Assembly: GCF_001194135.2 (NCBI RefSeq)
Contig: NC_068984.1
Coordinates: 140,480,915 to 140,544,914, forward strand
DNA length: 64,000 nt
Source: Octopus bimaculoides
Taxonomy: Eukaryota
Direction of reading: 5' to 3'
A program made the position numbers and the translations under genes. The notes under the pieces were generated by a model. That model was given only the letters and a program-made list of their open reading frames with translations, ran no database searches and had not been told where the DNA came from. Below are positions 1 to 64,000 of this stretch, piece by piece. Each line of letters opens with the position of its first letter. Position 1 is the first letter of the stretch.

Positions 1-1201
1 TATTGTATTTCGATCTGTTTGGCTCCGTATGAGTTTTTGAGGAGTTTTACAAATACAAAAAGGAGACAACCGAAGAAGAGAGGTGGGGGGAAAAAAACCA
101 AAAAACGCCAGAGATTGAGTGACGTGTTGGAGGAATAAATAAATAAATGAAATTAATGAAAAAAGCAGAAAAATGTTTAGTTTAGTTCGACAAAAATCTC
201 TGATAGATAAGTCCCGTGCTGCTATGGCGGGCGTTAGTTATGGCCGCTTCACAACTTCCTTTCCACCTTTTCCAACCAACAATTCACCACACTATCTCAC
301 TGCAAATAATTCATATATTATCACAGCTCAGCAGGCTGCAAACGAACGAAATACCACACAGCAAACAGCCTTTCTTCTTCCCTCCAAACTCTCTCTCACA
401 CACACACCTTTCGATGATCACGCACCCCTAATCCCAACAATTCGGTGTAATTATAGGAGGAGGGTAAGAAGAGAAAATGAAAAGAAAAGAGAGGGGTATC
501 CTCTTGCATTGGATCGATTTAAAAACGCAACAGTGTTGCTACTGCAGGAAGAGGAAGGGAAAGAGAGGGAGAAATTGTAAGAGACATTGAAGTAGGAATA
601 TATAGAAGGAAAAAAATAACAAAGCAAAAACTATCAGATAAAGTTCCCAAACCAGTGCAATATGAGTTGTAATAATAATAATAATAATAATAGTGGTGGC
701 GGTGAACGTGATGCCCGTGTGATCACCATATGTCAATGGCGGCGAAGGACTGACTCCACACATTGAAACTGACTACATACATACAAACAACAATGGCTGC
801 AGAGAAAAAAAACACACACACCCCAAATATCACCTATTTTGAGTGTTTGAAAACTGGGATGAAGAGTTAAGAGGTGAAAGAACAACACGTAAGGTCAAAA
901 ACGATGACGAATGATGATGACATATCAACGAAAGGCTGCCATTTTCGTTTAGATAGCGCAATAAAGAAAAGCTAACTTAAACTCTTGAACACTAATTTAA
1001 GTGTGTGGCTTAAGTAACAGATAAGGAAGAAAGAAAAACAACAAAACAAAACAACCATTAGAGAGAAGACGAGTAAAACATATGCGATTCTTGATACTAC
1101 CCTTTTTTAAATAAATCCAATTTAGATTGAATGGTAGACTGGATGAATATGAAGTAAAGGCCGTCCAACAAGAACGAGTAATTAATATTCAAAATGCTCA
1201 C

Positions 1202-1228
1202 TTGGTAAACAGCTACCTCTCCCGACAT
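1202..1228 (-). CDS. Putative first coding exon segment MSGEVAVYQ of an unidentified gene continuing left of the window
   Basis: On the minus strand, aggATG TCG GGA GAG GTA GCT GTT TAC CAA is followed by donor gtgagc (phase 0). It lies in a CpG-retaining region. Confidence 0.45.
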
Positions 1229-3064
1229 CCTGCTTTTCAAGCCAGTTGGAACAGCACTGCTTACACAGTCGTCCAGATCATCCACGAAAATGAAGTAAAA
1301 AAGTTCTGACTGTCGTAAAAATGCAATCGAGAGGCTGTCGGCAATTAACAGCAACAACCACCACAACAGTGTGCGGGGAAATGAAATTCTGATGTGTGAC
1401 TGGATAGAAACAGAGCGACAACGACCTGCCTTAAAAGAATACTGGGCTACTTCTATATATACATATTATATACACACACATTATATATACATATATATAT
1501 ATATTTGATTATTATTATATATATATATATATATTTGTATTATATATTAAAGTATCGTTTCTCCCTAGCAACAGACCATCGCCCGTCTACGTTACTTTAT
1601 CGATCATCACTACCGCCGCCCCACCACACGTGTCATTTGCCCGATCTCCCAAGAAATATATATCAAATGTTTTTAGGGGTCACAGCTAGGAAGAGGTCAG
1701 TAGTTATGAAATATGGCACCGCAAATAACGACACAATAGTACAAAAAAAAAGCTGGGTTCGGACAGCTGAAAAAACAATAGATTTATGAAGAAATAAAAT
1801 TACGATTTATATACACTCGTACATACATACATAGAGGTAATGTGGGTTTTTTTAATAATAATTTAAGTCGCTCTATCTCTGTCTCTCAAACACGTGTGTA
1901 CGAAAAGTCGCTGAAGGGATTAGATTCGGTTTGAATATAATAAATTTCATATTTAAGATATATATATATATATATATATATATATTACACCCCGGATTTG
2001 TTAACAGGCCTCGAATGAATATTGCGACCTGTCCGTTTCGTGAAACCGATTGGTGTGGGGGAGAGAAATATAAGGAGCAAATGCCTGTTGTGTATCAGTT
2101 GAGATTAAATGTGAAATAAATGAATGACAATCAAAAGAAGGAACAAATTACCTACCAACATTGCATGCTTCGCTAATTAAGTCTTCCCCTTTTGGCACAA
2201 TATGGCAACAATATTCGTTGGTTGCTATAGCTTTATTACGTACGAAACAACACAGAGGAGAACCCCGACTTCACAATCACTCATATAGACCGACAGTATA
2301 CAGTCCTTGCCACACACACTAATGAAATCCTATCTTACAATAAAAGCAATATAACATAAAAGCCAACATTAGGCGAGAGATACGGGGAAAGAGAAAGAGT
2401 GTTTTTGTGTCAGTAAGAGACAGAGAAATGGAGAGAGGGAAGAAAGAAACAGAAAGAGAATGGGAGGGAGAGAGACAAAAAAAAATAGAGAGAGAAACGG
2501 ACAGAGAGAAATAGAGAAGGGGAAGAGAGAGAGAGAGGGACGAAGGGGAAGTGTGAGTGAGTGAGATAAGAAATAAACAGCCACATATATACACGGTGAG
2601 AAAAAAAGAGAGGAGGGAGAGACAGCTTGAAGGCGACAAAAGTGTAGGTGTGTGTGTGTGTGACAATAAGTCATTAGACGTTTTTAAAAAGCACAAGCAA
2701 CTTTAATTTCCTGAAAAATGTTTAAACGAGATCTTCCTGACTTGAGAAGACAAGGAAGAAGAAGTAAATGTTGTGGATTGTCGTCGATGAACGGGGGTTA
2801 CCAAATCGTACGCCTGGTTCGGAAGAAGCGAGGGTTTTGAAAAGGGTGGATCTCGTATCTGTGTATAAATATGTGGTGTTTAAATTTACCAACGGGAGAG
2901 AGAAAGGGGGATGCACTCAATACATGATGTAGAGTTTTATATCCATTTATTCGAAGCTGAGGCTTTCTTCCGTCGCAACTGAGTTTAGTTTCCGTTTTCC
3001 AAAGCGAGTCGCTGTGAAAAACGGAAACGCGAAATTATACTGATGAATAAGTATATACATACAT

Positions 3065-3097
<33 letters not shown>

Positions 3098-3246
3098 NNN
3101 NNNNNNNNNNNNNNNNNNNNNNNNNNNNNNNNNNNNNNNNNNNNNNNNNNNNNNNNNNNNNNNNNNNNNNNNNNNNNNNNNNNNNNNNNNNNNNNNNNNN
3201 NNNNNNNNNNNNNNNNNNNNNNNNNNNNNNNNNNATATACATACAT

Positions 3247-3303
<57 letters not shown>

Positions 3304-4589
3304 GATATACGTGTGTATGATGCACACACATGCGAATGCAAGAAACCTGTCAGCTTTCGAATGTATTAACGATCAAAGCGCTGTTCCAAGTGTGACCATC
3401 CCGTCTGTTTTTTTTTTAATAATATCTAGGAGTGTTTTTAATATCTAACCATTGTGTCCCTAAAGACAGTGGCGGGGGGGATGCTGTGATATGGAGATTT
3501 GGCTGCTATTTCTAACAGGTTTAAGTGACCACATGTGGACTTTGTCGTTGTCACACCGTGTCATGGAGCTGCTGTTCATCTGCAGACGAGCTCTGTCCGA
3601 GCAGATCTATGATTAAAGGTATTCCGGCCGTGGCCATCCCGTATGTTGTATATGCCTGACACTTCATGCTCCAGTGTCTTTTCGTTTTCAAAATAACAGG
3701 CAGTGATTTGAGAGACATTTCGCTACTATTTCCTAAAAAGTCAAGCGATGCCTATTTGTTGTCCCGTTTCTTTTCTTCGAGTAACTTTTTGAATAGATAA
3801 AGACTTATGAAAAAAAAATATGGGAAGCGGGATCTCCATTAGCCAAGAGTATTGCCACTCATTATTTTACCTTACACTTTATTTTTTACACGCAATCGTG
3901 ATTATAGAGCGGTTTAATAGGCGCAGACGTGGCTCTATGGTAAGAAGTTTGCTTCCAAACCACATGGCTCCGAGTTCGGTCCCACTGCGTATCGTTTTGG
4001 GCAAGTGTCTTCTACTATAGCAGCAGGTCGACCAAAACCTTACGAGTGGATTTCATCATCATCATCGTTTAAGGTCCGCTTTCCATGCTAGCATGGGTTG
4101 GGCAATTTGATTGAGGACTGGTGAACCAGATGGCTACACCAGGCTCCAATCTGATAGTGGGAAATTGAAAAACACTCGTCGTGTAGGTATATGCATATGC
4201 GAGTGTGTGTATATAATGAGTGTATGCGCTTCTATTTGTACCCATCAACTACCGTTGATTTATTCACGTCGCCGTAACTTAACGGTTCGCCAAATGATAA
4301 CAGTGAAATAAGTACCAAGTTTGAACAAAGGAAAACGTACGGGGGTCGATTTGTTACACCTAAACCCGACGAGACAGTGTCCCAGTATGACTGAAATAAA
4401 GTAAAAGATATAGCGGGAGATAAATTATAAAAGCACGGGAATCCGAAGAAATCGGGGCAAGATACCCGGACATAAGTGAATAATGCTATTTCCACCCTCG
4501 GGTTTTGGTCACAGACCGAAATAGAGCCTACATTCGTGGTACAATGAAATCGGAAATAATTGTGAAGAAAAAGTGCAACGAGAAAACGG

Positions 4590-4962
4590 AGATGGACTAT
4601 ATGTAATCTGAACCTTTCCCCACCTTATTTATTAATTTATTTTTTTTTTACGGAATCCCACGTTTTAGGCTATGGAGATTCCGATTCTGAAAAAAAAATT
4701 TTGGAAAAATTTCAATTCCCCCCCCACCACCAAACAGGCTATTTACATGCTAGAAATAACAGCCAAATCTCACAAAACTAGTGTTAGGGTTAGGTTTAGG
4801 TTTAGGGTTACGGTCAGGGTTAGGGTTAGGTTTATCCTGTGGATCTATATAAAACCCGGGAGGGGGGGAATCGAAATTTTGAAATAGCCTAAAACGTGGG
4901 ATTCCGTAAAAAAAGAAAATAAAACAGGGGGGGGGAAGGTTCAGAATACATATAGTCCATCT
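4590..4962. mobile_element. Fold-back element with long TIRs and an internal TTAGGG-like array
   Basis: agatggactatatg...tacggaatcccacgttttaggctat pairs with atagcctaaaacgtgggattccgta...catatagtccatct. Confidence 0.75.
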
Positions 4963-5345
4963 GGACCATATTTATTACACGTTATGTATCTGTACATGTA
5001 GGTGACTAAAATATATCACACACATGTTGTTACCGGACAGCGGCAAGGCTGAGGCACCAATTTCAAGGGTTGACTTGAAATAATCAACTCCATCATTTAT
5101 TTCAAGGAACCTAGTACTAAATTAATTAATCAATCGTTTTGCCGAATTGCTAAGTTACAGATACGTAAACAAACGTACTTCGGTTGTCACATGGCAAAGG
5201 GATACACACGCACACACGATACATGTACGTGTGAGCATTTACATACATACATACATACATATTAATTCACTCTCAAAACACTTAGCAACGGTGTCGCGCA
5301 GTAGGGTTGAACCTGAGATCACATGCCTGCGCCTATATATATATA

Positions 5346-5518
5346 TTATTGTCTGGAGAGAGTCATTTTCCTTTAGTGTCTTATTACTTAACACACTCAC
5401 CGGTTCGATTTCCACTTAATTATAGAAAAAATAAATAAGTAAATGAGTGGAAATCGAACCGGCGCGTGTGTTAAGTAATAAGGTACTAAAAGAGAATGAC
5501 TCTCTCCAGACACAATAA
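5346..5518. mobile_element. Small hairpin MITE with ~75-bp arms
   Basis: ttattgtctggagagagtcatt...ccggttcgatttccact pairs with agtggaaatcgaaccgg...aatgactctctccagacacaataa. Confidence 0.75.
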
Positions 5519-5562
5519 AATACGCTTCAACAGACAAATCTTGCAAAGCGAATACAAAATCG

Positions 5563-5594
<32 letters not shown>

Positions 5595-8500
5595 NNNNNN
5601 NNNNNNNNNNNNNNNNNNNNNNNNNNNNNNNNNNNNNNNNNNNNNNNNNNNNNNNNNNNNNNNNNNNNNNNNNNNNNNNNNNNNNNNNNNNNNNNNNNNN
5701 NNNNNNNNNNNNNNNNNNNNNNNNNNNNNNNNNNNNNNNNNNNNNNNNNNNNNNNNNNNNNNNNNNNNNNNNNNNNNNNNNNNNNNNNNNNNNNNNNNNN
5801 NNNNNNNNNNNNNNNNNNNNNNNNNNNNNNNNNNNNNNNNNNNNNNNNNNNNNNNNNNNNNNNNNNNNNNNNNNNNNNNNNNNNNNNNNNNNNNNNNNNN
5901 NNNNNNNNNNNNNNNNNNNNNNNNNNNNNNNNNNNNNNNNNNNNNNNNNNNNNNNNNNNNNNNNNNNNNNNNNNNNNNNNNNNNNNNNNNNNNNNGGGGG
6001 GGGGGTATTGAGGGAGGTGGCTTTATTGCAGGTGACGACTGCTTGGCATTCAGATTACTCCGTCAAATGTAAGGTTTATTTATAGAATGATATTGTGAGG
6101 AGCTGACTCTGGCCAGTTTGAATGAAAAACAAGAACAGGCAGAACATTTGAGCCTGATATGGCCAGTTTAAAGGTTAAAAGGGAGGGAACCCCAGTTGAG
6201 AAAGTGAGGAGATAGGGGTGGAAGATGCATCAGAACGTACCTCAAGTTAAAGGAAAGTAGAATATAAGAGAAGTGATACAGAGGATTGGAGAGGAAGCAC
6301 CAAAAATAGGATGTACTTCCTTTGAGCATCATAGGTAATGAATCCTTAAAATAAAGAAAATGGCCAGTTGGGGTAACGCATCTTTTTACTGTGATTTTAC
6401 AGATTTGACTTTTTAATCTCAGATGTTTAAAACATATGACAAACAAATAAATAAATAACACTGAAAAATTACATAAGCGGCGTGGATTAAAGATTAAAAA
6501 AAAAGAAAAGAAATCGCCGTCTGCAAAACACATATCTGAAGAAGTTTGGGACTTTTAGCATACAAGAACTATTTTCTGACTATTCTTTAGGAACATCAAA
6601 TGTGTGTGTAGGTGGGGGGGGTATGCACACACACATCCCACTAAGGATGCCACAATGAACATCGCATATCAACGTCTGAGGTTCTAGTGTACCATGGGGA
6701 ACTTCATGGTAGAGACCCCTCTCCATGCATTCCAGGAGACAACCGTTTATATTCTCCCCTAGTTCCTGTCATGTGCTGTTAACGATGTCCAGCAAGGGAA
6801 ATAACTGCCTATCTATAAAACCTGTAGCGCATCTCAGAATATCACAACACACATAATATAACATAGATTCTTTTTTCAGTGACCACTGTTTTTCACAATG
6901 TCACATCAGAATCTCTTTCCCCCATTAATTTTTGTAATTTCAATAATATCTGTAATCAAGTGGGTTCCGTTTCACAATGAACCTTTCGATTATGTCATCT
7001 GTGCTCTATGTTTGAGCAAATGGCTGCAAATGATGGGGAACACAAGACAAGTGAGAGTGTATACATTAAGAGGAAGCAGTTGAACAGAGAAACTAAGAGA
7101 GGGAGGAGGAAGAGAAGCTGGTAAGAATAAGTTATATGAATATATTTCAACATATATACATATTCCGGATGTGTGGATAGGTGTGTGTGTGTGTGTGTAC
7201 ATGTATATATATATATCATCATCATCAGTTTCATGTCTGATATATATATTCTTTTACTTGTTTCAGTCATTTGACTGCTGCCATGCTGGAGCACCATGTT
7301 TAGTTGAACTAATCGACCCCAGGACTTATTCTTTGTAAGCCTAGTACTTATTCTATCCATCTCTTTTGCTGAACACAGAATCGGTTCAAATTCCACTGAG
7401 GTTGACTTTGCCTTTTATCCTTTCAGGGTCAATAAATTAAGTACCAATTGCGTACTGGGGATCAATNNNNNNNNNNCCTTGTGCTTAGAGTAGAAAAGAA
7501 TATATTTCTAGTTTTAACAAGACTTGGGGATGATCAAGGCAGCAACTCACCCCTATTTCACCGTGCCAGCAGACAGCCCTTAGGTGGAACCTAGAAGTGA
7601 TCCAGGATCTGTCCTTTACGGTATCATTATTTTTCAGTTTTAGCAAGTATCTTTGCTTATATTTGTTTTGTCTCGTATCAGTTGTTCTCGCTGGTGCTTC
7701 TCTCAGACTTCACCATGGCTAGCTGTATTATCTTCACCTTTGCATTCAGTCCTGATTTTGGGGGCAAGTCAGGACCATTTCCACTTCCTTGGCATCTTAC
7801 ACAAGCATATTGGTAGCATGTGCCTTCTGGCCTTCTAAGAAACATATGAAATTTCTTTCACTGCTGATTTCTTTATCAATGCTTGCCTCTTCTTCACCAA
7901 TCATAATGCTGTCTAACAAGACATATATGGCTTGAAGAAGGCATAAGAATCAAACAATGCTTTCTTTTTCCATTAGATCTATAGAAGCTATAGTGTTTCT
8001 GGGCCTCTATAATCAAATTGCTGGATGGAAGTGTTTAGCCATATTCCATATTATTAAGAAAATGCAAATTTCTTCCACCTGTCAATTTTGTTGCTTCAAG
8101 AAATTATAAGATTTCTCTTTCTATAAAATCGGTTTTATGAGGAAGGTTCTTTTGAAAAACATGCATGGGCACTTAGATGTAGGGGAAATAATCCCTTTTT
8201 ATAGTAAGGGGATTTCTAGGTAAGGACTAACCCTTACTTCTAAGATGAAATGGATCAGTTGGCTAAAATGTATTTCTCATCATAAGGACAAGAGGAAAAT
8301 ATTTCACATTTGCAGTTCAGACATATTCTTCAATCATTGTATTCAACCTTGACAAGGAAATATTTTTGCTTGTTTAATTATCTAAAAGTACGATAACAAG
8401 AAACATGGAAAGACAGACCGACAGTTAAAAAACAGACATAAGACACACAAGCATGTTTTAGATTAGACGGTTAACAGAAAATATAAAGAAAAAGAACTTT

Positions 8501-9005
8501 TTGAAAGACAGAAGAAAACAGAATACAATGGAGAAGAGTGATTAATTGTTAAACAAATTTGTCTATTTCACTAAATTGACAGAATCATTTTGTAGGCTTA
8601 TATTTATTCTGTTAAAGAATAGATGTATTTAGTTGTTAGATAGAAACAATATTTATATATTAAATTACTGAATTACTCTGTCACTGAATTAAAGTATTTA
8701 CCTTTGTTTAAATAAATAGCAAAATAGATTTACCTACAAGTTTATTAATTTCAGAAAGGTAAAAGGATATTATTCATATATAATAAAAGATAACAGTGGC
8801 TATTTGTTACAATAATACATCTGTCTATTTATTAATTTTCTTAGAAGAAGCTTATTTCAATTTGTTCAGAGTCAAGGGAGAAACCTGTCAGAAGGAAACA
8901 GAAAATCAGAAGAAAAAATCAATAACACAGGAGGAAGAAAAGATAAAGATTACTTTGTACGTTGCTTTCATAAACTAAAATAATTAAAAAGTTTCTTACC
9001 ACAAA

Positions 9006-9211
9006 CCCTTTAGCATTCTGATTACTCAGTCAAAATTCACATTGTTTTGAATTAATTATGCATTAGCTCATAGCTTCTAAATTTTGATTATGCGATCGTT
9101 TATTTTTAGAATGACATTGTAGGTTTGGTATAAGAGGCTGAATCTAGATGGTTTAAACATAAAGTACGTAGAATATTTGGGCCAGATATGGCCTGTTTGA
9201 ATGCTAAAGGG
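9006..9211. mobile_element. piggyBac-like MITE family 1 (TIR CCCTTTAGCATT), copy A
   Basis: ccctttagcatt ... aatgctaaaggg followed by ttaa; the interior is an inverted homologue of 9722-9934. Confidence 0.75.
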
Positions 9212-9289
9212 TTAATAAAAAAATGTAAAACATGAATGCTTGTACCTTAATTCCTTGTTTATAAACCCCTAAGATGAACAGCCATTTGT

Positions 9290-10589
9290 ATGAATTTTGC
9301 TCTTTTGAAAGGAGTTTAGATCAGATCCATATCAGATATATTGCATGCTGTTTGAATTTACAAAGGGCTTTCCAGCAATAGAAGCAGCAAGAAATACTCA
9401 TTCTGTCTATGGAAATGAATGTTATAAGTATCAGCACATGCCAACAATGGTTTAGCCAGTTTTGCTCAGGTAATTTTTCATTCGCAGAGTCTCCTTGATC
9501 TGGATGACCTAGTTCTATCAATATTGAGCTTCTAAAGACCATAGTTGAAGAAAATCCAAAGCAAACTGCACCAGGATTAGCAAAATAGTTCAATTCAAAT
9601 CCCACTTTGATTATGAAACAACTTCATGAACTTAGAAAAGTACTCAAACTTGGTCAGGAAGTCCCTTATCATCTAACTGCCTCCCAATTTAATCAGTACG
9701 TAACCTTTTGTTTGTCATTAACCCTTTAGCATTTAAACTGGCCATATCCGGCCAAAATATTCTGCCTGTTTTATGTTGAAAGTGACCAGATCTGGCCTCT
9801 CCTCTACAATGCCTCTCTAAGACTAAACAATCACATCACTGAAATCTCAAAGCTATGAGATAATGCATGATTAATTCAAAACAAGGTGGATAAATAAGCA
9901 CTGCATTTAACACAGTTATCTGAATGCTAAAGGGTTAAAGAGTAGACTTGCTACTGAACCTTTCTTGGGTAGAATCATCACAAGCGAAGAAAAATAGAAT
10001 CTCTATAATCATATCCAATGACAAAGAAGAATCTGTCCCCAAACCAGAATTACACACAAAACAAGTTATGTTGTGTTTGGTGTGATATGAAGGGTGCCAT
10101 TTATCATGACACGTTAAAGCAAAACAGAACAATTAATGTGGAGACATGCTGTCATCAACTGGAAGCACTACACAAAAAGCACCCATCATTGGTCAGTCAT
10201 GAAGGAGTGTTGCTCTTAAACAATAATGCAAAACCATACATTATCCAGGTCACCCAGGAAAGGATTATAGCACTGAACAGAAGTTTTGCCTTGTCTTCTT
10301 TACTCACTTGACCTTGCGCCATCTGACAATCATCTTTTCAAACCATTGCAACATTTCGTATAGGGAGAACAGTTTATTATCTGTGAAAGGTTAAAAATTA
10401 TATCAAGTGTTCTTTTGAAACCTGAAGAATGTTATGCTCGAGGGATCGACAACTTGCCAAATATTTGGTATTATGTCATCAACAAAGAAGGAAAATATTA
10501 CCTTGATTAAATATATCAATTAAGACCAAAGAAGCATTTGTTTCTTCCCCCATCATGAAATGCAACAAAACCATCTCTCTAACCTAATA
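9290..10589 (+). mobile_element. Decayed mariner (Tc1/mariner, DD34D-type) transposon interrupted by a MITE
   Basis: Frameshifted translation gives HTH-region QQWFSQF-SGNFS, EPFLGRIITSEEK, WCDMKGAIYH, LLLNNNAKP and DLAPSDNHLF. The right end ctaacctaata resembles a mariner TIR plus TA. Confidence 0.9.
9722..9934. mobile_element. piggyBac-like MITE family 1, copy B, with TTAA target-site duplication, inserted in the mariner
   Basis: TTAA at 9718-9721 and 9935-9938; 12-bp TIR. Confidence 0.82.
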
Positions 10590-10819
10590 CACACACACAA
10601 CAGTATCCACCAGACCATCAGATGCAGTTATACATCACTGGTCACAATGCACTTCCAACTCTGTCTTGACTGTGAAGTTCTTTCCATCATGACCCTAACT
10701 GCTAGAGACTTACCTCCTTTTGTCAGTCATTAAGACAGTGCTTTTGAGTTGTTTTAACTCTTATTTTTAGCATGTCAGCACCCGCCGTCACTTTTGTGAC
10801 TTATTAATTTTGCATTTAG

Positions 10820-10853
<34 letters not shown>

Positions 10854-11916
10854 NNNNNNNNNNNNNNNNNNNNNNNNNNNNNNNNNNNNNNNNNNNNNNN
10901 NNNNNNNNNNNNNNNNNNNNNNNNNNNNNNNNNNNNNNNNNNNNNNNNNNNNNNNNNNNNNNNNNNNNNNNNNNNNNNNNNNNNNNNNNNNNNNNNNNNN
11001 NNNNNNNNNNNNNNNNNNNNNNNNNNNNNNNNNNNNNNNNNNNNNNNNNNNNNNNNNNNNNNNNNNNNNNNNNNNNNNNNNNNNNNNNNNNNNNNNNNNN
11101 NNNNNNNNNNNNNNNNNNNNNNNNNNNNNNNNNNNNNNNNNNNNNNNNNNNNNNNNNNNNNNNNNNNNNNNNNNNNNNNNNNNNNNNNNNNNNNNNNNNN
11201 NNNNNNNNNNNNNNNNNNNNNNNNNNNNNNNNNNNNNNNNNNNNNNNNNNNNNNNNNNNNNNNNNNNNNNNNNNNNNNNNNNNNNNNNNNNNNNNNNNNN
11301 NNNNNNNNNNNNNNNNNNNNNNNNNNNNNNNNNNNNNNNNNNNNNNNNNNNNNNNNNNNNNNNNNNNNNNNNNNNNNNNNNNNNNNNNNNNNNNNNNTAT
11401 ATATACATATATATGTACATACATATGTACATACATACATTCGTACTATACATACATAACATATATATAAATATGTGTGTGTGTGTGTGTATATAAAATG
11501 TTTATCCTTTCTGTCTCTGAAGATGACCAGATTAGATTAACTCTGTGTATCCTGAATAAATTATTAGGTCAATATTGGCATAAAATCTACAATTACAGTG
11601 GGTTCATGTAATAGCAGAATCGTGATTCAGTGAGGCTCTTGTTTTCCATTCCTTGCTCTTTACCTGTCTTGCAAATTACTTTGTGGCCTTATTAGTATTA
11701 GTGGCATAAGAAAAGTACCCACTATGCACTGCAAAGTGGTTGGCATTGGGAAGGACATCCAGCTGTAGAAACCATGCTCAGACTATCACTAAAGCTCAAT
11801 GTAGGCCTGCAGCTCATTGTCTCTGGACCATGTCATCATCATCATCGTTTAACGTCAGTAGGGTTAAAATGAATTTGTTTGAAATTTTAAGGCGTTGCCA
11901 TTATTTTGTCCAACCC

Positions 11917-11954
<38 letters not shown>

Positions 11955-12107
11955 TCATCATCATCGTTTAACGTCCGCTTTCCATGCTAGCATGGGTTGG
12001 ACGATTTGACTGAGGACTGGTGAAACCGGATGGCAACACCAGGCTCCAATCTAATTTGGCAGAGTTTCTACAGCTGGATGCCCTTCCTAATGCCAACCAC
12101 TCAGAGA

Positions 12108-12150
<43 letters not shown>

Positions 12151-12400
12151 AAATGGAACAAGGGGAATAAGAGACAGAGCAGTTGGACAACTGGAGAGGT
12201 TTCAACAGGCAGACAAAAATTCAAAAGATTGTGGTTAAAATGTAAATATAAACAAAGAATACACAAAATGTTATGCAGAGCGAATTGCACACTGAAAGAA
12301 AGCAAAAGAACCAGGCTGACATTTTGGGTGAACCCTTTATCAAATTGGAGCAAGAAAGAAATAAGCAAGAAAAAAGAAACAAAAGTATGTGTATAACAGA

Positions 12401-12434
<34 letters not shown>

Positions 12435-14386
12435 CTTCTTTCAGTTTCCGACTACCAAATCCACTCACAAGGCTTTGGTCAGCCCGAGGTTATAGTAGAA
12501 GACACTTGCCCAAGGTGCCACGCAGTGGGACTGAACCCAGAACCATGTGGTTCGTAAGCAAGCTACTTACCACACAGCCACTCCTGCACCTATAATACAC
12601 ACACACACACACACACATGCATGTAAATATATACATACATCCACTTCCCATGCGTGCAGGAGTCTGACAGAATTTGCTGAAGTAGATTATCTACAACCAG
12701 ATGCTCTTCCTGTAGCAAATCCTCAGCTGTTTCCAAGTCAGGTAATACTTCGCCATGACCAGATAGGTTTCCATGAAACCATGAGAATGAAGGACACCAC
12801 TTGTGTAAATCTATCATGTGAATCTAAGGAGACAGTAACATACACACACATGTATATATATTTATATATGACAAGCTTCTTCCAGTTTCTGTCTACCAAA
12901 TCCACTTATAAGACTTTGGTCAGCTCAGGGTTATAGCAGAAGACACTGGCCGAAGGTGACACACAGTGGGGCTGAATCTAAAACCATGTGACTGAGAAGC
13001 AAATTTTCTGCCCCCACAAAAATTTTGTAAGAAAAAACATGTAAACTTCCAGAATTGATATCATGAATGATTAATTTATTTCAATTTATTTTCCCTTCTC
13101 TCACAGCAAGGCTAAATCATATTTCAAACGCTGACCCCAGTAGACACTTACTTCAAAGCCTTTTCTTGCTGTGAAGACACAAGGCTAGGCACATTATAAA
13201 AACCTGCCGAGCCAAGTGTCTTCACAGCAAGAAACTATTACTAGCTTGTATCTTTACACTGTATACATTAAATGATATTTATCTTTCACTGGATGAAGGA
13301 CTTTTTTGTTGATCTTACCTTAACAGAACACTAAACTATACACAGACAATTGTGTGAGTGAATGTATACATTTATACTGAGGCTCTGAAGTTGACTTTGG
13401 GGGTATTTAAATTCAGAACCTAAAAATCTAAAACAAATATCACAATGCACTTTGCCTGATACTCTGCAAAACCATGACCCCATTTAACATCTGTTTTCCA
13501 TGTTGGCATGGGTTGGATGGTTTGACCAGAGCTGGCAAGCCACACAGCTGCACCAGTCTCCAGCTTGATTTGGCATGGTTTCTATGGCTGGATGCTCTTC
13601 CAGATGCCAACCACTTTACAGAGTGTGCTGGGTGCTTTTACTTGTCACAGCACAAGCACACTTTCATGAATGCTTTTTATGTGGCACCAGCACATAAAAA
13701 TTGCAGGAAAATCCTCCACATCAGAAGATGGGCATATATCACTGTTGTTTTAACATCCACTTTTCCATGCTAGCATAGGTTGCATGGAATTTATCGAGGC
13801 AGATTTTCTACAACCAGATGCCCTTGCTGGCACCAGCCCTCATCTGTTTCCAAGCAAAAGTGATATTTTCCCCTTGGCCAGACATATCCATCCTCTCAGG
13901 ATATTGGAAACGAACGACATAACTTGTATGATACGGATAGTCATTTAAAACTCTCACAGAATGTCAAGACAAGGAGATGCAAGCATCTCACACATATACA
14001 TGCATATTGCTCACATGGCTTTGGTCGGCACAGAACTTTCATAAGAAACACTTGCCCAAGGTGTCACACACTGGGACTGAACTTAAAACCATGTGGTTGG
14101 GAAGCAAACTTCTTAACCATATAACCATGTTTGCATTTTTAAATTTTGGGTGATGGGGGTCTGTTAATCAAATCCCTCTGCCCCAGTACTTGCCTGGTAC
14201 CATATTTTATAAATCCAAGTGTCATGGAATATGACGCTGACCTTAGGAAGATTTGATCTCAAAATGTAAAAAGCTGAAAGATATTTTGCAAGACACTTTA
14301 ACTGACGTTTTCATTATTCTGCTAATAATGTTTCTTATCTAACCACAAGTCCAGCAATTTTCAGGGACAGGGTGTTTGTCTATTAT

Positions 14387-14558
14387 AGTGCTCTGCAACA
14401 GGTATGCTGTGGCACACTGGTGTGTCACAAGATGATGCTATGTGTGCCACAGTATGAACTGAAGAAAATTTTTCTCCCTATACTTTTAGTTTATATTGTT
14501 AGTTCAAGTGTGCCACCAAATTTTAAAAAGAATGTAAGTATAAAAGTTGCAGAGGGCT
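14387..14558. mobile_element. hAT-like MITE
   Basis: Ends agtgctctgcaac and gttgcagagggctg. Confidence 0.5.
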
Positions 14559-17092
14559 GGCAAACCAGGAGGATGCATCAAGCTCCAATCCAATCTGGAA
14601 ATGTTTCTACAGCTGGATGCCCCTCCTAACGTCAACCACTCCGAGAGTGTAGTGGTTGCTTTTTATGTGGTACTGGCATCAGCCACGCTTGAAGGTTGCA
14701 TTTCATGTGCCACCGGCATGGGAGCCAGTCAGGCGGCACTGGCAACGACCACATTTGAATGGTACTTTTTACGTGCCCTGGCTTTACTTGGAACTGCACA
14801 CATACTGCATAAAGTGTTGTCTGTCTGAGGCCTTTGTGACTTGACAGCCAGCACAAACCCCTACCACACACACACACACAGTATCTTCAATCTACAACAC
14901 CACAATATTGTATACTATGTAACATCATCAATAATAATAATCCTTTCTACTATATAAGCACAAGGCCTGAAATTTTGGGGGAGGGACTACTTAATTACAT
15001 TGACCCCAGTGCTCAACTGGTACTCATTTTATCAACCCCAAAAGAATGAAAAGCCAAGTCAACCTTGTTGGAATTTGAACTCAAAACATTGATGGATGAA
15101 ATGCTGCTAAGCATTTTGCCAGGTGTACTAAGTATTTTACCAGCTTGCTACTTTTATAGAAAATATAGACACAAGGTTTGAAATTTTGGGTGGATGGGAC
15201 TAGATGATGACACTGACCCCAGTGCTCAGCTGGTACATACTGACCCAGAAAGGATGAAAGTAAAGTCAACCTCAGCAGGATTTGAACTCGGAACATAAAA
15301 AGCCACAAGAAATGCCTGTATACATAGATACATGTCCTCTAATAATATCCTCTATGCAGTACCCAGTTTTAGCTATCTTTATTCAGTTTCTTAAAGAATA
15401 TGCCCAGTTTGCTTTTGCTCATGTTGTACAACCAGACATGAACCCAAATATATAAAGAAATATTATGGTAAACAAATCTAATTCTATTAGGTCAAGCTAC
15501 TATGCAGAGGCCTCCCTTGTTGGATCACACACACACACACACATATACATACAACATATATCCTTAAATAAAGCAAGACACATAGGTGCATTATGAAAAG
15601 CCTTTGGCTGGTGATTTTAGAGGGTATAGCCATCATGCCTTTTTCTTTGGCCCAGAGTGTTTGTGTATATACACACACATAATAGGGTATGATTTGAGTG
15701 GTATTTGGCTACTATTACAGTATGTTGCAGGAGCAAACACAAACCAAACTTTTAAGTCATTGCTACTGTCATGTGTGTTGCAAATATTAAGAAGGGATTC
15801 GATTGGTTAAACAATTTCAGTACATAGTCCATTTAATGAGCAGTGTAAATTTAACAAAGTCCAATTAAATTTTTCCTTTCGTAAATTCTTTTTCTCTTCT
15901 TCAATTATGTTACCTTGTTGAATCCATTTCAGCTTTTGTGTATTCACATTTCTCTATTCCAATGAAGGTAACCATCTGTCTCCCCTGCAGTAAAACAATA
16001 GTTCCTATCCCTCTATCATACTTTAACCACACATCACCTTTCATAAAGCCATCACCCTTAGTTGAGGGGGTTTTGTATCACGAGTTACTTGGCAATCTCA
16101 ATGGTACAGTGAAATGGTTGGCATTAGGAAGGCCATCCAGTTGTAGAAACCATGCCAAAGCAGACATCAGAATTTGCTGTAATCATGCCAACATGCAATC
16201 ATATAAAAAGTGAGCATTAAAACAACGATGTGAGTGTATGTATATATAATCATTATATATATGTATATATACCATACATATGCATTATGTGTATATATAA
16301 TCGGGTAGCAAAAGTCAACCCTGCAATATTAAGAGAGAACATGTGCGTGATTAGTAACATGTGATTAACGTGAGGTGAAAAATAGCCTTCGTAAATACAT
16401 GGATTTCTATAATTCAGCTGTGGACATGTCTGTGTGAATATATTTCCTTTTGTTGTAGCATTTGACGACGAATTTAACTTCCCTATATGGTTTTTGGGGA
16501 GGAACTTACGTTTTTTTAAAAATTTTTATACGTGTGGGTTAAGTCGATTTTATTAATTCGATATCTTTATTATTATAATTAATATTGCTAACTGGCATTT
16601 TCGAGGACCATTTCTTCTAGTGTTGCTTTTGTTGTTGACATCGACACATGCTTTCAATGGCAAAAAGGAAAGGATGGGTTTTTTTTCCAGTTTTATTTAT
16701 TTAGTACACCTACTTTCATACAAACGGATATTACAATACTGAAAAACAAATTTTCCAATATATATATATATTTTCAAGTGTTTACTCCCGCCTCTCATTT
16801 GCGTACCGTTTCCTTTTCCCTATGAGGTACAGGAGACTTCTAAGAAACAGCTATTCCAAAAATCCGCCTACACACACACAAAGATCATGTATCGGTATGT
16901 TTTCCTGGAAATTTATATACCTAAACATACACACACAAACGCAATGCATTCTGTAAAAATAGACAACTAAATTTATACACAGATAGCGAACAGGTCAACA
17001 CAAACGTCTGAATTGTTGTTTCGGTAAATACCAATGCATGTAGACATAGCAGATCAGATCGAGAAGTTAAAATGCTTTTTTCAAGATACTTT

Positions 17093-17633
17093 GGTGGACA
17101 TTGGAATTAGACACTGAGGGAAAATGGCTGTAACTTTTTTATTTTTTAATTTTGGCGATTTTCGTTTTCGATAATGTGTTCTATGTCACGGTCATGCGAT
17201 TCCTCCCCAAAAAAAAATTTGGACCCCCTCTCCCCCTAACCCTAACCCTTGGACCCCCTCTCTCCCTAACCCTAACCAGATTTGGCTGTTATTTCTAGCA
17301 TGTAAATAGCCTGCTTGGTGGGGGCGGGGAATTGAAATTTTTCAAACAATTTTTTTTCAGAATCAGAATTGCTTTCGAATTTTGTTACAGGCTTTCTATT
17401 TTTTTTTTATTTTGTATTGTTCGTTTTCGAATATATGTTCTCTGGTAAAAAGCGTGACATGTAGAATACAATGTCAAAAATGAAAATCGCCNNNNNNNNN
17501 NCCAAAAATTTTTTATAGGGGGAATCGCATGACCGTGACATATAGAACACATTATCGAAAACGAAAATCGCCAAAATTAAAAAATAAAAAAGTTACACCC
17601 ATTTTCCCTCAGTGTCTAATTCCAATGTCCACC
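17093..17633. mobile_element. Fold-back element with ~125-bp TIRs, (CCCTAA)n, and an internal module shared with 4590-4962
   Basis: ggtggacattggaattagacactgagggaaaatgg pairs with ccattttccctcagtgtctaattccaatgtccacc. Confidence 0.8.
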
Positions 17634-17833
17634 CAGTTGTTTATCTTTGTTGATTACCTATACACGAGTGATATCTCCCATAAATTGGTTAATTTATCAT
17701 ATATAACACTGCTAGAGTAGATGATCGAATGCTGTTTATAAGTACCTGGGTTTCGAGCGAGATAGAAAATCAAAACATTGATGGGAAGGTTTTGTTTTGA
17801 TTTATCTTTCTGAAATAGATACGTACAAATTAT

Positions 17834-18016
17834 GGTAATTTTTCAGATTAACACCCGCAGGATTTTCACTAGGGTGTTAGGGTGTTAGGTTAGGGTTTAG
17901 GGTTACGGTTACGGTGTCATGGTTTAGGGTTTGGGTTAGGGAATTCCGTTCCTAACCATAACCGTAACCCTAACACCCTAGTGAAGATCGTGCGAGTGTT
18001 AATCTGAAAACTTACC
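17834..18016. mobile_element. MITE with ~50-bp TIRs starting GGTAA, 8-bp TSD and a degenerate (TTAGGG)n core; Merlin-like
   Basis: CAAATTAT is duplicated at 17826-17833 and 18017-18024. Confidence 0.75.
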
Positions 18017-18251
18017 CAAATTATGAGCTGCCTGAACATGGTGACAGCTCCGAAGTTTGAGAACATAAAACAGAGGGTGTAGGAAAACGAAGTGGAAGTA
18101 GCAATATATATATGTATGGCATAGCCCAGCATGGTCACAGCTCGAAGGTGGAAAACATGAAAGAATAGAGAGGTGGTAGGAAGAGGAAGTAGGTTGTGGG
18201 TATATATATATAAATAAGAATGTGTTGAGCATGTATATATAAAATGCTTAC

Positions 18252-18272
18252 CTGATCTACACTGGCAGACAT
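18252..18272 (-). CDS. Putative alternative first coding exon segment MSASVDQ, probably of the same minus-strand gene
   Basis: On the minus strand, gtgATG TCT GCC AGT GTA GAT CAG is followed by a consensus donor gtaagc (phase 0). Upstream is (CAA)n/(CAC)n-rich leader-like sequence in a CpG-retaining region. Confidence 0.45.
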
Positions 18273-20902
18273 CACAGATGAGTTTTGGCCTGAAAGACTT
18301 CAATGATGATTGTAGTGGTGGTGGTCGTGCGGGATGTTGTTGTTGTTGTTAGTAGGAGTAGTTGTAAGAGTAGAGTTTTGTAGAGTGGTGGTCGGTTGGT
18401 TGGTTAGCGACAAGTTTGGCAAGTGTCCGTCCGTTTAAGAGTGAAGGTCTTGCTGTACGATAAGTAAAGTGGTGTTGGTCACAGAAAGGTAGGGGGAGAC
18501 GACGACGTTTAAATTACAGTGCTAGAAAAGGGGGGAAAATGCTATGTCCCTCTTCTGATGAGTCTTTTTTTTTCTTATTCTCCCTCATTCGAGGGGTTTT
18601 TCGAGATGGGAGTGGGGAAAACAAATGTTAAAAAACTCCAGAAGTAGAATGCATGTATAAGAAAGACACTTATTAACGATTCTGCCTTTGGAATTTTTTA
18701 AGGGATAATTTCTTTCCCTGTTTGTTTCCTTGTGTAGAAGTTTTGAGGGGTAAAAAGGGGGAAAAAAGGGCTTTGAAGATAATATAGAATGAAGGGAGGG
18801 GACGGCTTGCGGGTGAGAGGGGCCCAACAAACCCCTTGAGGTCCGTTAAAAAAATATATATATATGTATATAGTTATACATACATATATATATATTTATG
18901 CATGTAGGAGGCTCCAGTAGAGGCGGTTTGCCAGTGAATGTAGCTTGTAAAGTGACGGAGCAAGAAAGTGAGGAGGAGTAGTATTAGTTGGGGTGATAGT
19001 TGTGGTGGCGGTCATTCAGGGATCGCAGTTAATAATAATGCTAAGAACGTTGGTAAATATTCTGGTCCTTGATCGTGAACTCTGAAGAAAAAGACACAAG
19101 AAAAAAAATAATAGAAGTCAACAAATAATTAACAATTTTAATTAAAATCTTGCTTATATCTATTAGCAACACTTTTTCTTTGTTCTCCTATTTTTTAATA
19201 TATATTGTTTCTTCTATGCTCACAGGTCATATGTATGTATGTATATACATATACACACAGATGTGTATGAGTATGTGTATGGATGTATGCGCGTTTTCCC
19301 CCAATTTCTTATTAATTCCGCTACAATTAAATTAGTTCTTTTTTGTCGATTTGTAGATATATGGAAATCTTGTTTCCATATATGCATACATACAAAAATA
19401 CTTTAACGCAAGACAAATTTTTAAAATTTAATAAGCACCCAAGAAATCGCATTACAGCTTTTAATTTAATTTCTCGTGGTCCTGAGCAAAAATTCCGCCA
19501 GAGTTGATAATAATTAGCGCAATTCTGTGGTTAATTGTCCTGATTATGTACATATTCTTCTCCTACAGAAGAAATATCAAAGCTTTTCTTTTTTTTTAGG
19601 TTTATTTAGATTGCTTTTTATCTTTTTTTCAACAATTGTTAATTTAGTTACGAAACATTTTATAATAAATTTGTCTGTTTTAATAATAAATCTTTAAGAG
19701 CAAGAATCTTGTTTGTTTTAGGCTTTGTAGATAAAACTTAAAGGTTACCTTTTTGTATATGTAAATACAAATTACCAATAGAAAACCATTTAACGATGAC
19801 CAAACTTCGGTTCCCGGTACATTTTTAGTCACAATTGAAGAATAATAAAACTGAGATGAAAGGTAGTGAGAGGGGGGAGTTAGACAAGTTCTCGCACTGA
19901 TTAGAAGCAACCGTAAAAAGGAACGAAATTTTAGCGTAATAATATGATTATAAATTCTATTTGAAAAAAAGAAAAAAGTGTTATGCTGTCTTCTTTATTG
20001 TGTCACGTTTAAAAAATGATATATTTAAATAAAGGAGAGGAAAACGCGCGGTAAAATATACAAATAACATAATTTCATGAGATAGACCGGCGGAAAAAGA
20101 ACCGCAGCGAATACAGCTCGGGGCTTCCTAAGAAGGACGAAGGGGTTAGGAGATTCATTGTTTGTGTTATCGTGTTTGTAAGGGGTAGTTTGATTGTTTG
20201 TGAGGTTATTTTCCATTGTTATATATATATTGACAAAAGAAAACCGTACATATTTCCTGACAAGTTATCAGGACACAAAGAATTCATCGTGGTACATTGA
20301 AAGTCTCCCCCACCACCACCACGATCTGTTGATCTGGTTCCGAGAAAACAAACTCATACCCTATATATATATATTATATATAATGCATCTTGTGACTACG
20401 CAGAAGGTCTCTAAATTATACGAGATAGCAACTATGTAGTTCGGTTCACTTTTTTTTATTTAACATATAAAATAAATTGAGACGGTTTTGGTATGGTGTC
20501 GAAGCAAACTCAATCTTGGCGGAAGTTAACCTCTTTATTCACTCATCTTTCTTCCTCCTCGCGCATATATATATATATTTCGGATGATATATATATGTAT
20601 ATATATATACACACGCGCGCACTTCACGCACATAAATGTCTATACACACTCTGGCTATTTGCAAAATAAAAGTGCGCCTACAACATTCACGATAGCACTG
20701 GTATTTGGGATTTCGTTGTCATTAACTTATGAGCGTGCAAAAAGTAAAAAGAGGTGATAGGGGGGATGATATATGGTTCGAGTTTCTATACAGCAACACT
20801 GACACCAACCGCACACATCATCCACCTCTATATAACATAAAAGATTAATTAAAACTTAAACGTTTAATATTACTATTTTTTTTAACAGTTAAGCTTTTAA
20901 AA

Positions 20903-20922
20903 CACGTGATAAACTGACGTCA
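20903..20922. promoter_or_regulatory. E-box CACGTG (20903-20908) next to a palindromic CRE TGACGTCA (20915-20922)
   Basis: Exact motif matches 6 bp apart, in CpG-retaining non-repeat DNA about 2.6 kb upstream of the 18.3-kb minus-strand exon. Confidence 0.4.
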
Positions 20923-21749
20923 CTCGTCTTACATTCATTTTCGCCAAATTTTATGGACGTCGAGTCTTATTTTCGTAGTCAGGTACTCGTTCTATCGCCA
21001 ATGGTTATATATTTCCTCATAGATATTCCTTTGCTTGAGAACATGAATTTTAGTTAGAAAAAAATTATTCAACACACACCTAGATATATTTAGATATAAT
21101 ACTATATGTGTATTTGTGTGCGCGTGTGTGTATATATCAGCAACATCATTTAACGTATGTTTTCCATACTAGCATGGGTTAGACTTTCAGAGGATTTGAC
21201 AAGCTAGGCGACTGCGCCGGGTTCTCGTATCTGCTTTGACAGGGTTTCTACAGCTGGATGCCTTTCCTAATATCAACCGTTTACAGAGTGTACTAGGTGC
21301 TTTCTTCCATGTGTCCTAGTGGTTAGTGTGTTGCATTCACGATTACAGCACTTTGCTATCGATTCCCCCGCCGTGAGATGCTTTGTGTTTTTTTTTAACA
21401 AAACACTTCATTTCACATTGCTCCAGTTCACTGAGTTTTGACTGAGTAACTCTGCGATGGACTGGCATTCTATTCTGGGGTAATGTTGTGATCTCAATCA
21501 CTTATGTGCCATGGAAACTAGGTAAAACACCCTAAGACTTGGAACAGTAATCTCCAGGGATTGTTTGTTGTTGATGATAATGCTCTAGTGAGTTTATCTA
21601 GTAACTTGCAAAATGCGAAGAAAAGTCTTCCCAACTGAGCGAGGATGTAGTAGAGAGGGCGGTGGCTTTATGCCAGGTGGGGAGAGGCTAAAGTATGATA
21701 AAGGGACAGAAACATACCTTGCCATGGAGGAGACATGGCTACTCTACAT

Positions 21750-21884
21750 TATACAGGGTATCCACAAAGTCTGGGTACATGGGGATTAACACATACTTTA
21801 AGAAATTATTATTTCTTACATTTAATTGTTTATGCTATGATTGTATTTACTCCGTGTACCCAAACTTTGTGGACACCCTCTATA
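21750..21884. mobile_element. Tc1/mariner-type MITE
   Basis: ta-cagggtatccacaaagtctgggtaca pairs with tgtacccaaactttgtggacaccctc-ta. Confidence 0.75.
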
Positions 21885-23549
21885 AGGGTGGATAGGATAT
21901 AGCTGGAAAGAGAGATAAAGATGGTGGTGAGTAGAGGCTCAAGGTATAAGAAGGTGAGTATAATAAAAAATGGAACAGCCTGCTTGTGAAATTAATGTGC
22001 ATGCGGCTCAGCACTCCACTGACATGTGCAATCTTAATGTAGTTCTGAGGGAGATTCAGTGTGACACACAATGTGACAAGGCTCATCCTTTGAAAAACAG
22101 TTGCAACTAGGTTTTGACAGCTGAGTGGACGGAGGCGATGTGAAATAAAGTGACTTGCTCAAGGACATAATGTGCCACTGAGTATCAAACTCAAGGCGTT
22201 ATGACTGTGAGCCAAATAACCCTAACCAGTAAGCCACGTAGCTTCACAGGTGAGTATAAGAGAGAATAAGAACAGAGGATGGAGAAGGGTTTGTGGGTAG
22301 GTTCACAAGAGTGTGAGAGGAGAATGACATGGTTTGAAACGGATGAAGAGGTGAATGGAGAAGAAGGGTGGAAGGGTGGTGGTCAATGGCAAATATTAGA
22401 AATGGGAGGGATTCAAGACAGAGAAGTTGGTAGCTGTACAGGAAGGATGGCTAGATGTGAATTGGAGCAGAAGGTTGGATACAGTGAGTAGTATGTAAAG
22501 AGGGTGCTCAGAATGATAGATAGGAGAAGCTGTCATAAGATGTTGCTCAGGGGAAAGGGGGAGATACCTAGTAGAACAGAAAGGGGTGATTGGTAGAAAA
22601 CGAAGTGGAAGAGAGAGAGAGAGTGATATAGAAAATGAGGGATGGATGTCAGAAAAAAAACATGGTTCCAAGGAGAGGGACAACTGGTGGCACAAAAGGG
22701 AATGAAATATAATGTGCACTTCTGCTCTCATATAGTTACAGCAGCTGAACAGTGCTATTATTAGAAGAGGGATGGGTGATTGGAAGATGAGAAGCAGGGT
22801 TGGCTTCAGATGGACAAATTGGATGGAGTGGGGTGTATAGATGTGAATATAATGCTTTTAGGACTTCTCTTGGGGACTTTAACTATGATGAGTAGGACTT
22901 CTTGAGCATGGCAAGTTGCCATTAACTTCAGCCCTATAAGATCCAGTCATAGAAACCAAGCCACAACAGACTGTGGAACCTGATGTGGGACCCCTGGTCT
23001 TGCTAGTCCCTGTCAAGCCATTCAGTCGATGCCAGCATGGAAAACGAATGTTCAATGTTGATTATGATGATGACGACCATGCTGATGTGTAGGTGTGTGT
23101 GGGTGGGGGTGGGGGTAATTGTCTGACAATGTGTTTGCTCACCATGTTGGCCCTATTGAGTGCATCTACTGGTTGCATTTACCGTGTGATGTGTTTCTGA
23201 ATACTGAAATACTCTCCCATCAAAAATGACATCTGAGTGTTCAGCTTTTGCCGAATGACCTGCACACAAATGATTTGTTTATAGTGGTCAAATGTATGAG
23301 CTGTACATTAGCTCACTCCTTCCATCATATCAATATTACCTGAACAGGTGCACAGTGTACCATGTGTCAGGTATCAAAGTGATCACAGAACAACATGAGA
23401 TGAAGTACTTTGCTCAAGAACACAATGCACCACCCGATCTAGGAATTGAAACCACAATCTTGTGATTGTGTGTGCAACACCCTAACCACTAGACGATGTG
23501 TCCTCACAATATAATCAGTTTGGCTGCTTGTTTCTCTGGAGACTGTCAG

Positions 23550-23615
23550 AATGATGTGGATACCTCTGATGAGAACCCAATAAAGTTGGAAAATCGATTA
23601 AGGCTGTTCATCATT
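23550..23615 (+). ncRNA. Type I hammerhead-ribozyme-like motif, copy 1
   Basis: aatgatg...cct CTGATGA gaacc-caataa-agttg GAAA atcgat TA agg...catcatt. Confidence 0.55.
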
Positions 23616-23894
23616 TTTTCCAGTCTGCAGAGGAATGGCTAAAATTTACCGGGTTTATAATTATACCATATGTTATATATATATCATATCATACCTTGAT
23701 ACTGTGTGGACTAAGATCCCTGTTGACAGGCCACTGGTATTTATAGAGTGTTAAACACTTTTGGTATGCAAATTAAGAACTCCTTCATAGNNNNNNNNNN
23801 TTGGTATGCAAATTAAGAACTCCTTCATAGAGTAACTGCTGCATTTGTTGAGTATATAAACTGTTTGGCTGCTTGTTTCTCTGGAGACTGTCAG

Positions 23895-23960
23895 AATGAT
23901 GTGGTCACCTCTGATGAGAACTCAGTAAAGTTAGAAAATCGATTAAAGCTGTTCATCATT
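23895..23960 (+). ncRNA. Type I hammerhead-ribozyme-like motif, copy 2
   Basis: aatgatg...cct CTGATGA gaact-cagtaa-agtta GAAA atcgat TA aag...catcatt. Confidence 0.55.
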
Positions 23961-24858
23961 TTTTTTCAGTCTGTGGAGAAACAGTTAAACTTTACCCTGT
24001 TTATGATTATAGCATATGTTACATATAATATAAAATACATTTTTTTAAGGCAGTGATCTGGAATCCAGCTTTACATTCTGAGTTCAAATTCCACTGAGGT
24101 TGACTTTGCCTTTTTATCTTTTCAGTGTTGATGAAATAAATACCAGCTGAGTACTGCACTCAATGTAATCAACTTATCTCTTCTCTTGAAATTTCTGGTC
24201 TTGTGCCAAAGTTTGAAATCAATAGACACACACACACACACACACACATATCCTCTGTGTTGGCCCCTTTTGGGCAATAAAAAAAATCACACACATATAT
24301 ATATGGATAGATAGATAGATAGATCATATTCAGCATCATTGTTGTATCACCTGCATTTTTGTGCTTGTGAGTGTCAGACAGAATTTGTAAAGAGATGTTT
24401 TTCTACCAATGGCTGCTCTTCCAGGCCCCAATCTGCACCAGTTTCCAAGCAAGGGGATACTTTCCCCTAGTCCAAACATTTTTTTTTTCTTTGAAGATTG
24501 CAAACAAGTACCAGTTGAGCACTGGGGGTTAATCTGATTGACTTAACCCCTTCTAGAGCTTGCTGGCCTTGTGCCAAAATTTGAAACCAATATTAAGTGT
24601 TGCCCGGACAGTGAGCTGACAGAATTGTTAGCATGCTAGACAAAGCGCTTAGTGAGATCTCTTCCAACTCAATTGTTAGCATGCTAGACTTATCACTAAG
24701 CGCTTAGTGATATCTCTTCCAATTCAATATATTCTGAACTCAAATGCTGCCAAGATCAATTTTGCCTTTTGTGGTTGATAAAATAAGTGTCGGTTGAGCA
24801 TTGCGCTTGATGTAATTAACTTTCTCCTTCTCTCAAAATTGCTAGCCTTGTGTCAAAT

Positions 24859-25248
24859 GTTGTTGTTGTTGGCACTCCATTGCTTACGACGACGAGGGTT
24901 CCAGTTGATCCGATCAACGGAACAGCCTGCTCGTGAAATTAACGTGCAATTGGCTGAGCACTCCACAGACACGTGCACCCTTAACGTAGTTCTCGGGGAT
25001 ATTCAGCGTGACACAGTGTGACAAGGCTGACCCTTTGAATTACAGGCACAACAGAAACAGGAAGAAAGAGTGAGAGAAAGTTGTGGTGAAAGAGTACAGC
25101 AGGGTTCGCCACCATACCCTGCCGGAGCCTCGTGGGGCTTTAGGTGTTTTTCGCTCAATAAACACTCACAACGCCCAGTCTGGGAATCGAAACCGCGATC
25201 CTATGACTGCGAGTCCGCTGCCCTTACCACTGGGCCATTACACCTCCA
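24859..25248 (-). mobile_element. Full-length SINE family C copy
   Basis: Highly similar to 37997-38387; TSD ccttgtgtcaaat / ccttgtgccaaat. Confidence 0.9.
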
Positions 25249-28200
25249 CCTTGTGCCAAATATTAAAAAGAATATGGAATGTTGTCCAAATCGCAGGACA
25301 CATTGCAGTGCATATTTGAAGACGAATTTTTTTATGTTTTTGCATAGTTTTTTTCAATATCATTTTATTTTGCATTGGATGAAGACTTCTTGAGAAATTG
25401 TTTTAACATTTAGACCAGTAATTATCAACCATGGCTCCTAGGGATGCATGTGATCCTCAAGCATCCTTCCGATGGCCCCCATCAGTTTTCCCCTCAGTAA
25501 ATATAAATTGACTTGTGTTTTACCATTTTCGGCACTCCCCCTACCCTTATCCAAGTTTTGGGTTTGGCCAGATATTAAAAAAAAGGTCGAGAAGCACTGA
25601 GTTAGACATTGCCTATCATTCAACCATGAGAAAAGGAGTCAGGAACCGGTTGACAGCCGAAGACAGCCAGAGTTATGTACCTTGCACAGTACAAAGTTTC
25701 TATAAAATTTTGAAATTGCTGTCAATGTCAATGTTGCAGTATACGTCTATTCTTTTCAATTCTAAGCACAAGGCCCGAAATGTTTGGGGGAGGGGGCCAG
25801 TCGATTAGATCGACCCAGTACGCAACAAGTACTTTATTTATCGACTCCTAAAGGATGCAAGGCAAAGTCGACCTCGGCGGAATTTGAACTCAGAATGTAA
25901 AGACAGATGAAATACCATAAGGCATTTCGCCCGGTGTGCTAACGTTTCTTATTTCTTTATTGCCCACAAATAATAAAAACAACTTTATATTAATCTGTTG
26001 GATTACTCTATACTTTTGTAGAGTACAAATTTATTATTCTTAAACAAGAATATTATTGACAATGACTTTGAAGTTTCAACCAGTTAAGCCATTGTTGGAC
26101 TGTCGACAATGGCTTAACTAGTCAAAACTTCGAAGTTACAGTGAATAATATTCTTGTTTAAGAATAATAAATATGTATGTATGTATGAAACAACTCATTT
26201 CCAAGATTCTTAGCCAAGAAGCAAAATCTTAGTCTAGATTTTTCTGTAAGCTTCTTTTCCTTATTTTTGGCATTTGTACTTGGATATATTAATGAGAATC
26301 AACTGCCATGCTCCATTCAATTTAGGTATGTCGTATTCTTTTCCTGAACATATGAGGTTAAATTCAGTTCAACACAGATAAATGTATTCACCTTCTTTTG
26401 TTCTCCTGTCCTACTTTCAGCTTTTGAACATGTATAAATACAGAACCCAAACAGAATTCTTTCTCTCTTTCACCCAGCATTCTGTTAGAGGAACATACCT
26501 CACTTCATTGGTGAATGAACATGTCTATATCGTTTTTGTAGCTCTGTCTCTTTCTAGCACCTACATCTGACACAAACATTTCCAGAAGTTGTGTGAATCA
26601 TTATTACTATTCTCTTACCATTGAAGGCAGCGAGCTGACAGAATCGTTAGCATGCCGGGCAAAATGGTTAGCGGTATTTCATCTGCCACTACGTTCCGAG
26701 TTCAAATTCTGCTGAGGTCGACTTTGCTTTTCATTATTTACGGGGTTGATTAAATAAGTACCAGTTATGCACTGGGTCAATGTAATTAATTTAATCCCTT
26801 CCCCCAAAATTTGAGGCTTTATGCTTCCAGTGTATTAATGATTCTGCCAACTCTCTGCCTTTTGACTGACTCCATACTAAATTTTTGTTTGTATGTTTTG
26901 GTTTAACCCATGCTTGCATCGAAAACGGTCATTGAATGATGATGTTGATGATGATGTATTCGGCTTTACATTTTTCCTGCATGGTTTATGACTATAACTG
27001 TATAGAATATTTTTACTACAGGGATTTCTTGCTTTATGTTCAGCAGCACTGCTAACACACTTTTCAGATCACATGATCACGTGATCAACCAGACTATAAG
27101 ATGCCGTTACACATCGCTGGTCACAATGCGCTTTGCAGCATTTTAGCTTTCAAATGGTGCTAACCCACTGGCTAGGTGAGCAGGCCAACACTACCCCTGA
27201 TTAGAAGGTTTGTCCATCGTAGGGTTACTCATTTACAGCTAAGTGAACTAGAGCAACGCAAAATGAAATCTTTTACTCAAGAACACAATGCACTGCTTGG
27301 TCCAGGAATCGAACCCACAATCTCACGATCGTGCGTGCAACGCCCTAACAACTAGGCCACATACCCTTTTTACTTACAATAATATTTTCTGTTATAACCA
27401 AGATACTTTTGTAATTGTACTGCTAGATTGCCTTAAATATAATTAATATGCATCAATGCAATATTAATGCCCTAAAATCGATTCTTCCTGAATATGTACA
27501 ACTGAAATTGGGGTGGATCTAAGAAACCCTGCATCTTTTATGCCATCAAATACAGTATTTAAGCGGCAAATTTCCAAACTGCAGTAAAACCGTTGTATTA
27601 TGCAAGGTACATAACTCTGTCTTAGTCTCCCTGGCTAGCAATAATTCAAATTTATTTTTGCTCAGGATTAAATGATAGTTAATAATAGGAAATACAGCTA
27701 AATTGTAAAAACAATTTCTCCTACGAAACTCAATTCATTGAATCTGAAAATAATAATGAAAAATTAATGTAAATCATTAAAAAAATTATATAGAAATAAT
27801 AACAATATATATTATATAAAATTATACAAAAATATAAAAATAGTAAAAAATTATATCAATATAATAAAAAATATATAAAAATAATTTTAAAAATTTAAAT
27901 ATTCACTGTGCCCATCCTTTTCCAAGATGGTATGATTTGAAGGAGATATAGCTGTTATTTCTAGCAGAGTAACAAATCACAGAGAACATAGAGGCAATGC
28001 CTGCTGGCTTATATTAAATTTTTAGTAGAAATTTATAATTTAACCTTATTTGTGGGGTTAATTTTGTTATGTAGTTAACCTCAAGGAGAGACCTCTTCCA
28101 TAATTATTATCATAACACATTAGTGCAGGCGTGGGTTTGTGGTTAAGAAGTTTGCTCTTTAACTGCATAGCTTCAGGTTCAGTTTCAATGCGCAGTACCT

Positions 28201-28572
28201 TGGGCATGTTTTCTATGATAGCCCTGGGCTGATCTATGCTTTATGAAGGAATTTGGTTGAAGGAAACTGAAAGAAGCCTGTCTTGTATGTGTGTGTGTGT
28301 GTGCGTGTATTCGTATGTATGTGCAGGGTATGATCTTAAACTGTATCCAGTAGCAGGGTACCTTGGTATGGAAGTTTCAGGGCTTTAAGGATTGTGGAAT
28401 CACCTCTTAACCATTATTTTCCCCAGGTCTATTCTAACCTGGAGTACTAGCACCTGTTAGGACCGCAACTATGGATTAACTAGCAAATAAACCAATGAGA
28501 GTGAAGAACCCTTAATTCTTGTTAGAACTTCCTTCTTGGAGAATGTAACTCATATGAAAAACAAAAAGCTGA

Positions 28573-28607
<35 letters not shown>

Positions 28608-29486
28608 CTGTTTACAGTTTAGTGTTAGAAGTTGGTTTCTGGTCATCTCAACCTCTGTTGTGCCACTGGGTTCGTGGCAGATTGTTATGAAAAGTGGCTT
28701 CAGTGCTGAGCAACATTCTATCCATTCTAAATAAATTCGTGCACAAGAAATTCTTGGACTCTTGGAGCATTTGCATGGGCTTCCTGAGTTTAGGAAGTGG
28801 TCTGACTTTGTCAGTCATTGACTTCCACCCTGTATGTATGTGTGTATGTATGCATGTATGTATGTATGTATGTATGTATGTATGTATGTATGTATGTATA
28901 TGTTTGTGTGTGTANNNNNNNNNNGTATTTATGTGTGTGTATGTATGTATGTATGTGTGTGTATGTATGTGTGTGTGCATGTGTGTGCATATGTTTGTGT
29001 GTGTGTGTGTGTGTCTGTGTCTGTGTCTGTCTGTGTGTGAATGTTTACAGTTTACACTTAGCTATGGTTACAGGTGATTACATCACCATTTGCAACTATG
29101 CTACAAGTGATGACATCATTATTTGTGTCTGAGCTGCATCCATTGGTTTTTTTTTTTTTTGTTGACACTTTCTGTCAATGAATCATCCATTATCTGTGCG
29201 CTTTCAAATTTCTCTGCAAAAAAAAAAAAATCCATTACTTGAAAAACAGGTAATGGTTGATGCCCCGAGGAGTATTCAGCTGTAGAAATCCCACCTCAAG
29301 TATCTAACCCACATTATTTGAGCCATGCTAGGACAAGAAATCAGGCATTAACCCATATATCCCCATAAGAAAGAGAAGGACAGTATGCAACTGTTAGCTA
29401 CAGGTTTTGACTATTTACTGAACATTTCATATACTCAGTCAGATGCTTCCTGGCAAGTTCCTGTCCAAACAAGTAGGAGCAGTAAT

Positions 29487-29827
29487 GATTGTTTGCCAAC
29501 ATAACAAGGCAGTCCTGGTTTAGGATGAATGTTGCTGTAATTTAGCCCCAGGAAACATCGTCTCCAGCTGGCTATACAACACGATCTGTGTCATTATATT
29601 TTTGAACAATAGCCGAACAATTATTCTGTGCTGATGAAGAGAAATAACCCAGAAATCGTGATACGCAGATATTGTTTAGAGCTGAGTGGGGGTGCTAAAT
29701 TCCCTTGTTTGAAAATATAAGGACACAGATCGTGTTGTATAGCCAGCTGGAGATGATGTCTCCTGGGGCTAAATTACAGCAACATTAATCCTAAACCAGG
29801 ACTGCCATGTTATGTTGGCAAACAATC
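29487..29827. repeat. Long inverted repeat (arms 29487-29609 and 29705-29827) with a hammerhead-like motif in the spacer
   Basis: The ~123-bp arms pair with few mismatches by direct reading. Confidence 0.9.
29625..29669 (+). ncRNA. Type I hammerhead-ribozyme-like motif in the inverted-repeat loop
   Basis: tctgtg CTGATGA agagaaataaccca GAAA tcgtga TA cgcaga; stem I tctgtg/cgcaga pairs over 6 bp. Confidence 0.5.
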
Positions 29828-30626
29828 TTTACTCCAAAGTACTGTTGCTGAATATCTCATGTAGTGAGATTTAAAAATAGTAATTTTCAAGTAGGAGAAG
29901 GTTTTGCTTTGTGAAAATGCAACCAGGGGTATATATGGGTTGAATGAATTGTCATCTTCATAATTATTGTAATGTCCATATTTTTATGTTCACATGGGTC
30001 AGTTGGACTTTGTTGAGGTAGATTTTTTAAGGCCAGATGCCCTTCTTGTCACCAACTTTCGCTTGTTTGCCTGACACAAACAACCATCAAGTGATGTCAA
30101 AGCAAGGAGACATAACACCTTCCCCTTCATATATGCACTCATAATCGTGAGATCATGGGCTCAATTCCTAAACTGGCTGTGCATTGTATTCTTGAGCTAA
30201 ACACTTCATTTCACACTGCTCCAGTCCACTTGGCTGTAAATGGATAACCCTGTAATGGACTGGTCTTCCAATCAGCAGGTATGTTGGCCTGCTCACTCAG
30301 CCAGAGGGGTAACATCATTCAAAAGCTAAAATGATGCATAGCGCATTGTGACAATATCTGATAAAGTAGTTGATCACATGATATATATCATCATCATTAT
30401 CATCATTGTTTAACGTCCACTTTCCATGCTGGCATGGATTGGACGATTTGACAGAGGACTGGCAAGCCGGAAGGCTACATCAGGCTCCAGTCTGATCTAG
30501 CGAGGTTTCTACAGCTGGATGCCTTTCCTAATGCCAACCACTCTGAGAGTGTAGTGAATGTTTTTTACATGCCACTGGTATGGGAACCAGTCAGGTGGCA
30601 CTGGCATTGACCATGATCAAATGGTG

Positions 30627-30673
<47 letters not shown>

Positions 30674-31589
30674 ACAGGCTTCTTTCAGTTTCTGTCTCCC
30701 AAATTCACTTACAAAGACACTTGCCCAAGGTGCCATGCAATAGGACTGAACTCCAAACCATGTGACAGGATAGCAAAATTCTTAACACACACACACACAC
30801 ACACACATACCAAATGTTGTTGGTGTCCAAATTCATACCATTTGGCGCTTGGTATAACTTCTCTCAGCTCATTTTTACCATAAATGTTCTCTACTCTTTT
30901 TGTATATGTCTAAGACTTACATCTGACCAAAGTCAAGGCGAGACAACAGCTGCACTGATGATACATTGAAGCAGAGACACATGTCTGCAGCGGTCCTCTT
31001 GTTCTCAGAAAATAAAAAATCTCTTATTGTTAACAGCATGTGAATTCTGAAGAATTTGATGATTGCTCGAGATTATCTCCCTTGTTATATGAAGTCAGTT
31101 GTAGCTGTTGCTAGGAGACTTACTTTCTCTCAAAGCACTGACATGTTCAATAAAGCCAGAATTTATCTTGTATGATAATTAGTACACCTTTCTTTATGCA
31201 TGTGTGTGTGCTGGCACAGGTGTGGCTTCATTGTAAGAAGCTTGATATCCGACCACATTGTTACATGTTCGGTCCCACAGTGTGGTACCTTGAGCATGTA
31301 TCTTCTACTATATCCTCAACTAGAATATTAATGTCATTTACATACCTACAGTAATGCAAAACAGTTGTGTATTGTTCTTATTTCTTTATTGCCCACAAGG
31401 GGCTAAACACAGCGGGGACAGACAAGGGGATTAAGTCGATTACATCAACCCCAGTGCATAACTGGTACTTGATTTATCGACCCTGAAAGAATGAAAGGCA
31501 AAGTCGACCTCGGCGGAATTTGAACTCAGAAGCATTTCGCCCGGTGTGCTAACGATTCTGCCAGCTCACCGCCTTATCAGTTGTGTATT

Positions 31590-31740
31590 GTTCTGCTAAG
31601 GATTGTTTAAGTTTTCTGTCCCACCGGGTCATGAAGAGGCCAGCCACATCTCCAGCTACACCGACACCAAAGGCTGTGCTTTGAACCTATAGTTTCCTAT
31701 TAAACTTTGTTATTCGTCAAGATGGTTCTTCTGCTAGCCC
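31590..31740 (-). mobile_element. Possible Penelope-like reverse transcriptase remnant
   Basis: AFGVGVAGDVAGLFMTRWDRKLKQ resembles the PLE RT motif G-AIG-AG-A-LFM-WD (recalled, not searched). Confidence 0.4.
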
Positions 31741-32402
31741 CTATTACATGCACAGTCTTTCTTTTTACCTGATTGTTGTTTTCAGGGTCCTGGGTGGGTC
31801 TGGTCCTGCCACTTCAGCACTCTGCAGTGCTTTTCTTCATTGCTGAGATGAAAATTGGTTGTCTTCCCCCCTGTGACCTTGTGGAGCAAAATCTACTAGT
31901 ACATGTTTTAAAACAAAACATCAGTACCGAGGTCAATTTATTCAACCAAAACCCTTTAAGTGCCCCAGCATGGTCACAGTCTAATTGCTGGAACAAGTGA
32001 AAATCCAAGCTGCCATAACTGCAGTGAAAGCTAGAGGTTTAACAATAGCTACTTGTATTATTTTGCAATTTTTAATTATTATTGTTTTTTTGCCAAATAT
32101 ATAGAAAACATTTGTGATCATCTTTATCATCAAAAAGGATGGCTTATAACAATATACAAAGGTGAAAGCTAAAGGAGGTAACTGCACCTGAAGAAAGGTA
32201 AAGATTGGGAAAATGAATTTTGGGTGTTAATGACATTTATCCTCTCATGAAACCCAGATAGTGATGGTTATGATGATGATGATGACTGTGATGATAGCAG
32301 CAACAACATCCACAACAACAACAGCAACAACAATAACAATAACAATAATTATAATCCTTTTTCATTTTGCCTGACAACCTTAAGACAACATCCCTACTAA
32401 TA

Positions 32403-33249
32403 TGTGGTCTGATCAATAAGCATTCAGACTGTTGCTATAGTAACAAAGCTAAAGCACAGAGAGTGAAGCCACTTGACATAAATTGACCTTGAACTCTACT
32501 ACGCATACACACTAAGTTTTAACATTCTAGCTCACTTCTGCTGTTTACAACAGTGCTTGGAAGGAAGGTGTGTATCGTGTGATTGTTGTATTGATCACGA
32601 CAGAGAAAGTTGAGCAGAAAATCTGCATCAAATTTTGCCAAAAGCTTGGTGATACCTACTCAGAGGCCTATGCAAAGTTTTCAAAAAGTTTTCATCATTC
32701 TCGACAAAGTCTAGGAGATCTTGTGCAACTGAAACCCAAGTGTCTTTTTTGGTCAGCTGAAAGCAGTTTTGACAGACAAGTATCTCATACCCAAATCTTC
32801 AGCCATAATGGACTGAACTGAACCATAATTAATCTGCACATCCTCTGATAACTCACAGAGGGTGATTTGATGATTTCCCCTCACAGTTGCATGTACATCT
32901 GTGATGTTTTTCTTAGTTTTGCTGGTTGCAGGTCTCCCAGAAAGTCTGTCAATATCAACATTTTTTCGGCCATCTTGGAAACGTCTGAACCACATGTACA
33001 CTAGTGTGCAGCTCATACACTCCTCTCCATACACTTTCTGCAACTTTGCATAGGCCTCTGTCATGGTCAATGTGATGATCACATGCTCCACACCTTCCTT
33101 CCAAGCACTGCTGTAAACAGCGGAAATGAGCTAGAATGTTAAAACTTTGTTCACATGCACAGCAGAGTTCAAGGTCAATCTTTCCCTACTGGCTTCACTC
33201 TGCGTGTTTTAGCTTCATTACTATGGCAACAGTCTGGATACTTATTGAT
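32403..33249. mobile_element. Fold-back mariner derivative made of two convergent 5' ends
   Basis: 32412-32679 is an inverted homologue of about 33040-33249. The minus strand encodes VYMWFRRFQDGR-SGRP and ENDENFLKT; the plus strand encodes EQKICIKFCQKLG. Confidence 0.85.
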
Positions 33250-35269
33250 ATATATATATATATATGCTGAGACACCCTTCGGTCATGACTGACCATGGGA
33301 TTGCACCTAGAAAGTTACCCTTCCAGGCACAAGTTCAGACAAGGTTGTTTATGGAAGACCAGCAGTTGCCCATGCATCCCCTCTCCATGCCACCAGTGTT
33401 ATCCAAGGGAAAGGCAAAGGCTGATACAGCTTGGCACCAGTGACATTGCAACTCATTTCTACAGCTGAGTTAACTGGAACAACATGAAATAAAGTGTCTT
33501 GCTCAAGAACACAGCACGTAGCCCGGTCTGGGATTTGNNNNNNNNNNNNNNNNNNNNNNNNNNNNNNNNNNNNNNNNNNNNNNNNNNNNNNNNNNNNNNN
33601 NNNNNNNNNNNNNNNNNNNNNNNNNNNNNNNNNNNNNNNNNNNNNNNNNNNNNNNNNNNNNNNNNNNNNNNNNNNNNNNNNNNNNNNNNNNNNNNNNNNN
33701 NNNNNNNNNNNNNNNNNNNNNNNNNNNNNNNNNNNNNNNNNNNNNNNNNNNNNNNNNNNNNNNNNNNNNNNNNNNNNNNNNNNNNNNNNNNNNNNNNNNN
33801 NNNNNNNNNNNNNNNNNNNNNNNNNNNNNNNNNNNNNNNNNNNNNNNNNNNNNNNNNNNNNNNNNNNNNNNNNNNNNNNNNNNNNNNNNNNNNNNNNNNN
33901 NNNNNNNNNNNNNNNNNNNNNNNNNNNNNNNNNNNNNNNNNNNNNNNNNNNNNNNNNNNNNNNNNNNNNNNNNNNNNNNNNNNNNNNNNNNNNNNNNNNN
34001 NNNNNNNNNNNNNNNNNNNNNNNNNNNNNNNNNNNNNNNNNNNNNNNNNNNNNNNNNNNNNNNNNNNNNNNNNNNNNNNNNNNNNNNNNNNNNNNNNNNN
34101 NNNNNNNNNNNNNNNNNNNNNNNNNNNNNNNNNNNNNNNNNNNNNNNNNNNNNNNNNNNNNNNNNNNNNNNNNNNNNNNNNNNNNNNNNNNNNNNNNNNN
34201 NNNNNNNNNNNNNNNNNNNNNNNNNNNNNNNNNNNNNNNNNNNNNNNNNNNNNNNNNNNNNNNNNNNNNNNNNNNNNNNNNNNNNNNNNNNNNNNNNNNN
34301 NNNNNNNNNNNNNNNNNNNNNNNNNNNNNNNNNNNNNNNNNNNNNNNNNNNNNNNNNNNNNNNNNNNNNNNNNNNNNNNNNNNNNNNNNNNNNNNNNNNN
34401 NNNNNNNNNNNNNNNNNNNNNNNNNNNNNNNNNNNNNNNNNNNNNNNNNNNNNNNNNNNNNNNNNNNNNNNNNNNNNNNNNNNNNNNNNNNNNNNNNNNN
34501 NNNNNNNNNNNNNNNTATATATATACACACATATATGTATATATACATTTATAGACATATACATATGCATAAAAATATATAATTGTGTGGATACATGTAC
34601 ATACTGTACACACACATACATACATACATACATACATACATGCACACACATATACATGCCATATATGAACAGACACATTCACACAAATTTAAACAGAAAT
34701 ACATCCATACCCACACATAAACAAGCACACACACATACATACACAGGTACACACATCTGCACTCACATACATGTCCCTCTCTCACTTATGCACCCACGCA
34801 CACACACACACACACACACACACATGTATGTATGCATGTCACTATGAGTCTATGATACACGCATAGACTCTGAGATATACATACATATACATACACACGT
34901 TTATATAACTTTGTATCCCTTTTACGTGGCGAAATCACTTACACTTGCAGAATTCAAAAGACAAGATGAAGTAAAGCAAAAGATTCTATTGTATATCTTC
35001 ATAAATATAAATATCTTTTAGTCAGAATATCACATTAGATCCTAACCATACTATATAAACACAATATTTATACATATTTATACATATATTTATATGTATA
35101 CTACATCTATTGTATAATACGTACACAAAGAATTATCAACTATATATATATATACATATATATAATATAATACTATATAATATACTAAAATATATTATAA
35201 CTAAATATTTGCAATAAAAAAGAAAAAAAGACATCAAAAATAAAGTGTACAACAACAATAAGAGCAACA

Positions 35270-35444
35270 ATGGGTTTTACACAATTTCTAAAGGTTTGCC
35301 TTTTTTTCATGTTTAATATAAACTGCTCCCTTGTTTATGCTCGAATAAGTTTTCAAAAGGACCAGAGGATTGATTATGTGTTCCCCCCACTGATTGAGAA
35401 ATCTGTTGATTCTAGAATTCCTGAAGGACATCTAAGACCACTCG
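35270..35444 (+). CDS. JmjC gene exon 1 (signal peptide to EGHLRPL, phase 1)
   Basis: ATG at 35270; donor ctcg|gtaaga; 175 nt. Confidence 0.88.
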
Positions 35445-38400
35445 GTAAGAAGATCTCTTCGTTGAAATTTGAATGAATGAACTTTAAAGCTCATAAATTA
35501 GTATTAATTAGTATTAATCAGTCAATCAATTAATTAATTGACGCAATTATTTATTTGTTATTTTCTCATTTTTATTTTTTTTTACTCTGTATATTGTTTT
35601 CATTTTTGTCTAAATCTCCTTATCGTTGATGTTTAAATACCTGATCAGCCCTTATCATGAAAACCTACGACCAAATACATTCTAGCCTCAGTCGTCACTT
35701 TTTGCTGAATTTCATCTGTATTTACAATCTGAGTTCAAATTCTGCCAAAGTCAATTTATAAAAGACGCAGCGCATATGCTAGGACTCAATAACCTCCTAA
35801 GCAGACCTGGTGCTGATATGAGTAGAATTTGGGAACCAGTATTAAGAAAAGATACAAAAATAGTAGGTTTATAAGTCCTAAAATTCACTCTATAATTGCC
35901 CATAGGTATATAGCATAGTGGTTAAGAGCACGGGCTACTAACCCTAAAATTCAGGGTTCAACCCCAGAATAAATAATAATAAGCACAGGAGTGGCTGTGT
36001 GGTAAGTAGCTTGCTTACCAACCACATGGTTCCGGGTTCAGTCCCATTGCGTGACATCTTGGGCTAGTGTCTTCTACTATAGCCTCAGGCCAACCTAAGC
36101 CTTGTGAGTGGATTTGGTAGAGGGAAACTGAAAGAAGACCGTCGTATATATATGTATAAATATGTATGTGTGTGTGTGTGTTTGTGTGTCTGTGTTTGTC
36201 CCCCTAGCATTGCTTGACAACCAGTTTGGCAAAAGAGACGGATAAACTTACAAAGAATAAGTCCTGGGGTCAATTTGCTCGACTAAAGGTGGTGCTCCAG
36301 CATGGCTGCAGTCAAATGATTGAAACAAGTAAAAAAAAAAAATACCTTGGTATTATTATTAGGAATGAGAACAGAGTACCCCAGTTGGGGACACCTGATG
36401 AAGGCTGGAGAGTACATCAGCCAAAACATTGTGATAACAACAAACAAGATGAGAACACATATCCGTCGAATGTGAATATTGTACATAATTCCTCATTTCT
36501 AAAATATAGAACATTGAGTCAACTTTGTCTTTCATCCTCTCTGGTCAGTGAAATAAATACCAGTCTAGCACTGGGAGTCGATGTTATCAACTAGTACCCC
36601 TCATTCTACCAAAATATTTCAGGCCATAAACCTATAGTAGAAAGGATTATTATTATCATTATTGTTAAAGCAATTAAGGTGATGAGCTGGCAGATTTGTT
36701 AGCATGCCGGGTAAAATGCTTACTAGCAGTTTATCCGTCTTTATGTTCTGAGTTCAAATTCAGCTGAGGTCAATTTCACCTTTTATCTTTTCTGGGTGGA
36801 TAAAATAAGTGCCAGTTGAACACTGGGGTCAATGTAATCATCTCATCCCTGCTCCCCCAAAATTGCTGCCCTTGTGGTAAAATTTGAAACCATTATTGTT
36901 AAAGCGATTGGCTGACAGAATTGTTAGCACAGCAGACAAAGTGCTTTGCAACATTTTGACTGTCTTTCCATTCCAAAGTCGACTTTGCTTTTCATCCTTT
37001 CAGGGTCGATAAATTAAGTACCAGCTATACACTGTGGTCAATAAAATTGACTAGACCCTCCACCAATTTCAGGCCTTGTACCTATAGTGAAAATTATTAT
37101 TATTATTATTATTAAGGTGGTGAGGTGGCAGAATCATTAGCATGCTGGACAAAATGCTTGGTGGTATTTCACCTGTCGCTGCATTCTGAGTTCAAATTCC
37201 ACTGAGATCGACTTTACCTTTCATCCTTTCAGGATTGGTAAATTAAGTACCAGCGAAACACTAGGATTGATGTAATTGACTAGTCTCCTCCCCACAATTT
37301 TTGGCCGTTGTAACCAATAAAGAAAGGATTATTATTATTATCATTATTATTATTATTATTATCATTATTATTATTATTTTCTCAGGTTTTGTTGGAGCTC
37401 CTGGAGTCTTGCATGCGTAGCGAGCTTACTACCTGCAGCCTACGGTACCATACTATCCATTCTTTTCAGCTCTCTAATACTTTCCTGATTATTCTGGCCG
37501 TGCCAAGGAGGCAAACCTTTTGTAACTGTTCTACTGGGCACTCTATTCCAATTTCCTTTATATTCCTCTTGATGAATATAAGAACGAATTAAATTAAGCT
37601 GGTGTGTGTGGAAGTGAAGCCTTACGGCAGCATACATGTAATTATATTTCATACACATATGATAATGTTTTCAATCATATTTTCTAGGGTTTCAGCGACA
37701 CCCTGATGGCAAAGTAAAAGAAACAAAAGGAATGCCCAATCCGGAATCATTCTACAAATACATCCAAGACAACCAGCCTGTAATGATGTTAGGAGCAATG
37801 AAGAATGTCCCAATAGCTAAAACATGGGAAAAAGATGATTACTTAAAGGAAAAGTAAGTGACCATTTTCTTTTCAAATTTTCCTAGATGATGAGAGGTTT
37901 TGGATCCGATACTTTGGATATGTGGTTAGAATGATGCAGGGAAGAATCACAAGACAGATTCTTCAAGCTGAGCTAACTGCCAAAGGACCTAGTAGTTGTT
38001 TTTGTTGTTGGCACTCCATTGCTTATGACGTCGAGGGTTCCAGTTGATCCGATCAACGGAACAGCCTGCTTGTGAAATTAACGTGCAAGTGGCATAGCAC
38101 TCCACAGACACGTGTACCCTTAACATAGTTCTCGGGGATATTCAGCGTGACACAGTGTGACAAGGCTGACCCTTTGAAATACTGGCACAACAGAAACAGG
38201 AAGTAAGAGTGAGAGAAAGTTGTGGTGAAAGAGTACAGCAGGGTTCGCCACCATCCCCTGCCGGAGCCTCGTGGAGCTTTAGGTGTTTTTGCTCAATAAA
38301 CACTCACAACGCCCGGTCTGGGAATTGAAACTGCGATCCTACGACCGCGAGTCCACTGCCCTAACCACTAGGCCATTGTGCCTCCACAAGGACCTAGTAG

Positions 38401-41086
38401 TAGACCCAGAACATACATACATACATACCTTGTTGTTGGTGTTGAAATTCCATTGAAGGAGTCTGGAATCTAGATTAGAAACTGACTCTTTCTCTGTTGG
38501 CAAGAAATCTTGAAATAAAACTAAACAATGACATACATATTTCTATAATTATCTCATTTCTCTTATTTGGATTCAATTTTGTCAGGTATGGTAATATATC
38601 TGTGCCTGTAAGTGTGCGGAAACAACAATTTCCAGGTAAAGTGAGAATCGTTCAAATGAAATTCAAGAAATTCCTTCTTGAGTACATGTACGAAGACTGG
38701 TACCTTGCAACGACCATTCCGCTTCTAATGGCTAGTGAACTAACTGTGAGTTATAGATATGTTCTTTTTTCCTCCTCTTTTTCTCTTGCTCTCTTGTTTG
38801 TTGTGTCCCCTTCTTTTTTTTTTTCACTCTATATTCTCAATCTATCATTCCTTTTCTCATATACATACATAGATACATACATACATAAATACATACATGC
38901 CAAGAATTTCTTTCTTCAAGGCAGTGCCCCAGCATGGCCACAGTATAATGACTGAAACAAGTAAATATATATATAAAAAGGATAAACGTCGCCCTTTCAA
39001 AGTCTAGCCAGGATCATGGGCCCAGTTTCCCGGTTTCTATGGCGTATGTACTCCCCCCAGCTGGACAGGACGCCAGTCCATCGCAGAGTTACTCAAGAAA
39101 CAGGAAGAAAGAGCGAGAGAAAGTTGGGGCAAAAGAGTACAACAGGGGTCCCCCCCCCCCCCACTGCCGGAGCCTTGTGGAGCTTTCAGGTGTTTTTGCT
39201 CAATAAACACACACAACGTCCGGTCTGGGAATCGAAGCCGCGATCCTCCGACTGCGAGTCTGCTGCCCTAACCACTGGGCCATATATATAATGGGAGGCA
39301 AGGTTCACGATATCACCTGAATATTGCCTTCTCCCACTAGTTTTTGTTCTTTGTGTTGTTTCCGGCTCCACTGCATTCAGATTACTCTATTAAATGTAAT
39401 GATTACTTATTCACATTGTTTTAAATTAATCATGCATTGTCTTATAACCATCAAGATTTCAATGATATGATAGTTTATCTTTAACCCTTTCATTACTGCA
39501 TTTATTTTGAGATGCTCTGTCAGGTTTCTTTTAATTACTTTAAATATAACAAAGAATTTAGAAAAATAACTTAGTTATCATTCAGCTAGTGTTAGGAACA
39601 TAAATTGTGACTAAGGTTTGATGGAAGATTTTAATTCAAAACTTATGAAATCTAGACATCTGTACTCAGAGCCAGAGGCAGTTTCAGGTGAGTTGGTATT
39701 GAAAGGGTTAAGAATTGTTTCTCTATTATATATTTTAACCCTTTTGTTACCATATTTCTGTTGAGATTCTCTGTGTTTCTTTCAATTACTTTAAATATAA
39801 CAAAGAATTTAGTAAAATAACTTAGTTATCATTCAGCTAGTGTTAGGAACATAAATTGTGACTAAGGTTTGATGGAAGATTTTAATTCAAAACTTATGAA
39901 ATCTAGACATCTGTACTCAGAGCCAGAGGCAGTTTCAGGTGGGTTGGTATCGAAAGGGTTAAGAATTGTTTCTCTATTATATATTTTAACCCTTTTGTTA
40001 CCATATTTCTGTTGAGATGCTCTGTATTTCTTTCAATTACTTTAAAGATAACAAAGAATTTAGTAAAATAACTAAGTTATCATTCAGCTAGTGTTAGGAA
40101 CACAAATTGTGACTAAGGTTGGTATTGAAAAGGTTAAGAATTATTTCTCTAAACTGTGACTAAGTTTTGATGGAAAATTTTAATTCAAAACTTATGAAAA
40201 CAAGACATTTGTACTACAGAGCCAGAGCCGGTTTCAGCTGGGTGGGTAACGAAAGGGTTAAAATGACATTGTAGGAAAGGTGTAAGAGGCTGGATCTGAC
40301 TGGTTTGAACATAAAACTGGTAGAATATATTTGAGCTGGATATGGTCAGTTTGAATGCTAAAGGGTTAATTTCATATTTATAATAATCTTCATTTAAATA
40401 TTTTAGATTCCTCAATGTCTCAGTTGTGGATCTTATTTTCACCGTCTGCTTGAGTCTGAGTTATGGATTAGCAGTGGTTTTGCCAACACCCAGCTACACA
40501 GTCATTCCGACCATATTCTACACTGCTTGCAGTTTGGACGTCGGGATTTTATTCTCATGAAAAAGAAATACAAGAAAAACTTCGAATTTGTGGAAGAGGT
40601 TTGTAAGGCTGTTGCCTACATTACTTTCTCTCTGCTCTCTCTCTCTCTCTCTCTGCTCTCTCTCTCTCTCCCTGCTCTCTCTCTCCCTGCTCTCTCTCTC
40701 CCTACTCTCTCTCTCCCTCTCTTTTATCATTTGACATCCGTGTTCCATATTAGCATGGGATGGAGGTTCCACAGGATCTCACTAGCTTGTCGGGATGGGC
40801 GGCTGTGCTGGTTTTCAGGGTATAGATGGCAGCTGTAGTGGTTGGTGTTAGGAAGAGCAAAAAATTAAAGAATATATATGTATATATATATATATATACA
40901 ATGTAACCTCGTGGGCATCGGTACCATTTTCCTCTTTCTCCGTTCTTCCATTCTCCGAACTTTCCATCTTTCCGACGAAGGGCTACGCTCGAAACGTCAT
41001 ACACTCTCTCTTTCCTTTCCTGAGCGTCCAATAATACTATCCATATCACGTCCTCACTTTGTTGTTTTTTTGTTATTGTTTTTTTG

Positions 41087-41122
<36 letters not shown>

Positions 41123-41301
41123 CCAGTATCGCCTGACTGGCCCTCGTGCTGGTGGAATGTAAAAAGCACCCACTACACTCTCAGGGCTCAGGGTTCAGTC
41201 CCACTGCGTGGCACCTTGGGCATGTGTCTTCCACTATAGCCTCGGGCTGACCAAAGCCTTGTGAGTGGATTTGGTAGACGGAAAATGAAAGAAGCCCGTC
41301 G

Positions 41302-41354
<53 letters not shown>

Positions 41355-44300
41355 ATGTTTGTGTGTCTGTGTTTGTCCCCCATCACTTGACAACCGATGC
41401 TGGTGTGTTTACGTCCCCGTAACTTAGCAGTTTGGCAACGTCGTTGTCGTCGTCATCATCATCACCATCATCATCATATGTCAAAAATAAACATAAGCCT
41501 AGATCTTTACATTTGTGAGATGGAGGGGTCAATTACATTGACCACCAACCCCACGGCACTGGCTCAGGTGCTTTTGCATGAGGTGCCAGCACAGAGGAAA
41601 TTGGTAGAATCAGTAGGGCAGAATTTATTGTAACTTTGTGTACAAATATGTTCAAATCTCACCAAAGTCAACTTTACCATTTAGCCTTTTGAGGAACTGG
41701 AGGAAATTTCAGAACATCTGATTGGGTGCCTTGTTGTATTTGCTCCAGTTCATTAGGTTCCGAGTTCAAATCCCACCTTGGTCTATGTGAACAGTAGACT
41801 TCATTCATTAATACCACTGCCTGGCACCGTGGATGCTTTTAGAAGGGTCCCTTCTGTTGCAAGAATTCAGAGTTAGTCTCTAGTTTGAGGATACTTTCTC
41901 CCTCTTTCTCACTACTCTTGGAGGGCTCTGTCAAGGGTCACGGGCACTAACTTCACACCTGAGTGACAGTTAAAGGGATAAAAAATACCCATCCTTGTTC
42001 CAGCTTCTCCTTATATGGAATGAACAAATAAATGAAAATAAATAAATAAATAAATAGGTAGAGGCATGGCTGTGTGGTTAAGAAACTCACTCTGCAGCCA
42101 TGAGGTGCTGGGTTCAGTCCCACTGTGCAGCACCTTGGACAATATTTTCTATTATAGCCCTGGGCCAACTAATGCCTTGTGAGTGGATTTGATAGGTGTA
42201 AACTGTGAAGAAGCCTGTTGTGCGTGTGTGTGTGTGTGTGCCTTTGTATTTGTTTCTCACCAACACTTGACAACTGGTGGTAGTTTGTGTACATCCCCGT
42301 AACTTAGTGGTTTGGCAAAAGTGCCTAATAGAATAAATGCCAAACTCTAAAAAAAAAAAACCCCCAAAAATAAGTACTGGTGGTTGATTTATTTAACTAA
42401 AACCCTTCAAGATGGCACCCCAGCACGGCCACAGTCCAGTGAGAGAAGCAAGTGAAAAAGTGAAAAGATAAATAAATAAAATAAAACAAAGCAAAATCAT
42501 GAATTTTTGTTTTTATTTTTCAGTATCCCACATCAATTTCTGGTCATTCTCCACTGGACATGAACAAAATAAACATGTTCAAAAATACCAACTTTGCAAA
42601 AACCCCATGGGTATATGCTAGTCTCTATGGTGGAGATTGTCTGTATATACCATCTGGTATGTATGCTGCATTATCTTACAAAACATTCATAAAACCCAGG
42701 AATGGATTAATCCTTTTTCTGAGTATTGGAATCTCAGTAACTACAATCTATATTTTGTGTCTTGAGAGAATCATTTACCCATTACCTCCCATAATTCTAT
42801 TAACTGGAATTTTTTTTATGAAACTTTGATTTCTAGCATAAAACAGCCTTAGAAACATGCTGAAATCATCAGAATAACATTTCAAATAACATTTCAAAAT
42901 AACATTTTAAATAGAAATAAGCAAGATATTGGGTTAAAAATTAGCAAACCTCATTTGAATATCAGAGAAATATACCTAGTAGATATAGCAAAAAGGTTAG
43001 ATATGTGTAAATATTGACAGATAATTACGAAATTTGTAACTTTTAAGTGATCTCATATGAGATCACTGGTAGGTAATGGGTTAAGCTAATTACAATACCA
43101 CATACACTGGTTCAAGATCACTCTTTACTGTTAGTCAATTGGTTTGATATCTAACCAACTAATCAATCATTTGTTTAATGAATTGGTTAAACAATCAACC
43201 AGTTATTTACATCATTTACATTTGATGGATATTTGTCCTCATCTTGTTTGTTGATAACACTATGTTTCAGCTGATATACCTCCTGGAATGTATTTCATAA
43301 TCTTTTGTTTACCATTTCGTGTCATTGGATGTATTATTATTTTACTCTCTTCCACAGAATACTTGCATCAAGTGAGATCTTACGGGAGAGCTATTTCCTA
43401 TACAATCCACTTTGCACCATCTACTCAGTTTGATCTGAGGGGTTGCTTTGGAGATGAAGTCCAAAAAACATTTAAACTTACAGATGCCAATTTCTTATGG
43501 ACATACACTAAAGGGCATAAGGTAAATTCTTTGATCTTTAATCATTAATCTTTAACTTGCTTCAGTCATTGAACTGTGGCCATGCTGGAGCACCACCTTT
43601 GACACACACATACATATATATACATATATATATACATATATACAACGGGCTTCTTTCAGTTTCCGTCTACCAAATCCACTCACAAGGCTTTGGTGGGCCC
43701 GAGGCTATAGTAGAAGACACTTGCCCAAGGTGCCACACAGTGAGACTGAACCTGGAACCATGTAGTTGGTAAGTAAGCTACTTACCACACAGCCACTCCT
43801 GCGCCTGATGATAAAAGATAATGATAATGATGATGATGATTGTGGTGGTGGTGGTGGTGGTGGTGCTGCTGCTGCTGCTGGTGGTGATGATGATAAATCA
43901 GAAATAAGTAGTAACTCACAAGTGTTGCCCAGAAGAGAAAGAAGCAATCTTTTTAGTTTGGTGTGTTTAACTATAAATGCCTTCATATAACGTTAACAGT
44001 AGGTCACTAACATTGGTAGCAATACCATTTTACCATTTTTGCTTCTGATTTTTCTTTCCAGCAACTATCTAATGTAAAATTCAGCCCAGAAAGTTTCCAG
44101 AAACTTCTACAACTTTTGCTAGGAGCTAAGGATAGACTTTCTTTTCACCAGTTTGAACATTTTTATGACATGGCTTTCAAGCAAGTGAGTATGATTTTTT
44201 TAAACCCTTTTGTTACCCTATTTCATAGGGACCATAAATTAATATTAAATGTTGAGGGAAAGTTTTAATCTAGCTCACTTTAATCTATTTGTTATATTTC

Positions 44301-45857
44301 ATTTCAACATACACACCACACAATGGCTTTCCTTCAATCCATTTCGAAAATAATAAAGAATTGTTTTTCTCAAGCTGGTATTTGGAAAATAAATTAATAT
44401 GAGATTTTAAGGAAAGGTTTTAATTTAGATTACTTTAACCCTTTTGTTACCATATTCCTTCTGAAACACAATGCCTTTGTTCCAATTCATTTTGAAAATA
44501 ATAAAGAATTTAATGAAAAAGCTTTATCCTTCTTGAGCTAGTATTTGGAACATAAATTGATATGAAATACTTAGGGAAGGTTTTAATTTAGATCCCTTCA
44601 AAACACAAAGTTTGATTTGTAGAACCAAGGATGATCTCAGGCAGCTCAGAATCTTGAGGATCAAATGCTTTGAGCAAGCTATATTCTTAAGGATAATTAG
44701 ATATCTATTAAAGTTCCAAAACATAAATTGTAATGCTGCTGCACTGAAACTATAGAAAATAACAACCCTTATTATTAACCCTTTAGCTTTTAAACCGGTC
44801 ATATCTGGTTCAAATATGCTATGCTTTTGCAGTTAAGAGGTTCAACCCCCATGTTTTTACCACATAACACATTCTAATGCATTTACACATATAGATAGAT
44901 GCATATTACAAGGGTCATTATGCCAATAATAAACACACACACTGGTTCTATTTCACTTCTTTTACTATTATTAGTCAATTTGTTAACATTTAACCAATTA
45001 ATCAATCGATTGTTTGATTACTAGTTTGATTAATCAGCTAGGTTTGTCACATTTCTTTTGTTACTGTTTGTGACATCATTAATGACATGTCCTCTTGACT
45101 CCAATAGGTCTAAAGCTGACCTTGAATAGAGAGGTCATGTCAGTGGTGAGGTTGCGAGTAGTGATAAAAGGACTTTGATAAACCTAGCAGAGTGATTGAT
45201 AAAACGAATGCTTAATCAAACAATTGATTAGTCAGCTGGTTAAACGTTAACCAATTAATTGATTATTGACAGCAGTGGCATTAACTCGTATCTGAGTAGT
45301 TAATCTGTCATGAGTGATTGATCCTCTTCATCCTGATGGGTGCGAAGGAGGCCAGTGCTTGAGATGGCTGTTCAGGCCAGGAGCAGTATAGAAGGGCCAG
45401 GGGACATTTATTGCAGGGGGTGGGGTGGCATAGAACAAGGAAGTATGGGTCACTTTTTGTGTCTTTGATATCTGATCTCTGTCTCTTAGTGTCTGTTATT
45501 TTCCATCTGGTCTGTTCTCCTGATGATGAGTACGCGTTTATTATTGGCATAATGACGGTCCTTAGATACAACAAAATTTGCTTTAATGCACAAGTTCACA
45601 CCAAGAATCTTGCAAACCAAATACTGAATTGTGATTGAAAAAAATTTTATTCCAAAACTTTAAATATACCAAATTATGCTCTGTGTATTTTACAGGACAA
45701 CAAAAGACCTCCTGCATTGGAAGTGTTCTGGAAGATGGCAAAAAAAGACAAAGATTATTTGACTCGTCATGAAATCGATAATCTTTCTCCTCGCAAACTG
45801 ATGGTTGTTGTGAAAGTTTTCAATTCTAGATTCTCAAAAAAGAAAGAAGAACTTTAA
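35270..45857 (+). CDS. 8-exon secretory/ER-luminal JmjC (cupin_8) 2-oxoglutarate oxygenase-like protein, 424 aa. join(35270..35444,37688..37853,38586..38745,40407..40598,42524..42656,43358..43521,44062..44184,45696..45857)
   Basis: Manual splicing gives 1275 nt with no internal stop. All introns are GT-AG and the phases match (1,2,0,0,1,0,0). Motifs: hydrophobic N-terminus MGFTQFLKVCLFFMFNINCSLVYA, EGHLRPLG, P-F-Y-PV-GA-W-DDYLKEKYG, LWISSG-TQLHSHSD, GDCLYIP-HQVRS, and C-terminal KKKEEL*. ATG context is acaATGg. Confidence 0.92.
35985..36330 (+). mobile_element. SINE family A (tRNA-like head, internal (TA)n/(TG)n); other copies near 3.9, 7.3, 12.5, 12.9, 28.1, 30.7, 41.2, 42.1, 43.6, 60.3 and 63.3 kb
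   Basis: Recurrent gtggtaag...ggttcagtccca...gccttgtgagtggatttggtagacggaaactgaaagaag...gctccagcatggc. Confidence 0.85.
36680..37330 (+). mobile_element. Three head-to-tail SINE family B copies; others near 15.0-15.3, 24.1, 25.8, 26.6, 31.4, 48.4, 51.9, 58.6, 62.8 and 63.7 kb
   Basis: Recurrent gagctggcagaa-gttagc...gagttcaaatt...gtcgactttgcctttcatcctttc...taagtaccag. Confidence 0.85.
37688..37853 (+). CDS. JmjC gene exon 2 (GFQRHPDG...WEKDDYLKEK)
   Basis: Acceptor tttctag|gg; donor gaaaa|gtaagt; 166 nt. Confidence 0.92.
37997..38387 (-). mobile_element. Full-length tRNA-derived SINE (family C) with TSD, in JmjC intron 2
   Basis: 14-bp TSD aaggacctagtagt at 37983-37996 and 38388-38401; tRNA-like head and (CAA)n tail. 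Confidence 0.9.
38586..38745 (+). CDS. JmjC gene exon 3 (YGNISVPV...LMASELT)
   Basis: Acceptor ttttgtcag|g; donor act|gtgagt; 160 nt. Confidence 0.92.
39481..40261. mobile_element. Tandem array of about 3 copies of a second piggyBac-like MITE (ttaacccttt...aaagggttaa), period about 251-254 bp
   Basis: Units start at 39481, 39735 and 39986 and are near-identical, including the spacer gaattgtttctctattatatatt. Confidence 0.85.
40407..40598 (+). CDS. JmjC gene exon 4 (IPQCLSCG...LWISSGFANTQLHSHSDHILHCLQFGRRDF...FVEE)
   Basis: Acceptor ttttag|att; donor gag|gtttgt; 192 nt open frame carrying the first metal-ligand motif. Confidence 0.92.
42524..42656 (+). CDS. JmjC gene exon 5 (YPTSISGHSPLD...GGDCLYIPS)
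   Basis: Acceptor tttttcag|tat; donor tctg|gtatgt; 133 nt. Confidence 0.93.
43358..43521 (+). CDS. JmjC gene exon 6 (EYLHQVRSYGR...WTYTKGHK)
   Basis: Acceptor ttccacag|aa; donor aag|gtaaat; 164 nt; carries the distal His. Confidence 0.93.
44062..44184 (+). CDS. JmjC gene exon 7 (QLSNVKF...FEHFYDMAFKQ)
   Basis: Acceptor tttctttccag|caa; donor caa|gtgagt; 123 nt, phase 0-0. Confidence 0.88.
44200..44830. mobile_element. Degenerate piggyBac-like MITE family 2 copies plus a family 1 fragment, in JmjC intron 7
   Basis: aacccttttgttacc starts at ~44203 and ~44437; ttaaccctttagc at ~44775. Confidence 0.6.
44920..45300. mobile_element. AT-rich inverted-repeat family; related copies at ~43105-43260 and ~50600-50890
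   Basis: Shared start tgccaataataaac-cacac-cactggtt and self-complementary aattaatcaatcgattg arms. Confidence 0.55.
45696..45857 (+). CDS. JmjC gene exon 8 (DNKRPP...SKKKEEL*), with a degenerate EF-hand-like segment and KEEL
   Basis: Acceptor attttacag|gac; TAA at 45855-45857. Confidence 0.9.
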   Translation, partial: DNKRPPALEVFWKMAKKDKDYLTRHEIDNLSPRKLMVVVKVFNSRFSKKKEEL

Positions 45858-45944
45858 AATAATACTTAATCTCAGCCTACTGCATCATCATCATCATCAT
45901 CATCACCATCGTCATCATCATCATCATCAACATCATCATTATTA

Positions 45945-45975
<31 letters not shown>

Positions 45976-46233
45976 TATTATTATTTGATGAAAACTCACA
46001 GCTTATTTTGCTAGGTATGATGGAAAGTGTCAGCTGTCCACAACCAGCAGACTAAGGTGACACCTGTTTTACTGGTCACGCTTCAAGAACCCTGTAATGG
46101 ATTCTTTTAGTTCCAAGCATGGCTGATTTGTGTAGGCGTTCTACCTTCACACTTGCACCAACCTTTTTCAGCCATGCTGGTAGCTGAATGTTGATACTTC
46201 CAAATGCACCAATTACTATTTGGATCATGTCTA

Positions 46234-46279
<46 letters not shown>

Positions 46280-46419
46280 TTTTAAAATGCATGTTTGATA
46301 CAATCACTTACTGGGTCCACCTACAGGGCAGCTGATGGTCAAGAGATGTTTAGATATAATTGATAGTTTGTGGAGGGCAAGGCAAGTGGGGAGGATAGTA
46401 CAGAAATACATTCATATAA

Positions 46420-47075
46420 CACAACACAAAATACTTAAGTTGATATAGTTTTTCTAAGGATTTGAGTGGTTCTTATCAGTACAATCTCTTGAAATTTCTT
46501 TGAGAGATGGGTCTCCTGGGATCTTATCTTGGTGTTTCTGATATAACTTTTCTATTATACCAAGAGCACCTACTATAACAGGTACAGTTTTTTGCTTTAA
46601 GATACTACATCTTTTGTATTTCAATTTCTAGATCTTTATATTTAGTGATCTTGTCAAATTCCTTGACAGATGTATTTTTATTAAATACTTACATCTATCA
46701 GTTTACAAGTATTTTCTTTCTTTTTATTATTATTATTTTATTGTCTTTGCACAGCTTCTAATGCTGGAAATGTACTACAGTGTCAGCTGTTCACTACCAG
46801 TGAACTAAGGTAACACCCCTTATTTTTTGAGCACCATCTGGAGTATTTGTGCAGTTCCAAGCAGTGCTGTTTTCTGCAAGTGCTCCACCCTGATTGCAGC
46901 ACCTATTTGTTCCATGTACTTCTCAAGATTTTTTCTCACTATTATTGTCATTGTTGTTGTTACTTCAGTAGTTTTATTTATATTGCCTGTGCTTACTACA
47001 CAAGTGAACCCAACTCTGTGTATTGTGAGCCATGCAGTGTTTAGTTTTGCTTTTACATTTTCTATTGTCAAACAT
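46420..47075 (-). mobile_element. Two 3'-terminal fragments of R4/Dong-like (restriction-like endonuclease) non-LTR retrotransposons
   Basis: KITKYKDLEIEIQK-TVPVIVGALG and EHLQKTALLGTAQILQMVL. Confidence 0.75.
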
Positions 47076-47164
47076 CACACATAGTTTGTAGCTTCTATGT
47101 TTTGACACTTCATATATGCATGAGCTCTTTGTAGCAAATAAAGAACAAATTATTATTATTATTA

Positions 47165-47411
47165 TTATTATTATTCATCATCATCATCATCATCATCGTT
47201 TAACGTCCGCTTTCCATGCTAGCATGGGTTGGACGATTTGACTGAGGACTGGTGAAACCGGATGGCAACACCAGGCTCCAGTCTGATTTGGCAGAGTTTC
47301 TACAGCTGGATGCCCTTCCTAACGCCAACCACTCAGAGAGTGTAGTGGGTGCTTTTACGTGTCACCCGCACGAAAACGGCCACGCTCGAAATGGTGTCTT
47401 TTATGTGCCAC
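47165..47411 (-). mobile_element. RTE-like 3' tail repeat ending in (GAT)n; near-identical copy at 11952-12110, others near 4.1, 13.5, 14.6, 16.1, 21.2, 30.4, 61.5 and 62.4 kb
   Basis: catcatcgtttaacgtccgctttccatgctagcatgggttggacg...ctacagctggatgcccttcctaa. Confidence 0.8.
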
Positions 47412-48759
47412 NNNNNNNNNNNNNNNNNNNNNNNNNNNNNNNNNNNNNNNNNNNNNNNNNNNNNNNNNNNNNNNNNNNNNNNNNNNNNNNNNNNNNNNNN
47501 NNNNNNNNNNNNNNNNNNNNNNNNNNNNNNNNNNNNNNNNNNNNNNNNNNNNNNNNNNNNNNNNNNNNNNNNNNNNNNNNNNNNNNNNNNNNNNNNNNNN
47601 NNNNNNNNNNNNNNNNNNNNNNNNNNNNNNNNNNNNNNNNNNNNNNNNNNNNNNNNNNNNNNNNNNNNNNNNNNNNNNNNNNNNNNNNNNNNNNNNNNNN
47701 NNNNNNNNNNNNNNNNNNNNNNNNNNNNNNNNNNNNNNNNNNNNNNNNNNNNNNNNNNNNNNNNNNNNNNNNNNNNNNNNNNNNNNNNNNNNNNNNNNNN
47801 NNNNNNNNNNNNNNNNNNNNNNNNNNNNNNNNNNNNNNNNNNNNNNNNNNNNNNNNNNNNNNNNNNNNNNNNNNNNNNNNNNNNNNNNNNNNNNNNNNNN
47901 NNNNNNNNNNNNNNNNNNNNNNNNNNNNNNNNNNNNNNNNNNNNNNNNNNNNNNNNNNNNNNNNNNNNNNNNNNNNNNNNNNNNNNNNNNNNNNNNNNNN
48001 NNNNNNNNNNNNNNNNNNNNNNNNNNNNNNNNNNNNNNNNNNNNNNNNNNNNNNNNNNNNNNNNNNNNNNNNNNNNNNNNNNNNNNNNNNNNNNNNNNNN
48101 NNNNNNNNNNNNNNNNNNNNNNNNNNNNNNNNNNNNNNNNNNNNNNNNNNNNNNNNNNNNNNNNNNNNNNNNNNNNNNNNNNNNNNNNNNNNNNNNNNNN
48201 NNNNNNNNNNNNNNNNNNNNNNNNNNNNNNNNNNNNNNNNNTCTGTGGTATTGAGCAGAATATTTGCTGTAGCCCATCTTTTATACCAAGACAAAACAAT
48301 GATAACACTTCCAATCAATTAAGATCAGAAGCCATGAGAGCCACTGCCTGGTACTGCATCAGGGCATTTATTATTATTATTATTTTTATTATTTTTTTTT
48401 TTTATTAAGAAGGTGGTGAGCTGCCAGAATCATTGGAGTGCCTGGCAAAATACCTAGCAGCATTTCATCTGTTTATACATTCTGAGTTTCAGTTCTACCG
48501 AAGTCGACTTTGCCTTTCATCCTTTCAGGGTTGATAAAATAAGTACCAGTCAAACACTGGGGTTGATACAATCGACTTAGTCCCTTCCCTTGAACTTGTT
48601 GGCCTTGTGCCAAAATTTGAAATCATCGTCATTATTATTAATGTCATTTCACTTCTCAGAGCTCTTGATTTCGCTTGCTCTGACTAATTCTGTTAGAGAA
48701 GACCATAATCTGTTGTCAAGGGTCTCAAAGAGTTTTCTTTCATGATACTTAACATCAAA

Positions 48760-48990
48760 ACACCAATCTCAAAATCCTCAATGTCCTCAATAAAGCAGTT
48801 TTGAGCATGTTCTACCCTCATGTCAATCCTAATTTCTACAAAAAAATTTCTCAAACCTGGTTATGAATGCTCCCAGTGCCCTTACAACGTCTGGGATAAC
48901 AAGTACTTTCTTTGTTGCCCACATTCATGCAATCTCATCTTTTAGTGACTTGTTCTTCTCGGCCTAGCAATATTCCAAATGCCAAACATC
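48760..48990 (-). mobile_element. Third R4/Dong-like 3' fragment
   Basis: KVLVIPDVVRALGA...EHAQ followed by frameshifted TALL-LRIL. Confidence 0.6.
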
Positions 48991-49884
48991 CAAAAGATAA
49001 GGTCTGACAGTCAGCTAATTCTTCTCTTGTCTACATTCACACCCATGGGGTTAATGTAGAATACAGATGGATGTCCTGATCATCAGACTCAATCCTTTCT
49101 ACAGTGAAAGAAGTGAAAGAAGAGCAGGTGTTCAAACCTAGTCAATTGTTTCTTGAGATAAGGCACAATGGTCAGATGATGGTACAAAACTGAAGCTATG
49201 TAAGCATTTATTACTTGCATCTGATCTTCCCAAAAGATTTTAGAGAGTGCAAGTGCACCCCGTGTTCCTGAGCCTCCGGTTGCCAGCTGTAGCAGATGTC
49301 AGATAAGACAGTAGCAAAATATCTGGTACATAATGATGTAGCTTGTTGAGCAGACCAGTGCCATCTTAAGGTACGGACAAACCCCATACATCCAGGGGCT
49401 GAATTCTAATCTTTGTATGAAGTTGTTTGCTGTAAATAAATAAATATAGGGACCAATGCATTAGCTTGTTACACCGCAGAGGCTAAGATGGCCCTGAAGC
49501 AGACTATCAACTCTAAGTGACTGATCCCTCACACAGAAGCTCAACACTTTCACTTCTGGGTCTTTGAAACTAGCCATTTCACTGTGTTCAGCATCCTTGA
49601 AACGCTGCAGAAAATGAAAAAAAAAAAAGCATTCTGTGAGCCTGATGGGATCTGCTAAACACATGCAACAGAGGATTGATTAAAGAGACATACTGGAACA
49701 GTGGTCACTTTTGAACATGAATCTGTTTTGAAATCTGGACTGCTTATCAAGATCAAAAAATATCCTGAGAGCTGTGCATCAATTCAGTATATAGAGTTTA
49801 TGTCTACCCCTTTTCTACATATTATGCAAGGCCATTTTCTCAAAGGTATCAGGATCCTGTTATGTTTTCTACTTTCTAAACCTT

Positions 49885-50460
49885 AGTCTTCAACAGGTTA
49901 ACCTAAAGACCCCTCAATTCTAGGTTTTTGCTTCCATGCCTGGAACTTCTTTTCTGATTCCTCCATGGATTCAGCTATGAGGACTAGATCATCAGCATAT
50001 AAGAGTTCCCATTGATAGCTGGTCTTAAACTCTTCAGTGATGGCTTTGGCGACTATGATGAGTAGGAGAAGACTGAGGACTGAACCTTGCTGATCTCCTA
50101 CTTTCACATTATATTTATCACTGAAGTCATTGTCAACTCACGCTTTACTTACAGCATCCTTATACATAGCTTGAGCCACCCATTCAAGCCATTCATCTTC
50201 ACTTAGTTTCCTCAAAACCTATCAAGTTACTGAATGTGGTACCCTGTCAAATGTTTTCTCCAAATCAACGAAAGCCAGAAATAGTGGTTTATTCTTGGCC
50301 AGGTATTTCTCCTGCAGTTGTCTCATTAGAAATATTACATCTGTGGTGCCATTTCTGAGGACGAAGTCAAAAGACATCTCATCCAAGTTCACTCTATCAT
50401 GGATCAACCAAACTATATCCTTCTCCATGACTTTCATTACTTGGTCTAGAAGTTTGATTC
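49885..50460 (-). mobile_element. RTE-clade LINE reverse transcriptase fragment (decayed)
   Basis: GIKLLDQVMKV, IFLMRQLQEKY, AFVDLEKTFDRVP, QQGSVLS, ELLYADDLVLIAES. Confidence 0.92.
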
Positions 50461-51599
50461 CTTTTGATATCTTTTTAATTTCAAAGAAGCATTTGAGTCA
50501 AAAAGGGGAAAAGAAAATGATCAAAACTGTATTTGATATGCAAGATTTGTAATGTTACTTGGGTGTTGAAACATATTTTGTTGTATCTCGGTAGGATCAT
50601 AATGCCAATAATAAACCCACACGCACTGGTTGTTTCATTTTCTTTATCAATTTCAGTTGGTTAACGATTTAACTAATTAATTAACCGATTGTTTAATTAA
50701 TCGTTGGATAAATCAATCAGTCAGTTGGGTTCGTCGGAGTTGTCGCAACCTTACCAATAGCATGCCTTCTCTACTATAGGTTTGATTCAGGTCTGTTTGT
50801 CTCCTAGTTTACAGGCTTTAACGATCGATTAGTTAATTCGTAAACCCAATTGACTAATAATAACAAGAGAAGTGAAAGAGAACCAGTACTGGAGAGGATG
50901 TAACTGGTTCAATTGACCAATACTTGACAAACACTTTATATTAATGAATTCAGTATGATAAAAGTCAGTCCCAACAACTATTTGAAATGAAAACGGAAAG
51001 GGACGTAACTAAATGTCTTATGTGAGCAGTTCTCCATCTACACATACCCACACACACTCTCTCGCTGTCTTTCTCTCTCTCCGTCTCTCTCTCACACACA
51101 TTCTTTCTCACATACGCTCTTTGTCACACACATACTTCCTCATATACAGATAGAAAGATTAAGAAAAAGAGGAAAAGAGGGAGAGAGAGGGTAAATCTAC
51201 GGGTGTCCTGGTTGAAATATGAAAAAAAAAAAAAAAAAATGAAATTATGAAAGTAAATTATCTAGAAATCTGTTTAGTCACCTATTGTAATCCTATGTAC
51301 AAACTACGACAGATAATCGGAATAATTAAATCGATCTCCAATACTTGATTAATACTTTATTTTATCGACCACAAAATGAGGGTGCGAGGTAGTTTGATTT
51401 GAACTCAGGACGTAAGAGAACGTTATAATGTCTTCTGACGCCCAAAGAAATTTACGAAGTTTACGTTAACTTCAAAATTTTTATATATACAATGTCACAA
51501 ACCACTTAAATCATCTAAAAAGTATTGAAATAAGTCAAGAATAATTTTTCCTAATGCGCGACATCGAATGTTCTACTCAATAATAATGACTATTTTCTT

Positions 51600-54149
51600 A
51601 CTTAGGATAGGAAGTCATCAGACTTATAAAGGAGGGGAAAACGCAACGATAAAGTTTATACTATTCTCAAGAACGTGAGTGAAGTAAATGATAATGAGAA
51701 ATCTTCCATTGACCGAAATATTTTGCTTGTGGAAGATCTAATAAACTATGACGTTTTTGATTTAAGCGAGCGTGAACGACGCAGCAGTTAACGAAATTGG
51801 TACAACCGGGTGAGTGAAGCTTACCCCAAGTGCTTATCTCTAATAATTAAAAATATATATATATTGGCTTTAAATTTTGACACAAGACCAGTAATTTCGG
51901 GGGATGAGGTAAATCGATTACATCGACTGGTACTTATTTTATCGATCCCGAGATGATGGAAGGTAAAGTCGATCTCAACTTCGACTTTCATTTTTTCGGT
52001 ATATGAACACCAATAATTTCCACACACACGTATAGTCGTTTAAGAATCCATAAGTCAAAAAAAAAAAATATACACTCGTCGTATATTTGTCAGTACAGCG
52101 AATATATTAAGCAAAGTGTACAGTCTTTTAGATCCTTTACGGCCGATTGGCATATAATACTGTACTCTTTGATATATATAGATAGATACAATAATGGGAT
52201 AAAAATCTTTTACAAGAATTTTATCAAATGCCCTTATATAAATATAAACGAATATATATATAGATAGGTAAATAAGGGTACTGTGAAACGCGAACGTGAC
52301 TAAAGATCGGGTTCAGTAACGAGTTTTGCACCTCACTCGAATATCTACAGTAGTAAGAAGCGGGGAAATGAAACCTCGGTAGAGGCGAGTGAGCGAAATA
52401 CGAGCTAATTAATAGAAATATTAATTAACAGAAATCAGGCATCGTATTTAATGCTTTATAGAACATTGATTACTAATTCTATTTTCTGTTAATTGTTATT
52501 GTTTATATATATGATGCCTTTGCTAGAAGATACGACGATCTTTCGGTACACAACGTCGGTAAGAATATACGAACTCGCGACCTCGGAATCGAGGTCAATA
52601 ACAAATATTTTCCTCCCAGCCACCAAAAAGGAATGACTTGGATGAAACAGAGTTCGCTCCCCTTTGATGCTATTGTATTACGCAAGTGTCGGTGGGAGGT
52701 GAGCGCAATGAGAAATAACCCAGACGTACACACAGACGCACCCACACACACATACGCGCGCGCACACAGACACAGTCACACACACCTATACACGCGCGCA
52801 CACACAGACACAGCTACAACACAATATATATATAACTGCACTGAATAAAAAAAATTAAATAAAAATACTTCCTAAGGTGAAAGACACCCTATTTTTGATG
52901 TCTTCCTCGACAGAACCAATGATAATAATTAATTCAATCGAGTTTATATTATTATGTCACCTTAACCCCGCCACTCGGTCACCCTAAAACACTTTTTTTT
53001 CCTCCTCCCTATGCGAACACGTAATAATTTCATCATCCCCCCCCTCCCTCACTTAGACTTTGTCATTGATTTTAATTGCGAATGACTTAGGAAGAAAAAT
53101 TCATAAAATAAAATAAAAAATAACAGAAAAATTATTTTACGTGGTTCATTTCTCTGTTTTCGTTTTCTATTTAGTTTTATTAAAGTTTAGTCCTGTTCCG
53201 TGTTGTTTGGAGCTGGGACGTTTTATATGGGTCACAAAGTAGTTCGAATTTTACAGTCGACCGCCATAACTTCTCTTCTACCTTTTTTTTTCTTTTCCTC
53301 TTACACTTGTCTTCTTCTCCCTTCATTTCCACGCATCGTTTTCTTTTTTTTTTTGCTGTCTGCCTTCTTCCACTTTTTGTCTATCTCTTATTGTTTTGCT
53401 CTTTTTCAACTCTTATATTCTTTCCCTCCCTAACAAACAAACTCTTTCCATTCTCCTCTCTCTTTCTATCTGTCTATCTTTCTTTTTTTAAATCTTTATT
53501 ATTTCATTTCCCTCTCACCTTCTTCAGTCTCTCATTCCCCGCACTTTTTTTTACTTCGCATAATTCTCCCTTCACCTCTTTTTCTTTCTATTCCTATTCT
53601 ACTCTATCAAATCTGTTCAACTCTCTTTTTCCTTCTTTCAATCTTTTACCCTCTCTCTTCCTGTTGTCTTCCTCCGCCTCTCTACTCCTTTCTCTCTCTT
53701 CGTCGCCCTCTCTGTCTACTCCTTCTCCCTCTCTCTATGTGTCTGCCGCTTTTTCTACTCCTTCCTCTCTATCTTCGTCCTCCCCTCTCTACTGTCTCCC
53801 TCTCTCTCTTTGTCTGTCTCTTCGCCCGCCTTCTGCCTGCCGCACTTTTCCTTCTTACGTCTATATATTATATCACGCGCATACATATATATACACGTAT
53901 AAATACATATACACACATAAATAAACCTATCTCTCCATATTCTCTTTTTTTTGTCGTTCTCTTGTTCTAAATCGGTCATATATGTATGAGTATCTATCCT
54001 TCGCTTTATTCCGTCACTTAACTGGGGACGTTTCCCTTCCTGCTATTCGAACACATCCTTCAAGCAGCTGGAAACTGGAACTACCACTACAAGACATCAA
54101 CTTTTATCCCAGCCCAATACTTACCTCATGTACCCTACACAGCCTCCAG
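51600..54149 (+). promoter_or_regulatory. Candidate promoter/5' leader of a further gene: CpG-retaining zone, long CT-rich tract at 53270-53860, candidate exon ending at a donor at 54149
   Basis: CG dinucleotides are visibly denser than in the flanks. Donor-like sites: ccgg|gtgagt (~51810), ggag|gtgagc (~52698), ccag|gtatgt (54149). No product recognised. Confidence 0.3.
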
Positions 54150-55954
54150 GTATGTTTACATCTTATAACATTTGCCCCATATTCGTTTAGCCAAGTCTAT
54201 GCATACTACTTTAATTAATAAAAACGAAAAGTTCTATAATTTTTGGTTCAACTTCATGTATATTTCATATATTTTAAGATACATAACCAATTTACAAATA
54301 TAAGAAAGCACACCAGAAACTGATTATGCAGTTGCCCTTAAGTTTTTTGTTTGCACCAAACCTAAGCAAGTGCAAAGACTTAATTAGATATAAATATATA
54401 TCCTAATGGTAACTTACCATAAATATAGAATGTGTTTTTTTTATGGCCTTGCATTTTATAGGTATATAAAATGAATCGAAATAAATACTAATAAATGTTG
54501 GTTATTAAATTATTTGTAATGCCTAAGTTTTTGCCGACAGCACCTAAAAAGGTACGAACAGACTTATTACACACCTGAATGATTGAAAAATATTTTTCTT
54601 ATGTAAAAGAGAAAAGAATTCTCTCTCTTTTTTTTCTCTCTCTCACATAATTGTGTTAATAATTCCAGTGCAACCCTTTCGTTTTTGTCAAAGAAATTTT
54701 TTAAAATTTAGGAGATTTTTTTTTCCTACGCACATTGAGTGATTAAAAAAAAAATTTTTTGGTACTTTGCAAAAATTAAAAATATTTTTTAGGCACCATG
54801 AGTGATTGAAATTATTGTTAATTAACAAAAACTCAAGAGGTTTCTTACGTAAATTGAGTAATTAAAAACCTTTTTTCTTTTTTTGGTAATTGGCAAAAAA
54901 TTTAGAGGTTTCTTTAGGCACCACGAGTGATTGAAAATTTTGTTTTTTTTTGCGGGGTAATTAGCAAGTTCTTGATTGGAGTAGTTTATTGAAAGTATAA
55001 TAAAAAACTGATTACATATAAGTAGTTAACTAAGAAACACATAAGTAATTCTTAATGTCTTGCAACTAAACTTTAATCAAATGCTGGGAGCACTAAGTAC
55101 ATACCTAAATGGTTGAAAAATTAATAGCAATATAAGGTCTTTAAAAGTTGTGACCATCACTCACTAGTTTCCTCTGATGGACTTTTGATAACTTTTTATG
55201 ATATAGTTGTTGTGTTTTTAGTACAACGGCTTTTTTTTGTGTACTTGTTTTTGTGAAACGAAGTTGTTAAAATTCCATCGGAAGGCTGAAGGTAATTGTG
55301 TATGTCACTTGCATTGCAAAATGTATTAAATAATGCTTGTGCTCTATACTTTCAGCCCCTTTTCTTGTTTATGCTAAGTATCAAATATTCAAAAGCTCCT
55401 GAAAAATATCTGAACTAAATTAACCAACGAAAAAGAAACATTTTAGGACAAATCAACGGAAGTTAATTATGTTATAATTAAAAGAAAAAGGGGGTAGCTG
55501 TTCAGTTATTTTCCCCCAACATTATTAACGTATGCAATTTTCGAGGATTAAGACTAATAATATATCTTTTCGTTTTTATGTAATATTTCTTACCAACTAT
55601 TAGTTTTCGACTTGAATCCCATTAATTTATGATTTATGACCCTTTATGTAAGAGAAATATATAAAGAAAAAGACCCAATTAAAAAGAAACTTTCTCTGCA
55701 CTAGTTTTAGGTTTGCTGTAAAAAAAAAACTTAATAAAGTTTCCACTTCCACCATCCTGTATATATATACATATATATAAATAAATAACACACTTTTATA
55801 ATGTGGTGTATGTATGTATGTATGTATACATGTCAGTGTATACATGTGTGTGTGTGTGTATGCATACAGACAAAAACATTAAATAAGCAGTATTGATAAT
55901 TAACAGAACATGTAATGTATATTAACAGAAAACAAAAAAAAGTGAGTTGTATGC

Positions 55955-56000
<46 letters not shown>

Positions 56001-57647
56001 TTTGTGGTGGGGGTATGTCGAATACTGAGTATTGCTTTTATTACTGGTTCTACCAGTAAGTGGTATTAATTGATATCTGCATGTATATATATATATATAT
56101 ATATTTGTTTCATACCCGTGTAGTCAGTGGAATAACGGAAACAGAATAGACTATATTCGTGTTCAATACCGCGGGAGGAGATATTGCCCTCGGTTCTAGG
56201 GTCGTTAAAACAATACCAGTCATATGTTAGTCAATTAGTCGACTGTACCTTTTCAATAAATTTGTTTCAGCGTGTCAGTGTATGAGATTATTAACGTTAC
56301 CTTGTATAATAATCATTGATTGTATTGTTTTATCAGAAGCTTGGCTGTTATTACTTACTGATAGACCTATCATTACTACAGTTACTACGAGGCCGCTACC
56401 ACGCATAACACTAGTAAATAGTTTCTAGTTACTAGTATACCACTACCATACATAACACTAGTTCTACTACAACTACTATTATTACTACTTTTTGTATCAG
56501 ACATTACCATCATCGTCACTGAAGTATCTTGTGCACGGTTGCTCGACCAGAAATCTCTAGAGTAACACCATGCCGCCTTTTAAATATACAAGAGTACATG
56601 AGAATTAGATAGTCTTTGATAGCTCTAAAACAACGATGGTCGCGGTTGGAATGCCTTTGATCCCAAGTCTGCTCGACCAGTTTTGAAATGGATCTGAATA
56701 ACAACAAATCAGTGAAGCAGGGGAGTTCTAAGGACTTGCTAGAAATAATAGTAACCGACTCTTTCATATCATTACTCGTTCTTGAACAAAGAAAGGACAC
56801 AGTTAACGATGTCTGGCGAAAAGACAGCATGGTCATAGGTGGAATTCTTTTGATCGTAGTTCGGCTGAGGTGAATGGTGGTCGGGGTTGCCCCGGGGCTG
56901 AACACTATTGCTCGACTGTTATTATTTTTGGCTGCTGCTGCTGTTAACACTATTACTTTTGACACTACCATCACCACCACCACATACTACTACTACTTAT
57001 AAAACGGTACTGTTGTTGTTTAACCCTGACCAACAGATCTACAGTCCGAGGAGTTTCCAAACCGTGACCATCCCGTTTTTTCTCCAGGCACAGTATATTA
57101 TGAACTATGTTATACAATCCTTTCTTTCTTTTTTTCTTAAGATGGTTAGAGTGTAACTGAAGGCTGCTGTTTCTAGCAAATCGAGCGACCACGTTGATCT
57201 GAGTCTGTGACGCAAACCCTCTCCCAACTGACATTTTATAATGGTTAATTGGCTTAATTGTGACCACAAGATCATTACTGTTAGTTACCGAATTATAACA
57301 GATCTTATGTTGTTAGTTTCTTGTGTTGTATTTGCTTCTTTGTAGCTAAACACGAAATCCCGTCTGCTTTAAGGGAAGTGAGAAAAACCGTAGCGTCATC
57401 CATGCCTTTCCCGACTGAAATAACTTCAGCTGGGATTTGAAACTGAATCACAATCGTAGATTTCTGAAACCATACAACACTTGCTAGACTTAAAGTGCTG
57501 TGATTTATACTACTACCATTATTATTACTAAGTTTATCAGCAGTTTTTTGTATCTGTCTCTCTGAAGTTTATGAGCTCGAGAAATAAGAATTTCTCGTAT
57601 AGGGACAAGACCACAAATTTGTAAATAGACACGCGCACACACATACA

Positions 57648-57780
57648 CACGAGGGGCTGTTGGAAAGTTCCTGGCTTTGAGTAAAAGAAAATACGGGAGG
57701 ATCAGTTATGACTTTATTCAACGTATTCCCTTCTCAGATTCACACACTTATTGCAGTGGTCCTTCAGTTTTTCTGAATGT
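57648..57780. mobile_element. Mariner terminal fragment
   Basis: acgaggggctgttggaaagttcc resembles a mariner TIR. Confidence 0.45.
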
Positions 57781-57943
57781 ATGATATGATGAAAAGATAC
57801 ACTTTTTCCCTCCGCCAAAAAAACGTCTCAAAATATCACCCTGAGTCCTATATGTGAAGTTGGGCCCATATTACATGCTGTAATGCACCGATAATGTATT
57901 TTCCTGAATATGTACTGCTGAAATTAGGGTGCATCTTTTAAAC

Positions 57944-58290
57944 CAGTAGCTCCCAACCTATGTATGGTCCACGGACCCCTGATGATCCGCAATGGTAGTA
58001 CTGGGTTTGTGAACTAAATNNNNNNNNNNACACACACACACACACACACATATGAATATATAGTTTTAGGGAAAAGAACCAAGGTTCATGAACTCATCGA
58101 TAAAAATCTACTGTCACATATAGAAAAATTAATAAAAGCACACACACACACACACACACATATGAATATATAGTTTTAGGGAAAAGACCATACACACACA
58201 CATAAGGATAAGCATATTAAAAGGGGTTCGTGGGGAAAACTCATTTAAATAAAAGGGGCCCTTGGTAGTGTAAAGGCTGAGAACCATTGT
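57944..58290. mobile_element. hAT-like MITE spanning a small gap
   Basis: Ends cagtagctcccaacc and ggctgagaaccattg; interior resembles 59678-59939 (ccacggaccc). Confidence 0.55.
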
Positions 58291-59677
58291 TTGATACCAT
58301 CAAATGTAGGTTCTGTGTAGTCACACCATTTGCTCAATGTACCAATCAAATCTCCCACCACGATCTGTCAACCGTCTTTTAACATAGGTACTACATGTTT
58401 AATTCCACGAAGACCATACTGATATACAAAACCCTTTTATAAATCACAAGAATCCATAGAGATAATGTTTCAGCTCTAGGTTTTGTAAAGAACGCTAGTC
58501 TGTTGCAGGTAATTAATTGCATTCATGAGCTTTTGATGTTTGTGTCCTGCAGTGAGATCCATTCAGGTAATGTTGTATCCTTTTTAATATGTCAGGCAAA
58601 ATGTTTTGTGGCATGTCTTTTGGCTCTCTGTATGTTCTGGGTTCAAATCCCGCCAAAGTCGACTTGGCTTTCGTGTTTTCAGAATTGACAAAATAAAGTA
58701 CTAGCTGGGTATGGTGGTGGTGGTGGGGGTCAATGTAATTGACTTGTTCCCTTGTGTCAAAAATTGGTGGCCTTAAACCTTGCAATGGATTGGTGTTCCA
58801 TTCATGGGAATATTCTGATTTTGGTCACTTATCCCCATGGAAACTAGGTAACTGGCCTTAGTCCAGGCGCTAAAGAAAACTTTAAAAATAAAAAAAATAA
58901 CCATAGCACTAATCAATGGATTCTTTGTTAGGTTTATCATAGAACTGTTGGCTATTTATAGCAAACAAAACCTCTTTAGCCTGCAAAATTCATCATTGAT
59001 TAGACATCCATTCTCTTCATGCAGGCATATGTTAATAAACTCTATAGTGCAGCTTACTAAAACTACTGCTGCTCAATTCTGCATCAGTTGGCCATTCTCT
59101 AATCTGACCGCACTGCTTCCATGTTTTATTTACCTAGATATTCCTCCCCAGTATCAATAATACATGACACTTGCATGTCTATACATGTACAACTACCTTT
59201 TCTTGCATACATTGGTTAATACATGTCAGAACTAAATGGATCCAGCAATGTAGTAATGTATTTATAAAAAAAAATATTGTCACTGGGGCTTGGCGCATTT
59301 GTCTGACCCCTCGGCTCCTGTCAGATCATCTAACCCATACCAGTGTAGAAAAATGGACGTTAAATGCCCCAGAATGTCTCCATATTATCATGGGTTGGAC
59401 ATGACTTCTTGAGGTAGTCTTTCCTGGCCAGAGGCCCTTCCTAATTGCTAACCTAGTCGTCTCCTACAATGCATAGGAACACAATGTACATATCCTAAAA
59501 CCTGATATGCACAATATGTAAATAGTTGGCAAATTTTAATCAACTGAACCCATCTTTTTTCTTTCCTTCTTTGCATATAAGTGCAGACATAGCTATGTGG
59601 TTAAGAAGCTTGCTTTGTAGCCATGTGGTTTTGGGTTCACTCCGCTGCACACCATCTTTGGCAAGTGTCTTCTAGAG

Positions 59678-59939
59678 CAGGGATTTTCAAACTTTTTGAC
59701 TTGCGAACCCCTTTATATTTCAGGCTTTACCCTTATAAACGCTTATGAAATTTATACATAAATATTTGCTTAAAATAACATATTTTTACATTTATTTATT
59801 TAACAGTATTTAACAAATAGGTTTATTGTCAATTAAAAGATTTTGATTAAAAAACATATATAAAATCAAATTGCCCATAAAAAGTATTTGCTGTCCACGG
59901 ACCCTCTGTGGCCCGCGGACCACAGTTTGAAAACCCCTC
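59678..59939. mobile_element. hAT (Charlie-like) MITE inserted into a SINE head
   Basis: TIR cagggattttcaaact / agtttgaaaacccctc; 8-bp TSD ttctagag / ttctagaa fits the NTCTAGAN target. Confidence 0.8.
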
Positions 59940-59966
59940 TTCTAGAAGATTACAACTAGACACACA

Positions 59967-60219
59967 TATATTACCATTTATTACATTGCGTTCAATTCGC
60001 TATACGTTATTCGTTTCATTATCCATCCGCTTTTCCTTCACATTTCAGGTATACTGAAGACTCTTTCTGTCATAAATAAGTCTGACAACTCTTTGCTTTC
60101 ACCAACGCTTTATTTACGCAGATTGAAGCAGTGACAAAAAGGGGTCTTCAGTATACCTGAACTGTAAAGGAGAAGATGATGGATAATGTATGGCGAATTG
60201 AATGTAATAAATAATATAT
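59967..60219. mobile_element. Fold-back MITE with ~90-bp arms
   Basis: ttatccatc...ttcaggtatactgaagactc pairs with ggggtcttcagtatacctgaa...gatggataa. Confidence 0.7.
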
Positions 60220-61189
60220 TTGTGTTTAGTTGTAATCCTCTATCTTCTGCTATAGTTCTGGGGGTAACCAAGGCCTTGTGAGTGAATTTTGTGAACAGAA
60301 ACTGTATGGAAGCACATGTCTTGTGAATAAATATATACGTGTGTGTTTGTCGTCCTCCACTGCTTGATTGCTGGTATTGGTTTGTTTATGTATCTGTAAC
60401 TTAGTTTGGTAATAAAGTACTAAAGTTGAAAGAAAAAAAAAGTACTGGGGTTGATTTGTTTGACTAACCCTACAATGTGGTGCTCCAGCATGACTGCAGT
60501 CCGATGACTGAAACAATACGAAAGAAGATAAATTTCCAGACAGTTCAATCTTTTCAACAAATAATGAACTTTGACCTTTCCTAAAAATGACCCATAATTT
60601 TATTAGATAAAAGGGATAAACATCTAATATTTTCTCCACTGTCAGTTACTAGGAACACCTTCTTTTGAAATAGAATATATAGATATCTGTTATCAAACGA
60701 AACCATTCTAACTATTAAAAAAGAAACAAAAAAACCAGTCCAGCGAGGTGCAGACGTAGGTGCGTGTGGCTTTTCAAAGATTTACTTCACAACCACAAGG
60801 TTTCGAGTTTGGTTCTATTGCATGGCACAATGACTTCATGAGAAAGTGTCTCCTACTGTAGCCTCATGCTGTCCAATGTCATGTCAGTGGAACTAAGGAC
60901 TTAGAAACTGAGAAGACGCGTGTGTGTTTACAAACGCACACACACATCATGCCAGCATGGAAAACAGGCATTACATAACGATGTCGATTATATATATATA
61001 TATATATATNNNNNNNNNNNNNNNNNNNNNNNNNNNNNNNNNNNNNNNNNNNNNNNNNNNNNNNNNNNNNNNNNNNNNNNNNNNNNNNNNNNNNNNNNNN
61101 NNNNNNNNNACTTGTGTGTGTGTATACGTCTGTATATACACTTGTGTGTGTGTATACGTATGTATATACATTGTATACGTGTGTATATG

Positions 61190-61432
61190 GGTAATCTTCA
61201 AGTTTAGGGGGGTAAAAAAGTAAATAAAAATATTAAAGGGAGATAACTGAACGACTTACCAGTATTATCCGTTTTCTTCTAGCTGTTTATAAATAAATCA
61301 CACCCTAACCCTGACATAAATCAAATCACGTGTGTGATTTATTTATAAAGAGATGTACGGAGAATACTGGTAAGACGTTCAGTTACTTCGCTTGAATATT
61401 TTTTTTTTAACCCCCTAAACTTAAAGATTACC
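61190..61432. mobile_element. Fold-back MITE with ~110-bp arms starting GGTAA; Merlin-like
   Basis: ggtaatcttcaagtttagggggg pairs with ccccctaaacttaaagattacc. The 8-bp flanks tgtatatg and tgtatgtg differ at one base. Confidence 0.7.
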
Positions 61433-61573
61433 TGTATGTGCACATTTGTGTGTACGCATGTATATGCACTTGTGTGTGTATTCGTATGTATATACACGTG
61501 TTTGTGTGTATTTCATCATCATCGTTTAACGTCCGCTTTCCATGCTAGCATGGGTTGGACGATTTGACTGAGG

Positions 61574-62340
61574 ACATACACGCGTTTGTGTGTATTCGTA
61601 TGTATATACATCTGTGTGTGTGTATTCGTATGTATATACACGCGTGTGTGTATACGTATGTATATACACGCGTGTGTATACGTATGTATATACACTTGTG
61701 TGTTTGTGTATACGTATGTATATGTACTTGTGTGTGTGTGTATACGTATGTATATGTACTTGTGTGTGTGTGTATACGTATGCATATGCACTTGTGTATG
61801 TGTGTATACATATGCATATGCACTTGTGTATGTGTGTATGCATATGCACTTGTNNNNNNNNNNNNNNNNNNNNNNNNNNNNNNNNNNNNNNNNNNNNNNN
61901 NNNNNNNNNNNNNNNNNNNNNNNNNNNNNNNNNNNNNNNNNNNNNNNNNNNNNNNNNNNNNNNNNNNNNNNNNNNNNNNNNNNNNNNNNNNNNNNNNNNN
62001 NNNNNNNNNNNNNNNNNNNNNNNNNNNNNNNNNNNNNNNNNNNNNNNNNNNNNNNNNNNATATACTCTGTGTGTGTGCATATACATTTGTGTGTGTGTGT
62101 GCTTATAGACTTGTGTGTGTATGTATACATATACACGTATGTGTGTATACATATACACTTGATGTGTGTGCGTGCATACATATGTATATACACTTGTGTG
62201 TGTATGTATATACACTTGTGTGTGTATGTATATACACTTGTGTGTGTATGTATATACACTTGTGTGTGTATGTATATACACTTGTGTGTGTATGCATATA
62301 CACTTGTGTGTGTGTATGCATATACACTTGCATGTGTGTG
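61574..62340. repeat. GT/AT minisatellite with ~22-26-bp units such as cttgtgtgtgtatgtatataca, spanning a gap
   Basis: Tandem units visible directly. Confidence 0.9.
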
Positions 62341-63289
62341 GCACGTAAAAGCACCCACTACACTCTCGGAGTGGTTGGTGTTAGAAAGGGCATCCAGCTG
62401 TAGAAACTCTACCAAATCAAGTGATTCAATACAATTAGTCTTTAAATTACATCCAAGGAGATAATCATCTTTATAAACTTGATAGCCTCCTGAAGTTTTT
62501 TCTGGTGTGAGTTAAACAGGAAGGACACTGACAGTTGTTATGCTATGTGACATCCATGCCCACCTCAGTTGACCGATAGCTATGTTAAATGTGGTGATAT
62601 CCTAAAAGTTATCTATTTGAATGAGGTAGTTGGTACATACGTCTAAGAATTTTAAATGAAAAAAATCATTCCAACAAATATTTGCTGTGTAATAAAAAAT
62701 TTGCTTCCCAACCACATGGTTCTAGGTTCAGTCCCACTGCATGGCACCTCGGGCAAACGTTTAGTACCATAGATGGGCGAAATGGTGCTAACGAGCTAGC
62801 AGAATCATTAGCACGCCAAGCAAAATGCTTAGTGGTATTTCATCCGTCTTTACGTTCTGAGTTCAAATTCCGCCAAGGTCGATTAAATAAGTATCAGTTA
62901 TGCACTGGGGTCGATGTAATTGACTTAACCCCTTTGTCTGTCCTTGTTTGTCCCCTCTATGTTTAGCCCCTGTGGGCAATAAAGAAATATCGTTGGGTCA
63001 GCCTTGTTATCTACATGTTAAAAGACCATGTCTTTTACCATTATCCACTACTGCCACAAATAGAACTTCAAACCAAGGACCTATTTCTTAGCAGCCCAAC
63101 TTGTTCTCCCTCCCCATGCCCTTCCTGCAGCCATTAACTTGTTCAAAATCAAAATAACTGCATCAATTTCACCAATCTTGGAAGGTCTGCTAAGTCCCTA
63201 AACACTGTCCTTCTGACAAACTCGATCCTTGACCCATTACCATTCAGGTTACTCTGTCAACTGGAATGCATATTTTCTTTTATTCTTTT

Positions 63290-63500
63290 ATTTGTTTCAG
63301 TCATTTGACTGCGGCCATGCTGGAGCACCGCCTTTAGTTGAACAACTTGACCCCAGGACTTATTCTTTGTAAGCCTAGTACTTATTCTGTCAGTTTATTT
63401 TGGCCAAACCTCTAGTTACGAGGACATAAAAGCACCAGCATCGGTTGTCAAGGAATGGTAGGGGAACAAACACGGACACAAATATATACATATATGAATG

Positions 63501-63536
<36 letters not shown>

Positions 63537-63665
63537 TGGCTTTCAGTTTCCATCTACCAAATTCACCCATGAAGCTTTGGTCAGCTCAAGACTATAGTAG
63601 AAGACACTTGCCCAAGGTGCCACGCAGTGAGACTGAACCTAGAACCATGTGGTTGGTAGGCAAGC
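63290..63665 (-). mobile_element. SINE family A, near full length
   Basis: Reverse complement of the 35985-36330 family. Confidence 0.8.
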
Positions 63666-64000
63666 TGGCAGAATTGTTAGCAAGCTGGCGGTATTTCTTC
63701 TGCCGTTACTTTCTGAGTTCAAATTCTGCCGAGGTTGACTTTGCCTTTCATCTTTTTTGGGGGGGTCGATTAAATAAGTACCAGTTACGCACTGGAGTCG
63801 ATGTAATCGACTTAATCCCTTTGTTTGCCCCACTATGTTTAGCCCCCTGTGAGCAATAAAAAAAAGAAAAAATTTATTCACAATGTTTTAAATTAATCCT
63901 GTATTATCTTGGAAATTTGAGATTTTGGTGATGTGATTATCTCCAAAATGACATTGTAGGGTAGGTGTGAGAGACCAGAATATTTGGGCTGGAATATGGC

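What the first reader, a model, noticed from the sequence alone, without database searches (positions are those of the whole stretch)
40497..43371. ER-luminal JmjC protein with an H-x-H...H (3-His) metal site instead of H-x-D/E...H
Seen: exon 4 encodes LWISSGFANTQLHSHSDHILHCLQFGRR, with His codons at 40497-40499 and 40503-40505, and exon 6 encodes the distal His (YLHQVRS). Established: JmjC 2OG oxygenases use a 2-His-1-carboxylate triad. Aligned by eye to FIH (T196, H199, D201, N205, K214, H279), this protein keeps Thr and both His but has D201->H, N205->I and K214->R. A 3-His triad is typical of thiol dioxygenase-type cupins. Inference: this may be an enzyme with different chemistry or metal, or a metal-binding pseudo-enzyme, acting in the ER. 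The Asp two residues further on (HSHSD) could alternatively supply the carboxylate.
Basis: partly seen in the sequence, partly recalled or inferred. Interest (0 to 1): 0.78.

Follow-up and report, generated by a model that had tools for sequence, protein, structure and literature searches.

The report
Octopus ER JmjC protein with three-histidine site
This octopus gene encodes an endoplasmic-reticulum-resident relative of the JMJD5 protein hydroxylase in which the usual metal-binding aspartate is a histidine; the change is shared by molluscs, ribbon worms and a flatworm but not by sea stars, amphioxus, sponges or placozoans, so it offers an untested natural experiment on how these enzymes hold their iron.

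Summary
An 8-exon gene on the + strand (35270-45857) encodes a 424-aa protein. It has a signal peptide, a JmjC/Cupin_8 domain reading H198-S-H200...H279, and a C-terminal KEEL.

It is not JMJD8, the known ER JmjC protein with HxH (BLASTP E=6; hhalign probability 1.7%). It belongs to the uncharacterised "secreted JMJD5-like" family of Iyer et al. 2010: a GHxxxhG motif, conserved cysteines and a JMJD5-like core. I find that most full-length members end in a KDEL-type signal.

In 231 aligned family sequences the triad is H-D-H in 137 and H-H-H in 61. Every named H-H-H protein comes from a mollusc, nemertean or flatworm. The closest orthologues from hemichordate, echinoderms, amphioxus, sponge and placozoan keep H-x-D.

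H200 occupies the column of JMJD5 D323. The JMJD5 2OG-binding residues are kept (Y153, W187, T195, R213 for Lys, V281).

The best reading is a conserved 3-His metal and 2OG site, probably still a luminal protein hydroxylase. A pseudo-enzyme or a change of metal is not excluded. D202 predates the switch, so it is unlikely to be the replacement ligand.

This is a new variant of a known kind, of moderate interest.

The parts
35270..35444 (+). Exon 1. It holds the ATG, the hydrophobic signal-peptide-like N-terminus (MGFTQFLKVCLFFMFNINCSLVYA) and the conserved FPP...IPEGHLRPLG segment, which is the GHxxxhG motif (G53 at 35426-35428). The exon ends in phase 1.
   Evidence: tblastn with the O. sinensis protein, splice sites, a 9-aa hydrophobic window of 2.4, and G53, H54 and G59 invariant in alignment A1.
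37688..37853 (+). Exon 2: the N-terminal part of the Cupin_8/JmjC domain.
   Evidence: and Pfam Cupin_8 covering residues 79-297.
38586..38745 (+). Exon 3. It contains Y153 (TAC at 38701-38703), the equivalent of the JMJD5 2OG ligand Y272, and the N117-I-S sequon.
40407..40598 (+). Exon 4: DSBH strands I-IV. Key codons are C171, C174, W187 (40464-66), T195 (40488-90), H198 (40497-99), H200 (40503-05, in the Asp position), D202 (40509-11), H203 (40512-14), I204 (40515-17), H206 (40521-23), C207 (40524-26) and R213 (40542-44, in the Lys position).
   Evidence: Direct reading, alignments to JMJD5 and family column counts.
42524..42656 (+). Exon 5: the insert between strands IV and V, and strand VII with G268-D-C270-LYIP.
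43358..43521 (+). Exon 6. It holds the distal His H279 (CAT at 43366-43368) in YLHQVRSYGR, V281 (the equivalent of JMJD5 V402), C305, and the start of the C-terminal domain.
44062..44184 (+). Exon 7: the first helix-loop-helix of the EF-hand-like C-terminal domain.
45696..45857 (+). Exon 8: the second helix-loop-helix, the terminal helix, the K-E-E-L ER-retrieval motif (45843-45854) and the TAA stop (45855-45857).
   Evidence: KEEL fits the PROSITE ER_TARGET pattern, and 99 of 121 full-length family representatives end in x-E-[LFI].

Best explanation
The gene is the octopus orthologue of an old metazoan family of soluble, ER-resident JMJD5-like JmjC oxygenases. This is the bioinformatically defined 'secreted JMJD5-like family' of Iyer et al. 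2010.

Shown:
- The domain order is signal peptide, conserved GHLRPLG segment, a JMJD5-like double-stranded beta-helix with conserved cysteines, an EF-hand-like helical C-terminal domain, and KEEL.
- In the spiralian branch of this orthologue group (molluscs, nemerteans, a flatworm) the Asp of the 2-His-1-carboxylate triad is His. The site reads H198-x-H200...H279, while the other residues that hold 2OG in JMJD5 are kept.
- The nearest orthologues outside Spiralia keep HxD, so the ancestral state was Asp. The His needs only one base change (GAY to CAY) and has since been retained.

Inferred:
- The protein still binds a divalent metal through three His and still binds 2OG, with K or R213, T or S195 and Y153 holding the C5 carboxylate.
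- It most probably still acts as a 2OG-dependent hydroxylase on proteins passing through the ER lumen.
- The acidic residue at 202, inherited from the HxD ancestor, may act as a second-shell charge partner that made the D-to-H change tolerable.
For: Identity:
- Pfam Cupin_8 at 6.5e-20.
- The best solved relatives are JMJD5, at 4e-08 with the single sequence and 7.7e-16 with the profile.
- The AF2 model (pLDDT 76.8, with the active-site strands at 77-93) superposes on JMJD5 with TM 0.79-0.85.
- The GHxxxhG motif and the conserved Cys174, 207, 270 and 305 match the family description in PMC2938197.

ER residence:
- Hydrophobic N-terminus plus KEEL.
- 70 of 121 full-length representatives fit the PROSITE ER_TARGET pattern, and 99 of 121 end in xE[LFI].

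Conservation and polarity of the switch:
- H-D-H in 137, H-H-H in 61 and degenerate triads in 12 of the 231 aligned sequences, where all three columns are present.
- Named H-H-H proteins come only from cephalopods, gastropods, bivalves, nemerteans and Macrostomum.
- Glandiceps, Anneissia, Asterias, Branchiostoma, Oscarella and Trichoplax have H-[YF]-D.
- An NJ tree built without the triad columns gives 99% bootstrap for the clade that holds every HxH sequence.

2OG pocket:
- JMJD5 uses K336, S318 and Y272 for the C5 carboxylate, and W310, N327, L329 and V402 line the pocket (PMC9712658).
- In the 61 HxH proteins the equivalent positions are K or R in 58 of 61, S or T in 61 of 61, Y in 55 of 59, W in 61 of 61, and V, M or I in 61 of 61.

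Precedents that the carboxylate is dispensable:
- The ER-luminal AspH works with two His ligands only (abstracts of PMC10947486 and PMC13168262).
- One report describes 2OG- and Fe-dependent activity of HxH JMJD8 that is lost in the H179A/H181A mutant (PMC9820096).
Against: - No biochemical data exist for any member of the family; literature searches were empty.
- Replacing the triad Asp by His abolished activity in human prolyl 4-hydroxylase (D414H; PMC2767507).
- Yeo et al. suspected that HxH JMJD8 is not a hydroxylase or demethylase.
- The same clade contains members with destroyed triads: lamprey R-A-L...F, and P0020, P0022, P0025, P0037 and P0045. A non-catalytic function can therefore sustain these proteins.
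- Cephalopods additionally lack the pocket Asn (I204) and have Arg for Lys.
- Strict monophyly of HxH is not supported in my NJ bootstrap: 5.5%, or 24% with the lamprey included. One origin is therefore plausible but not shown.
- I could not inspect model coordinates, so ligand geometry rests on alignment only.
Confidence: 0.55

Rival explanations
1. It is a pseudo-enzyme. The D-to-H change, with K to R and N to I in cephalopods, ended oxygenase catalysis. The protein persists as a metal-binding or purely protein-binding ER factor, for example a chaperone-like or lectin-like binder of former substrates.
For: - P4H D414H is inactive.
- Degenerate triads occur repeatedly in the same clade and still carry signal peptides and HDEL/RDEL/KTEL tails: lamprey P0031 and P0020, P0022, P0025, P0037, P0045. 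A non-catalytic role is therefore viable in this family.
- Yeo et al. made the same suggestion for JMJD8.
Against: - All three His and the 2OG-contacting residues are almost invariant in 61 HxH sequences spanning several phyla. That is the pattern of a working site and contrasts with the truly degenerate members.
- A protein that only needs to bind a partner would not be expected to keep Y153, S/T195, K/R213 and W187 together.
Confidence: 0.22
2. It is an active enzyme with changed chemistry or metal. The more positive 3-His site binds another metal (Ni, Zn, Cu, Mn) or catalyses a 2OG-independent dioxygenation of the thiol-dioxygenase or diketone-dioxygenase type.
For: - 3-His centres are typical of CDO, ADO, Dke1 and gentisate dioxygenase, and they alter substrate ligation and metal promiscuity (PMC4019311).
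- The site is unusually His-rich: H198, H200, H203, H206 and H279. H206 replaces the pocket Leu of JMJD5.
Against: - The 2OG C5-carboxylate clamp is retained.
- There is no sequence relationship to CDO or ADO families.
- H203 and H206 are also present in the HxD orthologues, so they are not part of a new site that arose with H200.
Confidence: 0.12
3. The carboxylate is supplied by D202 (HSHSD) and H200 is not a ligand, so the site is still 2-His-1-carboxylate with shifted register.
For: Position 202 is Asp or Glu in 59 of 61 HxH proteins.
Against: - The same Asp is present in the nearest HxD orthologues (H-Y-D-A-D-H in Asterias, Anneissia, Glandiceps, Branchiostoma, Oscarella, Trichoplax). It predates the switch and coexists with the true ligand D200.
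- It is His in Argonauta and Asn in P0003.
- In all alignments it falls on JMJD5 Q325, which is not a ligand.
- In the AF2 model it lies in the turn after strand II.
- A second-shell role remains possible.
Confidence: 0.08
4. It is simply the octopus orthologue of JMJD8, the already described ER-luminal HxH JmjC protein, so nothing is new.
For: Signal peptide, ER location and HxH...H are shared with JMJD8. hhalign puts H198, H200, R213 and H279 on JMJD8 H179, H181, K193 and H248.
Against: - BLASTP against a genuine JMJD8 gives E=6.
- The profile-profile probability is 1.7%, against 7.7e-16 to JMJD5.
- The motif context differs: PFHWHGPG...GRKRW in JMJD8 versus LHSHSDHILHC..GRR here.
- JMJD8 is about 260-270 aa and lacks the GHxxxhG motif, the C-terminal domain and the KDEL tail.
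- Iyer et al. list the two families separately.
Confidence: 0.02

Closest known systems
'Secreted JMJD5-like family' (Iyer, Abhiman, de Souza, Aravind 2010, NAR 38:5261, Table 1; PMC2938197)
   Same: It shares the signal peptide, the unique N-terminal GHxxxhG motif (GHLRPLG here), the conserved cysteines, the JMJD5-like JmjC core, and a distribution in animals. None of the named hits came from arthropods or nematodes.
   Different: - The main text of that paper predicts action on cell-surface proteins and mentions neither a KDEL-type tail nor an HxH variant. Its supplement is not held.
- Here most members carry ER-retrieval tails, and one spiralian orthologue group has His for the triad Asp.
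- Lampreys retain a degenerate copy, so the loss in vertebrates is not complete.
Human JMJD5/KDM8 (arginyl C-3 hydroxylase; PDB 6F4N, 4GJZ and others)
   Same: It is the best sequence and fold match. The metal His pair and the 2OG residues Y272, W310, S318, K336 and V402 are matched by Y153, W187, T195, R213 and V281.
   Different: - JMJD5 is nuclear/cytosolic with HxD and has no signal peptide, disulfide cysteines, C-terminal EF-hand-like domain or KDEL.
- Identity is about 20%.
- D323 becomes H, N327 becomes I, and L329 becomes H.
JMJD8 (vertebrate ER-luminal JmjC-only protein)
   Same: It is an ER-luminal JmjC-only protein with an HxH...H site. The question of whether such a site is catalytic is open for both.
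   Different: There is no specific sequence relationship (E=6; hhalign 1.7%). The motif context, size and architecture all differ. The two HxH sites are convergent.
AspH (ER-luminal aspartyl/asparaginyl beta-hydroxylase) and, from my memory rather than a test here, P4H-TM
   Same: Both are 2OG oxygenases that work in the ER lumen. AspH lacks the triad carboxylate and is still active. From memory, P4H-TM combines an oxygenase domain with a luminal EF-hand domain.
   Different: They belong to other DSBH subfamilies, not JmjC. AspH has two His ligands rather than three.
3-His cupin dioxygenases (CDO, ADO, Dke1, gentisate dioxygenase)
   Same: Three-His facial metal site on a cupin/DSBH scaffold.
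   Different: They are 2OG-independent and unrelated at the sequence level (no Pfam hit). The protein here keeps a 2OG pocket.

Membership tests
JmjC / Cupin_8 superfamily | Significant match to the Cupin_8/JmjC profile and a DSBH fold | tested here: met
   Pfam PF13621 at 6.5e-20 (72.5 bits against a cut-off of 27.4), and JmjC_2 at 22.6 bits against 22. Foldseek to JMJD5 gives E 1.5e-16 and TM 0.79-0.85.
Fe(II)/2OG oxygenase, canonical active site | 2-His-1-carboxylate triad H-x-D/E...H | tested here: not met
   The carboxylate position is His (H200, CAT at 40503-05) in every alignment.
Fe(II)/2OG oxygenase, canonical active site | Residues binding the 2OG C5 carboxylate (Lys plus two hydroxyl side chains in JmjC hydroxylases) | tested here: met
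   Y153, T195 and R213 (a conservative Lys to Arg change; Lys in bivalves and nemerteans), plus W187 and V281.
Fe(II)/2OG oxygenase, canonical active site | Metal binding and 2OG turnover | not testable with these tools
   This needs recombinant protein.
Secreted JMJD5-like family (Iyer et al. 2010) | N-terminal GHxxxhG motif | tested here: met
   G53-H-L-R-P-L-G59 is invariant in A1 and present in most of the 160 representatives.
Secreted JMJD5-like family (Iyer et al. 2010) | Signal peptide and conserved (disulfide) cysteines | tested here: met
   There is a hydrophobic N-terminus, and C174, C207, C270 and C305 are conserved family-wide. Disulfide pairing itself was not tested.
Secreted JMJD5-like family (Iyer et al. 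2010) | Closest characterised relative is JMJD5 | tested here: met
JMJD8 | Specific sequence similarity to JMJD8 orthologues | tested here: not met
   BLASTP E=6 and hhalign probability 1.7%.
JMJD8 | HxH...H site and ER signal peptide | tested here: met
   Both are shared, but in a different motif context. The resemblance is convergent.
Soluble ER-resident proteins | Signal peptide plus C-terminal [KRHQSA]-[DENQ]-E-L | tested here: met
   KEEL at 45843-45854 and KDEL in O. sinensis. 70 of 121 family representatives fit the pattern. Localisation itself was not tested.
3-His thiol dioxygenase cupins (CDO/ADO) | Match to CDO_I or PCO_ADO profiles, and no 2OG pocket | tested here: not met
   No such Pfam hit even at E<=1, and the 2OG pocket residues are retained.
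EF-hand pair (C-terminal domain, residues ~335-420) | Helix-loop-helix pair with canonical Ca-binding loops | tested here: inconclusive
   - The AF2 model (pLDDT 83.8) shows two helix-loop-strand-helix units.
- The Foldseek top hits are nearly all EF-hand proteins, but with E>0.6.
- Pfam EF-hand is sub-threshold in the hemichordate orthologue (17.8 bits against 25.4) and absent in octopus.

The most novel reading that the evidence does not exclude
Spiralian animals carry a natural 3-His JmjC oxygenase in the ER that is still 2OG-dependent and catalytically active, or that has shifted metal or reaction. It sits beside HxD orthologues of 30-40% identity in deuterostome invertebrates, sponge and placozoan. 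This would be an evolutionary D-to-H swap held for hundreds of millions of years. It would show directly what the facial-triad carboxylate is for. It would also open a whole unstudied family of luminal protein hydroxylases that is missing from the standard model animals.
Probability: 0.4. Interest if true: 0.65.

Novelty: new variant of a known kind. Interest (0 to 1): 0.48.

Why it matters
The 2-His-1-carboxylate triad is treated as the signature of 2OG oxygenases. Whether a 3-His JmjC site can work is disputed for human JMJD8, with one positive report against earlier doubt.

This family offers a cleaner test. Orthologues differ at the ligand position (His in molluscs, nemerteans and a flatworm; Asp in sea star, crinoid, acorn worm, amphioxus, sponge and placozoan) while the rest of the pocket is kept. 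Reciprocal swaps can therefore be interpreted.

The family itself is widespread in animals but seems never to have been studied experimentally. Its absence from mouse, fly and worm is the probable reason. It has a signal peptide, a KDEL-type tail and an EF-hand-like domain. If it is active, it implies an unknown protein hydroxylation in the early secretory pathway of many invertebrates.

Tried and rejected
1. JMJD8 orthology. I recalled the human JMJD8 sequence as a lead and confirmed it with a database search (99% identity to chimpanzee JMJD8). I then compared real JMJD8 proteins with the octopus protein and profile and rejected orthology.

2. Sequencing error or private variant. Rejected on the strength of 61 H-H-H homologues.

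3. D202 as a compensating novelty. Rejected as a novelty because the nearest HxD orthologues have it too. A second-shell role is kept open.

4. A co-varying 'package' of D to H, N to I and K to R. Rejected, because the three changes have different taxonomic ranges.

5. Strict monophyly of HxH. An NJ bootstrap with the triad columns removed supports the enclosing clade (99%) but not HxH alone (5.5%). Lamprey and two unnamed HYD sequences (P0016, P0024) fall inside it. No ML tree software was available.

6. Reading ligand geometry from the AF2 model. The tool returns no coordinates, so distances could not be measured.

7. C-terminal domain. Pfam finds nothing in octopus, and Foldseek gives only non-significant EF-hand hits.

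8. Literature on any characterised member. The searches 'JMJD5-like', 'demethylase 8-like', locus tags, and JmjC plus KDEL found nothing relevant. The supplement of Iyer et al. is not held.

9. tRNA scan of the window: none found.

Full report
**Observation**

The window is cephalopod genomic DNA. The encoded protein is 95-96% identical to an Octopus sinensis protein that NCBI names "bifunctional peptidase and arginyl-hydroxylase JMJD5-like".

Direct reading shows CAC at 40497-40499 and CAT at 40503-40505 in ...LWISSGFANTQLHSHSDHILHCLQFGRR.... The distal His is CAT at 43366-43368 in YLHQVRS.

Using the O. sinensis protein as a guide and reading the splice sites, I built an 8-exon model on the + strand:
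- 35270-35444
- 37688-37853
- 38586-38745
- 40407-40598
- 42524-42656
- 43358-43521
- 44062-44184
- 45696-45857

All introns are GT...AG. The CDS is 1275 nt and encodes 424 aa ending in KEEL and a stop. No assembly gap lies inside the gene.

**What it is**

Pfam gives Cupin_8 at 6.5e-20, with JmjC_2 just above its cut-off.

Against all PDB sequences the best relatives are JMJD5 structures, at 4e-08 with the single sequence and 7.7e-16 with a profile of 11 molluscan sequences. JMJD7 and TYW5 follow.

An AlphaFold2 model (pLDDT 76.8, pTM 0.77; the strands carrying the triad score 77-93) matches JMJD5 best, with TM 0.79-0.85 normalised to JMJD5. JMJD7, TYW5 and FIH come next.

In both HMMER alignments H198, H200, I204, H206, R213, H279 and V281 fall on JMJD5 H321, D323, N327, L329, K336, H400 and V402. 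Y153, W187 and T195 fall on Y272, W310 and S318.

According to PMC9712658:
- H321, D323 and H400 bind the metal.
- K336, S318 and Y272 hold the 2OG C5 carboxylate. The FIH equivalents are K214, T196 and Y145.
- W310, N327, L329 and V402 line the pocket.

**Is this the known case, JMJD8?**

An ER-luminal JmjC protein with His in place of the triad Asp is already published:
- Yeo et al. 2017 (PMC5684140).
- Table 1 of Iyer et al. 2010 (PMC2938197).
- A 2022 paper reporting Fe- and 2OG-dependent demethylation of AKT1 that is lost in H179A/H181A (PMC9820096).

I fetched genuine JMJD8 proteins and compared them.
- BLASTP of the octopus protein against a 264-aa JMJD8 gives E=6.
- A profile-profile comparison of the molluscan alignment with a JMJD8 alignment gives probability 1.7%.
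- The motif context differs: PFHWHGPG...GRKRW in JMJD8 against LHSHSDHILHC..GRR here.
- JMJD8 has no GHxxxhG motif, no 130-aa C-terminal domain and no KDEL tail.

The gene is not JMJD8, and the two HxH sites are convergent.

**The family**

The same table of Iyer et al. lists a "secreted JMD5-like family". It is found in animals and described as lost in vertebrates, arthropods and nematodes. [quoted passage not shown]

The octopus protein has G53-H-L-R-P-L-G59, which is invariant in all 11 molluscan sequences.

A full HMMER scan of 1.84 billion representative proteins with the molluscan profile found 250 proteins at E<=1e-30. Column counts on the best 150 plus the first ten hits show the family signature:
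- A signal-peptide-like N-terminus in 88% of full-length representatives.
- GHxxxhG.
- Y153, W187, S/T195, H198, K213 and H279.
- Cys174, 207, 270 and 305.

In addition, 99 of 121 full-length representatives end in x-E-[LFI], and 70 fit the PROSITE ER_TARGET pattern (KDEL 17, RDEL 15, HDEL 12, HEEL 9, KEEL 7, and so on). The family is better described as ER-resident than as secreted. The main text of the 2010 paper does not say this.

I found no experimental paper on any member.

**Distribution of HxH**

Among 231 aligned family sequences, and counting those with all three triad columns present, the triad is H-D-H in 137, H-H-H in 61 and degenerate in 12.

Source names show the following.

| Triad | Taxa |
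|---|---|
| H-[SA]-H | Cephalopods: Octopus, Argonauta. Gastropods: Patella, Lottia, Haliotis, Littorina, Nucella, Aplysia, Pomacea, Babylonia, Batillaria, Plakobranchus. Bivalves: Pinctada, Mizuhopecten, Pecten, Crassostrea, Ostrea, Mercenaria, Mya, Dreissena, Tegillarca |
| H-Y-H | Nemerteans Tubulanus and Lineus; flatworm Macrostomum |
| H-x-H | Several unnamed metagenome or transcriptome sequences |
| H-Y-D | Closest relatives outside this set: hemichordate Glandiceps, crinoid Anneissia, sea star Asterias, amphioxus |
| H-F-D | Sponge Oscarella and Trichoplax |
| R-A-L...F (destroyed triad, HDEL tail kept) | Lampreys |

A neighbour-joining tree built without the triad and Lys columns gives 99% bootstrap (200 replicates) for a clade that contains every HxH sequence. 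That clade also holds the long-branched lamprey protein and two unnamed HYD sequences. Molluscs receive 72%. Strict HxH monophyly receives only 5.5%.

The ancestral state is therefore Asp. The His is derived within the spiralian side and has been kept across several phyla. Whether it arose once cannot be decided with this tree.

K213R occurs in gastropods and cephalopods only, and N204I in cephalopods only.

**The alternative ligand D202**

Position 202 is acidic in 59 of 61 HxH proteins. The nearest HxD orthologues read H-Y-D-A-D-H, so this Asp coexisted with the genuine ligand before the switch. It aligns to the non-ligand Q325 of JMJD5. It is His in Argonauta and Asn in another cephalopod-like sequence.

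It is thus unlikely to be a replacement ligand. A role as a pre-existing second-shell acid that offsets the extra positive charge of a 3-His site is a reasonable inference. I could not test it, because the model coordinates are not exposed.

H203 and H206 are likewise shared with the HxD orthologues.

**How it most likely works**

Shown:
- A secretory-pathway protein with an ER-retrieval tail.
- A JMJD5-like catalytic fold.
- Three invariant His at the ligand positions.
- A retained 2OG clamp. In the 61 HxH proteins this is S or T in 61, K or R in 58, Y in 55 of 59 and W in 61.

Inferred:
- It binds a divalent metal through three His and binds 2OG.
- It probably hydroxylates proteins in the ER lumen, by analogy with JMJD5 (arginyl), FIH (asparaginyl) and JMJD7 (lysyl).

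Points in favour of tolerance of the missing carboxylate:
- ER-luminal AspH is active with only two His ligands (abstracts).
- One report describes JMJD8 activity.

Points against:
- P4H D414H is inactive.
- Degenerate-triad members occur in this very clade, so non-catalytic survival is possible.
- A change of metal or chemistry is less likely, because the 2OG pocket is kept and there is no relationship to CDO or ADO. It is not excluded.

My estimates are:

| Reading | Probability |
|---|---|
| Active or at least cofactor-binding 3-His 2OG oxygenase | about 0.55 |
| Pseudo-enzyme | about 0.22 |
| Altered metal or chemistry | about 0.12 |
| D202 as ligand | about 0.08 |
| JMJD8 orthologue | about 0.02 |

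**C-terminal domain**

Residues ~335-420 were modelled alone (pLDDT 83.8). They form two helix-loop-short strand-helix units followed by a long helix.

The Foldseek top hits are almost all EF-hand proteins, but none is significant (E>0.6). Pfam EF-hand is sub-threshold in the hemichordate orthologue and absent in octopus. I call the domain EF-hand-like and probably degenerate in octopus.

**Novelty and verdict**

The fold, the family (as a computational entry) and the idea of an HxH JmjC protein in the ER are all known. What appears to be new:
- This other family carries HxH in a phylum-spanning spiralian group.
- HxD orthologues exist elsewhere.
- The family as a whole is KDEL-tailed.

This is a new variant of a known kind. 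Interest is moderate (0.48). It is a tidy natural experiment for a live question in 2OG-oxygenase chemistry, and an entry point to an unstudied family, but it is not a new kind of system.

Noticed in passing
P0031 / P0201-P0204 (lamprey proteins): Lampreys (Petromyzon, Lampetra, Lethenteron) keep a member of this family with GHLRPLG and an HDEL tail but a destroyed triad (R-A-L...F). The family is therefore not completely lost in vertebrates, and this copy looks like a pseudo-enzyme.
   Followed up: partly
P0020, P0022, P0025, P0037, P0045, P0065: Several unnamed relatives in the same clade have degenerate metal ligands (L-A-H, H-S-R...N, H-S-Q, N-Y-Y...Y, Q-Y-I...Y) while keeping signal peptides and xxEL tails. 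Loss of the catalytic site has happened repeatedly.
   Followed up: no
window 35426-35444 + 37688-37689 (G53-H-L-R-P-L-G59) and the preceding FPP...IP segment: The family-defining GHxxxhG segment is invariant in molluscs but is modelled with very low confidence (pLDDT 28-40 for residues 21-60). Its role is unknown. It could be a propeptide, a lid or an internal pseudo-substrate, and it contains a conserved Arg in this orthologue group.
   Followed up: no
window 44062-45854 (exons 7-8, residues ~335-424): The C-terminal domain folds like an EF-hand pair, but the octopus loops lack canonical Ca ligands. The hemichordate orthologue has a near-canonical loop (DKENNGYLTLNE; sub-threshold Pfam EF-hand_1).
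   Followed up: partly
family-wide: 99 of 121 full-length representatives of the so-called 'secreted' JMJD5-like family end in KDEL-like tetrapeptides (KDEL, RDEL, HDEL, HEEL, KEEL, HDEF...). This implies ER residence rather than secretion to the cell surface, contrary to the published prediction.
   Followed up: yes
window 32753-33091 (-): This ORF carries a Mos1-type transposase HTH domain (Pfam HTH_48, 30.7 bits, E 3.5e-07). It is a mariner-like transposon remnant about 2 kb upstream of the gene, next to an assembly gap.
   Followed up: partly
window 39524-40270 (intron 3) and 44194-44600 (intron 7): A 251-bp unit is repeated about three times in tandem at 95-98% identity in intron 3. More diverged copies (60-78%) of parts of the same element lie in intron 7. 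It is probably a SINE-like or satellite repeat.
   Followed up: partly
window 40620-40700: A CT-rich microsatellite (ctctctct...gctctc repeats) starts about 20 bases after the exon 4 donor site.
   Followed up: no
window 3098-3234, 5595-5995, 10854-11397, 33538-34515, 47412-48241, 61010-61109, 61854-62059 and five 10-N runs: There are many assembly gaps (N runs), mostly flanked by TA/CA-type microsatellites. None lies inside the gene.
   Followed up: yes
position 213 across orthologues: Arg instead of the 2OG-binding Lys occurs almost only in HxH proteins: 10 of the 11 cases among the 160 representatives. Within those it is confined to gastropods and cephalopods. Three relatives have Met there.
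   Followed up: partly
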